In this document: positions 1 through 64,000 of the stretch, in pieces | Layout: the number at the start of each line of letters is the position of its first letter | Numbering within the stretch: position 1 is the first letter of the stretch | Assembly (NCBI GenBank): GCA_003635185.1 | Contig: PYJA01000131.1 | Coordinates: 1,035-65,034, forward strand | Direction: 5' to 3' | From: Candidatus Poribacteria bacterium | GTDB taxonomy: Bacteria; Poribacteria; WGA-4E; WGA-3G | DNA length: 64,000 nucleotides | Notes under the pieces: model-generated | Databases searched by the model: none | Seen by the model: only the letters and a program-made list of their open reading frames with translations | Told to the model about the DNA's origin: nothing | Position numbers and translations under genes: made by a program

Positions 1-1254
1 AAGGATGCTCAAAGGTATATCCTGGATGTCTACACCATCAATAAAAATAGTACCGCGCTCAGCTTGGCGGATGCGCGGAATGAGATTGACAAGACTGGAT
101 TTCCCTGATCCCGTTCCCCCTACAATTGCAAGCGTAGTTCCTTGTTTGATTTTAAGATTGATGTTTTTTAGTACGGGCTGTCCATCAGGATATGAAAAAC
201 TTAGATTCCTAAATTCAATTGATCCGTCAATACCTTTAATGTTCCACTTGACGTTTTCACCATCGTAAATTTCCGGTTTTTCATTGAGGATTGCGTTTAT
301 CCGATCCATAGATGCGGTGCCACGTTCAAATGTGTTGACAATGAAACCGAGCATAATCATTGGGCGAACAAGCATCATGAGGTAGGCACTGAAAGCAATA
401 AAATCACCAAGTGTTATTTTTTCCTGAATTACATGGAGTCCCCCCATCCAAAGCACAACTACACCAGCGATCCCCGGTAAAAAACGGAATAGTGGAAAGA
501 AGAAGTTCATCAATCGTATCTGCTTGTGATTACGATTAACAAATTCTTGATTCAGTTCCTTGAAGTGTTCAACCTCATCCGCCTCAAGCGTGTATGCTTT
601 AACAACTCGTACACCAGATAGATTCTCTTGCACTTTTGTGTTCATTGTTGAAAAAGCCTCTTGGATGCGTTCATAGCGTACATGCAAGTGCTTTCCAAGG
701 AAGCGAATTATGATTGCAAGTATAGGATAGGGCAACAAAGCGACAAGAGTCAAAGTGGTATCAATATGCAACATAATCACGAGTGCTAATCCAAAAAATA
801 CCGTTGCATCTGCCATATACATGATAGCACTGCTAAGGACCATCCGAATAGCGTTTAGGTCGCTGGTTGCGCGTGTCATTAAATCCCCTGTACGCACATT
901 ATCATAATAAGAAGCGGAGAGTTTTTGGAGATGAAGAAAAAAGTCGGCACGGAGATGAAATTCCATCTGCCGAGCGACACCTTGGATCGTGCGGCGCTGG
1001 ACGAAACGCAAAATTCCACCAAAAAGTGCGATGCCAAAAATAAGGGCAGCGAAAAAGAGAATTCGCTCTTGGGACACCGTCACATTTGGGTCGTCAAATG
1101 CTTGTTCCAATTCATCAATAAACGTTTTCAGTATCTGCGGACTGATTAGCAAAAGTCCATTTGTTAAAAGGACAAGAATGAAACTGAACAAGATGGCGTA
1201 TTGATACCTTTTGACGTATTTTTTCAGACCGAGTAGACTGCGAATGGTGGACAT
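1..1254 (-). CDS. ABC exporter, fused permease/ATP-binding protein (MsbA-like), C-terminal part cut by window edge
   Basis: Absent from the ORF track because it runs off the window. My reverse translation from the ATG at 1254 gives MSTIRSLLGLKKYVKRYQYAILF..., then a multi-TM exporter-type region and Walker A 'GGTGSGKSS' (about 100-135). The frame is open to base 1. Confidence 0.85.
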   Translation of the reverse strand, partial: MSTIRSLLGLKKYVKRYQYAILFSFILVLLTNGLLLISPQILKTFIDELEQAFDDPNVTVSQERILFFAALIFGIALFGGILRFVQRRTIQGVARQMEFHLRADFFLHLQKLSASYYDNVRTGDLMTRATSDLNAIRMVLSSAIMYMADATVFFGLALVIMLHIDTTLTLVALLPYPILAIIIRFLGKHLHVRYERIQEAFSTMNTKVQENLSGVRVVKAYTLEADEVEHFKELNQEFVNRNHKQIRLMNFFFPLFRFLPGIAGVVVLWMGGLHVIQEKITLGDFIAFSAYLMMLVRPMIMLGFIVNTFERGTASMDRINAILNEKPEIYDGENVKWNIKGIDGSIEFRNLSFSYPDGQPVLKNINLKIKQGTTLAIVGGTGSGKSSLVNLIPRIRQAERGTIFIDGVDIQDIPLSIL

Positions 1255-1514
1255 CCTTCCCGCGCCAGTAAATTTGGACCCCGCGCGTTGCACAAAATAG
1301 GTATTGCATTTTGACGTGAATTTGGGGTGGGTGTTTAATTGAGTTTTACAGCAAAGGCGATAGGTGTTGCAATCACACTTTTTTGTAAAGTGCATCCAAG
1401 ATTGTGTATAGGTGAATCATCATTTTATATTACGTGACAGTCTGTTCAACTTCTAATTGTGAGAAGGAACACTATCACAATCCCCAATATACCAATTGCC
1501 AAGAGGACAAATAT

Positions 1515-3518
1515 ATGCAAAATAGCGAAAATTGGTCGCCTGCTTTTACGCAGCATAATAATAACGATATAACGACTTGGGAACTTCCTGAAGGCGCAAC
1601 CGCCCGATTAGGACAAGGCAGGATAGATCAAAGTATCACTCCCTCGCCAGATGGAAAGTATTTCGTCGTTTCCAGTGACATAGGGGTGTGGTGGTATAAT
1701 GTATCAACTATGACTCCTATTGATCTCTGGGATACTGACAGAGGATATATTTCAACTGTCTCCTTTTCACCAAACGGCAAGTGGCTTGCAACTGGCGATG
1801 GAGACGGTCTCGTCAAAGTATGGGATGTGCAGCGAGGTGTTTGCATTTCTCAAATGGAACGAGATGAAGCGGAGAGACCTTATCATATTGTCTCCCGCCT
1901 CGTCTTTTCGCCTGATAGTCAGCTTCTCGCTGTCTCCAGTCAGCGTGACTACATCTTATACGTCTGGAACACTGAAACAGGGGAACGGATTGCAAAATTT
2001 CACGACAATACCAATTATAGATGGTTGCCTTTTCTCTTACGACCTATTGCCTTCTCTCCAGATAGCAGCCTGATAGCGTGTACAATGCCTGATGATAGTT
2101 TATTCGCACATGCAGATCGCGGTGGTACAATCCGTACTCCTGAACATTCTTCTAACTATATTGCTGTGTGGAATATTAAAACAGGTGAACAAATAACTTG
2201 TCTTACAGAACATCCAGATTTTGTTTATAGTCTTGGTTTTTCACCTTGCGGGAAATTTCTGGCATCTGGAGGACGAGATGGTACGGTTCGGGTTTGGTCA
2301 GTCATAAATTGGGAGTTACTCCATACTTTTCAGAATCTTGGAACGGAACGGAAGAAAGTTTTCTATTCTCCAGAGGGTGTGCTGCACGCTTTAGAAGTGT
2401 CTGATGATGCCTTCATCGTGTGGGATGTAGCGCGCGGTGAAAAGGGCAACTTCTACCTTGAAGCGCATAGTTTTCTCCATGATGCCCACGTTCCGAAAGG
2501 CACCCCATTCGTTTCAGTTTCTTATAACCCACGTGAATTTCGGAAATGGACGGTAGGTGATTCCGAACCACATTCATTTCCCCATTTACATACTGCTGTT
2601 CCTTTTTCGCTGGTTTTTTCGCCAGATGGAAAAACACTTGCAGGCGGGTGTTGGAGCGAAAATGAAAAGGTGATGTTATGGGATATTACCCAACCATCCA
2701 CGCCGCCATCCAGTTTCAGTCTACCTGGAAGAGAATATATAGTCTCTGTGTCGTCACACGGAAAAATCTATGCAACTGGTCGTGATAACACAATTGCCAA
2801 GGTGTGGGAAATTGGAAACACTGAGACACCCATCGCCACTTTCACACTTCCTGACGAAGAAATCCCTCTTGCCGAACAAGAAAGACAGGTATCAACGGCA
2901 GTGTTCGCACACAAAAGCAACAAACTGGCATGTGGGGATAGTGAAGGCATGTTGTATGTGTGGGATGTACAGCAACAGCACATACAACATGCCTTCAAAG
3001 CACATGATGGATGGATTAATTCACTTGCTTTTAGCCCAAATGAAAAACTGCTTTTGAGCATTAGGAATACTGGACCTGTCTCCCAATTGTGGGATGTGGA
3101 AAGTTATGAAGCAATTGATACGTTTCCTAAAAAAACTTATGGGTTTGCTTTCTCACCTTGTAGTACTTTAATTGCCATCGGTAAAGGAAAGGAGATTCTC
3201 TTATGGGATATTGAGCATTGTGAAACTGTCATGAATATCCCTCAGCCAAAGGACAGTTGGAATCCATTTGCGTTAGCATTTTCGCCGTGTGGTCGCTATT
3301 TGGCTTCTGGTGCGTGGTGGATACGAGGTTTCGGTATTAAAAAATGTGCGGTGCGGTTATGGGATGTTGCAAGTGGTGAAAATGTTGCTACTTTCCGAGG
3401 CGGGCATCCTACAGATGTGCAGAGTCTCGCTTTCTCACCGGATGGCACTATTTTAGCGAGTGGCGGTTATGATGGCACCATTTTGTTTTGGGATTTGAAA
3501 CCTTATATAGACTCCTAA
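1515..3518 (+). CDS. WD40 (beta-propeller) repeat protein
   Basis: Track ORF 1434..3518. It has many 'FSPDGxxLASGxxDGTxxxWD' blades. I place the start at ATG 1515 (MQNSENWSP...) because the downstream paralog begins MQNSEIRSP... at the equivalent point and 1434 is a GTG extension. Confidence 0.85.
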   Translation: MQNSENWSPAFTQHNNNDITTWELPEGATARLGQGRIDQSITPSPDGKYFVVSSDIGVWWYNVSTMTPIDLWDTDRGYISTVSFSPNGKWLATGDGDGLVKVWDVQRGVCISQMERDEAERPYHIVSRLVFSPDSQLLAVSSQRDYILYVWNTETGERIAKFHDNTNYRWLPFLLRPIAFSPDSSLIACTMPDDSLFAHADRGGTIRTPEHSSNYIAVWNIKTGEQITCLTEHPDFVYSLGFSPCGKFLASGGRDGTVRVWSVINWELLHTFQNLGTERKKVFYSPEGVLHALEVSDDAFIVWDVARGEKGNFYLEAHSFLHDAHVPKGTPFVSVSYNPREFRKWTVGDSEPHSFPHLHTAVPFSLVFSPDGKTLAGGCWSENEKVMLWDITQPSTPPSSFSLPGREYIVSVSSHGKIYATGRDNTIAKVWEIGNTETPIATFTLPDEEIPLAEQERQVSTAVFAHKSNKLACGDSEGMLYVWDVQQQHIQHAFKAHDGWINSLAFSPNEKLLLSIRNTGPVSQLWDVESYEAIDTFPKKTYGFAFSPCSTLIAIGKGKEILLWDIEHCETVMNIPQPKDSWNPFALAFSPCGRYLASGAWWIRGFGIKKCAVRLWDVASGENVATFRGGHPTDVQSLAFSPDGTILASGGYDGTILFWDLKPYIDS

Positions 3519-3599
3519 CACCAACAATCAACTTAACAAGTATAGCACTATACTCAGCCAAAAATAGTCTCTAATCCAATTTATAAGGATACTGAATTT

Positions 3600-5635
3600 A
3601 TGCAAAATAGTGAAATACGGTCGCCTGCTATTAGGCAGACTGAAAACAGTGATATAATAACTTGGGAACTACCCGATGGTGCAATTTCGCGGTTAGGACA
3701 AGGAAAAATGATGGACGATATAACACCACAACCAATTGCTCCATCGCCAGATGGGAGATATATCGCTGTAGGCAATACAATAGGAGTTTGGTGGTATGAT
3801 CTATCTACCATGACTCCGATTACTTTATGGGATACAGGTAGGGGATGGATTACTGCTATTTCTTTTTCACCCAATGGCAAATGGCTTGCTACAGGAGATG
3901 GGGAAGGAATTGTCAAGGTATGGGATGTACATAGCGGTGATTGTATTTCACAGATGCAACGAGATGAGTCGAAGAAAATGGAACAATTTATGTTTAATAC
4001 AAATCTTGTTTCACATTTAGCCTTTTCACCAGACAGCCAATACCTCACATCTTCCAGTAGGTGGGATTACATTCTGTATGTCTGGCACACAGAAACTGGT
4101 GATCGGATTGCAAAATTTCACGTCGAAACCAATTTTAAATGGTCCGGTGGATCTCCGCGACCTATTGCCTTCTCTGCCGACGGTAGCCTGTTGGCATGCA
4201 CGATGCCTGACTATAGTCTGTTGGCATGTGCAGACTCTAACGATAGAATCCGAGTCCCTGAACACTCTTTTAACTATATTGCGGTATGGGATTTGAAGAA
4301 CGGGGAACAGGTCGCCTGCCTAACAGAACCCACCGATTTCGCAGATAGCCTCTGCTTTTCACCGTGTGGGAAGTTTCTCGCATCCAGCGGGCAGAAGGGT
4401 ACGGTTAAGGTTTGGACACTTACCGATTGGAAAATGACACAAGAATTCCACGACTATGGAACAATGGAACAGAACCAAAGAAAGTCTTCTATTCACCAGA
4501 GAGCGTCCTATATGCTGCTGAAATCTCAAATGATACCTTCACCGTGTGGGATTTAGAAAGCGGTGAAAAGTCCGACACGTACTTTGAAGAACATCATGGT
4601 CTTCAAGGTAACCATTTACCAAAAGAATGCCCTTTCGCCTCCTTGACCGAAAGCGAATTTAAGGTATGGAAAGTCAGCAATTCCCAACCCAAGACATTTA
4701 GTTATTCGTATATCGGTGTACCTTATTCCCTCGCCTTTTCTCAGGATGGAAAAACCCTTGCAGCCTCATGTTCGGGAAATACACTGATGTTCTGGGACAC
4801 TGCCAATCCCTCTCAACCGCCAAGTCGTTTTAAAGAAGCTCGCGGGAACTTCGCTTTTTCTATATCACCGCTTGGTAAATTGTATGCGACTGCACCTGAG
4901 CAGGGCACTACGAAAGGACGGATTATAAGTGTATGGGAAATTGGAAACGACAAGATACCAATTACCTCTTTCACGTTCCCTGAGCAAGAAAATCGAGTAG
5001 CACTGTATAGTTCTGTATTCGCACCGACAAGCAACTTGATCGCATGCGGGGATAATGAAGGCACGCTTTATGTGTGGGATGTGGGGAAACAGAAAATGTT
5101 ACATAAACTCAAAGCACATACAGCGTGGATACATTTTATCGCATTTAGCCCAAACGAAAAACAACTCGTGAGTATCAGGCATGCTGGTCCCGTATCGCGA
5201 ATGTGGGATATTGAAAGCGGTGCAGCAATCGCAGCATTTCCAAATAAAGCCACGCACATCGCGTTTTCACCGTGTAGTACCATCGCCGCTTGTTGTGGAA
5301 AAAAAGATATTTTATTTTGGGATATTGCGCAGCGTGAAACTGTCAAGGCAATTCCTCAGCCGAAGGATAGTTGGGGACAACTGCATGCGTTAGCATTTTC
5401 ACCGTGTGGACGTTATCTCGCGTCCGGTACGTGGTGGAATGTGTGGATGGACAAAATGGCAATACGGTTATGGGAAGTAGAGAGTGGTGAGAATATCGTC
5501 ACTTTTTGGGGACACAGCAGCGATATTCAAGACCTTACCTTCTCACCAGACGGAACGATTTTAGCGAGTGGCGGTTATGATGGCACTATCCTGCTTTGGG
5601 ATATGAAGCCCTATATGGATGACGTGTGTTCATGA
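3600..5635 (+). pseudogene. WD40 repeat protein, tandem paralog of 1515..3518, split by a +8 frameshift
   Basis: Track ORFs 3600..4556 and 4412..5635 are colinear with the single upstream paralog. The frame switches exactly at a duplicated octamer at 4456-4471. Removing one copy restores ...FHDYGTEPKKVFYSPE..., compared with paralog ...FQNLGTERKKVFYSPE... Confidence 0.8.
4456..4471 (+). repeat. Perfect 8-bp tandem duplication ATGGAACA x2 causing the WD40 frameshift
   Basis: Read directly: ct ATGGAACA ATGGAACA gaacc. Confidence 0.9.
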
Positions 5636-5684
5636 TCGATCATGGCTACGCAGATTATAGTGAAATCCACAATTACCTGGACAT

Positions 5685-5746
5685 TGGCGAGGTTTCCTAA
5701 CCTCACATGCATGCCCCGCTGCTGGCAAGGTTTCCTAACCTCGCCA
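5685..5746. repeat. REP-like hairpin element (two GGTTTCCTAACC hairpins inside a 10-bp outer inverted repeat)
   Basis: tggcgaggtt...aacctcgcca outer inverted repeat. The GGTTTCCTAACC core recurs at 27308-27333 and in degenerate form near 9211 and 34470. Confidence 0.5.
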
Positions 5747-5806
5747 CAGGACCGATTTATTACTTAATCTTCATCAGCTAAGGGATATGTCAATTTTGAC
5801 TCTATT

Positions 5807-5924
5807 AGGACGGACGCATTCCCCCTGATAAGAGGGTTAGGGGGTAAAAAGGCGTTATTTTAGGTCCTTAACCCCCTAAATCCCCCTTATCAAGGGGGAC
5901 TTCAAGTGAAAATGCGCCCATCCT
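5807..5924 (+). mobile_element. MITE-like repeat, copy 1 (about 118 bp, imperfect 14-bp terminal inverted repeats AGGAYGGRCGCATT)
   Basis: Near-identical to 6422-6537 and reverse-complementary to 52393-52523. The internal palindromes CCCCTTGATAAGGGGG are shared. Confidence 0.6.
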
Positions 5925-5940
5925 GTCCTAAAAAGACGTA

Positions 5941-6333
5941 TTACTTCTCTTTTTGAACAGGTTTCACAGGATTAACAATTGATGGCATCTTATCAGGGTC
6001 TTTCCCATTAGCTGCCCATTCAATCCATTCGGCATCCCTTTCAGCTTTGCCTTCAGCTTTGCCTTCAGCTCTACCTTCAGCCATTATCTTTTTTTTGTAC
6101 CTATCTGCTTGCCTAAACATAAAGATCACCCAATCCTTTATTTTCAGTAGTAGAGTTGCCATTAAGGTAAATAACGGTATAGCAGTTCCACTATTTGTAA
6201 TAATTAAGTTCCAACTATTTTTTTCGTAAACACACCAAATAATATAAGCACCTGTGATAGATGCTGTGATTAGTAAAACTGCAACTGCATCAGTAGAAGT
6301 TATTTCTAACTTATTATCTTTTTCATTATCCAT
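5941..6333 (-). CDS. Small two-TM membrane protein with AEGRAEGKAEGKAE repeat tail, hypothetical
   Basis: Track ORF 5941..6375 has a GTG start. The ATG at 6333 (MDNEKDNK...) has a GAGGT upstream. There are two hydrophobic helices. The gene is AT-rich and bracketed by two MITE copies. Confidence 0.5.
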   Translation of the reverse strand: MDNEKDNKLEITSTDAVAVLLITASITGAYIIWCVYEKNSWNLIITNSGTAIPLFTLMATLLLKIKDWVIFMFRQADRYKKKIMAEGRAEGKAEGKAERDAEWIEWAANGKDPDKMPSIVNPVKPVQKEK

Positions 6334-6421
6334 TTTTATAGTATACCTCAAAAAAAATAAATTATCAAGATTCACTTGATACTCTTTTGATCGAACCAGC
6401 TTGGAATCGAAACTAAATTGT

Positions 6422-6537
6422 AGGACGGACGCATTCCCTTGATAAGGGGTTAGGAGGGTAAAAAGGCGTTATTTTAGGTCCTTAACCCCCTAAATCCCCC
6501 TTATCAAGGGGACTTCAAGTGAAAATGCGTAAGTCTT
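6422..6537 (+). mobile_element. MITE-like repeat, copy 2
   Basis: Same orientation and nearly the same sequence as 5807-5924. Confidence 0.6.
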
Positions 6538-6568
6538 GTCTATAATACAAACCTGCTATGAAACCAAT

Positions 6569-7561
6569 CTATTCGTCAAGCCAACTCATCATACTACGTA
6601 AATTCTTGCCAACTGCCTCAATTTCCAATTCAGCTTCTTGTCGGCGAAGTGCTTGCAGTACAGGTTGATTTGCCTGATTTTCAAGCACCCATTCACGTGC
6701 GAAAACACCACCTTGCACGTCTTTTAGAATCTGGCGCATTTTTTCCCGAACATCATCGTCAATGAGTTGCGGGCCGCGCGTCAGGTCACCATATTCAGCG
6801 GTGTTACTCACATCGTTCCGCATCTTGCTCAATCCGCCGGTATAGATAAGGTCTACGATTAGTTTTAACTCATGGAGACATTCAAAATATGCCATCTCTG
6901 GTTGATAACCTGCCTCAACGAGTGTATCAAAAGCTGCTTTGATGAGGGCAGCGGTGCCGCCACACAGCACAGCTTGTTCACCAAAAAGGTCGGTTTCAGT
7001 TTCTTCACGGAATGTCGTTTCAATGACCCCAGCGCGTGTACCACCAATGCCTCTTGCATAAGCGAGTGCAATATCGCGGGCAGCACCGGTAGTGTCTTGA
7101 TGAATAGCAATGAGACACGGCACACCGCCACCACCTTCAAATACTTCACGGACAAGAGAACCAGGTCCCTTCGGGGCGATCATCGTAACGTCAATATCGT
7201 CTGCTGGGACAATCTGTCCAAAATGAACGCTAAACCCGTGTGATACCATCAGCATGTTTCCTGCTTGCATATTCGGTGCTATCTGCTCGCGGTAGACAGC
7301 AGAATGTTTTTCGTCGGGAATCAGAATCTGGACAATATCCGCCATCGTTGATGCTTCTTCCACTGTTTTGACAGTAATGCCTTCTGCTTCCGCGCGTGCT
7401 TTTGAACGACTGCCCTCATATAATCCAACAACAACGTTTGCGCCGCTATCTTGTAAGTTTAGTGCTTGTGCCCTGCCTTGCGCACCATAACCGATAATGG
7501 CGACGGTACGCTCCTTTAGTAAATCAAAATTGGCATCGCTATCGTAATAAATTGTTGCCAT
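6569..7561 (-). CDS. ilvC: Ketol-acid reductoisomerase
   Basis: 330 aa. N-terminal NADP-binding motif '[19 protein letters not shown]' and class I KARI length and sequence pattern. Confidence 0.95.
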
Positions 7562-7638
7562 ACAATTTTTTCCTCTCTTTTGAATCTTTTCTGATAAAGT
7601 CTATCCGATCTCTATTACTGTTTTGTGATTATTTGATA

Positions 7639-7782
7639 CTATTTCAGGATTAACATTTTCCGCGTAGCAGTGAAATCGCCTGCCGTTAATGTATAAAAAT
7701 AGATACCACTCGCCACAGACTCACCCACGCTATTTCTGCCATCCCAATATGCAGCACGACTACAGTTCTGATGAATACCTGC
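7639..7782 (-). pseudogene. Remnant of a C-terminal sorting/FlgD-Ig-like (T9SS-type) domain, orphan fragment
   Basis: My reverse translation gives AGIHQNCSRAAYWDGRNSVGESVASGIYFYTLTAGDFTATRKMLILK*, the typical '...WDGRN..GE.VASGxYFY.L.AG.F.ATRKMxxLK' tail. A stop lies immediately upstream and the preceding strand-like sequence is in another frame. Confidence 0.5.
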
Positions 7783-7853
7783 AAACTATTGATGTCCAAG
7801 TATAATGGCCACGCCTTTGCATCGTACCAATCGTCTTGGCGGTCTTTCTTTTA

Positions 7854-8906
7854 TCAAGGGTTGGGAATGTAATTTAAGGATGTATTTTGAATGTATTCCC
7901 AAAACCGATCAAGTGTAATTTCGATAAACTTATTTCTTCCTAAATTTCCGTAGAATATCCAATTGTTAGACTTTATACTATTAGCAAAAACTCCGAGTGG
8001 AGTAGCTGTTGCAGTGAGATAAGAATATAATTGGCCACGTCCATCCTTTACGTCTGAGAAACCTTCTCGTTTGCATTCTATAATGGCAGATAAGTTTTGC
8101 TTCCGATCAACAATCACAACATCAGCTCTGCGTTTATCAACTCCCATCTGAATTTCATATTCAGTCTTAATAAAAAAACCGCTTAATTTGGGAGAGAAAT
8201 AATTTATAACAGCTTCTACTACTTTTGCTTCATGCGGAGCATCTTGACGACAATAAGGACACAAAATGAAACGAGGATAGCGCTGTTGAAAATATGAGTG
8301 CTGATGGCAAAATACTTTGTTTAGTTTTCTAATAACGGGACCGAATTCAACATTGGTTTCAATATTATGAGCGTAAATGTGTCCATGGTTGTCTTGGCCT
8401 ATTGAGATTGATTGCATTGAATTAGCAGGCGTTTTTAATACACATTCAATTTCTGGCTTTAACACTTGCCTGAGTTTTAGTAGGTTCTTGATGTGCCAGG
8501 ATCTGATTTCTTCTAATTCACCGTCAGAAAACTCAATCGATCCGACACGAGAGAAAGCAATCCTTGAAGGTCCTTTTTTTTCATGGCGTATCCATTCTAA
8601 TGCTGCTCCAAACTTTTTATGGATTTCACTCTTACGCTTCTCTAAGGCATCAAAAACATTTAGTCTCCCTCCTTTAACATCATCATAGATATTTACGTAA
8701 GCAAGTGCTTTGCCATCTGTCTCAAACATTGCACCATATTTAATCATGCCAAACCCAGAACCAAAGACGTAACAATTTTGTGGTAGTGCCTTCTTTGCAT
8801 TTGTGAAATAATGAATTTCTCGGAGCTCGTCAATAAGCACCTGGAAATAGGCTCGATACTTCTTTTTAATAATAGGAGGTATTTTCCTTTTGTGTAAATC
8901 TTGCAT
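7854..8906 (-). CDS. DUF4268-like N-terminal domain fused to a PD-(D/E)xK (HsdR-N-like) nuclease domain
   Basis: 350 aa. The C-terminal 'RADVVIVD...SAIIECKREG' fits a D...(D/E)xK restriction-endonuclease-fold core. The N-terminal half resembles DUF4268 from memory. The gene is AT-rich relative to the flanking ilv genes. Confidence 0.6.
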   Translation of the reverse strand: MQDLHKRKIPPIIKKKYRAYFQVLIDELREIHYFTNAKKALPQNCYVFGSGFGMIKYGAMFETDGKALAYVNIYDDVKGGRLNVFDALEKRKSEIHKKFGAALEWIRHEKKGPSRIAFSRVGSIEFSDGELEEIRSWHIKNLLKLRQVLKPEIECVLKTPANSMQSISIGQDNHGHIYAHNIETNVEFGPVIRKLNKVFCHQHSYFQQRYPRFILCPYCRQDAPHEAKVVEAVINYFSPKLSGFFIKTEYEIQMGVDKRRADVVIVDRKQNLSAIIECKREGFSDVKDGRGQLYSYLTATATPLGVFANSIKSNNWIFYGNLGRNKFIEITLDRFWEYIQNTSLNYIPNP

Positions 8907-9158
8907 TTGGTCAGTTCCGTTGTTTATTAAGAGAACAGATCACTTCTGAATCAGTATCTTCTGCGTTGCAGTTTGGGCGATGTTTTGTTGTGCATTGGCA
9001 TTTTGATAACCTAAAATCAAAACTAATAAACAACTGATTGTAATAAAATTTATGCGAAACTTCAAAATAATTCCTCCTCATCTGACGTGCTTTGATTCTG
9101 TTTTATTTAGTAAAATAACATCTACAGAATATCCAAACTTAAGGTTTTTGTCAAGTAG

Positions 9159-9310
9159 ACTATAATAACTCAAGTTGCCACATATTTCGTAAATTCTCTT
9201 GTAGGAGGGGTTTCCAACCCCGATTTATTACAAATGACACTATGAATCAAGGAAAAAAACAGTGTCTTTCTGTTCAAAGTTTTGTAAGTAGCAACTTGAG
9301 TTATTATAGT
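9159..9310. repeat. 20-bp perfect inverted repeat pair (ACTATAATAACTCAAGTTGC / GCAACTTGAGTTATTATAGT) enclosing a TGTAGG-type REP hairpin
   Basis: Arms at 9159-9178 and 9291-9310, read directly. The interior contains tgtaggaggggtttccaaccccgatt. Confidence 0.6.
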
Positions 9311-9413
9311 AAAATCCAAAAATATATGCACACTTTTGGTCCGTGGGACCTAAACCGCCAGACTGTGCTGTAGCACAAACTGTATCAAGTTTAAATAAAT
9401 ATTTCGGTAATTT

Positions 9414-9587
9414 CTTTAGTCCCGTAGGGACGATATGTTTATAGAAAAACGTTGAACAACGCCTCTTTAGTCCCGTAGGGACGATATGTAAAAAATATGT
9501 CGTTGGCATACACATATCGTCCCTACGGGACTAATGGAATGAGGTCGTCCGCGCTGCTATAAACATATCGTCCCTACGGGACTAAAG
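9414..9587. repeat. Cluster of four 25-bp hairpin repeats CTTTAGTCCCGTAGGGACGATATGT (two direct, then two inverted)
   Basis: Copies at 9414-9438, 9465-9489 (+) and 9512-9536, 9563-9587 (-). Each pair is separated by 26 bp. The core GTCCC-GTA-GGGAC is a hairpin. The same doublet occurs at 53850-53925. Confidence 0.85.
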
Positions 9588-9870
9588 ATCACTTAAAATG
9601 TTCCGAATATGCATAATGAAATTACCGAATTAATAAATTAATCTTCATTTAGTTTGTGCAGTAGTGTACGCAAACTAACAGTTTGCGCTACAATTCTGTG
9701 CAAGTAATTATAGATTTCACTATAATCAAAACCGTTCAATTATCAGAGAATCGCTCTTGTTGCAGGCTTTGTGTATGTCAAACGCCATGGGACATTTGAT
9801 ATTGATTCACAGTGGAGTGAACTTGTGGGAAGGTAAAACTACTGGAAATTGAACTGTTTTAACGTCGAGA

Positions 9871-10368
9871 TTATTTTGTAGCACCCCGCATCATCGCAAT
9901 TTTGCCAGTGCGCGCTAACTCAATGACACCGTACGTACTGAAAATATCAATCGCCGCTTTCAATTTACCCTCATCCCCAGTAATCTCAAGCACAAGCGAG
10001 GCAGGTTTCATATCTATAACCCGTCCACGGAAAACCTCTGCGACTTGTAGAATCTCGGTGCGTTTTTGTGGATCATCGGTAGCAACCTTGATAAGAACAA
10101 GTTCACGTTCAACATGTGTGCCAGTCGAAAGGTCTGTAACCTCAATAACGTCAATCAATCTGTTTAAATGTTGATAGATTTGCTCAATTATCTGTGCGTC
10201 GCCATGCGTAACAAGAGTAATCTGTGAGATGCTCTCGTCGTGAGTCTCAGCGACGTTGAGACTATCAATATTAAAACCGCGCCCACTGAAAAGTCCTGCG
10301 ACGCGTGCAAGGACTCCAAATCGGTTTTCGACCAAAACTGAAAATATGTGTCGTTTTTCTTTACTCAT
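9871..10368 (-). CDS. ilvN: Acetolactate synthase small (regulatory) subunit
   Basis: 165 aa. ACT-domain start 'HIFSVLVENRFGVLARVAGLFSGRGFNIDSL', located directly downstream of ilvB. Confidence 0.9.
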   Translation of the reverse strand: MSKEKRHIFSVLVENRFGVLARVAGLFSGRGFNIDSLNVAETHDESISQITLVTHGDAQIIEQIYQHLNRLIDVIEVTDLSTGTHVERELVLIKVATDDPQKRTEILQVAEVFRGRVIDMKPASLVLEITGDEGKLKAAIDIFSTYGVIELARTGKIAMMRGATK

Positions 10369-10426
10369 TTGTACTCTTTATTAAATCGTCCTTTGATCTG
10401 TAGTGGATAGATGTGGTTTAGGAAGA

Positions 10427-12103
10427 TCAGGAAAGCCCACGTATAACATCTCCAAGCCCTGCGCCTGCGGGCACCATCGGGAATACGTTCTCATCTTCAT
10501 CAACAATGAAGTCAATCACGACAGGGCCGTCATTAATCCCTTTTGCCTTCAGTAATGCGGGTTCAACATCTTCAGGGTGTTCAACGCGTAGCCCGGTTGC
10601 CCCGAATGCTTGGGCAAGCAAGGCGAAATCAGGGTTGTCGTGGTAATCCACAGCAGAATAACGTTTATTATGAAAAAGTTCCTGCCATTGCCGCACCATC
10701 CCTAAATACATATTGTTAATGATAAAGATTTTAAGTGGTAACTTCATGGTAATTGCAGGCACTAATTCCTGAATAGTCATGATGTAAGACCCATCACCAT
10801 TGATATTGACAACGGTCTTGTCCGGACATCCGAGTTGCGCACCAATTGCAGCTGGTAAACTAAAGCCCATTGTACCGAGGCCACCTGAGTTCAGCCATTG
10901 ACGCGGTTCAGTAAATTTGAAGTATTGTGCTGCCCACATCTGATGTTGCCCAACATCTGCTACGACAATCGCATCACTATAATGTTCATAAATCTGCTCT
11001 ATAACATATTGCGGCATTACTTTATTGGCTTTTTGCTCGTATTCAAACGGATATTTCTGTTTCCATTCCTGAATTTGATTGCGCCACGGATCAATATCCG
11101 CAGTGTCGACCAACTTATTTAGTTCGGTGAGAACGTTCTTGGCATCGCCAACAATTGGCACATCTACAGGCACATTTTTTCCGATGCAGGACGCATCAAT
11201 ATCAATATGGATTTTTTTAGCATTCGGAGCGAATTTGTCAAGGTCACCGGTAACTCTATCGTCAAATCTTGCACCGATAGCAACGATGAGATCGGCATCA
11301 GTGAAAGCATAATTCGCACAGCAAGAACCGTGCATGCCGGGCATCTGCATTGCTAACGGGTGCGTTTCGGGAAACGCGCCGAGTCCCATCAATGTGACGG
11401 TGATAGGAATCTGTGTTTTTAGCGTTAACTCCCGCAGTTCCTCGCTTGCATTTGCCAGTACCACACCACCACCGGCGTAAAGCATCGGGCATTTCGCTTC
11501 CTTAATTAACGCTGCAGCTTTTGCGATTTGCGCAGGATCACCATTCACTTGCGGTTTATAACTGCGAATATCAACTGTTTCTGGGTACTGAAATAGAGTC
11601 TCATTTTTCTGGGCATCTTTAGCGATGTCAATGATAACGGGACCAGGTTTTCCTGTACTTGCAATATGGAATGCTTCTGCGACAACATCTGCGACTTCAT
11701 CGCAACTTTTGATGAGATAACTGTGCTTACAAATTGGTCGAGTTACGCCGATAACATCACATTCCTGAAAAGCATCGCTGCCGATAAAATCAGTTAATAC
11801 CTGTCCGGTAATCGCTACCATCGGAATAGAATCCATATAGGCAGTTGCGATTCCAGTAACGAGGTTAGTTGCGCCAGGGCCGGAGGTAGCGAGTGCAACA
11901 CCGACCTTTCCTGTGACGCGCGCATATCCATCCGCAGCATGTGAAGCTCCCTGCTCATGCCGCATCGGAATCAATTTTACTTCTGTTTCGTCGTATAGGG
12001 CATCGAAAATCGGCATTGCCGCGCCACCGTTCACACCGAAGATATATTCGACACCTTCACGTTTAAGACAATCCACCAGGATTCGCGCTCCTGAAAGTTC
12101 CAT
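10427..12103 (-). CDS. ilvB: Acetolactate synthase large subunit (ThDP-dependent)
   Basis: Track ORF extends to 12292, but that extension overlaps the T-box leader. I start at ATG 12103 (MELSGARILVDCLKREGVEYIFG...), with an alternative ATG at 12118. The ThDP motif 'GGLGTMGFSLPAAIGA...NGDGS' is present. Confidence 0.9.
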   Translation of the reverse strand: MELSGARILVDCLKREGVEYIFGVNGGAAMPIFDALYDETEVKLIPMRHEQGASHAADGYARVTGKVGVALATSGPGATNLVTGIATAYMDSIPMVAITGQVLTDFIGSDAFQECDVIGVTRPICKHSYLIKSCDEVADVVAEAFHIASTGKPGPVIIDIAKDAQKNETLFQYPETVDIRSYKPQVNGDPAQIAKAAALIKEAKCPMLYAGGGVVLANASEELRELTLKTQIPITVTLMGLGAFPETHPLAMQMPGMHGSCCANYAFTDADLIVAIGARFDDRVTGDLDKFAPNAKKIHIDIDASCIGKNVPVDVPIVGDAKNVLTELNKLVDTADIDPWRNQIQEWKQKYPFEYEQKANKVMPQYVIEQIYEHYSDAIVVADVGQHQMWAAQYFKFTEPRQWLNSGGLGTMGFSLPAAIGAQLGCPDKTVVNINGDGSYIMTIQELVPAITMKLPLKIFIINNMYLGMVRQWQELFHNKRYSAVDYHDNPDFALLAQAFGATGLRVEHPEDVEPALLKAKGINDGPVVIDFIVDEDENVFPMVPAGAGLGDVIRGLS

Positions 12104-12165
12104 GCCAATTTCCCTCATAAACGGTCCTAAGGCACATTCCGCTGTGCCGTAAGTTTGTTGAAAGT

Positions 12166-12202
12166 AAAAAACCTTCTCGTTCCAACTTTGGAGACGAGAA
12201 GG
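12166..12202 (-). terminator. Intrinsic terminator of the T-box leader (attenuator)
   Basis: 9-bp stem (12172-12180 / 12194-12202) followed by six U on the minus strand (12166-12171), about 60 nt upstream of the ilvB start. Confidence 0.7.
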
Positions 12203-12450
12203 GGGACATAAAATGACCTTACCGTGGTACCACTCCAATTCTTTCCCTGTTTTCAAGGAAAAGCACTTTTGGGATGCGATAACGGGCATCACACCGACTA
12301 ACCCTACTTATCACGATTCGGAGATCGCTCTTACAGTTGTTCAGATTAGCAGCTCCAGGGCGACCTTCAGTCGTAGGAACTTGAGAAGACCTTTCAGCCT
12401 GTGAGTCTTCCTCTCTTGCAAGTCCGATGGACCTACTCCTCCCCTTCAAC
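12166..12450 (-). promoter_or_regulatory. T-box riboswitch leader upstream of ilvB
   Basis: The minus-strand sequence contains Stem I elements (GAGGAGTAGG with AGTA, CAAGAGAGG, distal GGCTGAAAGG). It has the T-box motif AATTGGAGTGGTACCACGG (12222-12240; consensus AAnnnGGGTGGtACCGCG). A terminator hairpin CCTTCTCGT...ACGAGAAGG plus U6 follows at 12166-12202. Confidence 0.7.
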
Positions 12451-12537
12451 GCTTTTCAGTAATCTATTTAATTGTATTATACACACCGTTTTGCTAAAGA
12501 TTACGGTGTTTTGAAAGCATTTATCTTTACTTTATTA

Positions 12538-12566
12538 ATTATAACACCTCATAACGGGAATGTCAA
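12538..12566 (-). promoter_or_regulatory. Consensus sigma70-type promoter (TTGACA-17-TATAAT) for the T-box/ilvBN transcript
   Basis: The reverse complement of 12561-12566 is TTGACA and of 12538-12543 is TATAAT, with a 17-nt spacer. It lies about 88 nt upstream of Stem I. Confidence 0.5.
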
Positions 12567-12598
12567 ATGAAATTTAATCTTGCGAACAGTTTAATTTC

Positions 12599-12629
12599 TG
12601 TAGTCTCAATCAGAAGATTGAGACTACAG
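12599..12629 (-). terminator. TGTAG...CTACA hairpin (12-bp stem) downstream of 12642..13457
   Basis: tgtagtctcaat-cagaag-attgagactaca lies immediately after the stop of the upstream minus-strand gene. It belongs to the hairpin family listed in the findings. Confidence 0.5.
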
Positions 12630-12641
12630 AAATTAGGTTTA

Positions 12642-13457
12642 CTATCGAAGAGATTTTAACTGTCCCCAAACAACGCTGACTTTTTCAGCAGGATCTACCG
12701 ATCGTAATTCTTCCCCAAAACGATTGGCAATAAGTTCGGCATATTCGGTTGCGACTTGCTCGTTTCCTGGTATCGCAGTGCCGCAGCAAGAAGTATGGAA
12801 ATTAATAAACCATCCCTTCATATCTTTTGTTCGGTAAGCAATCGGATCGGCATTTGTGCCATCATCCGCATAACTTTCAAACTCAAAATCGTTTTGTTCC
12901 AGGACATTGAGACCAGCTGGGCGATTTGATGTCCATTTTTTCAGCGAAGGAATGTACTTTTTACCGAGATCGGTAGGGGAAACGGATGCTGTATTAGAAT
13001 TTGTGACTTGAAAACCGAATACACTTCGCTGACCTGCACCTGTAATCTCAACACGGTTGTTAGCACCGAAATCCCAATAATAGTAGAACGGGTAATCACC
13101 TATGAATCCACCGATACCGCCATCTCTCAACCATGAATAAATGGGATCATCTTTGCCTTTATTCTGAAAAATCGTTTCAGGTGTGTTTCCTTGAGTGATG
13201 ATATAGATGCCTTTCGGGTTGGCTTCCATATACTCTAATAAACCATCACTATCGACGATTTCGGCATCAAGTTTTTCATCTTCAAGTTTTTCAACGATAA
13301 GCTCAGCTAAACCCTGTGCACCTGCCTGACCGCCTGCTATTCCTAAACCACCACCATTCTCCATCTTAGCATCATAGACAACTGCTACATCCTGACCGAA
13401 ACTATAACCCACAAAAGTTAGAGCGATAATTGATACAAAACAAAATATCCTTTTCAT
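12642..13457 (-). CDS. Secreted hypothetical protein (signal peptide; C-terminal PAEKVSVVWGQLK motif)
   Basis: 271 aa. The N-terminus MKRIFCFVSIIALTFVGYSFGQD is signal-peptide-like. I recognise no catalytic motif. Confidence 0.6.
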   Translation of the reverse strand: MKRIFCFVSIIALTFVGYSFGQDVAVVYDAKMENGGGLGIAGGQAGAQGLAELIVEKLEDEKLDAEIVDSDGLLEYMEANPKGIYIITQGNTPETIFQNKGKDDPIYSWLRDGGIGGFIGDYPFYYYWDFGANNRVEITGAGQRSVFGFQVTNSNTASVSPTDLGKKYIPSLKKWTSNRPAGLNVLEQNDFEFESYADDGTNADPIAYRTKDMKGWFINFHTSCCGTAIPGNEQVATEYAELIANRFGEELRSVDPAEKVSVVWGQLKSLR

Positions 13458-13546
13458 TTTTCCTCCTAATTAGATCTAAAATTTAGTAATAAAGCATCTC
13501 ATGCACCAACATCTTATCAAATCTACCGAGTTTTTTCAAGTGCTTC

Positions 13547-13750
13547 TGTATACAAACAGGGTTATTTAGTTTTCCGCTTTTCTGCTATATTTTTCACGTT
13601 TCAATATAAACCAACTGTAGGTCGGGTTGAGGAACGAAACCCGACATGGACCAGACGTGTCGGGTTTCGTTCCTCAACCCGACCTACAGTATAAACTCTC
13701 AGTAACGTTCATCGACTGGCAATTCATAAAACTAAATAACCCTGTTATAC
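13547..13750. repeat. Nested palindromic element: about 24-bp outer inverted repeats around a perfect 32-bp-arm hairpin
   Basis: Inner arms are 13615-13646 and 13658-13689 (ctgtaggtcgggttgaggaacgaaacccgaca and its reverse complement) with an 11-nt loop. Outer arms are tgtatacaaacagggttatttagtttt (13547-13573) and aaaactaaataaccctgttataca (13727-13750). Confidence 0.8.
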
Positions 13751-13760
13751 AAAAAATTTA

Positions 13761-13789
13761 CTTGACATCAGATAAAAACTATGGTAAAA
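13761..13789 (+). promoter_or_regulatory. Putative promoter TTGACA-17-(TGg)TAAAAT for 13898..14695
   Basis: Read directly; about 100 nt upstream of the GTG start. Confidence 0.4.
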
Positions 13790-13897
13790 TTAAGAAAAGG
13801 AAAACGAACATTTTACGGATAAATTTGTCAAAACTACATGAAAAAAGATACTTTGTGTGTATAACAGTCCACTTACACCACAAATAAGGAGAATATA

Positions 13898-14695
13898 GTG
13901 AAGTATTCAAAAATCCTCATTTTTTTGGGAATCGGTTGTGTCGCAGGTTTACTGCTTGTATTTGGATTCCATCTCCAAGCCCAAAATGCAGCCAAAAAGG
14001 AAATCATCACAGCAAAAGCAAACGAAATGAAAGTCCCAGGAACACCGCAGATGGAGCAGTTCCGCACCCGTCAACAGAATTGGGCAGCGCCAGGCCGGCA
14101 GCGAACGTCAAGATGGGGTGGGCAGCAGCGTTCTGATAGTTCTGAGCCTAATAATAGCGCGGATTTCTATCGAGCGATTGTTGACAATAACATCTTTCGC
14201 CCTCTCGGTTGGAGACCGCCGAATAAAGAACCAGAATATGCCTTCATCGGTACCCGAACAGACCAAAAAGGGACATTTTTTGAGGCATATTTTTTAGAAC
14301 AACGTTCAAATCAGTTTCATATAGCCAAGGTTGGAGATAAAGTTGGTGAAGTAGTTGTAAAAGAGATTGAGGAAAAAAAGATCATTTTAGACAAAAATGG
14401 TGAAACGATCACACTCAGAAGGGGCAATGTGTCGTTTCTCGGTGGTGGTTCGCGTCACAGTAGTTCGTCCAGATCAGAAAGTTCTAATCGGAACGAAAGC
14501 AGTAGTAACAATAAGGAGTCCGCATCTAAATCATCTGATAAAAATGCTGCTAATGAAAAAGAAAAAGCAGAAAGAATGAGAAAGGAAATGATGGAAAAAG
14601 CACGAGAAATGCGGAGAAGGTTTGAGAGTGCTTCGCGAGAGGAACGTGCGCGGATGTTCCGTGAATTTAGTGGGCGCAGAGGCCGAGGACGATAA
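13898..14695 (+). CDS. N-terminally membrane-anchored hypothetical protein with Ser/Arg/Glu-rich tail (paralog A)
   Basis: 265 aa. GTG start preceded by AAGGAGA, then a TM helix. The conserved core 'DFYRAIVDNNIFRPLGWRPPNKEP' is shared with 15298..16086. Confidence 0.7.
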   Translation: MKYSKILIFLGIGCVAGLLLVFGFHLQAQNAAKKEIITAKANEMKVPGTPQMEQFRTRQQNWAAPGRQRTSRWGGQQRSDSSEPNNSADFYRAIVDNNIFRPLGWRPPNKEPEYAFIGTRTDQKGTFFEAYFLEQRSNQFHIAKVGDKVGEVVVKEIEEKKIILDKNGETITLRRGNVSFLGGGSRHSSSSRSESSNRNESSSNNKESASKSSDKNAANEKEKAERMRKEMMEKAREMRRRFESASREERARMFREFSGRRGRGR

Positions 14696-14744
14696 GAATA
14701 CTGCCCATATTTTCTATCTTGCCCCTATTTTGTTCATCAAATGA

Positions 14745-14780
14745 CCCCACAAGGCACTCAGGTAGGTTCTTGCGGGGTTT
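14745..14780 (+). terminator. Hairpin terminator CCCCACAAG...CTTGCGGGG+TTT after paralog A
   Basis: Same stem sequence as the terminator after paralog B. A second 16-bp-stem hairpin follows at about 14789-14830. Confidence 0.6.
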
Positions 14781-15297
14781 AATGCGCCAAATCAATGCCG
14801 AATGCTCAACGGTATTCGGCATTGATTTGTTTTAGCTTTGACTATAAAAAGGAATTATACGAATGATAGTATTAGAACTGGGTAAGTCCTGATCGTATAT
14901 GTGTCCTAAACTACGCACTCGCTGATAGTTCACGACGTGTAAAATTATGCAACCTATTTACCGTAATTTCGCGTCATGATCTATAGAACATTATAATGTT
15001 TTATGGGAATCAACGCCAAATACACCTATGGTATTTGGCAGTAGCGCGTGAGCGAAACCTGTGGATATAAATTTTTGGAACTGAATTTGTTTGACGGTGT
15101 TATAACCTCATAGAGACAGTATGTTTATAGAAACGAGGAAATCTTTCTCTTATGCCCGTGAATCAACGCTGAATACGAGTGTGGTATTCGCTGGGAAATC
15201 TGACTACCGGGAACAAAAGTATCTATTTTAGAAATTCACCATATAACACTGTGCGTGTTTATACCATCTTGCTTGTAATAAAAAAGGGAAGCATATA

Positions 15298-16086
15298 GTG
15301 AAATACTCAAAAATTCTCATGTTTTCAGGAATAAGTTGTGTAATAGGTTTAATATTTGTATTTGGGTTTCGACTGCAAGCTCAAAATGCAGCAAAAAAAG
15401 AGATCGCCATCGCTAAAGCAAACCAAATGAAAGTCCCAGCGACACTTCGTATAGATCAATTTAGAAACCACCCACAAGGTTTAAATCGGAATGTAAAAGC
15501 CCGTTCGAAAAGTGTAAAATCTGATGATAATTCAGATTTTTATAAGGTGATTGTTGAGAATAACATTTTTCGTCCGCTCGGTTGGAGACCGCCTAATAGA
15601 GAACCTCAGTACACACTGATTGGTACTGCTATTGACCCAAACGGTACCAGAGTAGAGGCGTTTATATTAGAGGAACGTTCAAATAAATTTTATATAACGA
15701 GTGTTGGTGATAAAGTCGGTGATGCAGTCGTTCAAGAAATTCAAAAGAAAAAGGTTACTTTGGATAAGAATGGTGAAAAGATTACGCTCAGAAGTGGAAA
15801 TGACCCGTTTCTCAAAAGTGGCAGTTCGCGTCGCAGTAGTCCATCCAGATCAGAAAGTGCTAATCGGCAGGAAAGCAACAACAAGCAGTCTTCATCTAAA
15901 TCCCTTGATAAAGAAGCTGCTATGAGAAAAGCTAGGGAAGAAGCGATGAAAAAAATGCAAGATGTGCGCTATAAATTTTCTAAGGGCATTCCGCCAGAAG
16001 CCCGTGACCAGATAATTCGTCAACTTAAGGAGCGCGGTGTTTTCAAAGGGAATGGCAAAGAAATTGTTACTTTTACTGTTGATTAA
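15298..16086 (+). CDS. N-terminally membrane-anchored hypothetical protein (paralog B)
   Basis: 262 aa. GTG start. MKYSKILMFSGISCVIGLIFVFGF... and 'DFYKVIVENNIFRPLGWRPPNREP' parallel paralog A. Confidence 0.7.
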   Translation: MKYSKILMFSGISCVIGLIFVFGFRLQAQNAAKKEIAIAKANQMKVPATLRIDQFRNHPQGLNRNVKARSKSVKSDDNSDFYKVIVENNIFRPLGWRPPNREPQYTLIGTAIDPNGTRVEAFILEERSNKFYITSVGDKVGDAVVQEIQKKKVTLDKNGEKITLRSGNDPFLKSGSSRRSSPSRSESANRQESNNKQSSSKSLDKEAAMRKAREEAMKKMQDVRYKFSKGIPPEARDQIIRQLKERGVFKGNGKEIVTFTVD

Positions 16087-16117
16087 CAACTATAATTTTA
16101 CAGTTACTATACAAAAA

Positions 16118-16155
16118 CCCCACAAGAGACTTATACAAGTTCTTGCGGGGTTTTT
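16118..16155 (+). terminator. Intrinsic terminator after paralog B
   Basis: ccccacaag-N-cttgcgggg followed by TTTTTGTTG. Confidence 0.7.
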
Positions 16156-16186
16156 GTTGTACTTGAACGGACATACACTTCACAGG

Positions 16187-17005
16187 CTACGCAACGTTCT
16201 GGATATTCTCAGGCATATTTTCAAGCCGTGACAGCCAATAACCGACATCGTACGACTCATCACCGATGAGAAAACGCCAAAGTTTTATTCGGTTGACAAT
16301 TTCAAGTCGGACATCGTTGCCATACCACCTATGGTTACGACTCAAAATACCACGGATACCAGGGGTATCAATGTCATCTGTGTTCCAAAGTTTGAGTTGG
16401 CGAACAGTCGGATTGAGACGTAGTTTATACATGTAGCGGGTTTCATCAGTTAAATTCGGTTGTGCGCAGTGCCACATTCCGTGATGTACAACGACAAGTG
16501 TGCCAGCATTACAAACTATGGGATGTTGGCTCAAGAAGTTTTGGTAGCGCGCAATATCTGTTTCACAGACCCGTCTGAAATGGCTTCCGGGCAAAATCAT
16601 GGTACCACCCATTTCACGTGGGGTATCGTGTGAAAAATAAAAGAACTGAATGTCAAAGTGCATCCGAATATCAATGATAGCATCCGCGTGCCAAATTTGC
16701 CCATGTTCACTTTGTGGGCGGACAATATGAGTAGCATGATGGTCAAACAACGGTGCCTCCCCGACAAGGCTTTCAATAATGCCTTGTACTTGAGGGAGTC
16801 GAAAGACTTTTCCTACAGCGGAATCGTCGTGCCATACATCGTCTAATACGGTGCCGCCACCGCCCCGAACGGGTACACCGGATGCCATTTCTTCATGGGC
16901 AGCCTTATTTAATTCATCGGGGATAAAATCGTCAAAGCGAAGGTAACCGTCGGCTACGAAATTCGCCATCTGTTCTGTGGTTAGGAGATACTGTTTATCA
17001 ACCAT
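16187..17005 (-). CDS. Phytanoyl-CoA dioxygenase (PhyH) family Fe(II)/2-oxoglutarate oxygenase
   Basis: 272 aa. 'QMANFVADGYLRFDDFIP', 'WHADA' (HxD) and a distal 'HHGMWH' fit the PhyH pattern. Confidence 0.8.
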   Translation of the reverse strand: MVDKQYLLTTEQMANFVADGYLRFDDFIPDELNKAAHEEMASGVPVRGGGGTVLDDVWHDDSAVGKVFRLPQVQGIIESLVGEAPLFDHHATHIVRPQSEHGQIWHADAIIDIRMHFDIQFFYFSHDTPREMGGTMILPGSHFRRVCETDIARYQNFLSQHPIVCNAGTLVVVHHGMWHCAQPNLTDETRYMYKLRLNPTVRQLKLWNTDDIDTPGIRGILSRNHRWYGNDVRLEIVNRIKLWRFLIGDESYDVGYWLSRLENMPENIQNVA

Positions 17006-17280
17006 TAGATTTCCTCCAATTTCTCTAAGATATATTCAAATCTTAGGTATGAAGTGTGATACTCCATGCCGGGAAAAGCGGGGAATTGTTGTGGGAACTG
17101 AATAACCCGCCACCCATCTTGCATTGCTTCTATAACTGAGTTATAGGGCGGAGCATCGCTATCACCAGTGGTATAGCGTATTTTGCCTGTGCCATCATAC
17201 ATTGCCCATGCAACGACGTGGCTGTTGAGGTCAGGTGTGTGTAAATGTAAAACCAGAAGCTGCTGTCGTAATTCAGCCAT
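17005..17280 (-). CDS. Small hypothetical protein translationally coupled to the PhyH gene
   Basis: Track ORF starts at TTG 17361. The ATG at 17280 (MAELRQQ...) follows GAAGGAAGG. Its stop TAA overlaps the PhyH ATG (TAATG). Confidence 0.5.
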   Translation of the reverse strand: MAELRQQLLVLHLHTPDLNSHVVAWAMYDGTGKIRYTTGDSDAPPYNSVIEAMQDGWRVIQFPQQFPAFPGMEYHTSYLRFEYILEKLEEI

Positions 17281-17428
17281 ATTCAGGGTATGCCTTCCTT
17301 CAATAGAAGCAGATATACATATATAACGTGAGTTCGGAAAAAGTCCGAGTTTATTGCCCAAAGAGAACCCTAAAGAGAGACATTATATGTTAGAAATGGT
17401 ATAACTTTCAAACAAAAGGAGTTCTCTG

Positions 17429-17494
17429 ATGACTATTATACCACTTTTCTGTGAAGTTGACGACTTTTTTCTGAAAAAAGATAAATCCCACTAA
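17429..17494 (+). pseudogene. 21-codon remnant resembling the N-terminus of an IS982-type transposase
   Basis: AAAGGAG followed by ATG: MTIIPLFCEVDDFFLKKDKSH*. The 'LFCxVDDFF' start is what I remember for IS982-family transposases. The fragment is very short. Confidence 0.3.
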
Positions 17495-17509
17495 TTTGGT
17501 ACTATTTAA

Positions 17510-17547
17510 CGCTTGGAGTTCACCCAAAATAGGGTGAACTCCAAGCG
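17510..17547. terminator. 16-bp-stem hairpin downstream of LamG gene 17602..18372
   Basis: cgcttggagttcaccc-aaaata-gggtgaactccaagcg. The U-run is weak on both strands. Confidence 0.4.
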
Positions 17548-17601
17548 CTTGTTTGCTTACGCTTAGACGAATTTGTAAAACACACAACGTCCTATGGAAT
17601 A

Positions 17602-18372
17602 TTACCGGGCTGCTTTTGCTTTAATACGGCTCCAAGTTGTAACCAACTTCCCGGCTGGTTCTACTGGAGTCACGGAAGCCATCCCATCCGCTATCAATTC
17701 CGCTATTTCTGCTTCGCTGAGTGCCCTATTATAGAGGACAACTTCGTCAATTGTGCCAGTCATCCAATAATTTCCGATATCGCAGCCGCCAATATAAAGT
17801 GGACTGTCGTTGCTCTCTGGATCAGCATTAGGTGCGACTTCAGCATCAATTTTTCCATCTATATAGAGCTTGAAATTCGGTTTTTGATATGTTGCAGCGA
17901 CGTGATGCCATGCACCGTCAGTAACATTGGTTTTCGCATCATACGATTTCCAACCACCAGATGTGAAGGAATAATGGATTACGCCAGTGTTAACGTGTCC
18001 AAAAATGCCGTAGTTTCGTCCGGTTGGATTGCGAGCTTCTTTTGCAGCGATAACGTGCCATCTTCCCGATGTTGCAGGACTATTTATCCAGGCAGCAATT
18101 GTAAAGGATGTTAGGTCAAGGGCATCACTATCAGGAACGGTTACCATATCTGTGCCGCCAAAATTCATGGCACGGCCAAACTTTCCATCAACCCACTTAG
18201 GGGCACCTTGAACTAATTCACCGTGATGCTCATTCCCAGATGAATCTGAAACGGTATTGCCAGTGCCATCATCAAACAACCACGCTCCGACAAGTCCATC
18301 GGTAGTTACTGCCATAAGATTTGGTGAAACAATAAAAAGGGTTAGAATTAGAAAAACTGAGATTTTGTACAT
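17602..18372 (-). CDS. LamG/concanavalin-A-like lectin-fold secreted protein
   Basis: Start moved to ATG 18372 (MYKISVFLILTLFIVSPNLMA, after AAGGAGA). 'LVGAWLFDDGTGNTVSDSSGNEHHGEL...GKFGRAMNFGG' is the classic LamG-domain opening. Confidence 0.8.
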   Translation of the reverse strand: MYKISVFLILTLFIVSPNLMAVTTDGLVGAWLFDDGTGNTVSDSSGNEHHGELVQGAPKWVDGKFGRAMNFGGTDMVTVPDSDALDLTSFTIAAWINSPATSGRWHVIAAKEARNPTGRNYGIFGHVNTGVIHYSFTSGGWKSYDAKTNVTDGAWHHVAATYQKPNFKLYIDGKIDAEVAPNADPESNDSPLYIGGCDIGNYWMTGTIDEVVLYNRALSEAEIAELIADGMASVTPVEPAGKLVTTWSRIKAKAAR

Positions 18373-18461
18373 TATATTCTCCTTATTTTTTTGTAAAGTG
18401 ATAATGAGCATAAGCGCAGCATGTAACCGCGCTTATGGGTTTGTAATGTGGAAACGAGATA

Positions 18462-19232
18462 CTACTGAGTAGCATCCGTTTTAATCTGGCTCCACGTTGT
18501 TACGAGTTTTCCACCTGGTTTTACGTCTAAAGCCCCTGTGATCCCTTTATCCATCAATTCGTTGATTTCTACATCACTGAGAGCTCTGTCATAGAGAACA
18601 ACCTCATCGATCGTACCGCTCATCCAATAATTTCCGATGTTGCATCCGCCAATAAACAAGAAATTATCATGGTTGTCCGGATCCGTATTTGGTGCTGTTT
18701 GCGCATCAACCTTCCCATCAACATAAAGCTTGAAATCTGGCTTTGCATAAGTTGCGACGATATGATGCCATTTGCCATCAGTTATGACAGTTTTTGCATC
18801 AAACGACTTCCAACCACCTGTTGTGAAAGAATAATGAACTACACCAGAGTTAGTGTGCGCGAATGTTCCGTAGTTCCGCCCAGTTGGATTGCGATTCTCT
18901 TTTGATGCAATGATTTGCCAGGGACCGGAAATTCTCGGGATATTCACCCACGCTGCGAGTGTGAAAGATTTGAGGTCAAGCGCGGCATCATCATCTACTG
19001 TTACCATATCCGCTCCACCAAATTCCAAAGCACCACCAAACTTTCCTTTAACCCATTCTGGATTTCCTTGTGCAACTTTTCCATCTAAGCCGTTATCCGA
19101 AGAATCAGTAACGGTCTTTCCATTGCCATCATCCATTAGCCATGCACCGACCAAACCAGTTGTATCAAGTGCCGCAACTTGTGGCGAAATTATCAAAAAA
19201 CTTAGAAAGAGAAGAGATAACATTTTAAACAT
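18462..19232 (-). CDS. LamG/concanavalin-A-like lectin-fold secreted protein (tandem paralog)
   Basis: 256 aa with a signal peptide. Colinear with 17602..18372 along its whole length. Confidence 0.8.
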   Translation of the reverse strand: MFKMLSLLFLSFLIISPQVAALDTTGLVGAWLMDDGNGKTVTDSSDNGLDGKVAQGNPEWVKGKFGGALEFGGADMVTVDDDAALDLKSFTLAAWVNIPRISGPWQIIASKENRNPTGRNYGTFAHTNSGVVHYSFTTGGWKSFDAKTVITDGKWHHIVATYAKPDFKLYVDGKVDAQTAPNTDPDNHDNFLFIGGCNIGNYWMSGTIDEVVLYDRALSDVEINELMDKGITGALDVKPGGKLVTTWSQIKTDATQ

Positions 19233-19768
19233 GTGAAATGCTCCTTTGCCATGAGGCTCTATAGCAGTAAGAAAATATCTTTGCCTGCGTAAATTCCGTA
19301 AATGTTAAGTTTTAACGTGAGTTTTATAATAAACACTATAACGATTCACACACATTAGGAAGAGTCCTTTTCAGGACAACAACAAAAACCCGCGACGCGC
19401 CAAAATGCACGTGCGGGCACAAAGCGGCAGAACCGCTAATACTTTCACAGTTATTTTTTTGAAATGTGTTATATTTAATATAACGTGGGGGGGGGGATTC
19501 AAAACCGGATGTTAAAACGAAACCCGCAAGCAGGATGCCTGCCCAATCTTCGCGCAGACAATAGATATCTGCAGTGTTTTTCTCTAAATGATGATTCGTT
19601 TGTCGGTTTTTCATTGTCCAAAACCCCAAGTCCGAACACTAAAAATGCAGGGTAACGCAATTTTTTGTACGTATAACCTATTCACAACGTTTATTATATC
19701 TGCTAAATGCAACAAATGTCAATTTTTTTTAACACACAAAATTGTGGACAAAGCACACCCACTAAGTT

Positions 19769-21061
19769 TTAGATGACCGTATCCGGTGGAATTGTAGCGT
19801 CTTTTGGTACGATAACGATTCCATCCCGTATATAATAGTCTTCAGCATCGTAATTGTCAAGGTTTTTTGTATTTGCGATGACAGCATTATCACCGATTCG
19901 CGCATTTTTGTCAATAATTGCGTTCTGAATTAGGCATTTTTTGCCGATACCAACATTTGGCATTCCCGCCTGTTCGTTTTTTGCGCGTAGTGTATCTGAC
20001 TCATAATAATCTGCTCCCATGAGTACGGATTGATAAATCCGACTGCCGTTGGAGATAATACTGCGGATGCCGACAATCGTTCTGTCCAGTTCCGAATCAT
20101 CAATGATAGACCCTTCAGCGAGAATAGAGGAGCGGACACTGCTGCTATTCACTTTGGTGCTCGGTAGATGCCGGCGGTTTGTGTAGATAGGTGCTTGTTC
20201 ATCGTAAAAATTGAATGCGGGGGATACATCGGTGAGTGCGATATTAGCAGAATAGAAGGCGTGGATAGTCCCAATATCCTCCCAATACCCATCAAAAAAG
20301 TAGGCAGAAACAGGACGCTTCTTAATGCTTTTCGGAATAATATCTTTGCCAAAATCAACGTTTGCATCGTCTTGGAGGACCTCTTGTAGAACATCACTGT
20401 TAAAGATATAGATTCCCATAGAGGCGATGTATTCTCTTCCTTCGGATTCAATGCCGCGTGCGGTAAAAACATCTGGGGCAACACGTAACTGCTGCAATTC
20501 CCCTTCAGTTTGCGGTTTTTCTACAAAATCGGTGATACGTCCATTCACATCAGCTTGGAGGATGCCGAGTCCGCTTGTCACCTCTTTTTTCACAGGAATC
20601 ACAGAAACCGTTATGTCAGCGTTAGATTCAGTATGAACTGCCAACATTTTTCGATAATCCATGCGATAAAGATGATCGCCAGCAAGGATTAGAACGTGAT
20701 CATCTGCTACACGCGGATTAAGAATATAAGGCTGGTTATGCTTGATAGCATCTGCTGTGCCTTGATACCACGCATCGCCCATGAGCGTTTGTTGTGCTGC
20801 TAAAATTTGGACGAACCCGCGGCGATAGGAATCAAAACGGTAAGTTTGCGCGATGTGTCTGTTCAGAGAAACGGAGTTGAACTGTGTTAAGACATAAATG
20901 CGTTCCAAGTCTGAATGTAGGCAATTACTAATCGGAATGTCAACCAATCGAAATTTGCCTGCAATCGGGACACTCGGTTTAGCACGATCACGTGTTAATG
21001 GAAATAGGCGTGTGCCGCGACCGCCTCCCAGAATTACCGCAATCATGTTCCCTTTACTCAT
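19769..21061 (-). CDS. glgC: Glucose-1-phosphate adenylyltransferase
   Basis: Start at ATG 21061 (MSKGNMIAVILGGGRGTRLFPLT, after GGAGGAG), which avoids overlap with hisB. The 'GGGxGxRL' NTP-transferase motif and a left-handed beta-helix C-terminus are present. Confidence 0.9.
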   Translation of the reverse strand: MSKGNMIAVILGGGRGTRLFPLTRDRAKPSVPIAGKFRLVDIPISNCLHSDLERIYVLTQFNSVSLNRHIAQTYRFDSYRRGFVQILAAQQTLMGDAWYQGTADAIKHNQPYILNPRVADDHVLILAGDHLYRMDYRKMLAVHTESNADITVSVIPVKKEVTSGLGILQADVNGRITDFVEKPQTEGELQQLRVAPDVFTARGIESEGREYIASMGIYIFNSDVLQEVLQDDANVDFGKDIIPKSIKKRPVSAYFFDGYWEDIGTIHAFYSANIALTDVSPAFNFYDEQAPIYTNRRHLPSTKVNSSSVRSSILAEGSIIDDSELDRTIVGIRSIISNGSRIYQSVLMGADYYESDTLRAKNEQAGMPNVGIGKKCLIQNAIIDKNARIGDNAVIANTKNLDNYDAEDYYIRDGIVIVPKDATIPPDTVI

Positions 21062-21080
21062 AAAATTCTCCTCCGTTTTC

Positions 21081-21668
21081 CTACAAACTTCCTTTGGTAG
21101 AAAGCACTCCTGTGATACGCTCGTCAAACTGCGTAGCAATATCTAATGCTTTTGCGACTGCCTTAAAAATCGCTTCAATGATATGGTGTTGATTTGTGCC
21201 GTACGGAACGTTAATATGTAATGTTGTACCACTGTTGTTTACAAATCCGTGGAAGAATTCCTCAGCCAATTCTATATCAAATTTACCAACTTTCCCAGAC
21301 ACAAGCGGTGTTTCGTAGTGTAGAAAAGGGCGCCCACAGATATCCAAATCGACTTTCGCCAGAGATTCGTACATTGGCACAGTGAAACTGCCAAAACGTT
21401 TCATCCCTGCTTTATCGCCTACTGCTTTCTGCAATGCCTGTCCTAAGCAGATGCCGACATCTTCGGTTGTGTGATGTGCATCTACATGCAAATCGCCTTT
21501 TGCTTCAACTTCCAGATCAAAGAACCCATGTTTTGCAAAGAGTTCTAACATGTGATCCAGAAATCCAACGCCGGTGTTTATATTGGAGATTCCATCTCCG
21601 TCAAGGTTTAGACTGAGGTGGATTTGGGTTTCTCTGGTTTCGCGTGTGATGTCTGCTTTTCTTTCCAT
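21081..21668 (-). CDS. hisB: Imidazoleglycerol-phosphate dehydratase
   Basis: 195 aa. 'TRETQI...[14 protein letters not shown]', '[11 protein letters not shown]' and '[10 protein letters not shown]' IGPD signatures. Confidence 0.9.
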
Positions 21669-21794
21669 TATGCTGAATATCTTAAATTGTTAGTTTGTTT
21701 GAATCAGTCCAATCCAATATGAATCTACTCAATTATACGCTCAAAAATGGGTTTACGCAACGGAAAATCGGGGTATAAATGCTTCCATTCAAAA

Positions 21795-24404
21795 TTATGC
21801 CCATGTTATAAGTCCAAGTTCATAGACAGATTGCAAATCCTCATGTGAAGGCAAAACACACAACGTATAGCCGTGCAGCCCTGTTTGATTTAGAATAAGT
21901 GTGCCTTCAAACAGGTATTTTCCGCCCCCAAGGTCTTCTTGATATTCCATGTTTGTCACGCTGCCGTTCTGAATTTCGCCAGTTGAATCTAATACACCGT
22001 GATATATTTGGACAGCGAGTTCATTGGGAAATAGGGCATCCGTGTGGACAACTGCTTGAATTGAAACTGATTCTCCGACTGAGAGAGCAGACACATTTTT
22101 TGGTGACGTATCTTGTGTTTTAGGAATTCGCTCCTCAATACGCAGGTTACTCCAATGTTTACGGATGTTTGCTTTCCAATTGGCAAGTGCGATGCCGCGG
22201 CGCGCGTCATTTTGATTTAGCTTTAGCCATCTTTGATGTGCAGGAAAATAGAGGCGTTCTGCGTACTCTGCGACCATACGTTTTGTATTGAATACCGGTG
22301 CCAGGTTCTGCATTGCTGTTTTCATTTTTGCGACCCAGCCGTACGGAATATCATCAACGAGGTCTCGATCATAAAACAGTGGAACAACCTCGTTCTCAAG
22401 TAAGTCATAGATTGCGTTTGCATGTGCTTTGTTGACAGATTTTGAGTCGTCCGCTTCAGGTGTAGCGTCAATTGTCCAACCACCGCCAAGATGTTGAGCC
22501 TCTGCCCACCACCCATCAGCCATACTAAGATTGAGCGCGCCGTTTGCTGCTGCCTTCATGCCGCTTGTACCGCTTGCTTCATTCGGTGGCAATGGGGTAT
22601 TGAGCCAAACATCTACGCCTTCAACGAGGTAGCGTCCAACACAGATGTCGTAATTTTCAATGAAAAGGATTTTATGTCGGAATCGGGGTTCTGCAGCGAT
22701 CTTATGTATCTTTTGAATCAGGACTTTGCCCTCATGGTCATGCGGGTGTGCCTTTCCTGCAAAAATAAGCTGCACGGGACGTTCTGGGTCATTAAGGATT
22801 TTGGCAAGCCTGTCCAGGTCGTTGAATAATAGCGTAGCGCGTTTATAAGTAGCAAATCGCCGGGCAAATCCTATCGTCAACGCAGCAGAATTGAGAGTTT
22901 TTTCCACGTTCCCGTCTTCTTGATTAGTGTTTTGTGCTGCCAAAGTTTGGCCTGGACTTTTGCGGCGTTTCTGGCTTTGTCGCTGACGCGCAAATGCAAT
23001 TAAACGTTCGCGTCGACGTTCATGTGTGCGCCACAACTCCGTATCAGGGATCTGCGAAATCTGCGTCCAAACCTCTTGGTTCGTGAGATCAACGATCCAT
23101 TTGGGACCGAGATACCTGTCGAACAGACTCTGCATATCTTCTGAAACCCAAGATCGGGTATGGATGCCGTTTGTAATTGCTTTGATAGGAACTTCATGCG
23201 CGGGCAGGTTATGCCACAGATTTTTCCACATGTTACGGGAAACCTGTCCATGTAATTGGCTCACCCCGTTGGACATCGTTGAAAGTCTTAACGCGACTAA
23301 CGCTGGACTGAATTCACTGTTATTGTCCGATGGGTTTTTCCTTCCTAAACCGAGAAACTTTTCTTCTGAAATACCGAGTGTGACAAAGTAGTTTCTGAAA
23401 TAATGTTTAACGAGATCGGGGGGAAACCAATCAATTCCCGCCGGAACAGGTGTATGTGTTGTGAAGATGTTTCCTGCCGTTGTTGCTTCGCGTGCTTCGT
23501 CAAAACCGATACCGGTATCTGTCATCAATTGACGTATCCGTTCCAATGCCAAAAATGCCGCGTGTCCTTCGTTCATGTGGCAGACATTTGGATGGATATT
23601 GAGCGCTGCTAATGCACGGTAGCCGCCAATGCCGAGCAAAATCTCCTGCTTGATCCGCATGCGTTCATCGCCACCATAAAGATAATCAGTGATGTCGCGC
23701 AATTCAGCATTTTGATTCTCTGGGATATTCGTATCCAACAGATACAGAGGAATTCGCCCTACCTGTGCACGCCAAACCTTTGCATAAGCCTTTCCCTCTG
23801 GATAATCAACATGAATTAAAAGCGGACTTCCATCTGGTTTGTGTTCTGGGGTAATCGGCATATTGTAAAAATCGTTTTCTGGGTAATCAGCCATCTGCCA
23901 ACCGTCAGATGTTAACGTTTGACGAAAGTAGCCGTGGTGATAAAGCAACCCAACGCCAACAAACGGAAGCCCTAAATAACTGGTTGACTTCAGATGGTCG
24001 CCCGCTAAAACACCCAGGCCGCCGGAGTAAAGCGGCATGCATTCTGTCAATCCGAATTCCATTGAAAAATATGCAATTTTTATATTTGAGAGGGTTTCGT
24101 TGTTTGAATAGTTTTCAAACCATGACGGTGCAGAAAGGTACGATTTAAACTTTTTGTGGATAACATCAAGGTGTGCTAAAAAAACTTCATTTTTCGATGC
24201 TGTTTGCAACTGTTCCTGTGAAATCTTGCCGAGCATGGCAATTGGATTGTGATAGGTTTCTTCCCATAGTTCTGAGTCGAGGTGGCGAAATAGGCTAAGT
24301 GCCTCGTTATCCCATGTCCACCACAGGTTCAGTGCCAACTCCCGCAATGGTTCAAGGTTTTCTGGTAAGGTTGGCACAACTGATAATTGGCGAATTGGCT
24401 TCAT
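21795..24404 (-). CDS. glgP: Alpha-glucan (glycogen/maltodextrin) phosphorylase, DUF3417-type GT35
   Basis: 869 aa. N-terminal 'LPENLEPLRELALNLWWTWD' and the PLP-site region 'EASGTSGMKAAANG'. Confidence 0.9.
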   Translation of the reverse strand: MKPIRQLSVVPTLPENLEPLRELALNLWWTWDNEALSLFRHLDSELWEETYHNPIAMLGKISQEQLQTASKNEVFLAHLDVIHKKFKSYLSAPSWFENYSNNETLSNIKIAYFSMEFGLTECMPLYSGGLGVLAGDHLKSTSYLGLPFVGVGLLYHHGYFRQTLTSDGWQMADYPENDFYNMPITPEHKPDGSPLLIHVDYPEGKAYAKVWRAQVGRIPLYLLDTNIPENQNAELRDITDYLYGGDERMRIKQEILLGIGGYRALAALNIHPNVCHMNEGHAAFLALERIRQLMTDTGIGFDEAREATTAGNIFTTHTPVPAGIDWFPPDLVKHYFRNYFVTLGISEEKFLGLGRKNPSDNNSEFSPALVALRLSTMSNGVSQLHGQVSRNMWKNLWHNLPAHEVPIKAITNGIHTRSWVSEDMQSLFDRYLGPKWIVDLTNQEVWTQISQIPDTELWRTHERRRERLIAFARQRQSQKRRKSPGQTLAAQNTNQEDGNVEKTLNSAALTIGFARRFATYKRATLLFNDLDRLAKILNDPERPVQLIFAGKAHPHDHEGKVLIQKIHKIAAEPRFRHKILFIENYDICVGRYLVEGVDVWLNTPLPPNEASGTSGMKAAANGALNLSMADGWWAEAQHLGGGWTIDATPEADDSKSVNKAHANAIYDLLENEVVPLFYDRDLVDDIPYGWVAKMKTAMQNLAPVFNTKRMVAEYAERLYFPAHQRWLKLNQNDARRGIALANWKANIRKHWSNLRIEERIPKTQDTSPKNVSALSVGESVSIQAVVHTDALFPNELAVQIYHGVLDSTGEIQNGSVTNMEYQEDLGGGKYLFEGTLILNQTGLHGYTLCVLPSHEDLQSVYELGLITWA

Positions 24405-24676
24405 TCGGCAGCGTTCTCCTCATTATCAGCAGTGGATGTGGTGTTTAACATGAAAGCGGTTATTCCGATATCGTCAAGCATATTTCACTCCGATAGTGGT
24501 ATAGTTTTTAATCTGTGGTATCACAAAAGAATTATACTTTCATTTTCGCCATGTGTCAAGAATTATAGATTAATAAAGTGTGTGAAGTTTTGTCACATAA
24601 AGCGTATAAGGGGTGCGTAAATATTTTGGCAAAAGTTTGGGATAAGGTGCATTGTCTGAGACATTATCGTTTTTTC

Positions 24677-24832
24677 TGTCTGAATCGCGGAGGACACGGA
24701 TGACGCGGATTTCGCGGAAAGGGGTTTGGTCCGATACGTTCCTTTTCAAGAGATTGCGGCAAATTTTGAATAGGAAGTGTGAAGTCCTAACTCAATAATC
24801 TGTGTCATCTGTGCTAATCCGCGATTCAGACA
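24677..24832. mobile_element. MITE-like element with about 36-bp imperfect terminal inverted repeats (TGTCTGAATCGCGGA...)
   Basis: Left end tgtctgaatcgcggaggacacggatgacgcggatt. The reverse complement of the right end is tgtctgaatcgcggattagcacagatgacacagatt. Confidence 0.5.
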
Positions 24833-24873
24833 ACACACATGCCAAAAACTTTACACAATCTTTTGGATACAAC

Positions 24874-26031
24874 CTAACTCCGACTTGCCAATTTATTCGC
24901 AAAGATACTGATTAACCCACCTAACATCAGATACCCAAAAATTACCTCCAGCGTTACAAGCAGGCGCGCTGTGGCATTATCCGCAACGACATCACCGAAA
25001 CCGAGTGTCGTAAAGGTGACGATGCTAAAATAGAAGGAATTCCAAAACGTTAGCGGTTCGCCGCTATACTTGCCAGTTGCTTGGTGAAACTGGGGTGACC
25101 AATCTGGTATCCACGCTGATAACCACGATGGAAACGGCATATAGGCTATTGCAAATAGAAACGCAAAGAAAAGCGACCAGAATGCCCAAAGTCCTAAATT
25201 CCGTCCATAATCGGAACTCCATCGCCATAGACGTGCCAACATCGGATTCGCTTTATTGAACGCACGAATAAACTGCTGATCTGCGACATATCGTTTGAAA
25301 AACGGGTTGGCGACTTCGTCTACATGCTGGCTATCTAAATAGAATTCAGTCGGATTTTTTGAGTTCTTGGTAAACCTACTGATAATTGATTGGCGGATTG
25401 TGTTAGGAGTGTATTTAACATCACGAAATGAGGCAACAGCGGCAAACTTGGCAGCTGTAAAACGGGTGGTACCGAGGAATGTTGCTCGATTAAAAACAGC
25501 TACACCTGCAAAGTTTGTGCCTGTGCAGTCAAGTGTTTGTTGGAAAAGCACACGGCTAAAATTCGCTTCCTTTTGGAATTGTGCTTCATGGAAAACGGTG
25601 TTATCGTGGAATTGCGCTTGATGGAAATCGGCGACATTGTGGAATTTTGCACGCCAAAAACTAACGCTTTTATGGAAGGTGACACTATGATAGTTAGCAC
25701 GACCGTGGAACGTAACTTCTCGAAATTCACAATGATGTTGCATCGTAGCTTCGTCAAAGTCGAGGTCTGCCTCAAAAATAGTGCGGCGGAAAGAAATTTC
25801 TTGTTGGAAAACTGCTGTTCGGAAATTGACAATGTTTTTGAAGGTGCATCCGATACAAGATAGAGTTTTATCAATACAGATTTGATCGTTTTCGTTGCGT
25901 TCAAGTCCTGTTGCATGTAGGTCAATAACGCCTTCAATCGTACAATTGCTCAGGGAGATGTGTGAGGCATCGCTTTCCAACGCCTCAAGAAATTCCCGCG
26001 CTGCAATTGTCTCCCCGTGTTTTTCATACAT
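24874..26031 (-). CDS. Pentapeptide-repeat domain fused to a 2-TM K+ channel pore (Ion_trans_2-like)
   Basis: 385 aa. A long run of 5-residue-periodic F/L repeats is followed by TM1, the pore helix/filter 'FSIVTFTTLGFGDVV', and TM2. Confidence 0.75.
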   Translation of the reverse strand: MYEKHGETIAAREFLEALESDASHISLSNCTIEGVIDLHATGLERNENDQICIDKTLSCIGCTFKNIVNFRTAVFQQEISFRRTIFEADLDFDEATMQHHCEFREVTFHGRANYHSVTFHKSVSFWRAKFHNVADFHQAQFHDNTVFHEAQFQKEANFSRVLFQQTLDCTGTNFAGVAVFNRATFLGTTRFTAAKFAAVASFRDVKYTPNTIRQSIISRFTKNSKNPTEFYLDSQHVDEVANPFFKRYVADQQFIRAFNKANPMLARLWRWSSDYGRNLGLWAFWSLFFAFLFAIAYMPFPSWLSAWIPDWSPQFHQATGKYSGEPLTFWNSFYFSIVTFTTLGFGDVVADNATARLLVTLEVIFGYLMLGGLISIFANKLASRS

Positions 26032-26072
26032 TTACATCTATTCCTACGAAATGAAACACTTATACTTCGCAT

Positions 26073-27233
26073 TCAATCAGGCATCGTAGCCCATCCTTTG
26101 CTTTCCCGTATAGCATCAATAGCGATTTGGTAACGCCACCCGTCATGAAATGTCAAATACGGTTCGTGCGGACACCCCTCAATATCTGCAAGGAAATCAC
26201 GGACGAGTGCTGTCCATTTGTTTTGGATTTCATCTCCGATTTGTGGCAGATCGTCTGTTAAATTTTGGGGAACAGATAGTTCTTCAACTTCCTCACCAAC
26301 GTGTTTTGTGATAGGATGTAGAATGTGTCCGCCTCTGCCAACCAATGTGCCGTGCGTGCCGTAGAAAAACCAACCGCCCGTGGGTTTATGTGAAGGCACT
26401 CCTGGATGTGTACGCATTGTAGCAAGGATAGAATTACCGGTATCTGGATTCGGATGTCCCAATTTGAAGAACGCGGAATAATCCCATTCTGCGTCACATT
26501 CTCGCCACTCAAGTTTTGATGCTTCTTCGCGAGTTATCATCGTACTTCGCCACACCCGCCAGTCGCGAATTTCTGGGACAACTGGGGCTTTCCTTGGATA
26601 GATTTTTGCCTCACCCACTGCAGACGCAGTTTTCATACCCGTCATTCGTTCCAGCATGCCGAGTCTATGTGTGAGTCCATTGTTCAACGCGCCGCCACCG
26701 TGTGCAAGCGAACTCATCCAATTCCACGGCTTAATCATATCTGAAGGGGGACCTCCTGGAAACCTGCGGGTGTATCCGATGTCAACGGCGGTTAAATCAC
26801 CGATGACTTTTTCCTGCGCCAGTAGTTGACGCACATACGCAACACTCGGATCGTATAGATGTGTTGCCGCGAAGGCGTGTTTTAGTCCCGTGTCCTTGAT
26901 AAGACTATAGATATGACCTGCTGCTTCAGCGTTAAGTGCTAAAGGTTTTTCGCATACAATATGGCAGCCGAGTCCAACTGCTAATTCAATAACCTCGGTG
27001 CGTAAAATGGCAGGCGTTGTGAGTGCTACAATATCTGGCTTATGTTCCAATAAACTTTTTCGCCAATCAATTGAAGCGTCAGGTACGCCTAATCCAGAGG
27101 CAACTTTCTGTACTATATCTGGTTTACGAGCACAGATGGCAAGCACATCAACACCGTAATGCTGAAATGCTTTTGTGTGTCCTTCAGCGGACCAACCTGC
27201 GCCGACTATAACTGCTTTTAGTTTTTTGTTCAT
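26073..27233 (-). CDS. Gfo/Idh/MocA-family NAD(P)-dependent oxidoreductase
   Basis: Start at ATG 27233 (MNKKLKAVIVGAGWSAEGHTKAF), a Rossmann GxGxxA motif. 'CEKPLA' is the family signature. Confidence 0.8.
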   Translation of the reverse strand: MNKKLKAVIVGAGWSAEGHTKAFQHYGVDVLAICARKPDIVQKVASGLGVPDASIDWRKSLLEHKPDIVALTTPAILRTEVIELAVGLGCHIVCEKPLALNAEAAGHIYSLIKDTGLKHAFAATHLYDPSVAYVRQLLAQEKVIGDLTAVDIGYTRRFPGGPPSDMIKPWNWMSSLAHGGGALNNGLTHRLGMLERMTGMKTASAVGEAKIYPRKAPVVPEIRDWRVWRSTMITREEASKLEWRECDAEWDYSAFFKLGHPNPDTGNSILATMRTHPGVPSHKPTGGWFFYGTHGTLVGRGGHILHPITKHVGEEVEELSVPQNLTDDLPQIGDEIQNKWTALVRDFLADIEGCPHEPYLTFHDGWRYQIAIDAIRESKGWATMPD

Positions 27234-27307
27234 TGCTAATTTTGCACCTCTACTATAGCTCAATGTGTAATACCAAATTAACAGGATTTATCTTGTGCTA
27301 TTGGGAG

Positions 27308-27333
27308 ATAGGTGCGGTTTCCTAACCGCACCT
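27308..27333. repeat. REP-like hairpin TAGGTGCGG-TTTCCTAA-CCGCACCTA
   Basis: Read directly. It lies between convergently arranged genes and shares its loop with the 5685-5746 element. Confidence 0.5.
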
Positions 27334-27441
27334 ACCGCAATGAATCACGTTATTTTGGTATAAGAACTGCAATAACAAAAGTTGATAATTATGGAGCAGC
27401 GGTATCACGATTCGAAGATCGTGCCTCATGGAAACGTGACC

Positions 27442-28590
27442 TTAACTCCGACTTGCAAGTTTATTGGCAAAAATACTGATGAGTCCACCAAGCATAATAT
27501 ATCCGAAAATGACTTCAATGGTGACGAGAATGTGAGCGGGGGTATTGACTGCAACTACATCCCCAAAGCCTAATGTCGTGAAAGTTACAATGCTAAAGTA
27601 AAAGGATTTCCAAAAAGTCAAATCTCCGTTTTCATTGCCAGTAATTACCTCTTGGAATTCAGGCATAGCTTCGTGAAGCCATTCTGGATACCACGTAGGT
27701 GATTGCATATACACTAATGAGAACGAAAGGGCAATTAGCAGTGACCAGAGCGCCCAAAGTGCCAGGCTGCGACCATAATCTGAACTCCATCTCCAAACTA
27801 ATGCCCAAAACGGATGTTTTTCTCCGAAAGCGCGTATGTACTGTTGATCCGACACGTAACGTTTGAAAAATGGATTCAAAACCCCATTAATATCTTCACT
27901 ATCTAAATAGAATTCAGTTGGCTGCTCTGACTGATGGGTAAATTTGTTTCGCAGCCATTGCCATACCGTGTTTGGGATATAACTCACGTCTCGGTAGGAT
28001 ACCGCAACAGCAAACCGTGCAGAAGTAAAGTCAATCTTTCCGAAAAATTTGGAATGATTAAAAACCGTGGTTTCGGAGAAGCGTGCTTGCACACAGTCTA
28101 ATTCTTTATTGAAAAATGCACTACTGAAATGGGCAGCGTCTTGGAATATTGCATTTCTGAAAACAGTGTTTTCCTGGAATTGCACCTCGTTGAAATCTGC
28201 AACCTGTTGGAAACTGGTTTGTCGGAAACATGCCTTCCCACAAAAAGTTGTTCCACGAAAAAGGGCGGCACCTTCAAATTCCGATTCTCCAAAATCACAA
28301 GAATTTTGGAACACAGTCCTACGGAAGTAAACAGCATCTTGAAAAACGCAATTTCCGAAAAAGACATCTTTTTGAAAATCAGTTTTTTCGAATTTGACAA
28401 TGTTCTTGAACGTACACCCTATGCAAACAATTTCTTTATCCACTACAGATTGTTCATTGGATTCGGTTGAAAAGACGGTTGCCCCTTCAATAATACAATT
28501 TGTCAAAAATACGCCTTCATAATCCGCTTGCAAAATAGAGAGGAACGTATCCGCATCAAGTGTTTGTTCGGTCCCATGGTAAACTTGCAT
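27442..28590 (-). CDS. Pentapeptide-repeat domain fused to a 2-TM K+ channel pore (paralog)
   Basis: 382 aa. Colinear with 24874..26031 and has an identical filter 'FSIVTFTTLGFGDVV' and C-terminus 'GGLISIFANKLASRS'. Confidence 0.75.
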   Translation of the reverse strand: MQVYHGTEQTLDADTFLSILQADYEGVFLTNCIIEGATVFSTESNEQSVVDKEIVCIGCTFKNIVKFEKTDFQKDVFFGNCVFQDAVYFRRTVFQNSCDFGESEFEGAALFRGTTFCGKACFRQTSFQQVADFNEVQFQENTVFRNAIFQDAAHFSSAFFNKELDCVQARFSETTVFNHSKFFGKIDFTSARFAVAVSYRDVSYIPNTVWQWLRNKFTHQSEQPTEFYLDSEDINGVLNPFFKRYVSDQQYIRAFGEKHPFWALVWRWSSDYGRSLALWALWSLLIALSFSLVYMQSPTWYPEWLHEAMPEFQEVITGNENGDLTFWKSFYFSIVTFTTLGFGDVVAVNTPAHILVTIEVIFGYIMLGGLISIFANKLASRS

Positions 28591-28689
28591 TTAAACTCCA
28601 ACTGTGGATGCAATAGTTTTGTGTTTAGACAGAAATAGACATATAACAATTAGACTTTGAAACTGATGCTAACAGAGCGTCCCGCATGG

Positions 28690-30168
28690 TTATGCCAAAA
28701 TTTCGTTGACAACCTGTGCTTTTTCCTCAACCCCGGTCAACCGATGGTCAAGCCCTTGAAACTTAAAGGTCAACCTTTCATGGTCAATGCCGAGTTGATT
28801 GAGTATAGTAGCGTTTAGGTCTCTGACAGAGACAGGGTCTTTGACGACATTGTAACTGAAATCATCAGTTTCGCCATGAACGATCCCGCCTTTGATGCCG
28901 CCACCTGCCATCCACATCGTGAAGCACTTCGGGTGATGGTCGCGCCCATAATTGTCTTTCCTGAGTGCACCTTGGCAATAAACAGTGCGTCCAAATTCAC
29001 CACCCCACACAACGAGCGTATCATCAAGCATACCGCGTTGTTTTAAGTCTTGGACGAGTGCTGTTGCAGGTTGGTCAATGTCACGGCACTGGTTGCGAAT
29101 GTCATTCGGCAAGTTGCCGTGCTGATCCCAACCGCGATGAAAGATTTGAACGAGTCGGACATCGCGTTCCATCATACGGCGTGCAAGGATACAGCAGTGT
29201 GCAAATGTGCCGGGTTTGTTAACATCGGGGCCGTACATCTCCTTAACTTTGTCTGGTTCCTGGTTCAAATCCGTAAGCTCCGGAACAGAAGATTGCATCC
29301 TAAACGCCATCTCATATTGTGAGATACGTGCATGTGTTTCTGGATCACCAACTTCCTCATAAATTTCTTCGTTGAGTTTGACGAGGGTGTCGAGCATCCG
29401 TTTGCGTCCCTTTTCACTCATGCCTTTCGGATTTGAGAGGAATAGCACCGGATCGCCTTGGCTGCGGAGGAGTACGCCTTGATGCTCAGAAGGTAAGAAT
29501 CCAGCACCCCATAGTCTATTATAGAGTGCTTGTGCCGATTTTCTACCTGTCCACGTTGCATTCATCACAATGAAAGCAGGCAAATTATTGTTTTCAGTGC
29601 CTAACCCGTAGCTCAGCCATGCGCCGAGGCTCGGTTTACCGGGCGTTTCATCGCCGGTACAGACGAAGGTAATCGCCGGGTCGTGGTTAATTGCATCGGT
29701 ATGAACACTTTTGACAATGGCAATATCTTTCACCATAGATGCGGTGTGCGGTAGCAACTCACTAAGCCATGCACCATCACTACCGTTGTCATGTTTTTTG
29801 AACTCAAAAATAGAGGGTGCGATCGGAAAACGGGATTGTCCAGAGGTCATCGTAGTGAGGCGCTGTCCCATCCGGACGGTCTCTGGTAGGTCTTTATCAA
29901 ACCATTCCCCCATTTTCGGTTTATAGTCGAACATGTCCATCTGCGAAGGTGCACCGGACATGAATAGATAGATTGCCCGTTTTGCTTTCGGGGCAAAGTG
30001 CGGGAGGCCTGACAGCCCGCCAGTCTGTGGCACTGCTTGCTGTTCAAGAGCATTAACAATACTACTCGGTAACATTGATGCAAGAGCTGCACCGCCAAGT
30101 CCCATCGCGCACTTTCCAAAAAATTGGCGGCGTGTTTCAAGTTTCAGATATTCCTTAATTGGGTCCAC
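28690..30168 (-). CDS. DUF1501 (sulfatase-fold) protein with Tat-type signal
   Basis: 492 aa. '[20 protein letters not shown]' is a twin-arginine leader. The family is typical of PVC-type genomes and is usually partnered with DUF1549/DUF1553 proteins. Confidence 0.85.
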
Positions 30169-30234
30169 TGTTTATCTCCTTTGTATACAATCCGCTCTTG
30201 TAGGAGGGCTTTGCAAGCCCGATTTCCTCTGAGA

Positions 30235-31713
30235 TTATGCCAAGATTTCGTTGACAACTCGCGCTTTCTCCTCAACCCCGGTCAACCGATGGTCAAGTCC
30301 TTGGAACTTAAAGGTCAACCTTTCGTGATCAATGCCGAGTTGATTGAGAATGGTTGCGTTTAGATCGCGCACAGAGACAGGGTCTTTGATAACGTTGTAG
30401 CTGAAGTCATCGGTTTCGCCATAGACGATCCCACCTTTAATGCCAGCACCTGCCATCCACATTGTAAAACACTTCGGATGATGGTCGCGCCCGTAGTTAT
30501 CCTTCTTGAGAGCGCCTTGACAGTAAACAGTCCGTCCAAATTCACCACCCCACACAACGAGGGTATCGTCAAGCATACCGCGTTGCTTCAGGTCTTGGAC
30601 AAGTGCAGTTGCGGGTTGGTCAATGTCGCGCGCCTGATTCCGGATGTTTTTGGGTAGATCGCCGTGCTGGTCCCAACCGCGATGGAAGATTTGAACGAGA
30701 CGAACATCCCGCTCCATCATTCTACGGGCAAGAATACAGCAATTGGCAAATGTGCCGGGTGTGTCGACCTCAGGCCCATACATCTCTTTAACTTTGTCAG
30801 ACTCCTGCTTTAAGTCCGTGAGTTCGGGAACAGAGGTCTGCATACGGTACGCCATTTCATATTGGGAGATACGGGCATGTGTTTCTGGATCGCCTACTTC
30901 CTCATAGATCTCCTCGTTGAGTTTGACGAGGGTGTCAAGCATGCGTTTGCGTCCCTTTTCACTCATGCCTTTCGGATTTGAGAGGAATAGCACCGGATCA
31001 CCTTGGCTGCGGAGTAACACGCCTTGATGTTCTGATGGAAGAAAACCAGAACCCCAGAGGCGGTTGTAGAGTGCCTGTGCGCCCTTCGGTCCACTCCATG
31101 TCGCGTTCATCACAATAAAAGCGGGCAGGTTTTGATTTTCACTGCCTAATCCGTAGCTAAGCCATGCGCCGAGGCTCGGTTTGCCAGGCGTTTCGTCACC
31201 AGTGCAGACAAAAGTGATAGCTGGGTCATGGTTAATCGCATCGGTATGAACACTTTTGACAATGGCAATGTCTTTCACCATAGATGCGGTATGTGGCAAT
31301 AATTCGCTAAGCCATGCGCCATCGCTGCCGTTATCATGCTTTTTGAATTCAAAAATAGAAGGGGCAATCGGAAAACGGGCTTGTCCTGAAGTCATTGTGG
31401 TGAGACGTTGTCCCATCCGTACCGTCTCCGGTAAATCTTTATCAAAGAATTCCCCCATCTTCGGTTTGTAGTCAAACAGATCCATTTGTGAGGGCGCGCC
31501 AGACATAAATAGATAGATTGCCCGTTTCGCCTTCGGTGCAAAGTGTGGCAGTTCAGGTAAACCGCCGACTCGCGTTCCGGCTTGCTGTTCGAGGGCTTGG
31601 ACAATACTACTCGGTAGCATTGAGGCAAGGGCTGCACCGCCAAGTCCCATCGCGCATTTGCCGAAGAATTGGCGGCGTGTTTCAAGTTTCAAATATTCTT
31701 TAATCGGGTCCAT
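30235..31713 (-). CDS. DUF1501 protein, tandem duplicate
   Basis: 492 aa. About nine in ten residues are identical by eye to 28690..30168, including the first 37 residues. Confidence 0.85.
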
Positions 31714-31764
31714 TGTTCATCTCCTTTGCAATGTCTACTGCTTATTTTGGGACATTGCTATGCT

Positions 31765-34458
31765 TTACCTGTTTGCAGGTGGTGGTTGAATATTCAGTTC
31801 CACTGATGCTGGGATATCCAGTTCTAAATCCGGCAGTTGTTCAAGTAATTTTTCAAGTGGTTCCATATCCTGAATTGGATTTTGTCTAACTTTTAAACTC
31901 GTTAAACTTTTAAACTGTTCAATTTGACTAATGTCGTTGATTAGGTTACGGTCAACATGCAAAACACTTAACTGTGTGGCTCCAGCGATTGGTGAAATGT
32001 CTTGAATTTGATTATTTCCGAGCCCTAACTCAATCAAACGTGTTAGATTGATAAGTGGTGATATATCACTGATTTTATTACCCCAGATCACTAACTTCGT
32101 CAACAGAGTCAAGTCAGTGAAAGGTTTGATGTCACTGATTTGATTCTGCCAAGCCCATAACTCTGTTAACCGAGTCAAACCAGAAATCGGTTCTGTATCG
32201 CTAATTAGATTACCTCCGATATTTAACTCTACTAATGAAACCAATCCCGTTAGAGGTGTGATGTCATCGATCTGATTTCTATGAAGTCGTAACTTTGTCA
32301 ACTGCGTTAAGTTTGCGATCGGTTTTATGTCGGTGATCTGATTATTACTCAGCCATAACTCAGACAATTGCGTCAGTCCACCGATTGACATTATATCACT
32401 AATCTGATTTCCCCACAGCCATAACTTTCTTAACTGCGTTAAGTTTGCGATCGGTTTTATGTCGCTAATCTGATTTCCGCCGAGGGATAGTTCTGTTAAC
32501 TCTGTTAATCCACTGAGCGGTGTGAGATCGCTGATTTGATTCTCCTTGAGGTATAATCCTGTTAACTTTGTTAATCCACTGAGCGGTGTAAGATCATTGA
32601 TTTGATTCTTGCGAAGTTGCAAAGTGATTAAACCCGTTGCTTTTTCCAGCCCTGTTAAGTCTTTTATGTTTCTGTTATAAGCATGCAGCTGCTCTAATGC
32701 TGCCAACTTTTCTGGCGGGACAGTGTCGTTGCGTCCCAGACCGAGTGCTTGCCGGACAACGTTGGCTAAGTTGGCATCAGGAATTGTGGGATCCGGGGTC
32801 CCTACTTGAATATCTAATCTCAAATTCGGAAGTCGTGTTAGTAGTCTCTGAAGTGGTTTCATATCCTGAATTGGATTTCCTTTGACAGATAATCGCGTTA
32901 AACTTGTCAAATTTTCAACCGGACTGATATCTTTGATTTGATTGTTCCAGAGAGATAGATCTTTCAACTCTGTCAACCCAGAAAGTGGTTCGATATCGCT
33001 GATTTGGTTCTGAAAGAGCCATAACTTCGTTAGCTGTGTCAAATTTGTCAGTGGGGTAATGTCGCTGATTTGATTACCATACATTGATAATTCTGTGAGT
33101 TGTGTCAGTCCAGTAAGTGGTTTTATGTCGTTGATCTGATTACTTGAAAGCCATAACTGTGTGAGATCCGTCAACCCAGCAATTGGCGAGATGTTGTCAA
33201 TTTTATTTCCGCTTAGCAATAAACTACGAAGTTGTATTAGCCCATCAATTGGTTTAATGTCCCTGATTCCATTATCGTCAAGGGATAATGATGTCAACTG
33301 TGTCAATCTAGATAGGGTTTTGATATCTTTGATTTGATTTCCACTGAGGGATAAATATGTTAATTGTGTTAATCCTGTCAGGGGTGCAATGTCTTGGATC
33401 TGATTTCCGGCAAGATTTAGTAGAGTCAATTGGGTTAGATCAGCAAGAGGTGTAATGTCAGAAATCCGATTATTCAAGAGCCATAAGGTAGCCAACTGTT
33501 TCAAGTTCGCAAGTGGTGTGAGATCGCTAATCTGATTGTTCCAGAGGCGCAACCATGTCAACTTCACTAATCCAGAAAGTGATGTTATATCACTAACTTG
33601 ATTATCCATGAGAGTTAAGTCTGTTAATTGTGTCAATCCGGCGAGTGGCGTGATGTCGCTTATTTGATTGTCATCAAGCCATAATGTTGTAAGTTCGGTT
33701 AGTCCAGCAAGCGGATTGATGTCGTTAATCTGATTGTCTGTAATGTATAGTTTTTCTAATTTGGTAAATTCAGCGAGCGGTGTGATGTCGCTGATTGAAT
33801 TTTTCATTAGGAATAATTCTGTTAACTCTGTCAATCCAGTGAGTGGGGTGATATCGCTGATTTGACTTTCCCAAAGTGATAACACTCTCAATTCTGTCAA
33901 ACCTGAGAATATCGTTAAGTCGTTGATTGGATTTCCACCAATGCCTAGCTCTCTTAACTGCTTCATTCCCGCAAGTAGTGTTAAGTCGTTGATTGGATTG
34001 TTCCCAAGGAATAAATGTGTGAGTTGCGTCAAACCGGTAAAGGGCTTTATATCTCGGATTTGATTTTTGCTACACCATAACTCTGTGAGTTTCGTCAATT
34101 CAGCGAGTGGCGTTATGTCACTGATTTGATTATTCGTGAGGTTTAGTTCTGTTAGCTGCGCCAACTTAGTGAGTGGTTTGATATTACTGATTTGATTTCC
34201 TTGAAGTTCTAAAATCGTTAATCCCGTTGCTTCTCCCAGTCCCGTTAGGTCTTTTATGTGTCTCTCTTTAGCATCTAAACTCTCCAATTTTTCCAATTCC
34301 TTTTGTGGAATAGGATCCGTTGGACCTAAATCGAGTGCCTCGCGCACTGCAGCGGCTAAGTTAGCATCCGGTATTGTCACAGCATGGCTGGATGAATAAA
34401 TGAGAAAAGCGATGAGTATGATAAACATAAGACAATAATTTAGACAATAATTTTTCAT
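31765..34458 (-). CDS. Leucine-rich-repeat (internalin-like, 22-aa LRR) protein; apparent fusion of two LRR units
   Basis: Track ORF 31765..34494. I prefer ATG 34458 (MKNYCLNYCLMFIILIAF..., a signal/anchor). It has dozens of 'LTxLxxLxLxxNQIxDIxPL' repeats. An internal cap junction '...NPIQDMKPLQRLLTRLPNLRLDIQVGTPDPTIPDANLANVVRQALGL...' is present. Confidence 0.8.
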   Translation of the reverse strand: MKNYCLNYCLMFIILIAFLIYSSSHAVTIPDANLAAAVREALDLGPTDPIPQKELEKLESLDAKERHIKDLTGLGEATGLTILELQGNQISNIKPLTKLAQLTELNLTNNQISDITPLAELTKLTELWCSKNQIRDIKPFTGLTQLTHLFLGNNPINDLTLLAGMKQLRELGIGGNPINDLTIFSGLTELRVLSLWESQISDITPLTGLTELTELFLMKNSISDITPLAEFTKLEKLYITDNQINDINPLAGLTELTTLWLDDNQISDITPLAGLTQLTDLTLMDNQVSDITSLSGLVKLTWLRLWNNQISDLTPLANLKQLATLWLLNNRISDITPLADLTQLTLLNLAGNQIQDIAPLTGLTQLTYLSLSGNQIKDIKTLSRLTQLTSLSLDDNGIRDIKPIDGLIQLRSLLLSGNKIDNISPIAGLTDLTQLWLSSNQINDIKPLTGLTQLTELSMYGNQISDITPLTNLTQLTKLWLFQNQISDIEPLSGLTELKDLSLWNNQIKDISPVENLTSLTRLSVKGNPIQDMKPLQRLLTRLPNLRLDIQVGTPDPTIPDANLANVVRQALGLGRNDTVPPEKLAALEQLHAYNRNIKDLTGLEKATGLITLQLRKNQINDLTPLSGLTKLTGLYLKENQISDLTPLSGLTELTELSLGGNQISDIKPIANLTQLRKLWLWGNQISDIMSIGGLTQLSELWLSNNQITDIKPIANLTQLTKLRLHRNQIDDITPLTGLVSLVELNIGGNLISDTEPISGLTRLTELWAWQNQISDIKPFTDLTLLTKLVIWGNKISDISPLINLTRLIELGLGNNQIQDISPIAGATQLSVLHVDRNLINDISQIEQFKSLTSLKVRQNPIQDMEPLEKLLEQLPDLELDIPASVELNIQPPPANR

Positions 34459-34521
34459 CAGCGTTTCGGGCAGGAAACCCCGCTGCTTTAGCATGGGGAG
34501 GAATGCCCGCTCCTATTTTGT

Positions 34522-34551
34522 TTGACAAAACAAGTCAAGATGTGTTATAAT
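34522..34551 (+). promoter_or_regulatory. Near-consensus promoter TTGACA-18-TGtTATAAT at the left end of the TnpB remnant
   Basis: Read directly. It is followed by a ggtagaga...tctctacc hairpin and the TnpB ATG at 34646. Confidence 0.45.
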
Positions 34552-34645
34552 ATTCCCAGCATAGTTGGTAGAGAATACAATCCACGTCTCTTGACGCGGT
34601 CTCTACCACAACCGAATTGTATAGGGAACTGTGTGGATTAAAACT

Positions 34646-35355
34646 ATGCGCACCTACAAATACAAAATACGCACCCATCCTAAGAACAAACGCTTGGGAA
34701 ACATGTTTGATGACCTTGCCGATGTGCATAATCACTTTCTGAAACTTGAGAAGCGATATTACCGTATCTATGGCAAATACGCTGGCAGGTATAGAATGCA
34801 ACCACATCTTACCAAGTTGCTGAAACGCACAAAGAAACATTGGGCGTGGATACCGCGTGACACACTGGACACTGCAATTATCCGTATTGACGACGCATAC
34901 CAACGCTTTTTCAATGGTCAAGGCGGTCCCCCAAAACCCATCGGACTATCAGACAACTCGCACGACACTATAGGAAAGTTGCTAATCAACGCCTTGACTG
35001 GCAATGGAAAGTTGCAACCGACCTTTGCAGACGCTTTGATACTATCGTTACAGAAACACTTAACCTTGACGGTATGAAGCGAATCTGGGGCAGAAAGGTT
35101 TCTGACCTTGCTTTCTATCAGTTTATTCAGTTGTTGGAATTCAAGTGTGAAAAACACGATAAAACTTTCCTCAAAATCGGACAATGGACAGGGACAACAA
35201 AACCTTGTAGTCACTGCGGACACAAAAACGATAGTCTCACTCTCAATGATAGGCAGTGGATATGTCAAAACTGCAGGACTGAACACGATAGAGACATAAA
35301 CGCTGCTATCAACATTCTTCGGGGCTGCTTAGAACCCCTTGTGGAGCAGATGTAA
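34646..35355 (+). pseudogene. tnpB: Degenerate IS200/IS605-family TnpB (OrfB) with internal deletion and frameshifts
   Basis: The N-terminal piece is MRTYKYKIRTHPKNKRL...IDDAYQRFF. A third frame reads DWQWKVATDLCRRFDTIVTETLNLDGMKR. The C-terminal piece has the zinc ribbon 'CSHCGH...CQNCRTEHDRDINAAINI' (RuvC-III D). The central WED/RuvC-I region is missing and no tnpA is present. Confidence 0.75.
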
Positions 35356-35487
35356 GACGGATGTTCTCTTCAGAGAACAACGCTAACTGCTACGAAGCAC
35401 AAGCCCCAGTCTCCTTTAGGCTGTGGGTACTATGACAATGTCACCTCATTGGAAAGTCTGGTACATTAACTATACCATAATTACACC

Positions 35488-36228
35488 TTAATCTTCAATA
35501 GATGTTGTAGTAATATCCAACTCTAAATCCATCAATTTTCGGAGTGGTTCCATATCCTGAATTGGATTCTCTTTGATATTTAAACGTGTTAACCTCGTAA
35601 AGTTCGCTATAGAACGGGCATCGCTGATTTGATTTTTATCCAGCGCTAAGTGTGTCAATTGCGTTAAGTCCGCAAGCGGTGATATATCGTTAATCTGATT
35701 TCCACTTAGCCATAGGTGCGTTATCTGTTGTAAGTTAGCAAGTGAACTTAGATCGCGAAGTTGATTTCGTCTGATGTTTAACAACTGCATCTGTTGTAAG
35801 TTAGCAAGCGGCGAAATATCGCTAAGTTGATTGTCCCAAAGTCCTAATTCCGTGAGTTGTGTTAACCCTACCAAAGGTTTGATGTCAGTAATTTGATTTT
35901 TGCCAAGTCCTAATTTTGTGAGTTGTATTAATCCTGTAAGGGGTTTTATATCACTGATTCTGTTGTCCCAGAACTCTACACAAGTTAATTGCGTCAACCC
36001 AGCAATAGGCGTAATGTCACTAATCTGATTCTTCTCAAGTTCTAAAACTTTTAAACCTGTTGCTTTTTCCAATCCTGTTAGGTCTTTTATACCTTTTTGT
36101 TCGGCATGTAGTTTTTCCAATTCCGCTAACTTTTTTTGCGGAATAGAATCGTTTGGTCGCAGACCGAGTGCATCGCGCACTGAGGCAGCTAAATTGATGT
36201 CTGGCATTGTTACAGCAAAACTATTCAT
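35488..36228 (-). CDS. LRR protein lacking a signal peptide
   Basis: Track start is TTG 36258. The ATG at 36228 gives MNSFAVTMPDINLAASVRDALGL.... It has the same N-cap, LRR and C-cap ('NPIQDMEPLRKLMDLELDI') architecture as its neighbours. Confidence 0.75.
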   Translation of the reverse strand: MNSFAVTMPDINLAASVRDALGLRPNDSIPQKKLAELEKLHAEQKGIKDLTGLEKATGLKVLELEKNQISDITPIAGLTQLTCVEFWDNRISDIKPLTGLIQLTKLGLGKNQITDIKPLVGLTQLTELGLWDNQLSDISPLANLQQMQLLNIRRNQLRDLSSLANLQQITHLWLSGNQINDISPLADLTQLTHLALDKNQISDARSIANFTRLTRLNIKENPIQDMEPLRKLMDLELDITTTSIED

Positions 36229-36315
36229 CGTGTGATTCCTTTCAAAATTAATGAACAAGTGCTATCTTGTTTTCAAGATACTTCCTTGTTTTTAGCACAT
36301 AGTCTCAGAAGCAAT

Positions 36316-37251
36316 TTACTTTTTTTCGTTTGTGGCTTCAAAATCCCACTCTAAATCTGGGAGTTGTTTTATGAGTTTTAGAAGTGGTTCCATATCCTGA
36401 ATCGGATTCTCCGAAAGGTATAATTTGTCCAACTGTGTCAAATTCGTGAGCGGCTTTATGTCACTGACTTGATTCCGGGTTAGTGATAACACTTCCAATT
36501 GAGTCAAATTCGTGAGTGATTGTATGTCGCTGATTTGATTATCAGATAAGTATAACGTTGTTAACTGTGTCAACTTTGCAAGAGGTTTTATGTCACTGAT
36601 TTGATTCAACTCAATTCCTAATCTTGCCAACTGTGTCAAATCAGTAAGAATGTTTATATCACTGATCTGGTTTTTATCCAACCACAACAACTCCAACTGT
36701 GTCAACTTTGCAAGAGGTTTTATGTCGATGATTTGATTGTCAGAGATATAACACTGTGTCAACTGTATCAAGTTTGAGAGCGGTCTTATATCACTGATTT
36801 TGTTCTTGTCCAACCATAACGTTGTCAACTGTGTCAAGTTAGCAAGCGGTTCTATGTCGCTGATGTTGTTCGCAACGATGTCTAAATCCGTTAACTGCGT
36901 TAAACTCGTTAGAGGTGTTATATCACTGATCTGATTTTCACCAAGGTATAAGTATGTCAGTTGGGTTAGTTCTGTGAGAGGTGTCAAGTTCTCAATTTGA
37001 TTCTTGCGGAGTTCTAAAGTTTTTAATCCTATTGCCTTTTCCAGACCTGTTAAGTCTTTTACATTTCTGTTGTCAGCACTAAGCTTTTCTAATGCTTCAA
37101 ATTTCTTTTGTGAAATAGGATCGCTTGGACCTAAACCGAGTGCTTCGCGCACAGCTGCGGCTAAGTTGGCATCTGGTATTGTCACTTCCGGTTGAGCTGA
37201 GCAACTGAAGAAAACTATGAGTATTGCAAATAGTGTAATACAATTTTTCAT
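36316..37251 (-). CDS. Secreted LRR protein
   Basis: 311 aa with signal peptide MKNCITLFAILIVFFSCSA, the N-cap 'IPDANLAAAVREALGLGPSDPI', 22-aa LRRs and a C-cap. Confidence 0.8.
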   Translation of the reverse strand: MKNCITLFAILIVFFSCSAQPEVTIPDANLAAAVREALGLGPSDPISQKKFEALEKLSADNRNVKDLTGLEKAIGLKTLELRKNQIENLTPLTELTQLTYLYLGENQISDITPLTSLTQLTDLDIVANNISDIEPLANLTQLTTLWLDKNKISDIRPLSNLIQLTQCYISDNQIIDIKPLAKLTQLELLWLDKNQISDINILTDLTQLARLGIELNQISDIKPLAKLTQLTTLYLSDNQISDIQSLTNLTQLEVLSLTRNQVSDIKPLTNLTQLDKLYLSENPIQDMEPLLKLIKQLPDLEWDFEATNEKK

Positions 37252-37324
37252 AAAATGATATTTTGAATGCTTAATAAAGGTTGTGGAAAATTCACACTAT
37301 AGCATCCGTTCATCCGTTGGTTTA

Positions 37325-38119
37325 TTATATTTCGGAACAAATTGATTCCAGCAACTTATTTGAAATGGCATATTCAGATTCTTCTGTGTGGTATACTTCA
37401 ACCCCACTACGAAATCGCAGATCGCCAAAAGAGGAAGACCAAAGACACTGCAAAGAATTAGACCAAATTTCTTTTCCTTCAAGACTCAAGGTGACTGGAA
37501 CAGCGTAAAGGCGGGCACTCTCTACTGTAATATCCCCTACTTCTACAAAGGGAATAATTCCGAGGCTGTCTTCATTTCCAGTTGCGATTCCTTTTTTTAG
37601 GTTCGTTGGTTGTACAGGTGCGGAGTAAGTTATCTGAATACAACCCTTTTTTCCAATGCGTGCTAGCCGGCCAATGACATGTGACTGAAATTCTTCGAGC
37701 TGTTTTACATCCGAAGAAACGATTACAAACTGCAACTGCTCTGCATAGTATTCTTGAACAGTAGCCAGTTTTTTCCCGATACCTTGACCTGTTTTCCATA
37801 CATGTGCTTCATAGTTAAATTTTAGACTACCAACGTGATTACGATAGTGAAGTCGTGAGAAGTTGCCTCCATCTGGATAAGCACCCAAGGCCCAAACTGT
37901 TTCCCAATTCGGCAGTCGATGGAGCTGACGAGGTTTAAGACCATTTTTTTCGTGCCACCGCTCACCTTCGAGTACCGCCGCAAGAAGGCCTGAGGCACTT
38001 GTTGGTGGTAAAAAGGGATAAGATTCCCATATTACATTTGACTTGTAGATGTTCCGTACCATCATCGGGCCAAGCAATATTCCATTTAAACGTAGCAAAT
38101 AGAGTTCATTAAATTTCAT
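37325..38119 (-). CDS. csc1: Putative Cas5-family subunit (Csc1-like) of a type I-D-like effector
   Basis: 264 aa. It is the last gene of the cas-like operon, with its start overlapping the upstream stop (ATGA). Its position and size match csc1. Sequence-level support is weak (glycine-rich RAMP-like segments only). Confidence 0.45.
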   Translation of the reverse strand: MKFNELYLLRLNGILLGPMMVRNIYKSNVIWESYPFLPPTSASGLLAAVLEGERWHEKNGLKPRQLHRLPNWETVWALGAYPDGGNFSRLHYRNHVGSLKFNYEAHVWKTGQGIGKKLATVQEYYAEQLQFVIVSSDVKQLEEFQSHVIGRLARIGKKGCIQITYSAPVQPTNLKKGIATGNEDSLGIIPFVEVGDITVESARLYAVPVTLSLEGKEIWSNSLQCLWSSSFGDLRFRSGVEVYHTEESEYAISNKLLESICSEI

Positions 38120-39213
38120 TTGATTGCTTCCACATAAGAATTAACATCTTTCCAAAATTCGCCAGTTTGAAGTTCATTGAGATAACTTTGCCACGCCAAT
38201 TGACAACGGCGCAGATAGCCGAGAGCCGCATTGCCTTGATAACGAGTCATCTTTATCTCACCATTTTGCTTAATAATAACGTTGTCATTACCATTAAAGG
38301 AAATATTGAACAAGCAATTAGAGTCATGCTTAACTGTAGGACTGTCATCACCTTCGCCAATTTCAAATCCCATCAACTCAAACGATGATTTGATAGACTC
38401 CTTACTTGTTGCTTCCAAAAATGGATTAATAACCTTGTGTTGATAATCCGTTTCCCAACCTGAAATCTTAGGCACATTGAGCGGGAAGATGCCATCTGAA
38501 GATTCATCAACGACGAGAATTGGAGCGTCCTTATAATCTGTTGCCCATCGTACGCCTCCTTGAGCGCGTGATGCAGCTGTGTAACGATTAGCATTCAAGT
38601 TTTCGAGCAAAGCATGTGCAAACGCTCCCAATTCCCAATCTAACACCTGCATTGCACTTGTATAGATAGGGAAATGCACACCAGCAACAATGACTTGCTC
38701 CTTGTGAATGCCAGCCTCTCCTGCTGTTGTTTGTTTCTTCTCATCAACCATATTTCGATTGTGACGATTCTGTCCTTGTTCAACGGTTTCTATAGAAACT
38801 GATGTTGGATAATGGATACGGGACTTTGCATTGATGCCGAGTTTCTTGATGACAGAATTCGCGTCTTGTGTCGTTCCGGTGAAACCATAGAGCCAGCAGG
38901 TAGGACATTGACCACACAACTGGGGAATGTAGCAATTAGTATCCTGCCAATAGCGATTTCGCATTTGGTGAATGGTACGCCTATCAACACCACGTCGTTT
39001 TGAACCTGCCCAAATGAATTTATGAACACTGTCACCATTTGGATTAAGCACCATATCTGTTTCTGTTATTGTCGTGTCAATGTCTGTTCCGTCGCCGAAG
39101 CGGACATGCCCTGATACTTCGACCATCGCGCTAATCAGAACAGTTTTCAATTTATCTGATTCGGCAGCAACACCGCTCAAGGTAGTTTTAGGGAACTGGT
39201 TTGTTTTTGCCAT
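38116..39213 (-). CDS. csc2: Putative Cas7-family backbone subunit (Csc2-like)
   Basis: 365 aa. 'CGQCPTCWLYGF' and 'NRYTAASRAQGG' resemble the 'CxxCPxCxxYGF' and 'KRYGAxxSRxG' segments I recall from Synechocystis Csc2. AAGGAG RBS. An extra C-terminal region of about 100 aa is present. Confidence 0.6.
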   Translation of the reverse strand: MAKTNQFPKTTLSGVAAESDKLKTVLISAMVEVSGHVRFGDGTDIDTTITETDMVLNPNGDSVHKFIWAGSKRRGVDRRTIHQMRNRYWQDTNCYIPQLCGQCPTCWLYGFTGTTQDANSVIKKLGINAKSRIHYPTSVSIETVEQGQNRHNRNMVDEKKQTTAGEAGIHKEQVIVAGVHFPIYTSAMQVLDWELGAFAHALLENLNANRYTAASRAQGGVRWATDYKDAPILVVDESSDGIFPLNVPKISGWETDYQHKVINPFLEATSKESIKSSFELMGFEIGEGDDSPTVKHDSNCLFNISFNGNDNVIIKQNGEIKMTRYQGNAALGYLRRCQLAWQSYLNELQTGEFWKDVNSYVEAIK

Positions 39214-39237
39214 GAAAATCTCCTTTATGATAATAGA

Positions 39238-41946
39238 TTAATTTGATTGAGATTTGGGTTGCTGACGAACATGCAACAAGAGTAAACTCAGCGTGCGGAG
39301 CTCAACTTCACGGAGAAACAGTTTCCACTGATGCATTTTGCCACGGTATTTTTCGTAATACTTCTCAAGAGCAAGCTCAAGTTGAGTCTTAGAATTATTA
39401 GCCCGGAATTGCTCCCATGCCTCAGCAGCTTCTTTTCCACTGCCCTTGGGAGATGCGGCACCGTATAAGGTTTTGAAGGCATTCTGCTTTACCCACCATT
39501 TTTCACTTCGATCAGCAGCATCAGCTTCTTGTGCCACAGCATAAAGAAAACGTGCTGCTAACCCTTTGCTAAATTCCTCTTCAATGAGATTCGTATATTT
39601 CCGAGCAACGACAGATACATTTGAACCGCTTTTATCTATCTCTGCTCGCACGAGCGGACATGCTAATTCAAATAGATATGTTGAAAAGTCAATAATATCT
39701 TGGTACAATTCAGAACTCATAGAAATACCTCCCGCGGCTTGTGCCAATTGTTTTTGATAAATCAGAATGAATTCGGATTCATAAGTTTTAAGGTCCGTCT
39801 CAAACACATCGCGCTCACGAACATCTTTTTCATCTTTACGATCTTGGGCATAACAAATTGCTCGATAAAGTGCTGTGTAAACACACCCATCGGTCAGTGC
39901 AGTCACAATTTCATAAGTAACAGCTTTCGCTTTCCCATCGGTGTTGTAATAAAAAGGTAAATTCCGAAAATGCCCTAAACCATTAGCGACAAACGGATGA
40001 ATTTCTGTCCAATTATGCGCCTCTCCTCCAACATGAACGCGCATTGATCGTTGCTGTTGTTTCATAAGATGAGGATGCGCTTTCAGCTGCAGATAAAGTT
40101 GAGTTTTAGTGTCAATTTTGCCTCTTCCACTCCTGAGTGATAGTAACAAGTAACGGTTTGGAAAAATACTCAAATTTGCTACACGATTGATAGCTTTGAG
40201 AGCTTGCAATCCAGATATGCCCCGTAAGGCTTCGTGGAGCGCAAAAAGTTCCATGTAATTATCCGTTTGGAACTCGACGATGCACATATCGTCATGCGGA
40301 TAAATTGATGACAGATATGCAACAAAAGCGCAAGAACTACAGATCGACGGTTCCTCTGTCCTTACCGGTTTGTCATAAGGAAATTTCTTTGATTCAGGCA
40401 GAAATGATTTGGTTCCTTCTAGCAAATCCACATCTGAACCACAAATGATACAACGTTTTTCACTGTCCGTTTTCATGAGGCCAACTATCTTTCTCTCATC
40501 CTCAAAAAGCGTCAATTGCTGAGTTAAGCTCGCTTGCTGTATCGTTGGAAAACTATCGGTGGATTCCATCAAGCTAAACGGCACATGAATCGACCGTTTA
40601 GGTATTTTTGTTAAGCTCAATTCCAGCTCGTTGTTCCCTACACTGATACTCTTTTTATTAATTTTCAACAAAGTTAGAATATACGCATCAGATAAATCAA
40701 GTGTCTTTAAGATATCTGACGACCAATTCTCCAATGTAATACAATATCCTTTCGGAGGCTTGGACAAACAAGGGGCAAGTTTAACAGCAAATGTTGCTTT
40801 AACAAGAAGTTCGATTGACTTACGTCGATATTCAACCGGCTTACCCCCAACAGGAATAAAGATCAATTCAGATTTACATTTTTCCTCAACTTTATCAATT
40901 AACACTGTTAAATCCAAAAGTTCTTTCTTATTGCGTTTACTCTTGACTATTTGATTTGTCTTTTCTTTCGCGTCTGTTATCAATTGTGAGAAGTGCAAAC
41001 TTGACTCACAACTTTTAACAACGAATTTTTGCAATTGACGAACATCTTTCCGGAGTTGATTATCAAAATTCTTACCTTTGTCATTCAGTTCTTTCAACCG
41101 CTGTTTTTCCTCTCTTGTTTCAGCTAATGAAGTTTGTTTGAGGCGATCATCCCACAATTCGGAAATCCGCTTTTCCTGCAGAATACCATCTTCCACATAT
41201 TCATGCAACAACTTTGCAACGATAATATCGCCAGACTCTGAGATTGATCTTCCCCCTTTGATGCATAAATCTACCACCTGATCACTTGATTCATTCGGCG
41301 CGGAATCTTGGACCGCATCACGCGAAATGAAATTTGGAATCTTGCCAGCCTGTTGTTGAAACACAGATAATTTTCTTGGAATTACCTGCTTTACTGTTTG
41401 CCACACAGCTGATTGAACGAGTGTTTCTGTCAACGGCAACGCGCCTATTCCTGGATTTCTCGGCATGGCATTGAGCGCAGCCAAAATACCATCTTTAATT
41501 GCAGTTTCAGCAATTGAGGAGTGACGGAAACCATCCCAGATTTTGTCAGCGTTTGGGAATTGCTTTGGAGACCAAAGTCGTGCAAATCCATCCGAAACCT
41601 CAATTGGAATAACTCCGTGTTCTTGGTAAAGGTACTTGAGCAAAAGTCCACTAAAAACACTATAGGCAATTCGCATACGCGGCTCAACAGGAACAGGCAT
41701 AGTCAAAAAGTGTGTTGGTTTAGGAATTTGAATTTGTTGAATTTCACCCTCACGATTGTAACGCAAGAAGTAACTGTCCTCATCTTTCGCGAAGACACCT
41801 GCTGAGCGAAGTATGCTAGTAATCTCTGTTGGTTTGAGGTTGCTTTCCTTCAACAAATTTTTGGCGGTTGCAACGGCATCCGCTGGTTGCTCAACTAGGC
41901 GCAGGAGCGTCCAAACGGCTCGCTGGATACATTGACTGCGGTTCAC
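39238..41946 (-). CDS. cas10d: Cas10d-like large subunit lacking the N-terminal HD domain
   Basis: 902 aa. GTG start overlapping the HD-gene stop (GTGA). Central zinc-ribbon 'CIICGS...(about 33 aa)...CSSCAF' and an alpha-helical C-terminus. Position between HD/Cas3' and csc2 is as in type I-D. Confidence 0.5.
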   Translation of the reverse strand: MNRSQCIQRAVWTLLRLVEQPADAVATAKNLLKESNLKPTEITSILRSAGVFAKDEDSYFLRYNREGEIQQIQIPKPTHFLTMPVPVEPRMRIAYSVFSGLLLKYLYQEHGVIPIEVSDGFARLWSPKQFPNADKIWDGFRHSSIAETAIKDGILAALNAMPRNPGIGALPLTETLVQSAVWQTVKQVIPRKLSVFQQQAGKIPNFISRDAVQDSAPNESSDQVVDLCIKGGRSISESGDIIVAKLLHEYVEDGILQEKRISELWDDRLKQTSLAETREEKQRLKELNDKGKNFDNQLRKDVRQLQKFVVKSCESSLHFSQLITDAKEKTNQIVKSKRNKKELLDLTVLIDKVEEKCKSELIFIPVGGKPVEYRRKSIELLVKATFAVKLAPCLSKPPKGYCITLENWSSDILKTLDLSDAYILTLLKINKKSISVGNNELELSLTKIPKRSIHVPFSLMESTDSFPTIQQASLTQQLTLFEDERKIVGLMKTDSEKRCIICGSDVDLLEGTKSFLPESKKFPYDKPVRTEEPSICSSCAFVAYLSSIYPHDDMCIVEFQTDNYMELFALHEALRGISGLQALKAINRVANLSIFPNRYLLLSLRSGRGKIDTKTQLYLQLKAHPHLMKQQQRSMRVHVGGEAHNWTEIHPFVANGLGHFRNLPFYYNTDGKAKAVTYEIVTALTDGCVYTALYRAICYAQDRKDEKDVRERDVFETDLKTYESEFILIYQKQLAQAAGGISMSSELYQDIIDFSTYLFELACPLVRAEIDKSGSNVSVVARKYTNLIEEEFSKGLAARFLYAVAQEADAADRSEKWWVKQNAFKTLYGAASPKGSGKEAAEAWEQFRANNSKTQLELALEKYYEKYRGKMHQWKLFLREVELRTLSLLLLHVRQQPKSQSN

Positions 41947-42803
41947 TGTTTTTTCCTTTTCATGGTTTGCATTCCATCATAGTAAAAATCTTGCAGGTAA
42001 TAGTTCACATTAAGTGTGAGTTGCTGTGACTCACAATTCAACGTTATCTGTCCAAAAACTACATTTTTATCACGTTTTACTTCGTGTACATCCCCTTCAG
42101 CCTTAAGTGTCTTTTCAGCAAAACGCCACTCCCTACGGAACTCTTTTTCTTCAACTTTTTCCAGTTGATGAACAACCTTTGTAGCCCATTCAGAAGCAAA
42201 ATGATCCGCGACAATCAGTTTATAAAGATCGTCAAGAATCTTTTGACCATGATCTGCCGCTGCTTCGACCAACCGTTCTGGACTAAAGGTATGGTGGAGG
42301 CGAATGAGGTTAATAAGATAGTCTCGTTCGCGGGGTTCCAAGTCATTGAGGAGATCCTCAGGCTGGACGGTTGAAGCATGCAAACCGAAAGGAGGCTGGA
42401 GGCGATAACCATCTATTCGTGTTTGGATGTGTTCCTTTGGTTTAGCTTTCAAGAATTGGAGGTATGCCTCTGCCGATTCATCGGGCGTAACTGACTCTAT
42501 GGTTGCCCTGCCATAAAAATCATCAGTAAGGATGCGGCGGCGTTCATCAGTCCGGTTATTCAATGTCTCAAGTTTATTTGCGTAATCAAACCTCAAGTCA
42601 ATTTTTTTTCCAATGTCGTGCCAATCCGCTGCCCTCTTGAGGTTCTCCGAGGCATCTGGGTAAAGCCAATCAAGCATCACGCGGACATGGCGGATGTGTT
42701 CTTCCACCTCAATGAGAGCAAGTTGTTTAATGGTATTCCCATTCTGAATTTGGATGATTTTGCCTGGAACGAAAATTTGTCGTAACGGAAACGGTACAGT
42801 CAT
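41943..42803 (-). CDS. Stand-alone HD-domain nuclease (Cas3''-like)
   Basis: 286 aa. Ordered HD-superfamily motifs 'EEHIRH', 'AADWHDIGK', 'GLHAS', 'LIRLHHTF' and 'VADHF'. Confidence 0.65.
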   Translation of the reverse strand: MTVPFPLRQIFVPGKIIQIQNGNTIKQLALIEVEEHIRHVRVMLDWLYPDASENLKRAADWHDIGKKIDLRFDYANKLETLNNRTDERRRILTDDFYGRATIESVTPDESAEAYLQFLKAKPKEHIQTRIDGYRLQPPFGLHASTVQPEDLLNDLEPRERDYLINLIRLHHTFSPERLVEAAADHGQKILDDLYKLIVADHFASEWATKVVHQLEKVEEKEFRREWRFAEKTLKAEGDVHEVKRDKNVVFGQITLNCESQQLTLNVNYYLQDFYYDGMQTMKRKKQ

Positions 42804-42809
42804 ATTTGA

Positions 42810-44690
42810 TTACTCTTGTTCTCGTGGTTCAAGCCACCACAGCCTAAGTTTAGTGCTTCCTTGTCTTTTCCGTAATTCTACTTCGCAACGTTTCAGGAAC
42901 GGAGATGGAGATCTACTCTTTGGAGAAACATAACGAGGAAGATAAGTGAAGCCGAAGTTTGCATCTTTGTAAATCCTGTGCTGCTGGTCAATTGGAGTCT
43001 CTGATGATAAAAGTAGGATTAGCGGCACCCCGATAGCGTAGAGTGTTGCTTCCTTATCCTCATTTTTTACCAAATACCCTGCTAATCTCAAGGTTTCACC
43101 CAAGGGTCTGTCCTTTTCTCCTCCGACTGCATAACGTAAAGTCTTATCATGGTCTGTATTATAACCTTCAAAAATCCATGCACATGCCCCTGCAATATCC
43201 GCTGCTCCACTGACAGGTATTGAATAATGTTCTTTCAATTCCTCTCCACTCCAGAATTGTTTTGCGGGAATTCCACCAATGTAACTTTCAGAATTACGTT
43301 CTTCGCTCATCACTAATGTAATTGATGGTTCCCACTGGCGGGTGATGATTACTCCTTCTTTCCAAAGTTCACGGTTTTCGCGGACAAAATCGTATATGTA
43401 TTGGTGCATTGCCTCATCTTGCTGATACTCTAATCGCTGCTTGACATTTTCGATTTCAGGTGGACTGTTCATTTTCTTGATTTCATCCTTGTGCAAGGTA
43501 TTGATTTCACTATTCACTTGTAATATCTTATCAAAGTATTCCTGCAATTGTACTATTCGCAGGTAGGATTCTGTCTCTGCCCCTTGTAGGACAACAACCT
43601 TACCTTTTTCACCTTTACGCCTTGCACATCTACCAATACGTTGAATGAAAGCATCTGGTTCACATATCTGAGTAAACATCCTTGTTGCTGATACATCAAC
43701 ACCGACCTCCATCGCTGAAGTTGTCAACAGTAGGTAAGGCTTTTTATTTTCGTCGAGACTTTTCAAATGTTCAAGTACTTTCTTACGATATGCTGGCATT
43801 TGATGCCCGTGGTAAGTGAGTATATTTCCTGTTATGCAATCATCACTGAGATGGGCAATATTGTTTTCATTTCCTCTTGCGATGAGGTTCCCCCAAATCT
43901 CCTGCAGTGTGCTTCCTGTCTGCCTTGCAATATCATCAGGTGGTGTCACACGATTGACAACAAGGATCACCCGCTCGCCTTGACAGTAAGCGTTCCACGC
44001 CACATCAATTCCCTGAGTGAAATCTTGCATTCCACCGAACAATACCTGACCACTCCGAATTTCTGTATCGGTTATGACGTTGAAGAAATCACCCTCACTA
44101 ATAGGGCGTGGGAAATACTTTCGATCTTTGTCGACTAGGGCATCAATTAGAGACGCTGGTAATGTCGCCGATAAAAGGACTGTCTGTACGTTGCGCTCAT
44201 AGGTTAACTTATGCAGAATAAACCAAAAATGCGAAAATATAATTTCGTCGTATGTATGTGCCTCATCAAAAATGAGGATTGTTTTGCGTTCATGTGAGAA
44301 AGCGATTCTGTAGGGATATAGATAAGCCCAGCGTTTGCGACCATAGGCAAATAACCGATAAAGGAACTTATCAAGACTTGTAAGGATCACATCGGCTGTA
44401 TAAAACGTCCGTTCGCTCTCGTCCCCAGTATCTACGGCGACTTTTCGGTTACTTGCAAGCTTTTCTATCCGTGGTAGTTGGTCCTGCAGAAGACTCTTTG
44501 TTGGCAGAAGTAAAATGATTCTTTTATTGGTTTCCAAAGCAGGAATCAGAGCTGCTTCTGTCTTACCACTACCTGTACCAGCGGAGATAATAGTATTTTC
44601 TCCGTTCTCTTTAATGGTATTCCAGACCAGATTTTGATACTCGTAGGACTCATGGCCTGTACGTTTTTTGAAAACTTCTCTTGGATTCAT
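42810..44690 (-). CDS. cas3: Cas3' SF2 helicase
   Basis: 626 aa. 'SAGTGSGKTEAAL' (motif I), 'TSLDKFLYR', 'IFDEAHTYD' (DEAH variant), 'LLSATLP', 'TTSAMEVGVDVS' and 'QRIGRCARR' (motif VI). Confidence 0.8.
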   Translation of the reverse strand: MNPREVFKKRTGHESYEYQNLVWNTIKENGENTIISAGTGSGKTEAALIPALETNKRIILLLPTKSLLQDQLPRIEKLASNRKVAVDTGDESERTFYTADVILTSLDKFLYRLFAYGRKRWAYLYPYRIAFSHERKTILIFDEAHTYDEIIFSHFWFILHKLTYERNVQTVLLSATLPASLIDALVDKDRKYFPRPISEGDFFNVITDTEIRSGQVLFGGMQDFTQGIDVAWNAYCQGERVILVVNRVTPPDDIARQTGSTLQEIWGNLIARGNENNIAHLSDDCITGNILTYHGHQMPAYRKKVLEHLKSLDENKKPYLLLTTSAMEVGVDVSATRMFTQICEPDAFIQRIGRCARRKGEKGKVVVLQGAETESYLRIVQLQEYFDKILQVNSEINTLHKDEIKKMNSPPEIENVKQRLEYQQDEAMHQYIYDFVRENRELWKEGVIITRQWEPSITLVMSEERNSESYIGGIPAKQFWSGEELKEHYSIPVSGAADIAGACAWIFEGYNTDHDKTLRYAVGGEKDRPLGETLRLAGYLVKNEDKEATLYAIGVPLILLLSSETPIDQQHRIYKDANFGFTYLPRYVSPKSRSPSPFLKRCEVELRKRQGSTKLRLWWLEPREQE

Positions 44691-44722
44691 TTATATCCTT
44701 ACGTAATCGGTCACATGAAACT

Positions 44723-44759
44723 ATGACGGTTAACAGTCATATAGACTGTTAACCGTCAT
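44723..44759. terminator. 16-bp perfect inverted repeat between the PSD1 stop and the cas3' start
   Basis: atgacggttaacagtc-atata-gactgttaaccgtcat lies 4 nt after the stop at 44764 and 33 nt before the cas3' ATG. There is no U-run. Confidence 0.45.
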
Positions 44760-44763
44760 GAAG

Positions 44764-47700
44764 TTACCCCTTATTTAAGACTTCGTCCAAATTAAGGATA
44801 AGATTTGCAATCATTGTCCAGGTAGCGACTTCGATCGCATCTAATTTCTCATCAGGTTTGGATTCACCGACAGCGATGAGTTCTTTTGCTGCTTCCGGAT
44901 CCGCTTTGAGTTCTTCTGCGTGCGCCTGCATTGTCTCAAGCAGCAGTTTTGCTTCCGCTGGTTTCGGTTCGCGGGCAGTTGCCATCTCAAAGATGTAAGC
45001 GATTCGCTCTTCTGAGGTTTGACCACCCTCTTTAATCGTCCGTTCTGCGAAAGCGCGTGCCGCTTCAACAAACTGCGGATCATTCATCAACATTAACGCC
45101 TGCATCGGTGTATTTGTGCGTTCACGGCGAATAGTGCAAGCCTCACGTGATGGCGCATCCAAGATATTCATCTGCGGTGGCGGTGCAGTTCGCTTCCAGA
45201 ACGTATAGAGACTTCGGCGATACACCTTATCAGCACCGGAATCTTTCCTAAAGGTATCTGTATTAGAACCGGTAAATCCGACCGCTTTCCAGAGACCACC
45301 CGGTTGCGGCGGCTTGACACTCGGTCCGCCGATACGTTTATATAACAACCCACTAACAGCCAAGGCGTTATCGCGCACAATTTCAGCGTCAAACCGATAC
45401 CTTGGTGCGCGGGAAAACAGCACGTTATCGGCATCGCGTTCCAATTTTTTGGGCGTAACCTTTGCACTCTGTCGGTATGTTGCCGATGTGAACATCAGTT
45501 TCTGCATTACTTGTACATCCCAGCCAGATGCCACAAATTCGGTTGCAAGCCAATCGAGAAGTTCCGGATGTGTTGGCGGTGTGCCTTGCGTGCCGAAGTC
45601 TTCTGATGTTTTCACAATACCGGTTCCGAAGATATTTTGCCAGAAACGGTTAATTGTGACACGCGCAGTAAGCGGATGTTTGCGGGAAAGCAACCATTTT
45701 GCCAGTGAAAGCCGATTTGGTGACGAACCCTTTACCATTGCCGGAAGTGCTGCGGGTGTTTGTGGATAGACCTGATCGCCTCGGTGTTGATATGCACCAC
45801 GTTCCAGAATATACGCGCCGCGTGGTTCAGATCGTTCTTGCATGACCAACGTCGTCGTAAGCGAATTATTTAACGAATTCCGCTTGTTTTGGGTATCCGC
45901 TAAATCCGCGTAGAGTTTTTTCAAATCCGCATCAATTGAAACATTTCGCCGGTAGTATTCTCGAATTTGCGTCTGTTGATCTCCGTTGCGTTTGCCTCTT
46001 TCAACCGCTATTGTGTCAACGATGTTTGCTGTTACCATCGGTGCATCAGATTCCATGCGGAAGAAAAAGCCTGATGGACCAGAATAGTTGACAACCTTTA
46101 GCAGTAAAGCGTTATTGCCCGGGTTAAGTTGAATTTGGACTTTCTCAGTATCTGGTGCAGCATCGCGTTGGATATTGCTGGCAAGCACCTCCGTCTGATT
46201 TATCCAGACCTTCAACGCATCGTTGCTACTGAGGTAAAGCGTCGCTTTCTGTTTGGTTTCAGAGGTAATGTTTCGGTAGAGATATGTCGCACTGTTTTCA
46301 CCAACAATGTCATTATGCACCTGACCGTCCTGCCAATGTGTCTGCTGTTTCCACGTCAATTCTTTTGAACCGACAGTGAATTTATCCTTTGTATTCACAG
46401 GTTTAGTTTCCGGTTCATAAACATTATAGAAGGCAATGTTGCCGTGTTCTGCGGTAAACGGACCGGCAGAATGCCAATTTCCAAGCGAGACTTTAGAACC
46501 GATCGGGTAGATCGTCGGTGCGTCTGAGACAGCAAGTCTGAACCTGCCCAGGTGATGCTTGGCGTGCTGAGATTCATGTTTAAGGCGAATCCTTAACAAC
46601 CCACCTTCTGTACCGAATGGGTTTGCGACAAGAAAGATCGCTTGCCGACTGTTGCCACGATTATTATTGCTTTCTAAGCCCCAACCGGTTTCCGGTTTGT
46701 CGTCAATCACATTCGCAATGGCGAAATCACCGCCTCCCTGCTCCTTGTCCGCCCATGCTTTTACGATGGAAACAGATGTCCAAGGGTCTTTGGGTTCAGC
46801 AGGTTCTGCTGATTCTTCAGTTTTTTCCTCAGCAGGTTGAACTTCATCAGTTTCTGGTGCCGCATCTTCAGCAGGTTCTGTAGCATCTTCGGCGGGTTTA
46901 TCTTCCACTTCTTCAGCAGGTTTCTCAGCGGGTTGAACCTTGTCAGTTTCTGGTGCCGCATCTTCAGCAGGTTTCTCTTCATCAGTTGGTGCTGCTTCTT
47001 CAGCGGGTTGCGTTTCATCAGTTAACGCCGCCTCTTCAGCTGCTTTTGCCTCTTCAGCTGCCTTAGCTTCTGCGGCTGCTTTTGCCGCTGCGGCAGCCTT
47101 AGCTGCTTCAACCGCCTTTTGTGCTGCTTCCTTAGCAGCATTAAGCTCTTGCTCTGCATTTGCAGCGGGGACAATATCAACAGAAAATCCTGTCAAAACC
47201 ACATTGCTATTGTCACTGCGCCCGATACCACTGCCCGGCAAGGATTTGTCAGGAATACCTTCCAATCGCACGGCACTCCATTTACCGGCAGGCAGTTTTG
47301 CAATAACTTCATAGACCTCTTTGTCAGGATTTTCACCACTTGCCAAAACAGAATTATCATCACGGATTTCAACCGTTGCGCCCCCTTGTGAAAGGACAAC
47401 CTCTGGTTTGATAAGTGTCCACCGCGGCATCCTGTTTTCCCATGCAGTTTGGGCAGCATCAACCAGCGGCAATGGTCCCTTACTCCGTGTGTCTAAGTCT
47501 TTGATCTGGTCATCATATTTTGCGAGTTGTGCCTTCTGCTCTGGTGTCGGCAACTTCACAACAGGAGGCGAATCCTTGCGGTTGCCATCCATCGCATTTT
47601 CGGTGATATTGTTGAAATAGGCAAAGAGTTGATAGTATTCTTTCTGTGAAATCGGGTCATATTTATGGTCGTGGCACTGCGCGCAGGCAGCGGTTAAGCC

Positions 47701-48705
47701 CATCCAGACGGTTGATGTCGTATTAACTCTGTCAACAGCGTATCGGACGTAGTATTCCTCAGCGATAGAACCGCCTTCGCTTGTTGTGACGTGGCATCGG
47801 TTGAAACCTGTAGCGACACGTTGATCAACGGTTGGTTCAGGTAACAGATCACCCGCCAACTGTTCAATCGTAAACTCGTCAAACGGCATCTTATTATTAA
47901 ATGCCTTAATCACCCAATCCCTATAAGGCCACATTTCGCGATAGTTGTCTAAATGTAGTCCGTGCGTATCGCCATAACGTGCCACATCTAACCAGAAGCG
48001 CGCCATGTGTTCGCCATATTCGGGTTTTGCCATGAAGGTATCAATCAGTTTTTCGTAAGCATCAGGTGAATCGTCCGCGAGGAATTGGTATATTTCTTCA
48101 CGGGTTGGTGGTAAACCGGTCAGGTCAAAACTTAAGCGGCGGATGAGGGTGCGTCTATCCGCTTCTTTGGCGGGTTGCAGTCCTTCTTTTTCAAGACGTG
48201 CTAAGATAAACGCATCAATTGGGTTTCGTGCCCAATCTTTGTTTTTCACAGTGGGTAGCGTTGGACGAATAGGTGTGGTGAATGCCCAATGTTCCTCCCA
48301 TTGTGCCCCTTCGCTTATCCACTGTTTGATGGTTTCTATTTGCTCTGGTGTTAACGTTTTATTAAAATCTGCTGGTGGCATCTGACGACTGTCGTCATCA
48401 GAGGTGATACGGAGGTAGAGTTCGCTTTCATCTGGCTTTTGAGGAACGAGAATCGGATACCCGCTCGGTTCAGAAAACGCGCCTTCCTTTGTATCAAGTC
48501 GTAGGTTTGCCTGTCGAGTCTTTTCGTCTGGACCGTGGCAGGCGAAACAGTTGTCTGCTAAAATAGGACGAATGTCCTTGCTATAATTAACGGTTGTTTG
48601 TAGGGTTTCGTGGTTATCCGCGGATGCAAAGGGAAGTCCTAACATCACGATAGATAAATAGACTAACATTGCAGTTAGTGGAATGGAACTTTTAGCACTT
48701 TTCAC
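44764..48705 (-). CDS. PSCyt/DUF1549/DUF1553 (PSD1-type) large secreted protein with Ala/Glu/Pro-rich insert
   Basis: 1313 aa. N-terminal heme-like 'CFACHGPD' (planctomycete cytochrome c domain), 'CAQCHDHKYDP' (DUF1549 region) and a DUF1553-like C-terminus. Low-complexity AAKAAAEAKAAEE/PAEDAAPETD repeats lie at about 46790-47160. Confidence 0.85.
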   Translation of the reverse strand: MKSAKSSIPLTAMLVYLSIVMLGLPFASADNHETLQTTVNYSKDIRPILADNCFACHGPDEKTRQANLRLDTKEGAFSEPSGYPILVPQKPDESELYLRITSDDDSRQMPPADFNKTLTPEQIETIKQWISEGAQWEEHWAFTTPIRPTLPTVKNKDWARNPIDAFILARLEKEGLQPAKEADRRTLIRRLSFDLTGLPPTREEIYQFLADDSPDAYEKLIDTFMAKPEYGEHMARFWLDVARYGDTHGLHLDNYREMWPYRDWVIKAFNNKMPFDEFTIEQLAGDLLPEPTVDQRVATGFNRCHVTTSEGGSIAEEYYVRYAVDRVNTTSTVWMGLTAACAQCHDHKYDPISQKEYYQLFAYFNNITENAMDGNRKDSPPVVKLPTPEQKAQLAKYDDQIKDLDTRSKGPLPLVDAAQTAWENRMPRWTLIKPEVVLSQGGATVEIRDDNSVLASGENPDKEVYEVIAKLPAGKWSAVRLEGIPDKSLPGSGIGRSDNSNVVLTGFSVDIVPAANAEQELNAAKEAAQKAVEAAKAAAAAKAAAEAKAAEEAKAAEEAALTDETQPAEEAAPTDEEKPAEDAAPETDKVQPAEKPAEEVEDKPAEDATEPAEDAAPETDEVQPAEEKTEESAEPAEPKDPWTSVSIVKAWADKEQGGGDFAIANVIDDKPETGWGLESNNNRGNSRQAIFLVANPFGTEGGLLRIRLKHESQHAKHHLGRFRLAVSDAPTIYPIGSKVSLGNWHSAGPFTAEHGNIAFYNVYEPETKPVNTKDKFTVGSKELTWKQQTHWQDGQVHNDIVGENSATYLYRNITSETKQKATLYLSSNDALKVWINQTEVLASNIQRDAAPDTEKVQIQLNPGNNALLLKVVNYSGPSGFFFRMESDAPMVTANIVDTIAVERGKRNGDQQTQIREYYRRNVSIDADLKKLYADLADTQNKRNSLNNSLTTTLVMQERSEPRGAYILERGAYQHRGDQVYPQTPAALPAMVKGSSPNRLSLAKWLLSRKHPLTARVTINRFWQNIFGTGIVKTSEDFGTQGTPPTHPELLDWLATEFVASGWDVQVMQKLMFTSATYRQSAKVTPKKLERDADNVLFSRAPRYRFDAEIVRDNALAVSGLLYKRIGGPSVKPPQPGGLWKAVGFTGSNTDTFRKDSGADKVYRRSLYTFWKRTAPPPQMNILDAPSREACTIRRERTNTPMQALMLMNDPQFVEAARAFAERTIKEGGQTSEERIAYIFEMATAREPKPAEAKLLLETMQAHAEELKADPEAAKELIAVGESKPDEKLDAIEVATWTMIANLILNLDEVLNKG

Positions 48706-48863
48706 TGGAATTCACTCCTTATTTAATAGGGTTTACAACTGAAGTTTTTTATAACAGAATTGACAATTGTGACAATTAGGTAGTTTTCTTGCTAAATATT
48801 ATTTATATGTTTCCATTTAGAACTACTTAGTTTACGAATACGATTGAAGTCTTGAAAATGGAT

Positions 48864-49091
48864 TTACTTATCTTCCCACTCGATCTCATCAAGAGTTTGT
48901 GCGGTTACAACCTGCTCAAAAAGTGTATCAAGACGGGAAAGACTCCGCATCACAGAAACTTTGGCGATAAGCGTTTCTGGAACAGGATCAAAACGGAGAT
49001 GAAGCAGTTTTAGGAGGGACTCCCGTTTTGCCCGGATTTCTCCGTGTTCTTCCCCTTGTTGAATTAGGTATTCAGCCATTGTTTGTGCCAT
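48864..49091 (-). pseudogene. Duplicated C-terminal (DUF4351-like) fragment of the adjacent Rpn-family gene
   Basis: The 75-aa ORF is nearly identical to the last roughly 85 aa of 49126..50217. The duplication also covers upstream non-start sequence (49092-49118). Confidence 0.6.
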
Positions 49092-49125
49092 TGTTTCTCC
49101 CTCCTCTCTACGGGATGATTAGGCA

Positions 49126-50217
49126 CTAAATGTTTTCCCAATTGATCTCATCAAGAGTTTGTGCGGTTACAGCCTGCTCAAAAAGTGTATCAAGACGGGA
49201 AAGACTCCGCATCACAGAAACCTTGGTGATAAGCGTTTCCGGAACAGGATCAAAACGGAGATGAAGCAGTTTTAGGAGGGACTCCCGCTTTGCCCGAATT
49301 TCACCTCGTTTTTCACCTCGTTTTTCACCTCGTTTTTCTCCGTGTTCTTCCCCTTGTTGAATTAGGTATTCAGCCATTGTTTGTGCCATTGTTTCTCCCT
49401 CCTCTCTACGGGATGGTTCTTTCATTTGCTTGTGAATCAGCGTTTGCAATTCTTCATGTTCTTTAGGCGGACGGCGATGCAGTATCAATAGATACAGATA
49501 GAAAATGGAGCGTCGCCACTGTCCTATTTTCTCTGCATCAAGTGTGTCAATATGCGTTACCGCTTCCATCAACGCAGCGCGTATCTCTTCCTTAGTCGAG
49601 TGTTCTTTTTGTAACACGGTAAGCAACCACCCGAACGGATGATCTGTTCTCGTTAGCTCGCTTGTATCCGTGTGCTTCACACTCAGAAACAACGTATCAA
49701 ATTTCGGGATAAATCCGGAGAGTATATCAGGCAAATTCATCAAGCTGCTAAGTGATAACGGTGTGTGCCATGTCTGTTCCCCAGTGTAAAAAACAATCGG
49801 AATAATCGGACGCAACCGCCACACACTTTTTGGAACGTTGTTTGACTCTAACTCACGGCGTTGAAAATCCCAGATCTGCATCATATAGAACAGCACGCGA
49901 AACCCCATCATCGGGTCAACCGTGGATTGATGTTCTATTAGAATATAGATCAGCAGTTCATCTGTTGCCGATTCCCCACGAAACGGTACCCGATACACAA
50001 GATCAGACTCCTGTTCCCGCAAATTGTCCGGTATGAAACTCCTATTGATATGTAGGAGCCGACTAAAATCAAGTCTCTCTACAAGGTTCACCGCGACAAT
50101 TTCCAATAGCCCCCGCACGTTATCGCTATCCTCCAGCAGCCATCGCGTGCTACGGTCATGGAAATGTTCTATCGGAAAATCAAAAGATGTAAGTGCTTCT
50201 ATCTCTCTGTCAGTCAT
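49126..50217 (-). CDS. Rpn/YhgA-like PD-(D/E)xK recombination-promoting nuclease (putative transposase) with DUF4351-like tail
   Basis: 363 aa. 'HDRSTRWLL', 'ESDLVYRVPF' and 'LLIYILIEHQS' match the Rpn-family core (D...E.Q) as I remember it. Confidence 0.75.
   Translation of the reverse strand: MTDREIEALTSFDFPIEHFHDRSTRWLLEDSDNVRGLLEIVAVNLVERLDFSRLLHINRSFIPDNLREQESDLVYRVPFRGESATDELLIYILIEHQSTVDPMMGFRVLFYMMQIWDFQRRELESNNVPKSVWRLRPIIPIVFYTGEQTWHTPLSLSSLMNLPDILSGFIPKFDTLFLSVKHTDTSELTRTDHPFGWLLTVLQKEHSTKEEIRAALMEAVTHIDTLDAEKIGQWRRSIFYLYLLILHRRPPKEHEELQTLIHKQMKEPSRREEGETMAQTMAEYLIQQGEEHGEKRGEKRGEKRGEIRAKRESLLKLLHLRFDPVPETLITKVSVMRSLSRLDTLFEQAVTAQTLDEINWENI
49301..49336. repeat. 12-bp x3 tandem repeat (TCACCTCGTTTT) encoding GEKR x3 in the Rpn-like gene
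   Basis: Read directly. It is absent from the duplicated copy at 48864-49091. Confidence 0.85.
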
Positions 50218-50367
50218 AACAGAATTATGTTATATAACGTTATAGCAATCAAAAAGTTTAAAAATGATTATGCCATTTTAAGACGTAAAGGGTTTTATTG
50301 TCAACCCTTTTAAAAAAATGTGGTAGAATAAAATAAAAGTCGATAGCAACTTGCGTTAAAATAGAAA

Positions 50368-52353
50368 CTACCAAGTAAACGCTACTTTCGCAAACAGTTG
50401 ATTAACAGTCTCTTCCGCATCTTGGTCACCGTAAACGAGATACAGAACAAAATCTTGAAGGAACATGTATTTAAAGACAGCATTCAGATTTGGTTTGTGC
50501 TCCCCTCCTGACCGCAAGCGGAATGTGATCCATTTTTCATTGCCTATCTCAAAGTTTGCACTTGAACGTAGGGAAAACTTGCGGGTTTTATGTCCATCAG
50601 GAAATGTTTGCCACAGGTTTTCACCTGCAATTCCGATTGACATAAACTGGAACGGTATTAGGTTCATCGCTGTAGTAACAAAGGTAGCCTTTGCTCCTTC
50701 AAATTCACCATATTGACAAACAACAAAGATACGATCTGGTTTTTGTCTGTTATACACTGCTTGCGCTGCAACTACCCAATTTGTGTGGACATCGTAAGAC
50801 CAATTTCTAACGAAAAATCCTGTCTGAATCTTCTCTCCTAAATCAAATTCCACCAGTTGAAAATGATCGCCTCGTATCCTTTCACCTGCTTGGTTCCAAG
50901 TTACTTTTTGGACAGATTCAAACTTAACAGTCTGCAATAACCCCTTCTCAATAGGCCAACGATATACGCCCCAGAAACTGGGTTGTCGGATGTCTGTGAG
51001 TCGGACAAATCCATTGACCGGGTTAAATCCGGCAGAGATGTCCCTATAAGCCAGGCTAAAAATGGGATTGCCTCTACGATATATTTCCGCTAAAATAGCA
51101 CGACGATTCTCACGCTCTGGTTCCCAATTTCCTGCATAATTCGCCACAAAATTAAACGCTTTTGGCAAACGAATCCTTGTATCAACAGCAGCTGACCTAT
51201 TATAAGTTTCCTGTACCTCCTTTGATGCAAAGAAAACGCCAACAGATGATGAATTTCCGGCATCCCATGATCCTCGCGCCAAGACGTTATGACTGTCATC
51301 TACTGTTTCTTTGATATGCATCAAGCCATAAGTTGCCTTTCCTGTTTTGCCAATTAGCTTCGCGCCATAGTCTATCTCGCCAATGCGGCGACTGTAAAAC
51401 AGGGAGATCGGTGCCCTAAAAATTCTACCATCTTCTTGAAAGAAAGGGCGTCGATCAGTTAATCGCTGCTCCAGATCGGATAGGACAATACCCTGCACTT
51501 CAGACTCAATATGACTGAAATCTGGGTTGATCGTACATATCAAAGAGGTACTTGTGGTTAGTTTATACGACCCATCTACACCTATTGCGGGTGTTAATCG
51601 GTCTGCCAAAGCGTCAGAATTTGAGTCATCTCCTAATCCCAATGAAAAATACCCACCGAGTTCAAATTTCTTTCCAATGTTCTTTGGATTTACCTCAAGG
51701 TTTGTCAAGCTACCGAATTCGTTTGCATCAGAAACGTTAACGCCTGTATCTGCCCAGGTACTGGTTCGGTCCAGACTTTGATGGCGGCGCACTAAGTTTA
51801 AACCCCATGTCTGCTTCTCAGTACGCGGCAAGTCAAGTATTTGATATGGGATTTTCATCTCAACAGTCCAAACTGATTCTTCAACGATTGCTGCTGCTGT
51901 CCATTCACCATCCCAACCAAGGTCACCCTGCTTTTCATCCAGTTGTGTGCCAAGCGGATTTACGGCAAAGCCATAGGTGCGGCGTTTGTCATGATACGTA
52001 TCAAGATAGACGGCAACATGGTCTTCAAACTTAAAGCTACCATCTTTTCGTGTCTGATTCGCAATCATAGTCGATTTATCCTGAAAACACCGAAAACCGA
52101 TATAGAGCGCTGTTCCATCAAATCCAAGATATACTTGTGTTTTGTCTGGCAATGTTGTTTCCAATTCTGCTACTACGAACTTTTCAATTGATGGCACTTG
52201 TTGCCAAGGAATATCATCAAGTTTACCATCTATCACAGGAGCGGTTTCAAATTTTTTAACTTCTATCGTCTGAGAATAGGCTGTTAGATTCGTAAGCAAG
52301 AAACAGACGATAAAGCAGATCGCAAGTGTCAAGAAAGGAGCGAAGTTTTTCAT
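50368..52353 (-). CDS. CBM9-like/DUF5916-type outer-membrane-associated protein
   Basis: 661 aa with a signal peptide. 'APVIDGKLDDIPWQQ' is the CBM9/DOMON-like opening. The C-terminus is beta-rich and ends in an aromatic residue (FTW). Confidence 0.65.
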   Translation of the reverse strand: MKNFAPFLTLAICFIVCFLLTNLTAYSQTIEVKKFETAPVIDGKLDDIPWQQVPSIEKFVVAELETTLPDKTQVYLGFDGTALYIGFRCFQDKSTMIANQTRKDGSFKFEDHVAVYLDTYHDKRRTYGFAVNPLGTQLDEKQGDLGWDGEWTAAAIVEESVWTVEMKIPYQILDLPRTEKQTWGLNLVRRHQSLDRTSTWADTGVNVSDANEFGSLTNLEVNPKNIGKKFELGGYFSLGLGDDSNSDALADRLTPAIGVDGSYKLTTSTSLICTINPDFSHIESEVQGIVLSDLEQRLTDRRPFFQEDGRIFRAPISLFYSRRIGEIDYGAKLIGKTGKATYGLMHIKETVDDSHNVLARGSWDAGNSSSVGVFFASKEVQETYNRSAAVDTRIRLPKAFNFVANYAGNWEPERENRRAILAEIYRRGNPIFSLAYRDISAGFNPVNGFVRLTDIRQPSFWGVYRWPIEKGLLQTVKFESVQKVTWNQAGERIRGDHFQLVEFDLGEKIQTGFFVRNWSYDVHTNWVVAAQAVYNRQKPDRIFVVCQYGEFEGAKATFVTTAMNLIPFQFMSIGIAGENLWQTFPDGHKTRKFSLRSSANFEIGNEKWITFRLRSGGEHKPNLNAVFKYMFLQDFVLYLVYGDQDAEETVNQLFAKVAFTW

Positions 52354-52392
52354 TTTTTATCCTCTTATTAAATATTTGGGTTTCTTAAAAAC

Positions 52393-52523
52393 AGGACTTA
52401 CGCATTTTCTCTCAAAGTCCCCTTGATAAGGGGGATTTAGGGGGTTAAAAAGACGAAAAACACTGAAATACTGGACTATTTAACCCCCCTGCCCCCCTTA
52501 TCAAGGGGGAATGCGTAAGTCCT
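52393..52523 (-). mobile_element. MITE-like repeat, copy 3 (perfect 14-bp TIR AGGACTTACGCATT)
   Basis: aggacttacgcatt...aatgcgtaagtcct. The interior matches the reverse complement of copies 1 and 2. Confidence 0.7.
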
Positions 52524-52702
52524 GAAAAAAATAAAAATCTGGCACTAAAAGCAAAGGGTTGAACTAATCTCGGTTTGATAATATTTCAACCAAATTTAGC
52601 TTAGCACCAGAAAATCATGGGTGTTGTTTTGTCGTTTGAATCACAAGTTTTGAAGTTTTTAGTCTGTATCCATAGATAGGAAGAAGATATTTGTTTGAGA
52701 AT

Positions 52703-53755
52703 TTACGGATGATTAACTGAAGTTTCTATATTCAATTCTTGAAGAACTGTAATAGCCTTTTTTGCTAAATCAGTTGTCGGATCTCTTTTGACGATTCGGT
52801 TTAATTGTAACACAGCGCGATCGTCTCCATCCTTTGCCAACGCTAATGCTTCTTCAAACCCTTTGAGTGAATAACTGAAGTCTCTTGGCAGGACAGTGAG
52901 GTCATGGTTTTTCCAATAATACTTGAGATCACCAGATTCCCAGTTGCGATAAACATCGTCCCATTGCAATGAGTTGAAAATGTTCAAGTGTGGTTCAAGC
53001 ATGTGTTCTGCTATTGGATCGTCAACTGCCTGATAGCGGTTATCAAGTGACACGCGAAGTCTATCCTCAGTCAAATTCGGTAGTGCCTTGTGGATAGTCA
53101 AGGCAGGGAATATCAACGTGTCGCCTATCTCGTAGTTTGTGGAATGCCATTCACCTGACAATTCGTCAGTATTAACGCATAGACCACCAGCACCGAGTGA
53201 AAAGTGGTGTTCCATGACTTTATTGACTTTGTGTGAACCCGGTAAGACAGCCAAACCCCCTAATTCTATCGGACAATCACCAACTGGTGCCCAACAGGTG
53301 TAGGTCTGAAAATTGCCTTGGAAGTGAACGAAGTCTTGATGTATCGGTGTCGTGTGCGCGGTATACTTCGGATACCAGAGACGTGCGATCTTCTGTGGAT
53401 GCGGCAGCACCTCTCTACCGATAATCCTCTCTACCATATCAACGACTTCGGGCCAATGTCCAGAACGGTGGAACACCTCTAACTTATATACTTCATGGTA
53501 TACATCGGTATATTCAGGATCGCCCTCAGTACACTGTGTGGAAATATCAGCGATGCCGTCCATCGGATCGGTCCCCGCAACGAGCCAACCGCCTTCCTGC
53601 ATTGTCGTTAACATCTCTCGCCGCAACGCCAAGAGTTTGTCAGGAGCTTGCAGTTTCTTAAAAAAAAGATACCCTGCTTCTGACATCCGGGCGCGTAACT
53701 CTTCTGAATCGTTTATCGCATCGTTTGATACGCGAAGTTCCTTTAGTTTCTCCAT
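52703..53755 (-). CDS. PhyH-family Fe(II)/2OG dioxygenase with C-terminal helical extension
   Basis: 350 aa. 'TTPIHQDFVHF' (HxD) and 'LIFPALTIHKALPN' (distal His) match the PhyH-like pattern. Confidence 0.7.
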   Translation of the reverse strand: MEKLKELRVSNDAINDSEELRARMSEAGYLFFKKLQAPDKLLALRREMLTTMQEGGWLVAGTDPMDGIADISTQCTEGDPEYTDVYHEVYKLEVFHRSGHWPEVVDMVERIIGREVLPHPQKIARLWYPKYTAHTTPIHQDFVHFQGNFQTYTCWAPVGDCPIELGGLAVLPGSHKVNKVMEHHFSLGAGGLCVNTDELSGEWHSTNYEIGDTLIFPALTIHKALPNLTEDRLRVSLDNRYQAVDDPIAEHMLEPHLNIFNSLQWDDVYRNWESGDLKYYWKNHDLTVLPRDFSYSLKGFEEALALAKDGDDRAVLQLNRIVKRDPTTDLAKKAITVLQELNIETSVNHP

Positions 53756-53849
53756 TTTAGTTTCTCCTTGTGGCTATCCAACGTAACGACTTGTGCCAGT
53801 TAACTAATTGTTTGTCCTATTTTCACATATATTGAACTTTATGTTGGAC

Positions 53850-53925
53850 ACATATCGTCCCTACGGGACTAAAGACAGGGTCCTCAACGTTTTTCTATAA
53901 ACATATCGTCCCTACGGGACTAAAG
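53850..53925 (-). repeat. Doublet of the 25-bp hairpin repeat (same family as 9414-9587)
   Basis: Copies at 53850-53874 and 53901-53925 with a 26-bp spacer. The first 17 nt of that spacer (ttatagaaaaacgttga, minus-strand reading) match the 9439-9464 spacer. Confidence 0.85.
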
Positions 53926-53996
53926 AGCGTCTCAATTAATGAAGGATATGCGGACAAACCCTTATTTATGTGAAGCAATTGGTTACTAAAAGTTAT

Positions 53997-55049
53997 TTAG
54001 CACAACTCGTCAACGTAAGATCCATGACTGATCAAACTTTGTGATTCTATTAGGTTTTCCTCAAATAACCTATTAGACAACTCATCAATACGCATCTGGG
54101 CAATTTGATTATATGTTTCGTCTTTCTCGATCATTATCCATTTACGGTTATGTTGCTCAGCAACGACTGCTGTAGTCCCAGAACCTGAGAATGGGTCAAG
54201 AATGAGATCGCCTTCATTAGTTCCTGCCAACATAATCCGATTGACAACTGCTACAGGTTTTTGAGAAGGATGTTTACCATGCTTTCGCTCTGTTCGTGGC
54301 GTAAGCGGAATTTCCCACATGTTTCGCATCTGTTTACCACTGTTCATCGCCTTCATTGTTTCATAATTGAATGTCCAGTTTTTTGCTTTTTTGCTTTCAT
54401 TGTTGACAGCCCAAATAATAAACTCCGTAGACTCAGTAAACATTCGACAGGTAATATTAGGCTGCGCATTAGGTTTGAACCAAACAATTTGAGAAATAAT
54501 CCGTCTGTCAAACATATTTTGAAGAATGAAACCGATTGTAAAGATACAGTGAAAAGATCCAAAAATGAATAAATTTCCGTTTGTCTTTAACACTCTCAGC
54601 ACTTCTTTTATCCAATTCACTGAGAACTGAAAATAGTCGTCCTTTGAAAAAATATCCCACTGTTCCTGCATTGTGACGTGAGAACTAAATGCCCACCCCA
54701 ATCCTTTTGTTTTGGACATATTAAACGGTGGATCGGTGATACAACAATCAAAGACTCCATCTGGAAAGGAAGAAAGAATTTCTAAGCAATCGCCTGAAAG
54801 AATTTGATTAACAGGAAGATTATCGGTTGTTCCTCCTAAAATAGTTGGTGAATATTCTATGCCTTCAGAAGAAGGATCGTGAATTTCACCCTCCACAATA
54901 GCTGGTGCTTTTTTGGGATTTTTCAGCGGGTGGATACCTGTTGAGAGATATTCAATCAATTGGGCTTTTCTTAACGACGAGTACCCTTGCAACCCACGTT
55001 TTTTGAGTTCTTTTCTCAGATCTATATTTCGCATTTGGTGAAAATTCAT
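53997..55049 (-). CDS. Beta-class N6A/N4C DNA methyltransferase with SAP/Rho-N-like N-terminal domain
   Basis: 350 aa. 'CITDPPFN' (motif IV) precedes 'DPFSGSGTTAV' (motif I). N-terminal 'LRKELKKRGLQGYSSLRKAQLIEYL'. No adjacent endonuclease gene. Confidence 0.85.
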   Translation of the reverse strand: MNFHQMRNIDLRKELKKRGLQGYSSLRKAQLIEYLSTGIHPLKNPKKAPAIVEGEIHDPSSEGIEYSPTILGGTTDNLPVNQILSGDCLEILSSFPDGVFDCCITDPPFNMSKTKGLGWAFSSHVTMQEQWDIFSKDDYFQFSVNWIKEVLRVLKTNGNLFIFGSFHCIFTIGFILQNMFDRRIISQIVWFKPNAQPNITCRMFTESTEFIIWAVNNESKKAKNWTFNYETMKAMNSGKQMRNMWEIPLTPRTERKHGKHPSQKPVAVVNRIMLAGTNEGDLILDPFSGSGTTAVVAEQHNRKWIMIEKDETYNQIAQMRIDELSNRLFEENLIESQSLISHGSYVDELC

Positions 55050-55145
55050 CTGTTTGGTTAGTTCCTATCGCCAAAATATGGGCACTCATGTCCACCCAGT
55101 ATTGAAGGTTCTGCTTCAACCTTCCGATTCTACTGCCTCATGTGC

Positions 55146-55349
55146 TTAAGCGGGTTTGGAGTTTCTCAGTTTCATTGCTGCTGCACTGATATCCTCCACG
55201 CTCTTTTCATCCCACAGTTTCCGCTGCCACTTGGTGTAATCAAACGGGGAGCGCATAATCAGCGCGATGAACTTTTCAGCCTGTACATCACCTAAAGCTT
55301 CCGTAAGTGCCTTTAAACCTTCTACCTTCAGTTCTTCATCTGTTATCAT
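55146..55349 (-). CDS. Small hypothetical protein (possible antitoxin-like partner of a decayed PIN gene)
   Basis: 67 aa. Its ATG overlaps the end of the PIN-like fragment. I recognise no motif. Confidence 0.4.
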   Translation of the reverse strand: MITDEELKVEGLKALTEALGDVQAEKFIALIMRSPFDYTKWQRKLWDEKSVEDISAAAMKLRNSKPA

Positions 55350-55500
55350 GGAATATACTCCTAATAAAACTTGGGGGATCTATAACCCTGATATCTTCAA
55401 AACTAACTGTTCTCTTCAGAATTACATCATCTGTGGTGGCAAAGTAATCACATTTCGCTGCAATAGCACAAGATATAAGTCCTGAAGAGGTTCCGATTTG
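55336..55500 (-). pseudogene. C-terminal fragment of a PIN-domain (VapC-like) protein
   Basis: My reverse translation gives QIGTSSGLISCAIAAKCDYFATTDDVILKRTVSFEDIRVIDPPSFIRSIFHDNR*, the 'A.A..a.cDyf.TtDd.il' C-terminal PIN segment. A stop codon lies directly upstream, so the N-terminal two-thirds are missing. Confidence 0.35.
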
Positions 55501-55565
55501 TTACCTTCTTTCCTGTTAACAAATTATACCATGAACCTATCTCTAATACAACATTCCCAAGTATT

Positions 55566-56462
55566 TTATTTCGTGCCTATTGCCAGTATATGAGAGCTCA
55601 TACCGAGTATTGACGGCTCTGCTTCAACCTTCCGAATGAAATCTAAAACAGCAGCACGTTGGTTAGGGTTTTCCCAATAACTTTCAACTGATCTAAAAAG
55701 CCATGCTGGTCCTTGTACAGCAAGCGTCGCTTGATGCTCAAAACCGGCTTCAACAACTTCAGAACTGAGTTCTTCGGGACGGTGAAGATATGCATCCGTA
55801 AAAAATTCTAAATTCTCCGTTGGGTTGCGATGGTAGCCTGTTTCGAGGTCGTTTTGAACAATGTCTCTGGAGACCGAGCTGCCTAATCGGTCTTTGCAGA
55901 AAAAATCAAGTAAAGAAGCGAAACGCGAGATACCGGCAGCAACCATAATTCCGCCATTCCGTAAGACACGATATGCTTCTCTCAGTGCAAGCAGCCGTTC
56001 ATTTTTAGCAATCAGATGATAGAGCGGTCCCAATAACAGAACAGCATCTGCAGACGCTGACGAAAAACGTAATTCCCGTGCGTCGCCAAGCGATATGCTG
56101 GCAATCGGGTGTTCCGACTGTAGAGTTGAGGCTTCTTTCGCCTGCTCAACATGTAAATCCACAGGATCCACAAGATGGACTTCATAGCCTGCCTTTGCTA
56201 ACCAACAAGCGTAGGGACCAGAACCACCACCGATGTCCAAAACGACTGCGGGTGGCGTGGGTAAATAGCGCATGATAATCTCTTGCGTCCGCGCAAATTC
56301 TATCTGTCCTCTAACATCGTTTAGAAGCCGATTCGACTCTTGTGTTTGTCTATAGAACGAAAGAATCTCATCTGAAAGCTGATACAAATGTTTATTCCTT
56401 CCTGTGGCGTTAATTCGCAATGTATAAATAGTTACAGCACTTTTTTGTATGCATAAGTCCAA
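55566..56462 (-). CDS. Class I SAM-dependent methyltransferase
   Basis: 'VLDIGGGSGPYACWLAKAGYEVHLVDP' (motif I plus an acidic residue). The track start overlaps the upstream GNAT gene by 31 nt. A TTG at 56387 preceded by GGAAGGA is a plausible true start. Confidence 0.8.
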   Translation of the reverse strand: MDLCIQKSAVTIYTLRINATGRNKHLYQLSDEILSFYRQTQESNRLLNDVRGQIEFARTQEIIMRYLPTPPAVVLDIGGGSGPYACWLAKAGYEVHLVDPVDLHVEQAKEASTLQSEHPIASISLGDARELRFSSASADAVLLLGPLYHLIAKNERLLALREAYRVLRNGGIMVAAGISRFASLLDFFCKDRLGSSVSRDIVQNDLETGYHRNPTENLEFFTDAYLHRPEELSSEVVEAGFEHQATLAVQGPAWLFRSVESYWENPNQRAAVLDFIRKVEAEPSILGMSSHILAIGTK

Positions 56463-57337
56463 TCAACAACCTTATAACCGCAGTTACTGTAAAAGAGCAA
56501 TGCAAGATTATTATTCCAATCCGTACTAAGTGAAGCATGCTTGTATCCGACTTTTTGCATCTCTTGAAGTGAATATTGCAGCAAATATTTGCCTAACCCT
56601 TGTCCCTGGTAATCATCTTCAACACCGAGCCAGTCGGTATAGACCCAATCTTGCACTTCGGCATGGCTTGAAAACTCTCCGCAAGAAACATTCCAACAGA
56701 CACCCACCTCTTCATCATCTTTGTGTGCCGTTATGTTACAGTTCGGCAGTTCACCGCGACCCTCTTTCCAGTCGACAGAAAGTGTTACCGATAGACTTGA
56801 AGGTGTTGGTTCCACAGTGAAGTTTTCCCAATTCAAAAATACCTGTCCGTTGCAACGTTGGTAACCATTTAGTCCGAGCAGTGCTTGAACGTGGTCAAGT
56901 GCATTTGATAGGTGTGCATATTCAAAGTGATAGAAACGGTATCTATAGATTTTAGAAAAAGCGATTATTCGAGAAACGTTATAAGTTTTTAGATAGGTTT
57001 CTGCCTTTTTAAGTGCAGCTTGTCCAGCATGCCGCGCACCGCGCTCATACCCTAAAAAGCGGATGACACCTACGTTCTCTTTCTCGTTATTTTCATTTTC
57101 GTCTTGATAGAAACCTACGTGAATAAATGCCTGAACGGTACCATTTTGCATCGCAACAAACGCCATCTGTGAATGAAGTTCTTCATGAACATTGTCGGTT
57201 TGACCAGTAACACCACTCAAGGCATCCGATAGTTCTTCCGCCTTTACGGGGTAACAATGTGGAACGTCGGTGGTCAGGCGATTGTAAAATTGGGTTAAAG
57301 CAGGCAGCATATCGGAGGTATATTTTATAATTTCCAT
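56432..57337 (-). CDS. GNAT-family N-acetyltransferase, two-lobed (paralog 1 of 3)
   Basis: 301 aa. The C-terminal lobe carries the acetyl-CoA motif 'YQGQGLGKYLLQYSL'. The N-terminal lobe has 'GYERGARHAGQAAL'. Confidence 0.75.
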   Translation of the reverse strand: MEIIKYTSDMLPALTQFYNRLTTDVPHCYPVKAEELSDALSGVTGQTDNVHEELHSQMAFVAMQNGTVQAFIHVGFYQDENENNEKENVGVIRFLGYERGARHAGQAALKKAETYLKTYNVSRIIAFSKIYRYRFYHFEYAHLSNALDHVQALLGLNGYQRCNGQVFLNWENFTVEPTPSSLSVTLSVDWKEGRGELPNCNITAHKDDEEVGVCWNVSCGEFSSHAEVQDWVYTDWLGVEDDYQGQGLGKYLLQYSLQEMQKVGYKHASLSTDWNNNLALLFYSNCGYKVVDWTYAYKKVL

Positions 57338-57590
57338 TTGTATCTTCTATTTTAACCTAAGTTGCTATCTATGTAGCGTAAACTTCCAGTTTGCGTCATA
57401 AGGGAGCAAACTGGAAGTGAAATCAACGGTATGAATCATGGCGAATGCCATACGCGCATTCGCCTTAATGGCATTCCCCGTGCTACAAAATATTGCTAAT
57501 TAACAGCATTTTTCATTAAAGACGATGTTTTCATGTCTAAAAACTTAAAAGCAATTGTAGGATGCCCAGAAAATGATACTAATTTTTGAA

Positions 57591-58517
57591 TCATGGATTA
57601 TTACTTGTGCCCTGGGTTTCGGAGATCTTTTTAACAAAATCATAAGTCCAATCTACAACTTTATATCCGCAGTTGCTATAAAAAAGAATTGGAAGGTATT
57701 CACAACATTCAGTATTAAGAGAAGCATGTCGGTATCCGACTTTATGCATCTCTTGAAGTGAGTATTGAAGCAAGTATTTTCCCAAACCTTGTCCCTGAAA
57801 ATCTTCTTCTACACTGAGCCATTCCGTATAAACCCAGTCTTGTGCATCGGGGTGACTTGAATATTCACCACCGCAGACAGAGACACAGATACCAATTTTT
57901 TCACCTTCTTGGTAGGCACGCACAGTACAGTTTGGACGTTGCCCACGCCCTTCATCCCACTCTACAGAGAGTGTTACCGGCAACCTTGGAGGTATTGGTG
58001 TGACAGAGTAGTTTTTCCAATCTAAGAAGACTTGACAGTAGTGAGGACTGTAACCGTTGTGTCCGAGAAGTGCATAAACATGATCAAGGGTAATTGAAAG
58101 AAAAGCATATCTTAAATGGTAAAAATGATATTTATACGATGAGAAAGCGGTAATTTGGGTCACGTTATACGTTTTCAGATATTCCTCCGCTTTTTCAAGC
58201 ACGGTTTGTCCGGCATGCCGCGCCCCGCGTTCGTAACCAAAAAACCGGACAACACCTTCGTGCCCTTCATTGTTGTTCCCATACCAACGATGACCAACGT
58301 GGATAAATGCCTGAACCGCGCCATTTTGTATCGCAACAAACGCTGTTTCTGCCTCAAGACCATCATTGGTATTATCGCTTTGACCCGTGACATTGCACAT
58401 TGCATCAGCCAGTTCTGCCTCCTTTACGGGGTAACAATGTGGCACGGCGGAGGTCAATCGATTATAAAATTGTGTTAAGGGTGTCTGTAAGTCAGGTGTA
58501 TATTGTAAAATTTCCAT
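57591..58517 (-). CDS. GNAT-family N-acetyltransferase (paralog 2 of 3)
   Basis: Start at MEILQYTPDL (58517), matching paralog 3. 'FQGQGLGKYLLQYSL'. Confidence 0.75.
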   Translation of the reverse strand: MEILQYTPDLQTPLTQFYNRLTSAVPHCYPVKEAELADAMCNVTGQSDNTNDGLEAETAFVAIQNGAVQAFIHVGHRWYGNNNEGHEGVVRFFGYERGARHAGQTVLEKAEEYLKTYNVTQITAFSSYKYHFYHLRYAFLSITLDHVYALLGHNGYSPHYCQVFLDWKNYSVTPIPPRLPVTLSVEWDEGRGQRPNCTVRAYQEGEKIGICVSVCGGEYSSHPDAQDWVYTEWLSVEEDFQGQGLGKYLLQYSLQEMHKVGYRHASLNTECCEYLPILFYSNCGYKVVDWTYDFVKKISETQGTSNNP

Positions 58518-58565
58518 CTGCATCTAATATTTTCCAATATGGAATGTTTCACAGGAACTGCTCAT

Positions 58566-59471
58566 CTAAACCGCGATTTCTGAAAGGACTTTCTCAAACA
58601 CATGAGTGCAATCAGCAGCCCTGTAACCGCAATTGCTGTAAAAAAGGAGAGCGCGACTGTTATTCCAACTCGTGCTGATTGAAGCATGTCGGTAACCTAC
58701 TTTGTGCATTTCTTGAAGTGAGTAAAAAAGTAAATATTTCCCTAAACCTTTTCCCTGAAAGTCATCCTCAATACCAAGCCATTCGGTATAGACCCAGTCT
58801 TGTGCATCAGGGTGGGAAGAGAACTTACCGCCAGAAACGGATTCACATTCCCCAACTTTTTCACCATCTTGGTGTGCTGTTACGGTGCAGTTTGGCAGTT
58901 TCCCACGCCCTTCCTTCCAATCAACGGAAAGTGTTATCGGTATAGGTGGTGATATCGATGTAACATCATAGTTTTCCCAATCTAAAACGATCCAATTTTG
59001 TTCGGGATGATATCCGTTGAATCCCAATAGTGCATGAACATGATCAAGGGCATTCGAAAGATTGGCATATTCGAGAGAATAAAAACGATATCGATACGAT
59101 GAGAAAGCGGTAATTTGGGTCACGTTACACGTTTTCAGATATGTCTCTGCCTTTTCCAGCACGGTTTGTCCCGCATTGCGCGCACCGCGTTCGTACCCAA
59201 AAAACCGAATAACACCTATGTTCACTTTCTCGTCACTTTCGTAGTAACCTACGTGAATAAATGCCTGCACTACGCCATTTTGCATCGCAACAAACGCTGT
59301 TTCTGCCTCAAGACCATCATTGGTATTATCGCTTTGACCCGTGACACTGCACATTGCATCAGCCAGTTCTGCCTCCTTTACGGGGTAACAATGAGGAACG
59401 TTTACCGTCAGACGATTGTAAAATTGTGTTAAGGGTGTCTGTAAATCAGGCGTATATTGGAGAATTTCCAT
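58566..59471 (-). CDS. GNAT-family N-acetyltransferase (paralog 3 of 3)
   Basis: 301 aa. The first 22 residues are identical to paralog 2. 'FQGKGLGKYLLFYSL'. Confidence 0.75.
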   Translation of the reverse strand: MEILQYTPDLQTPLTQFYNRLTVNVPHCYPVKEAELADAMCSVTGQSDNTNDGLEAETAFVAMQNGVVQAFIHVGYYESDEKVNIGVIRFFGYERGARNAGQTVLEKAETYLKTCNVTQITAFSSYRYRFYSLEYANLSNALDHVHALLGFNGYHPEQNWIVLDWENYDVTSISPPIPITLSVDWKEGRGKLPNCTVTAHQDGEKVGECESVSGGKFSSHPDAQDWVYTEWLGIEDDFQGKGLGKYLLFYSLQEMHKVGYRHASISTSWNNSRALLFYSNCGYRAADCTHVFEKVLSEIAV

Positions 59472-59486
59472 CTACTTTTCTATCCT

Positions 59487-61730
59487 CTATTGCGGAACGT
59501 CCCACAGCAGAATCGTACCGTCCTCACTTCCGCTGGCGAGAGTTTTGCCATCTGGACTGAATGCAACCGAACTAATCCCACCCGTATGTCCAGAAAGCGT
59601 TTTTACACGTTCTCCCGTACTGGAATTCCAAATTATAGCAGTTCCATCAACACCACTTGCTGTAGCAATAGCCTGTCCACTGTAAGAAAAACGAACATCA
59701 CTGATAGTACCACCACCACAGAAAGGAAGACTGACATGACCAGAGAGTGTATTTAAATGTTGTCTTTTGCTTATATCAAATAAACTCACACCACTTCCAT
59801 GTCCATCAACAATTGCCATAATCTTTCCATCTGGCGAATAGCTTACAAAACTTGTAGCACCGGAATATTCGTTGAGATCTCTGATATGTTGTCCTGTCAT
59901 TCCATCCCATAGAAACGCCCCATCACCCCAACTTTCTTCATATATACTTGTAATGATAGTATTTCCATCCTGCGAAAAGTATGCTCCATCGATATTACCC
60001 GAAATTCCAGATATTGTTTTGATCAACTGTCCAGTTTTTGGATTCCATAGTTGCGTAGTATTTTCCGAACTCCTGCTAATGATAATTGAACCATCTGCGG
60101 AAAATTTAATTTGACCGAGGTTGCCCATTATACCTGACAAAGTATTGATAAGTTGACCTGTATTAGCATCCCAAATCAAGACAGTATTTTCAACGGTTCT
60201 ACCAGCAATTGTTTTTCCATCCGGTGAATAGTGTATCTGCTCAATATAATGTATCCGTTCAGACAATCTATTGATAAGTTGTCCAGTATTTACATTCCAC
60301 AAAGACACTGTGCTCCAATTGCTCATGGTTGTGAAAGTATTGCCAGTGGAAGAAAAACGAAAATAGTTAACCGATCCTTTTAATACATTGAGTTTATGCT
60401 GTTTCAGTAGTTTCCCAGTGCTGGTATTCCACAACCGCAATGTTTCGTTATAACTCCAACTTGCTATGGTTTTTCCATCTGGAGTAAATGAGACATTAGA
60501 AATGCCCTCCGTATACCCATCAAGCGTTTTCAGGAGTTTTCCTGTCATAGCATCCCAAAGATGGACAGTGTTATCAGAACCTTTACTGAGTATAGTGATT
60601 CCATCGGAAGAAAAAACAATATTGTTAATTGAACCTTTATGTCCAGAGAATGGCATCAGATGCACCCCATGTTTAGTAGCCCATAGATGTATCGTTCCAT
60701 CCCATCCCCCTGTAGCGATAATCCTGCCATTTTCAGAAAAACCTACTGTTTTTATCTTACTCCTGTCATTTCCAATAAGACTGTTTTTGTACTCTCCCGT
60801 GTTAGCATCCCATAGGTCAACTATCCCATCCGATTTGCCAATTGTCACAAGGAGTTTCCCGTCAGGTGAAAAGAAGATGCTGGAAAAACCTTCATCACCT
60901 AATGATTGCCTGGTTCTTTCAAGTTGTTTCCACTCCTCTGTACCGACACTCCTAAAGTTCACTATGCCAACATTTCCTGTCCAACTACTACCTCTTGAAT
61001 TTCTTGTCATATAGATACGACTTAAAATAAAAATTGTTTTCCCATCCGGCGAAAATTGCACATCAATAATTCGATTATCATGATATTCCTCACAAGGATC
61101 GTTGAAGGTTTTTAGATTCTGTCCATTAAAAGCATCCCACAATTTTAATTGTCTATATCCCCAGGTAGCAAGTGTCTTACTATCAGGTGAAAAGCGGATA
61201 TTATGAAAACGGTTGGAAGGTTCGAATATTGTGCTCAAATGTTTACCCGTTTGGACATTATATACTCTAAGCGTTTTTCGTAAATACGAGTATTTTTCGG
61301 CACACTGGACCACAATCATCTTTCCATTTGGTGAAAAGACTACATCATAGTACCCTATTCCATCATCAGTGAGTGTTATTTGATGGTTCCCTGACTGAGC
61401 ATTCAAGAGCAGCACTGACCCATGTGGACCTTTTGTCGCAATTGTATTGCCATCCTGTGAAAATCGGACTATCTCTACACCATTCGTATGGTCAGTGAGC
61501 TGGTATAATTCTTTACCAGTAATAGAGTCGTATATCCAAACCCCAACTGAAGTAGCCACGGCAAACCGAGTGCCATCTGGAAAATATGCTATTTCGCCCA
61601 ATGTGCCATTACCGAGACGGAGTTTAGCACCTTCAGGCAAATTCAATTTGGCGGTATCTTGAGCAGAAACAATAGGGAGAAATAACGCAAAAAGCAAGAA
61701 CAAGGTGATGAATGTGTGTATTGTTTTCAT
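59487..61730 (-). CDS. Secreted WD40/beta-propeller repeat protein
   Basis: 747 aa with signal peptide MKTIHTFITLFLLFALFLPIVSAQD. It has many 'FSPDGKTxAS...DxTxxLWD' blades. Confidence 0.85.
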   Translation of the reverse strand: MKTIHTFITLFLLFALFLPIVSAQDTAKLNLPEGAKLRLGNGTLGEIAYFPDGTRFAVATSVGVWIYDSITGKELYQLTDHTNGVEIVRFSQDGNTIATKGPHGSVLLLNAQSGNHQITLTDDGIGYYDVVFSPNGKMIVVQCAEKYSYLRKTLRVYNVQTGKHLSTIFEPSNRFHNIRFSPDSKTLATWGYRQLKLWDAFNGQNLKTFNDPCEEYHDNRIIDVQFSPDGKTIFILSRIYMTRNSRGSSWTGNVGIVNFRSVGTEEWKQLERTRQSLGDEGFSSIFFSPDGKLLVTIGKSDGIVDLWDANTGEYKNSLIGNDRSKIKTVGFSENGRIIATGGWDGTIHLWATKHGVHLMPFSGHKGSINNIVFSSDGITILSKGSDNTVHLWDAMTGKLLKTLDGYTEGISNVSFTPDGKTIASWSYNETLRLWNTSTGKLLKQHKLNVLKGSVNYFRFSSTGNTFTTMSNWSTVSLWNVNTGQLINRLSERIHYIEQIHYSPDGKTIAGRTVENTVLIWDANTGQLINTLSGIMGNLGQIKFSADGSIIISRSSENTTQLWNPKTGQLIKTISGISGNIDGAYFSQDGNTIITSIYEESWGDGAFLWDGMTGQHIRDLNEYSGATSFVSYSPDGKIMAIVDGHGSGVSLFDISKRQHLNTLSGHVSLPFCGGGTISDVRFSYSGQAIATASGVDGTAIIWNSSTGERVKTLSGHTGGISSVAFSPDGKTLASGSEDGTILLWDVPQ

Positions 61731-61788
61731 CTTCTCATCTCCTTTTAACGAAGTGCGGCAGGTATTACCTATAATGATAGACTGTTGA

Positions 61789-61813
61789 TAGGCGCGCTTA
61801 CAAGGCGCGCCTA
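61789..61813. terminator. GC-rich hairpin TAGGCGCGC-ttacaag-GCGCGCCTA after the metalloprotease gene
   Basis: Read directly. It belongs to the ...TAGG-stem...stem-CCTACA family. Confidence 0.5.
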
Positions 61814-61869
61814 CAATGTAACATTATAATATGGTATATCATTCTTGAATAGAACGAGAGACAGTCATC

Positions 61870-64000
61870 TTAACGCTTTTCAACTTGAAAGTTGGCATCC
61901 AACGCCTTCTCAGCTCGAACTTGCGATTCTTCAAGATGTGCTACACTATAATCATCCAACTTTAACTTGGAATTTTGAAGCACGTTCTTGATACGAGTAT
62001 TAATTTGTCCGAGATGGAGGCGTGCAAGTGATCTTGCATCTTCTGGGGTGCCGCTATCTGCAGCTAACACCAGCTTAATCAGCTGCTTTAGGTGTTCGCG
62101 CTGCAACCCACGTCGGAAACTTGAGATAAACGCATCTGAATTTGTCCACTGTTTTGCATCGGCATTCTTATCCAGTTCAATCCAAACAGCATCTGTAATC
62201 CCTGTAAAGAGTTCTGGCATTGTGAACACATCTTCATTGTCCGAAAACTTAAGCTCTGTGTCCTGCACACGCGCCAGAACATTCGGATCAAGCAACCTAC
62301 CTAAAATTTGGCTCTGATTTCGCAGAATCACATCATGGATCGGATAATCCAGACGTGATGAATTGTTACTACTTGTACCCCAATCACTCCACCGCGTAAT
62401 TGCAATACTGTTTAACAATTCAGGTGGAAAATCGAATGTTTTATCCGAGAGGGCATGTTCTTTGATAAATTTAAGTGCTTCTCGCTGCTTTTTCGCTGGA
62501 ACAGGCACATAAGGCAAACGTCCGTTTTCATCGCCTTTATGGTCTCGGTGGTGATATTGCCCACCGATGAAACGCGTTGCGAGGAACATGCCACGGCTAT
62601 ATTGCCCCAGTAGTGATCTGAATGCACGTCGGACGCGTTGATAGCCCATTCCATCTTGTGTAACTTTGTCTGCAATGTCGTCCCATAGACCAGCGACAAT
62701 AGCTTGACGTTGTTTAGCAAACTCAAGAGGATCCGCACCAAGGTCCCAACGATTGACTAACGGATCAAGGTCGCGATATTGATACATTGAAGCATCACCG
62801 TCAGTTGCATATCTAAGTTCAGGGGATGCAGCACGCGATGCAATCTTCTGCAATTCGGACAGTTCTGCTTCGGGCTTGTTTCCACCAATTGGCTTATAAG
62901 CGTATTCAATCACCCAGTAATCCCAAGGACCGATTGTGGTTGTATAATAATTTCCCTGTTTTTTTCCTTCTGGCGCAATATTTACCGCATCATAATCCAT
63001 TACTGATCCGTGGAGTGCTTCATCCCTTTTCTTATTCAATTCTTCAAGTGAATATATCGTAGTCGCTTTAAAGTTGTGTCGTAATCCCAATGTGTGACCA
63101 ACTTCGTGCATAATCAATGCTTTGAGTGCTTGTCCGATATACTCTTCTGGAAGTTCACCATCGTCAATTATGCCGCGTGCTTGTAAAACGCTCGCCATGA
63201 AACTCATTTCACGTGCCAGCCCAGTAGCCATTTGACAGTTATGTCGTGATGAATGATCAATTGGGTGGTTACGCTCATGCTCTACTTCATCAAAGTAAGT
63301 CGTGTACTCACGCATCCAAGATCTGATCCAACTTTCACCGACGAGTATATCCGCGTCCAGTATCTGTCCTGTAAGCGGATTCACACGAGAGGGTCCAATT
63401 GCAAAGGATGCACCAACGACCCAACGAATCGTATTATACCGAGCGTCTTCGGGGTCCCAGTCCTCGTGATCTTGCTGAATCCGTGCTTCAATTGCATCTA
63501 TGAATCCTGCTTTTTCAAATGCCTTGTTCCATTCCAGAATTCCCTGCCGCACATACGGACGAAAACGGTGTGGCACGGTTTTCTCTATGTAAAATATAAT
63601 TGGATCTTTCGGCGGAGAAAGTTCTGCATTTTTGTCTGCCTTCTCCAAGTGCCAACGATTGACAAAACGAATGAACGGTTCATCACTGGTTTGAAGTGAG
63701 AAGTCTTTGACGGTTGTCATAAAATGTCCCATACGATCATCAGCCAAGCGCGGTTGATAGTTGTTGGATGGTAGTTCTGCGAGGCTGTAGTGTACTGATA
63801 ATTGGATACCACGACTGTCGGGAATTGTTTCGCGACTACCACTCGCAGCATAAACTGCATCAACTCGTAACTCAACGTTTTTGGGAAACGCTTTGATTGC
63901 TCCCCATGTGCTACGTCCTTTATCAAAACGGGCACCCCCACCTATTTGCCCCGACAAAGGTGGCAGGTCAGATAAAAATACAGGTGAAATATTTACTAAC
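61870..64000 (-). CDS. Zinc metalloprotease (HExxH, DUF4953/DUF5117-like), N-terminus beyond window
   Basis: 'LIMHEVGHTLGLRHNF' zincin motif. The reading frame stays open upstream of the track's Met (63957) to the window edge. Confidence 0.85.
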   Translation of the reverse strand, partial: LVNISPVFLSDLPPLSGQIGGGARFDKGRSTWGAIKAFPKNVELRVDAVYAASGSRETIPDSRGIQLSVHYSLAELPSNNYQPRLADDRMGHFMTTVKDFSLQTSDEPFIRFVNRWHLEKADKNAELSPPKDPIIFYIEKTVPHRFRPYVRQGILEWNKAFEKAGFIDAIEARIQQDHEDWDPEDARYNTIRWVVGASFAIGPSRVNPLTGQILDADILVGESWIRSWMREYTTYFDEVEHERNHPIDHSSRHNCQMATGLAREMSFMASVLQARGIIDDGELPEEYIGQALKALIMHEVGHTLGLRHNFKATTIYSLEELNKKRDEALHGSVMDYDAVNIAPEGKKQGNYYTTTIGPWDYWVIEYAYKPIGGNKPEAELSELQKIASRAASPELRYATDGDASMYQYRDLDPLVNRWDLGADPLEFAKQRQAIVAGLWDDIADKVTQDGMGYQRVRRAFRSLLGQYSRGMFLATRFIGGQYHHRDHKGDENGRLPYVPVPAKKQREALKFIKEHALSDKTFDFPPELLNSIAITRWSDWGTSSNNSSRLDYPIHDVILRNQSQILGRLLDPNVLARVQDTELKFSDNEDVFTMPELFTGITDAVWIELDKNADAKQWTNSDAFISSFRRGLQREHLKQLIKLVLAADSGTPEDARSLARLHLGQINTRIKNVLQNSKLKLDDYSVAHLEESQVRAEKALDANFQVEKR

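Follow-up and report, generated by a model that had tools for sequence, protein, structure and literature searches.

Among the described CRISPR-Cas systems, those closest to the locus analyzed here are types I-D, I-B and I-A, together with class 1 effectors that borrow crRNAs. Type I-D loci, known from Synechocystis and Sulfolobus, are ordered cas3'-cas10d-csc2-csc1-cas6-cas4-cas1-cas2, and their HD nuclease is the N-terminal domain of Cas10d, a fusion regarded as a defining feature of the subtype (PMC10212523, PMC7689449). Moreover, Cas11d, like Cas11b and Cas11c, is made from an internal start within the large-subunit gene (bioRxiv 10.1101/2020.04.18.045682). Type I-B systems comprise Cas8b, Cas7, Cas5 and Cas3 together with Cas6 and Cas1-2-4, and in the canonical form the HD domain is fused to the Cas3 helicase and Cas7 is of the DevR type. 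In type I-A, the helicase and the HD nuclease are encoded by separate, side-by-side genes, accompanied by a separate cas11 (csa5), Cas8a, and different Cas7 and Cas5 families. In addition, some class 1 effectors lack an array, adaptation genes and Cas6 of their own: recruitment of crRNAs in trans is accepted for III-G (PMC12669027), and borrowing has been suggested for the Thermofilum pendens I-D system, which lacks cas4 and cas6 (PMC10212523). Many type III loci likewise borrow crRNAs while lacking an array or adaptation genes, and most of the borrowing systems belong to type III, whereas the operon described here is of type I.

The operon occupies positions 37325-44690 on the minus strand of a 64-kb window (the whole stretch of DNA analyzed), taken from a 67.8-kb MAG contig of a Poribacteria sponge symbiont, and consists of five uninterrupted, tightly packed ORFs (Table 1). 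The cas3' and HD genes are 6 nt apart, the HD and large-subunit genes share the 4 nt GTGA, 24 nt separate the large-subunit gene from cas7, and cas7 and cas5 share the 4 nt ATGA; this arrangement, described earlier in a sequence-only reading, was recovered in the ORF list, and all the motifs quoted there were found in the translations. The gene order, cas3'-(HD)-large subunit-cas7-cas5, is like that of type I-D. As all five proteins match Cas profiles (Pfam, NCBIfam, PADLOC) and roughly 40 public loci, 37 of which were tabulated, contain this block of five genes, the operon goes beyond a chance association of genes.

Table 1. Features of the operon and its upstream flank (window coordinates).
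Feature	Position	Strand	Description
cas3'	42810..44690	-	SF2 helicase-only Cas3, 626 aa, RKU07571.1, NCBI annotation Cas3'; no HD domain
HD protein, putative Cas3'' nuclease	41943..42803	-	free-standing, 286 aa, RKU07570.1, annotated 'hypothetical protein'
Large subunit, Cas10d-like without HD domain	39238..41946	-	902 aa, GTG start, RKU07569.1, annotated 'hypothetical protein'
Predicted internal cas11 ORF	39238..39720	-	small subunit of 160 aa, with its start at M743 in the large-subunit frame
Shine-Dalgarno GGAGG for predicted cas11	39728..39732	-	7 nt upstream of ATG at 39718-39720
cas7, Csc2-like backbone subunit	38116..39213	-	365 aa, RKU07568.1, annotated 'hypothetical protein'
cas5	37325..38119	-	264 aa, RKU07567.1, annotated 'hypothetical protein'
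Terminator-like hairpin	44723..44759	-	in the intergenic stretch that separates the upstream PSCyt/PSD1 gene from cas3'

The proposal that this is a Cas3/Cascade interference operon held up in profile searches. Cas3', which carries the standard helicase set (AGTGSGKT, TSLDKF, FDEAH, LLSATLP, QRIGRCARR), scores 116.6 bits against NCBIfam cas3_core (cutoff 102.45), matches Pfam DEAD and Cas3-like_C_2, and is matched over its full length by PADLOC Cas3d PDLC01196 (1201.7 bits), so that the signature of type I systems, a Cas3 SF2 helicase, is present. Its best PDB matches by sequence are 7r2k and 7tr8, deposited as 'CRISPR-associated helicase Cas3', which we take to be type I-A entries. Cas7, in which the previously quoted motifs CGQCPTCWLYGF and NRYTAASRAQGG were confirmed, reaches 35 bits against Pfam Csc2 PF18320 (cutoff 25.5) and matches PADLOC Cas7b (74 bits) and three Cas7d profiles, with further weak profile matches to 7sba_A Cas7d (E 0.17) and Csm3. 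Cas5 is matched over its full length by PADLOC Cas5b PDLC01198 (490 bits), and also by the independent PADLOC profiles PDLC01389 (E 4e-9) and PDLC01306 Cas5 (E 2.4e-4); it has no match in Pfam, NCBIfam or the PDB, Csc1 profiles of Pfam and NCBIfam included. Profile searches with the 365-, 264- and 902-aa proteins thus returned Cas7, Cas5 and Cas8b matches, and a large subunit, matched in fold by 7sba_I, is encoded alongside Cas5 and Cas7, as in Cascade (Pfam Csc2, PADLOC).

The large subunit matches PADLOC Cas8b PDLC01203 (246.8 bits), with no PDB match by sequence or profile, and its CIICGS...CSSCAF segment forms a CxxC...CxxC motif whose cysteines (C499, C502, C536 and C539) are invariant in the family alignment. 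In a Foldseek search of the PDB with its AF2 model (pLDDT 67.7), the sole meaningful match was 7sba_I (prob 0.99, E 1.2e-3), an 899-residue chain of the type I-D Cascade entry that is taken to be Cas10d; the alignment runs end to end but with a TM of only 0.28, the next PDB match has E>1, and no solved Cas8b structure was matched. On this model, the protein is best described as Cas10d-like. Its 3' part also carries the signature of an internal start: 14/14 loci examined have an in-frame start codon, ATG in eight and GTG in six, at a distance of 155-162 codons from the stop, with an invariant GGAGG ahead of it. The residues concerned, G739 and G740, are invariant in the family alignment, and in all 14 loci, spanning three deep clades, the Gly-Gly pair is always written GGA-GGN, that is, it is fixed at synonymous positions. 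Since the invariant GGAGG and start codon match the published mechanism of types I-D, I-B and I-C, we predict a 160-aa Cas11 as a sixth product of the operon.

The free-standing HD protein contains EEHIRH, DWHDIGK and RLHHTF, and 11 aligned loci share H36, H39, H62-D63, K66-K67, H142, H170-H171, D200 and S204, which gives an invariant motif set of H, HDxGK, H, HH and ADxxAS. Profile matches are weak: PADLOC Cas3-HD matches it with E 6.9e-4, Pfam HD matches 5/11 members of the HD family (best E 3.4e-5), and cas3_HD matches 2/11 (E 0.1). Its AF2 model (pLDDT 89) gave no significant PDB match in Foldseek, and no HD-domain match. Of the structural comparisons that had been proposed, that of the large subunit with type I-D Cascade gave a match; Foldseek did not confirm the fold of the HD protein, which on its motifs and gene context is a putative Cas3'' nuclease. 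The sequence-only reading was right that the HD domain is a separate gene, but this is not special to the window: the gene is separate in 37/37 tabulated loci, always between cas3' and the large subunit, and in a further locus (L040), while it is fragmented in L039. No homolog with a fused HD was found among 1.84 billion representative proteins. The split HD is thus a fixed trait of the whole rare lineage, most members of which are complete CRISPR-Cas systems.

As to subtype, the earlier I-D-like label held up, with the refinement that the call is ambiguous between I-D and I-B. The operon is like type I-D (PDB 7SBA) in its helicase-only Cas3', its 7sba_I-like large-subunit fold (TM 0.28), its Csc2-like Cas7 (over the Pfam but under the NCBIfam cutoff) and, as predicted from the sequence, a Cas11 from an internal start, although this last signature is common to I-B and I-C as well. 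It differs from I-D in its free HD gene, in lacking the cas6-cas4-cas1-cas2 block of those loci, and in remaining under the cutoffs of the I-D equivalogs of NCBIfam (cas3_cyano, 53.7 bits vs 69.1; cas_Csc2, 30 bits vs 38). PADLOC, whose labels resemble those of the Makarova Cas profiles, assigns Cas8b, Cas7b and Cas5b, and thus I-B, to the Cascade subunits and I-D to Cas3; the Cas5 matches in this subtype test were all I-B-labelled, and none was Csc1. Nevertheless, the top I-B-labelled profiles appear to have been built from this same lineage (490 bits for the window vs 245 for L004), which makes the label partly circular. The adaptation modules of complete relatives are typed Cas1b/Cas2b by PADLOC, again as in I-B. 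The operon departs from canonical I-B in its free HD, its Csc2-like Cas7 and a large subunit whose fold is closest to Cas10d. Type I-A is alike in its separate helicase and HD genes, but neither a separate cas11 gene nor a Cas8a-family match was found in the operon (ORF list, profiles), nor the I-A Cas7 and Cas5 families. Overall, the operon represents a rare type I lineage placed between subtypes I-D and I-B.

Both in other phyla and among other Poribacteria, the relatives are mostly complete loci with Cas6, Cas1-2-4 and arrays of 37-nt repeats ending ACTGAAAG, which indicates that the module is a genuine crRNA-guided effector. These repeats are a further point of likeness to type I-D, the handle of the Synechocystis I-D system being ACUGAAAC. 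By contrast, the window and six orthologous Poribacteria loci (L001, L002, L014, L015, L016 and L017) carry only the five-gene, bare operon. The large subunits of these seven loci share 70-86% identity, and the loci form a monophyletic group (100/100 bootstrap). Where the flank is assembled, the upstream neighbor is a PSCyt/PSD1 gene (window, L001, L002, L014, L017); downstream, a DUF1501 gene is the direct neighbor in L001, L002 and L015, and in the window and L014 it is reached beyond inserted genes. The operon has the same orientation as both flanking genes. A further bare locus, L012, belongs to a different phylum. In the searchable literature, we found no description of a type I module with Cas3' and HD that is kept at a fixed non-defense site and under selection across a symbiont clade.

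The reported absence of Cas6, adaptation genes and an array from the window was borne out. No CRISPR array was detected with a repeat finder, TRF or a k-mer array finder; an unfiltered search with a covariance model built from the cognate repeats yielded a single marginal match in the window, inside an ORF; and tblastn with the proteins of complete relatives found no Cas6, Cas1, Cas2 or Cas4. Likewise, no array, repeat-like unit, Cas6 or Cas1-Cas2(-Cas4) lies within 10 kb of the operon in the six orthologous bare loci. The adjacent array, Cas6 and Cas1-Cas2(-Cas4) of a complete adaptive locus are therefore present in distant relatives and missing here, so that the guide RNAs would have to come from elsewhere, unless the operon does something new.

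Considering these observations, we regard it as moderately probable that the operon is a working interference module that uses crRNAs supplied in trans, the complete interference half of the I-D/I-B-intermediate lineage, kept alone in one Poribacteria clade at one fixed chromosomal site. Both the crRNAs and the processing enzyme would come from another locus of the same genome, the pre-crRNA being cut by Cas6 or another RNase. Cas5, several copies of Cas7, the large subunit and Cas11 would assemble on these crRNAs; the complex would form an R-loop on matching DNA and recruit Cas3' and Cas3'', which together would nick and unwind the target. Supply in trans is plausible because the cognate WYL-Cas6 pair is also found with an I-B effector of canonical form, with HD fused to Cas3 and a DevR-type Cas7, in another Poribacteria-sample genome (L037), because a solo cas6 without cas neighbors occurs (L038), because the Cas6 family has 1646 matches vs 28 for the large subunit, and because such recruitment is accepted for III-G and suggested for the Thermofilum pendens I-D system. 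Counting against this reading, no crRNA source was found in the 64-kb window or within 10 kb of the other bare loci, none of the 120 best cognate-type Cas6 matches listed falls on the three megabase contigs with bare operons, the HD fold was not confirmed, and a terminator-like hairpin stands directly upstream of cas3'.

That a function is maintained is indicated by the intact HD metal-ligand and helicase motifs, by the kept invariant residues and by dN/dS, which is 0.15-0.17 for cas3', 0.21-0.26 for HD, 0.18-0.25 for the large subunit, 0.12-0.20 for cas7 and 0.16-0.22 for cas5, which shows purifying selection on all five genes. Among residues that do not vary in array-bearing clades, 72-86% are retained throughout the bare sequences, vs 64-91% in reciprocal controls; the bare clade thus keeps them as well as array-bearing clades do, with constraint unshifted.

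Selection would also act on a bare Cas3-Cascade exapted for a CRISPR-independent or non-canonical role, e.g., host gene regulation or genome maintenance, with a non-CRISPR RNA or a distant single cr-like RNA as guide, or kept by an addiction (CreTA-like) module. The single chromosomal site shared by the seven loci, with the operon co-oriented with its PSCyt/PSD1 and DUF1501 flanks, and the missing local array, Cas6 and adaptation genes agree with such a role. So does the finding that none of the 120 best matches listed for the cognate-type Cas6 family (reaching as low as 49% identity to the cognate Cas6; one checked cluster had six members outside this list) belongs to the contigs of 3.9, 4.2 and 6.7 Mb carrying bare operons. 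Moreover, array-bearing Poribacteria loci are often damaged, a Y1 transposase having split Cas1 in L003, L011 and L039 and HD being fragmented in L039, whereas all five ORFs are intact in every bare locus. However, constraint has not shifted, the bare clade retains the Cas11 start along with its helicase and nuclease motifs, and the sequence beside the operon yielded no conserved cr-like RNA; in an exapted regulator one would also expect Cas3 to be lost, as happened in transposon-associated type I variants (PMC12669027). We therefore consider exaptation unlikely.

The damage in relatives, together with the bare L012, shows that loss of parts is common in the family, and the operon might be a non-functional remnant from which array, Cas6 and adaptation genes were deleted, with decay still to come. 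Yet a neutral remnant would gather stops and frameshifts over the divergence observed (dS among bare loci up to 0.3-0.75), while the ORFs remain intact and the catalytic motifs and the synonymous-site-constrained internal Shine-Dalgarno are kept; the selection data largely refute this explanation, which is very improbable, and uphold the earlier view that simple decay does not apply. Finally, although repeats often break assemblies and the window derives from a MAG contig, a complete locus truncated during assembly or binning, with cas6-cas4-cas1-cas2-array really adjoining, is refuted, as the operon has 19 kb and 37 kb of flanking sequence within the window and orthologous bare operons with the same flanks lie deep inside contigs of 3,943,163, 4,242,156 and 6,749,164 bp.

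A scan of the upstream flank also revealed the terminator-like hairpin listed in Table 1, directly upstream of the operon. It has a 16-bp stem and a 5-nt loop, and is kept in five bare loci, with 98.5% of cells paired and two compensatory pairs in a register-corrected alignment; as a terminator, attenuator or operator, it may govern entry to the operon.

The operon consists of five minus-strand genes, namely cas3', an HD gene, a large-subunit gene, cas7 and cas5. Listing the open reading frames of the window returned the coordinates of the sequence-only reading for all five genes, as well as its four junctions (gaps of 6 nt after cas3' and of 24 nt after the large-subunit gene, and overlaps GTGA between the HD and large-subunit genes and ATGA between cas7 and cas5), and every motif it had quoted was found in the operon translations. 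The source is a Candidatus Poribacteria MAG, with the operon on a 67.8-kb contig, and in the NCBI annotation four of the five operon proteins (RKU07567-RKU07570) are listed as 'hypothetical protein', the helicase alone being named.

Features of the operon and of its downstream insertion, with pairwise dN/dS and the share of invariant residues kept for the five proteins
Feature	Positions	Strand	Detail	dN/dS	Invariant residues kept
Terminator-like hairpin	44723-44759	minus	16-bp stem		
cas3'	42810-44690	minus	626 aa; RKU07571.1, Cas3' in NCBI	0.15-0.17	82%
HD gene	41943-42803	minus	286 aa	0.21-0.26	75%
Large-subunit gene	39238-41946	minus	902 aa, GTG start	0.18-0.25	72%
Predicted internal Cas11 start	39718-39720	minus	ATG (M743), 160-aa product		
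cas7	38116-39213	minus	365 aa	0.12-0.20	86%
cas5	37325-38119	minus	264 aa	0.16-0.22	72%
Leucine-rich-repeat (eukaryote-like) gene in insertion	36316-37251				
Leucine-rich-repeat (eukaryote-like) gene in insertion	35488-36258				
Degraded TnpB/Cas12f-like gene in insertion	34631-35355		148-aa and 93-aa ORFs, TNB domain E 4.5e-22		
Leucine-rich-repeat (eukaryote-like) gene in insertion	31765-34494				

Cas3' scores above the NCBIfam cas3_core cutoff (116.6 bits vs 102.45) and carries no HD domain in Pfam/NCBIfam profile searches. Its best PDB sequence matches are 7r2k and 7tr8, both deposited as 'CRISPR-associated helicase Cas3', which we take to be type I-A entries. Cas7 is above the Pfam Csc2 cutoff (35 bits vs 25.5) and under the NCBIfam I-D equivalog cutoff (30 vs 38), its profile reaching only E 0.17 to Cas7d in the PDB, while Cas5 is matched by three PADLOC Cas5 profiles. 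PDB sequence searches with single proteins and with profiles gave no match for the large subunit, the HD protein or Cas5.

Residues H36, H39, H62-D63, K66-K67, H142, H170-H171, D200 and S204 of the HD protein are invariant in 11 loci, and correspond to HD motifs I-V of Cas3 (HDxGK, HH, ADxxAS). Profiles support the assignment only modestly (E 6.9e-4 with PADLOC Cas3-HD, E 0.1 with cas3_HD, and Pfam HD matching 5 of 11 members), and Foldseek comparison of its model (pLDDT 89) with the PDB gave no significant match, although one to a Cas3 HD domain had been expected. Its assignment as a putative Cas3''-type nuclease rests on the motifs and on a strict gene context: the HD gene lies between cas3' and the large-subunit gene in 37 out of 37 tabulated loci (the window, L001-L017 and L018-L036). 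Four loci were added afterwards; L040 and L041 keep the same gene order, and L039 has a fragmented HD gene. Among 1.84 billion representatives, the HD protein forms only 14 representative clusters, with sizes of 122-330 aa plus one marginal 576-aa match, the smallest probably being fragments, and none of these representatives fuses it to a Cas10d- or Cas3'-sized protein.

The AlphaFold2 model of the large subunit (22 homologs, pLDDT 67.7) had a single meaningful Foldseek match in the PDB, 7sba_I (prob 0.99, E 1.2e-3; next match E>1), with which it aligns end to end, yet with a TM of only 0.28. This 899-residue chain belongs to a type I-D Cascade entry, and from its length is taken to be Cas10d. 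In the JGI metagenome loci L026-L032, a subfamily of the lineage, the large subunit is matched by tblastn over no more than about 650-700 aa, which makes its N-terminal third (of 902 aa in all) dispensable or variable; the short match probably corresponds to the 688-position 'Cas8b' profile of PADLOC (PDLC01203). An invariant GGAGG, present in each of the 14 loci examined, stands 7 nt 5' of an in-frame ATG or GTG located 155-162 codons ahead of the large-subunit stop, and falls on a Gly-Gly dipeptide whose codons are always GGA-GGN. A sixth operon product is thus predicted, namely a Cas11 translated internally from the large-subunit gene, which fits the internal translation of Cas11 demonstrated in I-D, I-B and I-C (bioRxiv 10.1101/2020.04.18.045682).

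The module can be likened to a I-D Cascade plus Cas3', but the HD-Cas10d fusion that defines I-D is absent and the NCBIfam equivalog cutoffs are not reached. PADLOC gives the module I-B labels, but the fused HD-Cas3 of I-B is missing; with I-A, the split Cas3 is shared and nothing else. In the standard scenario, an HD domain once part of Cas10d (I-D) became joined to Cas3 (other type I) (PMC10212523), and the cas3'-cas3''-cas10d-like order is the arrangement expected for an intermediate. For a split-HD I-D/I-B variant, the 2025 classification paper and the I-D review yielded no description, and the architecture of the lineage is likewise absent from the literature searched. The protein families themselves are already captured by existing Cas profiles. 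The 'Cas5b' profile of PADLOC gives the window Cas5 roughly twice the score of the Cas5 of L004, a complete relative (490 vs 246 bits), and its 'Cas3d' profile gives the window Cas3' 1201.7 bits, from which we infer that a close relative of the bare clade is already within the PADLOC set, labelled part I-B and part I-D.

The lineage is very rare, the large subunit forming only 28 clusters among 5.8 billion proteins, and this rarity, together with the four 'hypothetical' proteins, indicates that current annotation misses it. Its hosts are Binatia, Nitrospiraceae, Acidobacteriota, Anaerolineae and Poribacteria. With the exception of a single Poribacteria clade, almost all loci with enough flank are complete CRISPR-Cas systems, with Cas6, Cas1-Cas2-Cas4, often a WYL regulator, and an array of 37-nt repeats that have a start-to-start spacing of about 72-76 nt and all end in ACTGAAAG; the adaptation genes of L004 are typed Cas1b/Cas2b by PADLOC. 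There are two exceptions, L007 (Binatia), which lies beside type III genes, and L012 (Candidatus Acidiferrales, 77-kb contig), an independent second bare five-gene operon in another phylum, with Cas6, Cas1-2-4 and array absent within 10 kb. Directly upstream of the L012 operon are genes for an SNF2-family helicase (1032 aa) and an unknown protein (521 aa). In array-bearing loci of other Poribacteria (L003, L011 and L039), cas1 has been split by a Y1 transposase gene of IS200/IS605 type, and the HD gene of L039 is broken into 161-, 149- and 39-aa pieces. L039 is on a 268-kb contig, separate from the bare L001 and L014 of the same sample (ERZ21830300). Damage thus recurs in array-bearing Poribacteria loci, whereas the bare operons are all intact.

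Within the Poribacteria clade, seven close loci hold the five genes only (the window, L001, L002, L014, L015, L016 and L017), their large subunits being 70-86% identical, and three bare loci are embedded in contigs of 3.94, 4.24 and 6.75 Mb. Wherever assembled, the upstream neighbour is a PSCyt1/PSCyt2/PSD1 gene (window, L001, L002, L014, L017), and a DUF1501 gene follows downstream, either directly (L001, L002, L015) or beyond inserted genes (window, L014). In a tree built on Cas3' and Cas7, the bare clade is monophyletic (100/100 bootstrap), and the family has about three such deep branches. Pairwise NG86 dN/dS was calculated between the window, L001 and L002, and residues invariant in two array-bearing clades were scored as kept when present in all six bare sequences. 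Reciprocal controls of this retention gave 64-91%, so that neither relaxation nor redirection of constraint is apparent in the bare clade. The bare state is real as well as old, and it is maintained; for Poribacteria, the literature searched describes no stable and selected state of this kind without an array.

The synonymous divergence of the window from L001 and L002 differs along the region (37325-48705), with dS of 0.3-0.75 in the cas genes vs 1.6-2.2 in the flanking PSCyt and DUF1501 genes, i.e., 3-5 times lower in the cas genes. In the flanks, L001 and L002 are mutually closest, whereas the window is closest to L001 in Cas3', large subunit and Cas7, and to L002 in Cas5. Low cas dS and discordant gene trees suggest that the cassette, whole or in parts, has been exchanged among Poribacteria lineages by homologous recombination at a conserved site, which fits ongoing selection for it.

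No CRISPR array was detected in the 64-kb window by a repeat finder, TRF or a k-mer array finder, nor was the cognate repeat of the complete relatives found there by exact or degenerate search. Six cognate repeats were built into a covariance model, which was applied without filters to the window and under default filters to the bare loci; it returned no repeat-like unit in either beyond one marginal match. This match, at 49419-49455 in the window (17 bits, E about 0.04), was rejected as a single copy inside a YhgA-like transposase ORF, and the 66-nt periodic repeats at 32-37 kb as LRR coding repeats. Palindromic units of about 26 nt (core GTCCCGTAGGGAC, 51-nt spacing) were likewise rejected as an array, being REP-like elements; they occur at 9413-9588 (two direct and two inverted copies) and at 53835-53926 (two copies), the latter between a PhyH-like gene (52703-53755) and an N6/N4 DNA methyltransferase gene (53997-55049). 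Candidate cr-like RNAs next to the operon were also discarded: the conserved element upstream is the terminator-like hairpin, and the ~60 nt conserved downstream of cas5 show no structure of note (-1.9 kcal/mol). Matches to the cognate Cas6 family abound (1646), and none of its best 120 matches (down to 49% identity), nor any listed member of the clusters that could hide one, lies on the three megabase contigs with bare operons. This absence among the best 120 of 1646 argues weakly against a cognate Cas6 in the genomes of those three contigs.

Altogether, these data show that the operon is an interference module, intact and under selection, from a rare type I lineage in which I-D-like effector proteins are combined with a free Cas3'' and with I-B-like accessory modules, and that the module stands alone in this Poribacteria clade. 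Type I effectors with Cas3 that lack array, Cas6 and adaptation genes are usually written off as remnants; in this case, the bare operon is held at one site under purifying selection across a whole sponge-symbiont clade. We lean slightly towards the module still acting as a crRNA-guided DNA-targeting complex, with guides and processing supplied in trans, in which case RNAs of roughly 40-50 nt carrying a ACUGAAAG handle of 8 nt would be expected. For III-G, recruitment in trans is the accepted reading (PMC12669027), and borrowing from other systems has been suggested for I-D systems without cas6 (PMC10212523). Modularity is evident elsewhere, as L037 has the WYL-Cas6 pair of the complete relatives beside a canonical I-B effector, and L038 a solo cas6 (10001-10957) with other cas genes absent within 10 kb. 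Upstream of cas3 in L037, a two-copy 60-nt element (13308-13458) with CTTTCAG, the CTGAAAG handle in reverse complement, might represent a cr-like RNA.

That the operon was exapted for a role independent of CRISPR, or for one with non-canonical guides, is in our view unlikely: the fixed, non-defence location would fit it, as would the contrast with the often damaged complete loci of other Poribacteria, but nuclease and helicase are retained and constraint is unchanged. Similarly unlikely is a more novel reading, that the sponge-symbiont clade domesticated a full Cas3-Cascade with its nuclease and helicase as a set of genes fixed in the chromosome, which would work in a genome lacking any array or Cas6 and would either take a non-CRISPR RNA as guide or serve a host-genome or symbiosis role, and, separately, that the lineage is a living intermediate in the proposed transition from I-D to I-B or other type I, its free cas3'' standing between cas3' and a Cas10d-like gene that already has a predicted internal Cas11 start. 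A neutral remnant is very improbable, being contradicted by the selection data. An assembly artefact is refuted, since orthologous bare operons inside contigs of 3.94, 4.24 and 6.75 Mb exclude an assembly break and bear out the sequence-only reading that Cas6, adaptation genes and array are absent around the operon. The bare clade is a clean natural test case for trans crRNA use by type I or for exaptation of an intact Cas3-Cascade: guides from other loci would extend type III module-sharing to type I, and non-CRISPR guides would mean a new mode of RNA-guided DNA targeting.

Regarding the flanks, the hairpin lies 3-5 nt past the PSCyt/PSD1 stop and about 33 nt ahead of the cas3' start; five bare loci share it, and two of its base pairs show compensatory changes. 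As it leaves almost no space for a dedicated promoter, cas expression may depend on read-through or attenuation. The 1313-aa PSCyt1/PSCyt2/PSD1 protein (44764-48705) contains Ala/Glu/Pro/Lys-rich low-complexity tandem repeats of 18-36 nt at 46795-47094; as L002 has similar repeats at the equivalent place, the segment resembles a variable linker. An insertion that L001, L002 and L015 lack separates cas5 from the DUF1501 gene in the window (31765-37251), and L014 has a different insert (1091 aa) at the same spot. Upstream of the operon, the window has neighbours with mobile-element and eukaryote-like features, which are typical of sponge symbionts. These neighbours include no further cas genes; among them are a YhgA-like (Transposase_31) gene (49126-50217, minus strand) with a 12-nt tandem repeat at 49299-49358, the N6_N4 DNA methyltransferase gene, which is an orphan on the minus strand, and a gene for a large WD40 beta-propeller protein (59487-61730, minus strand).
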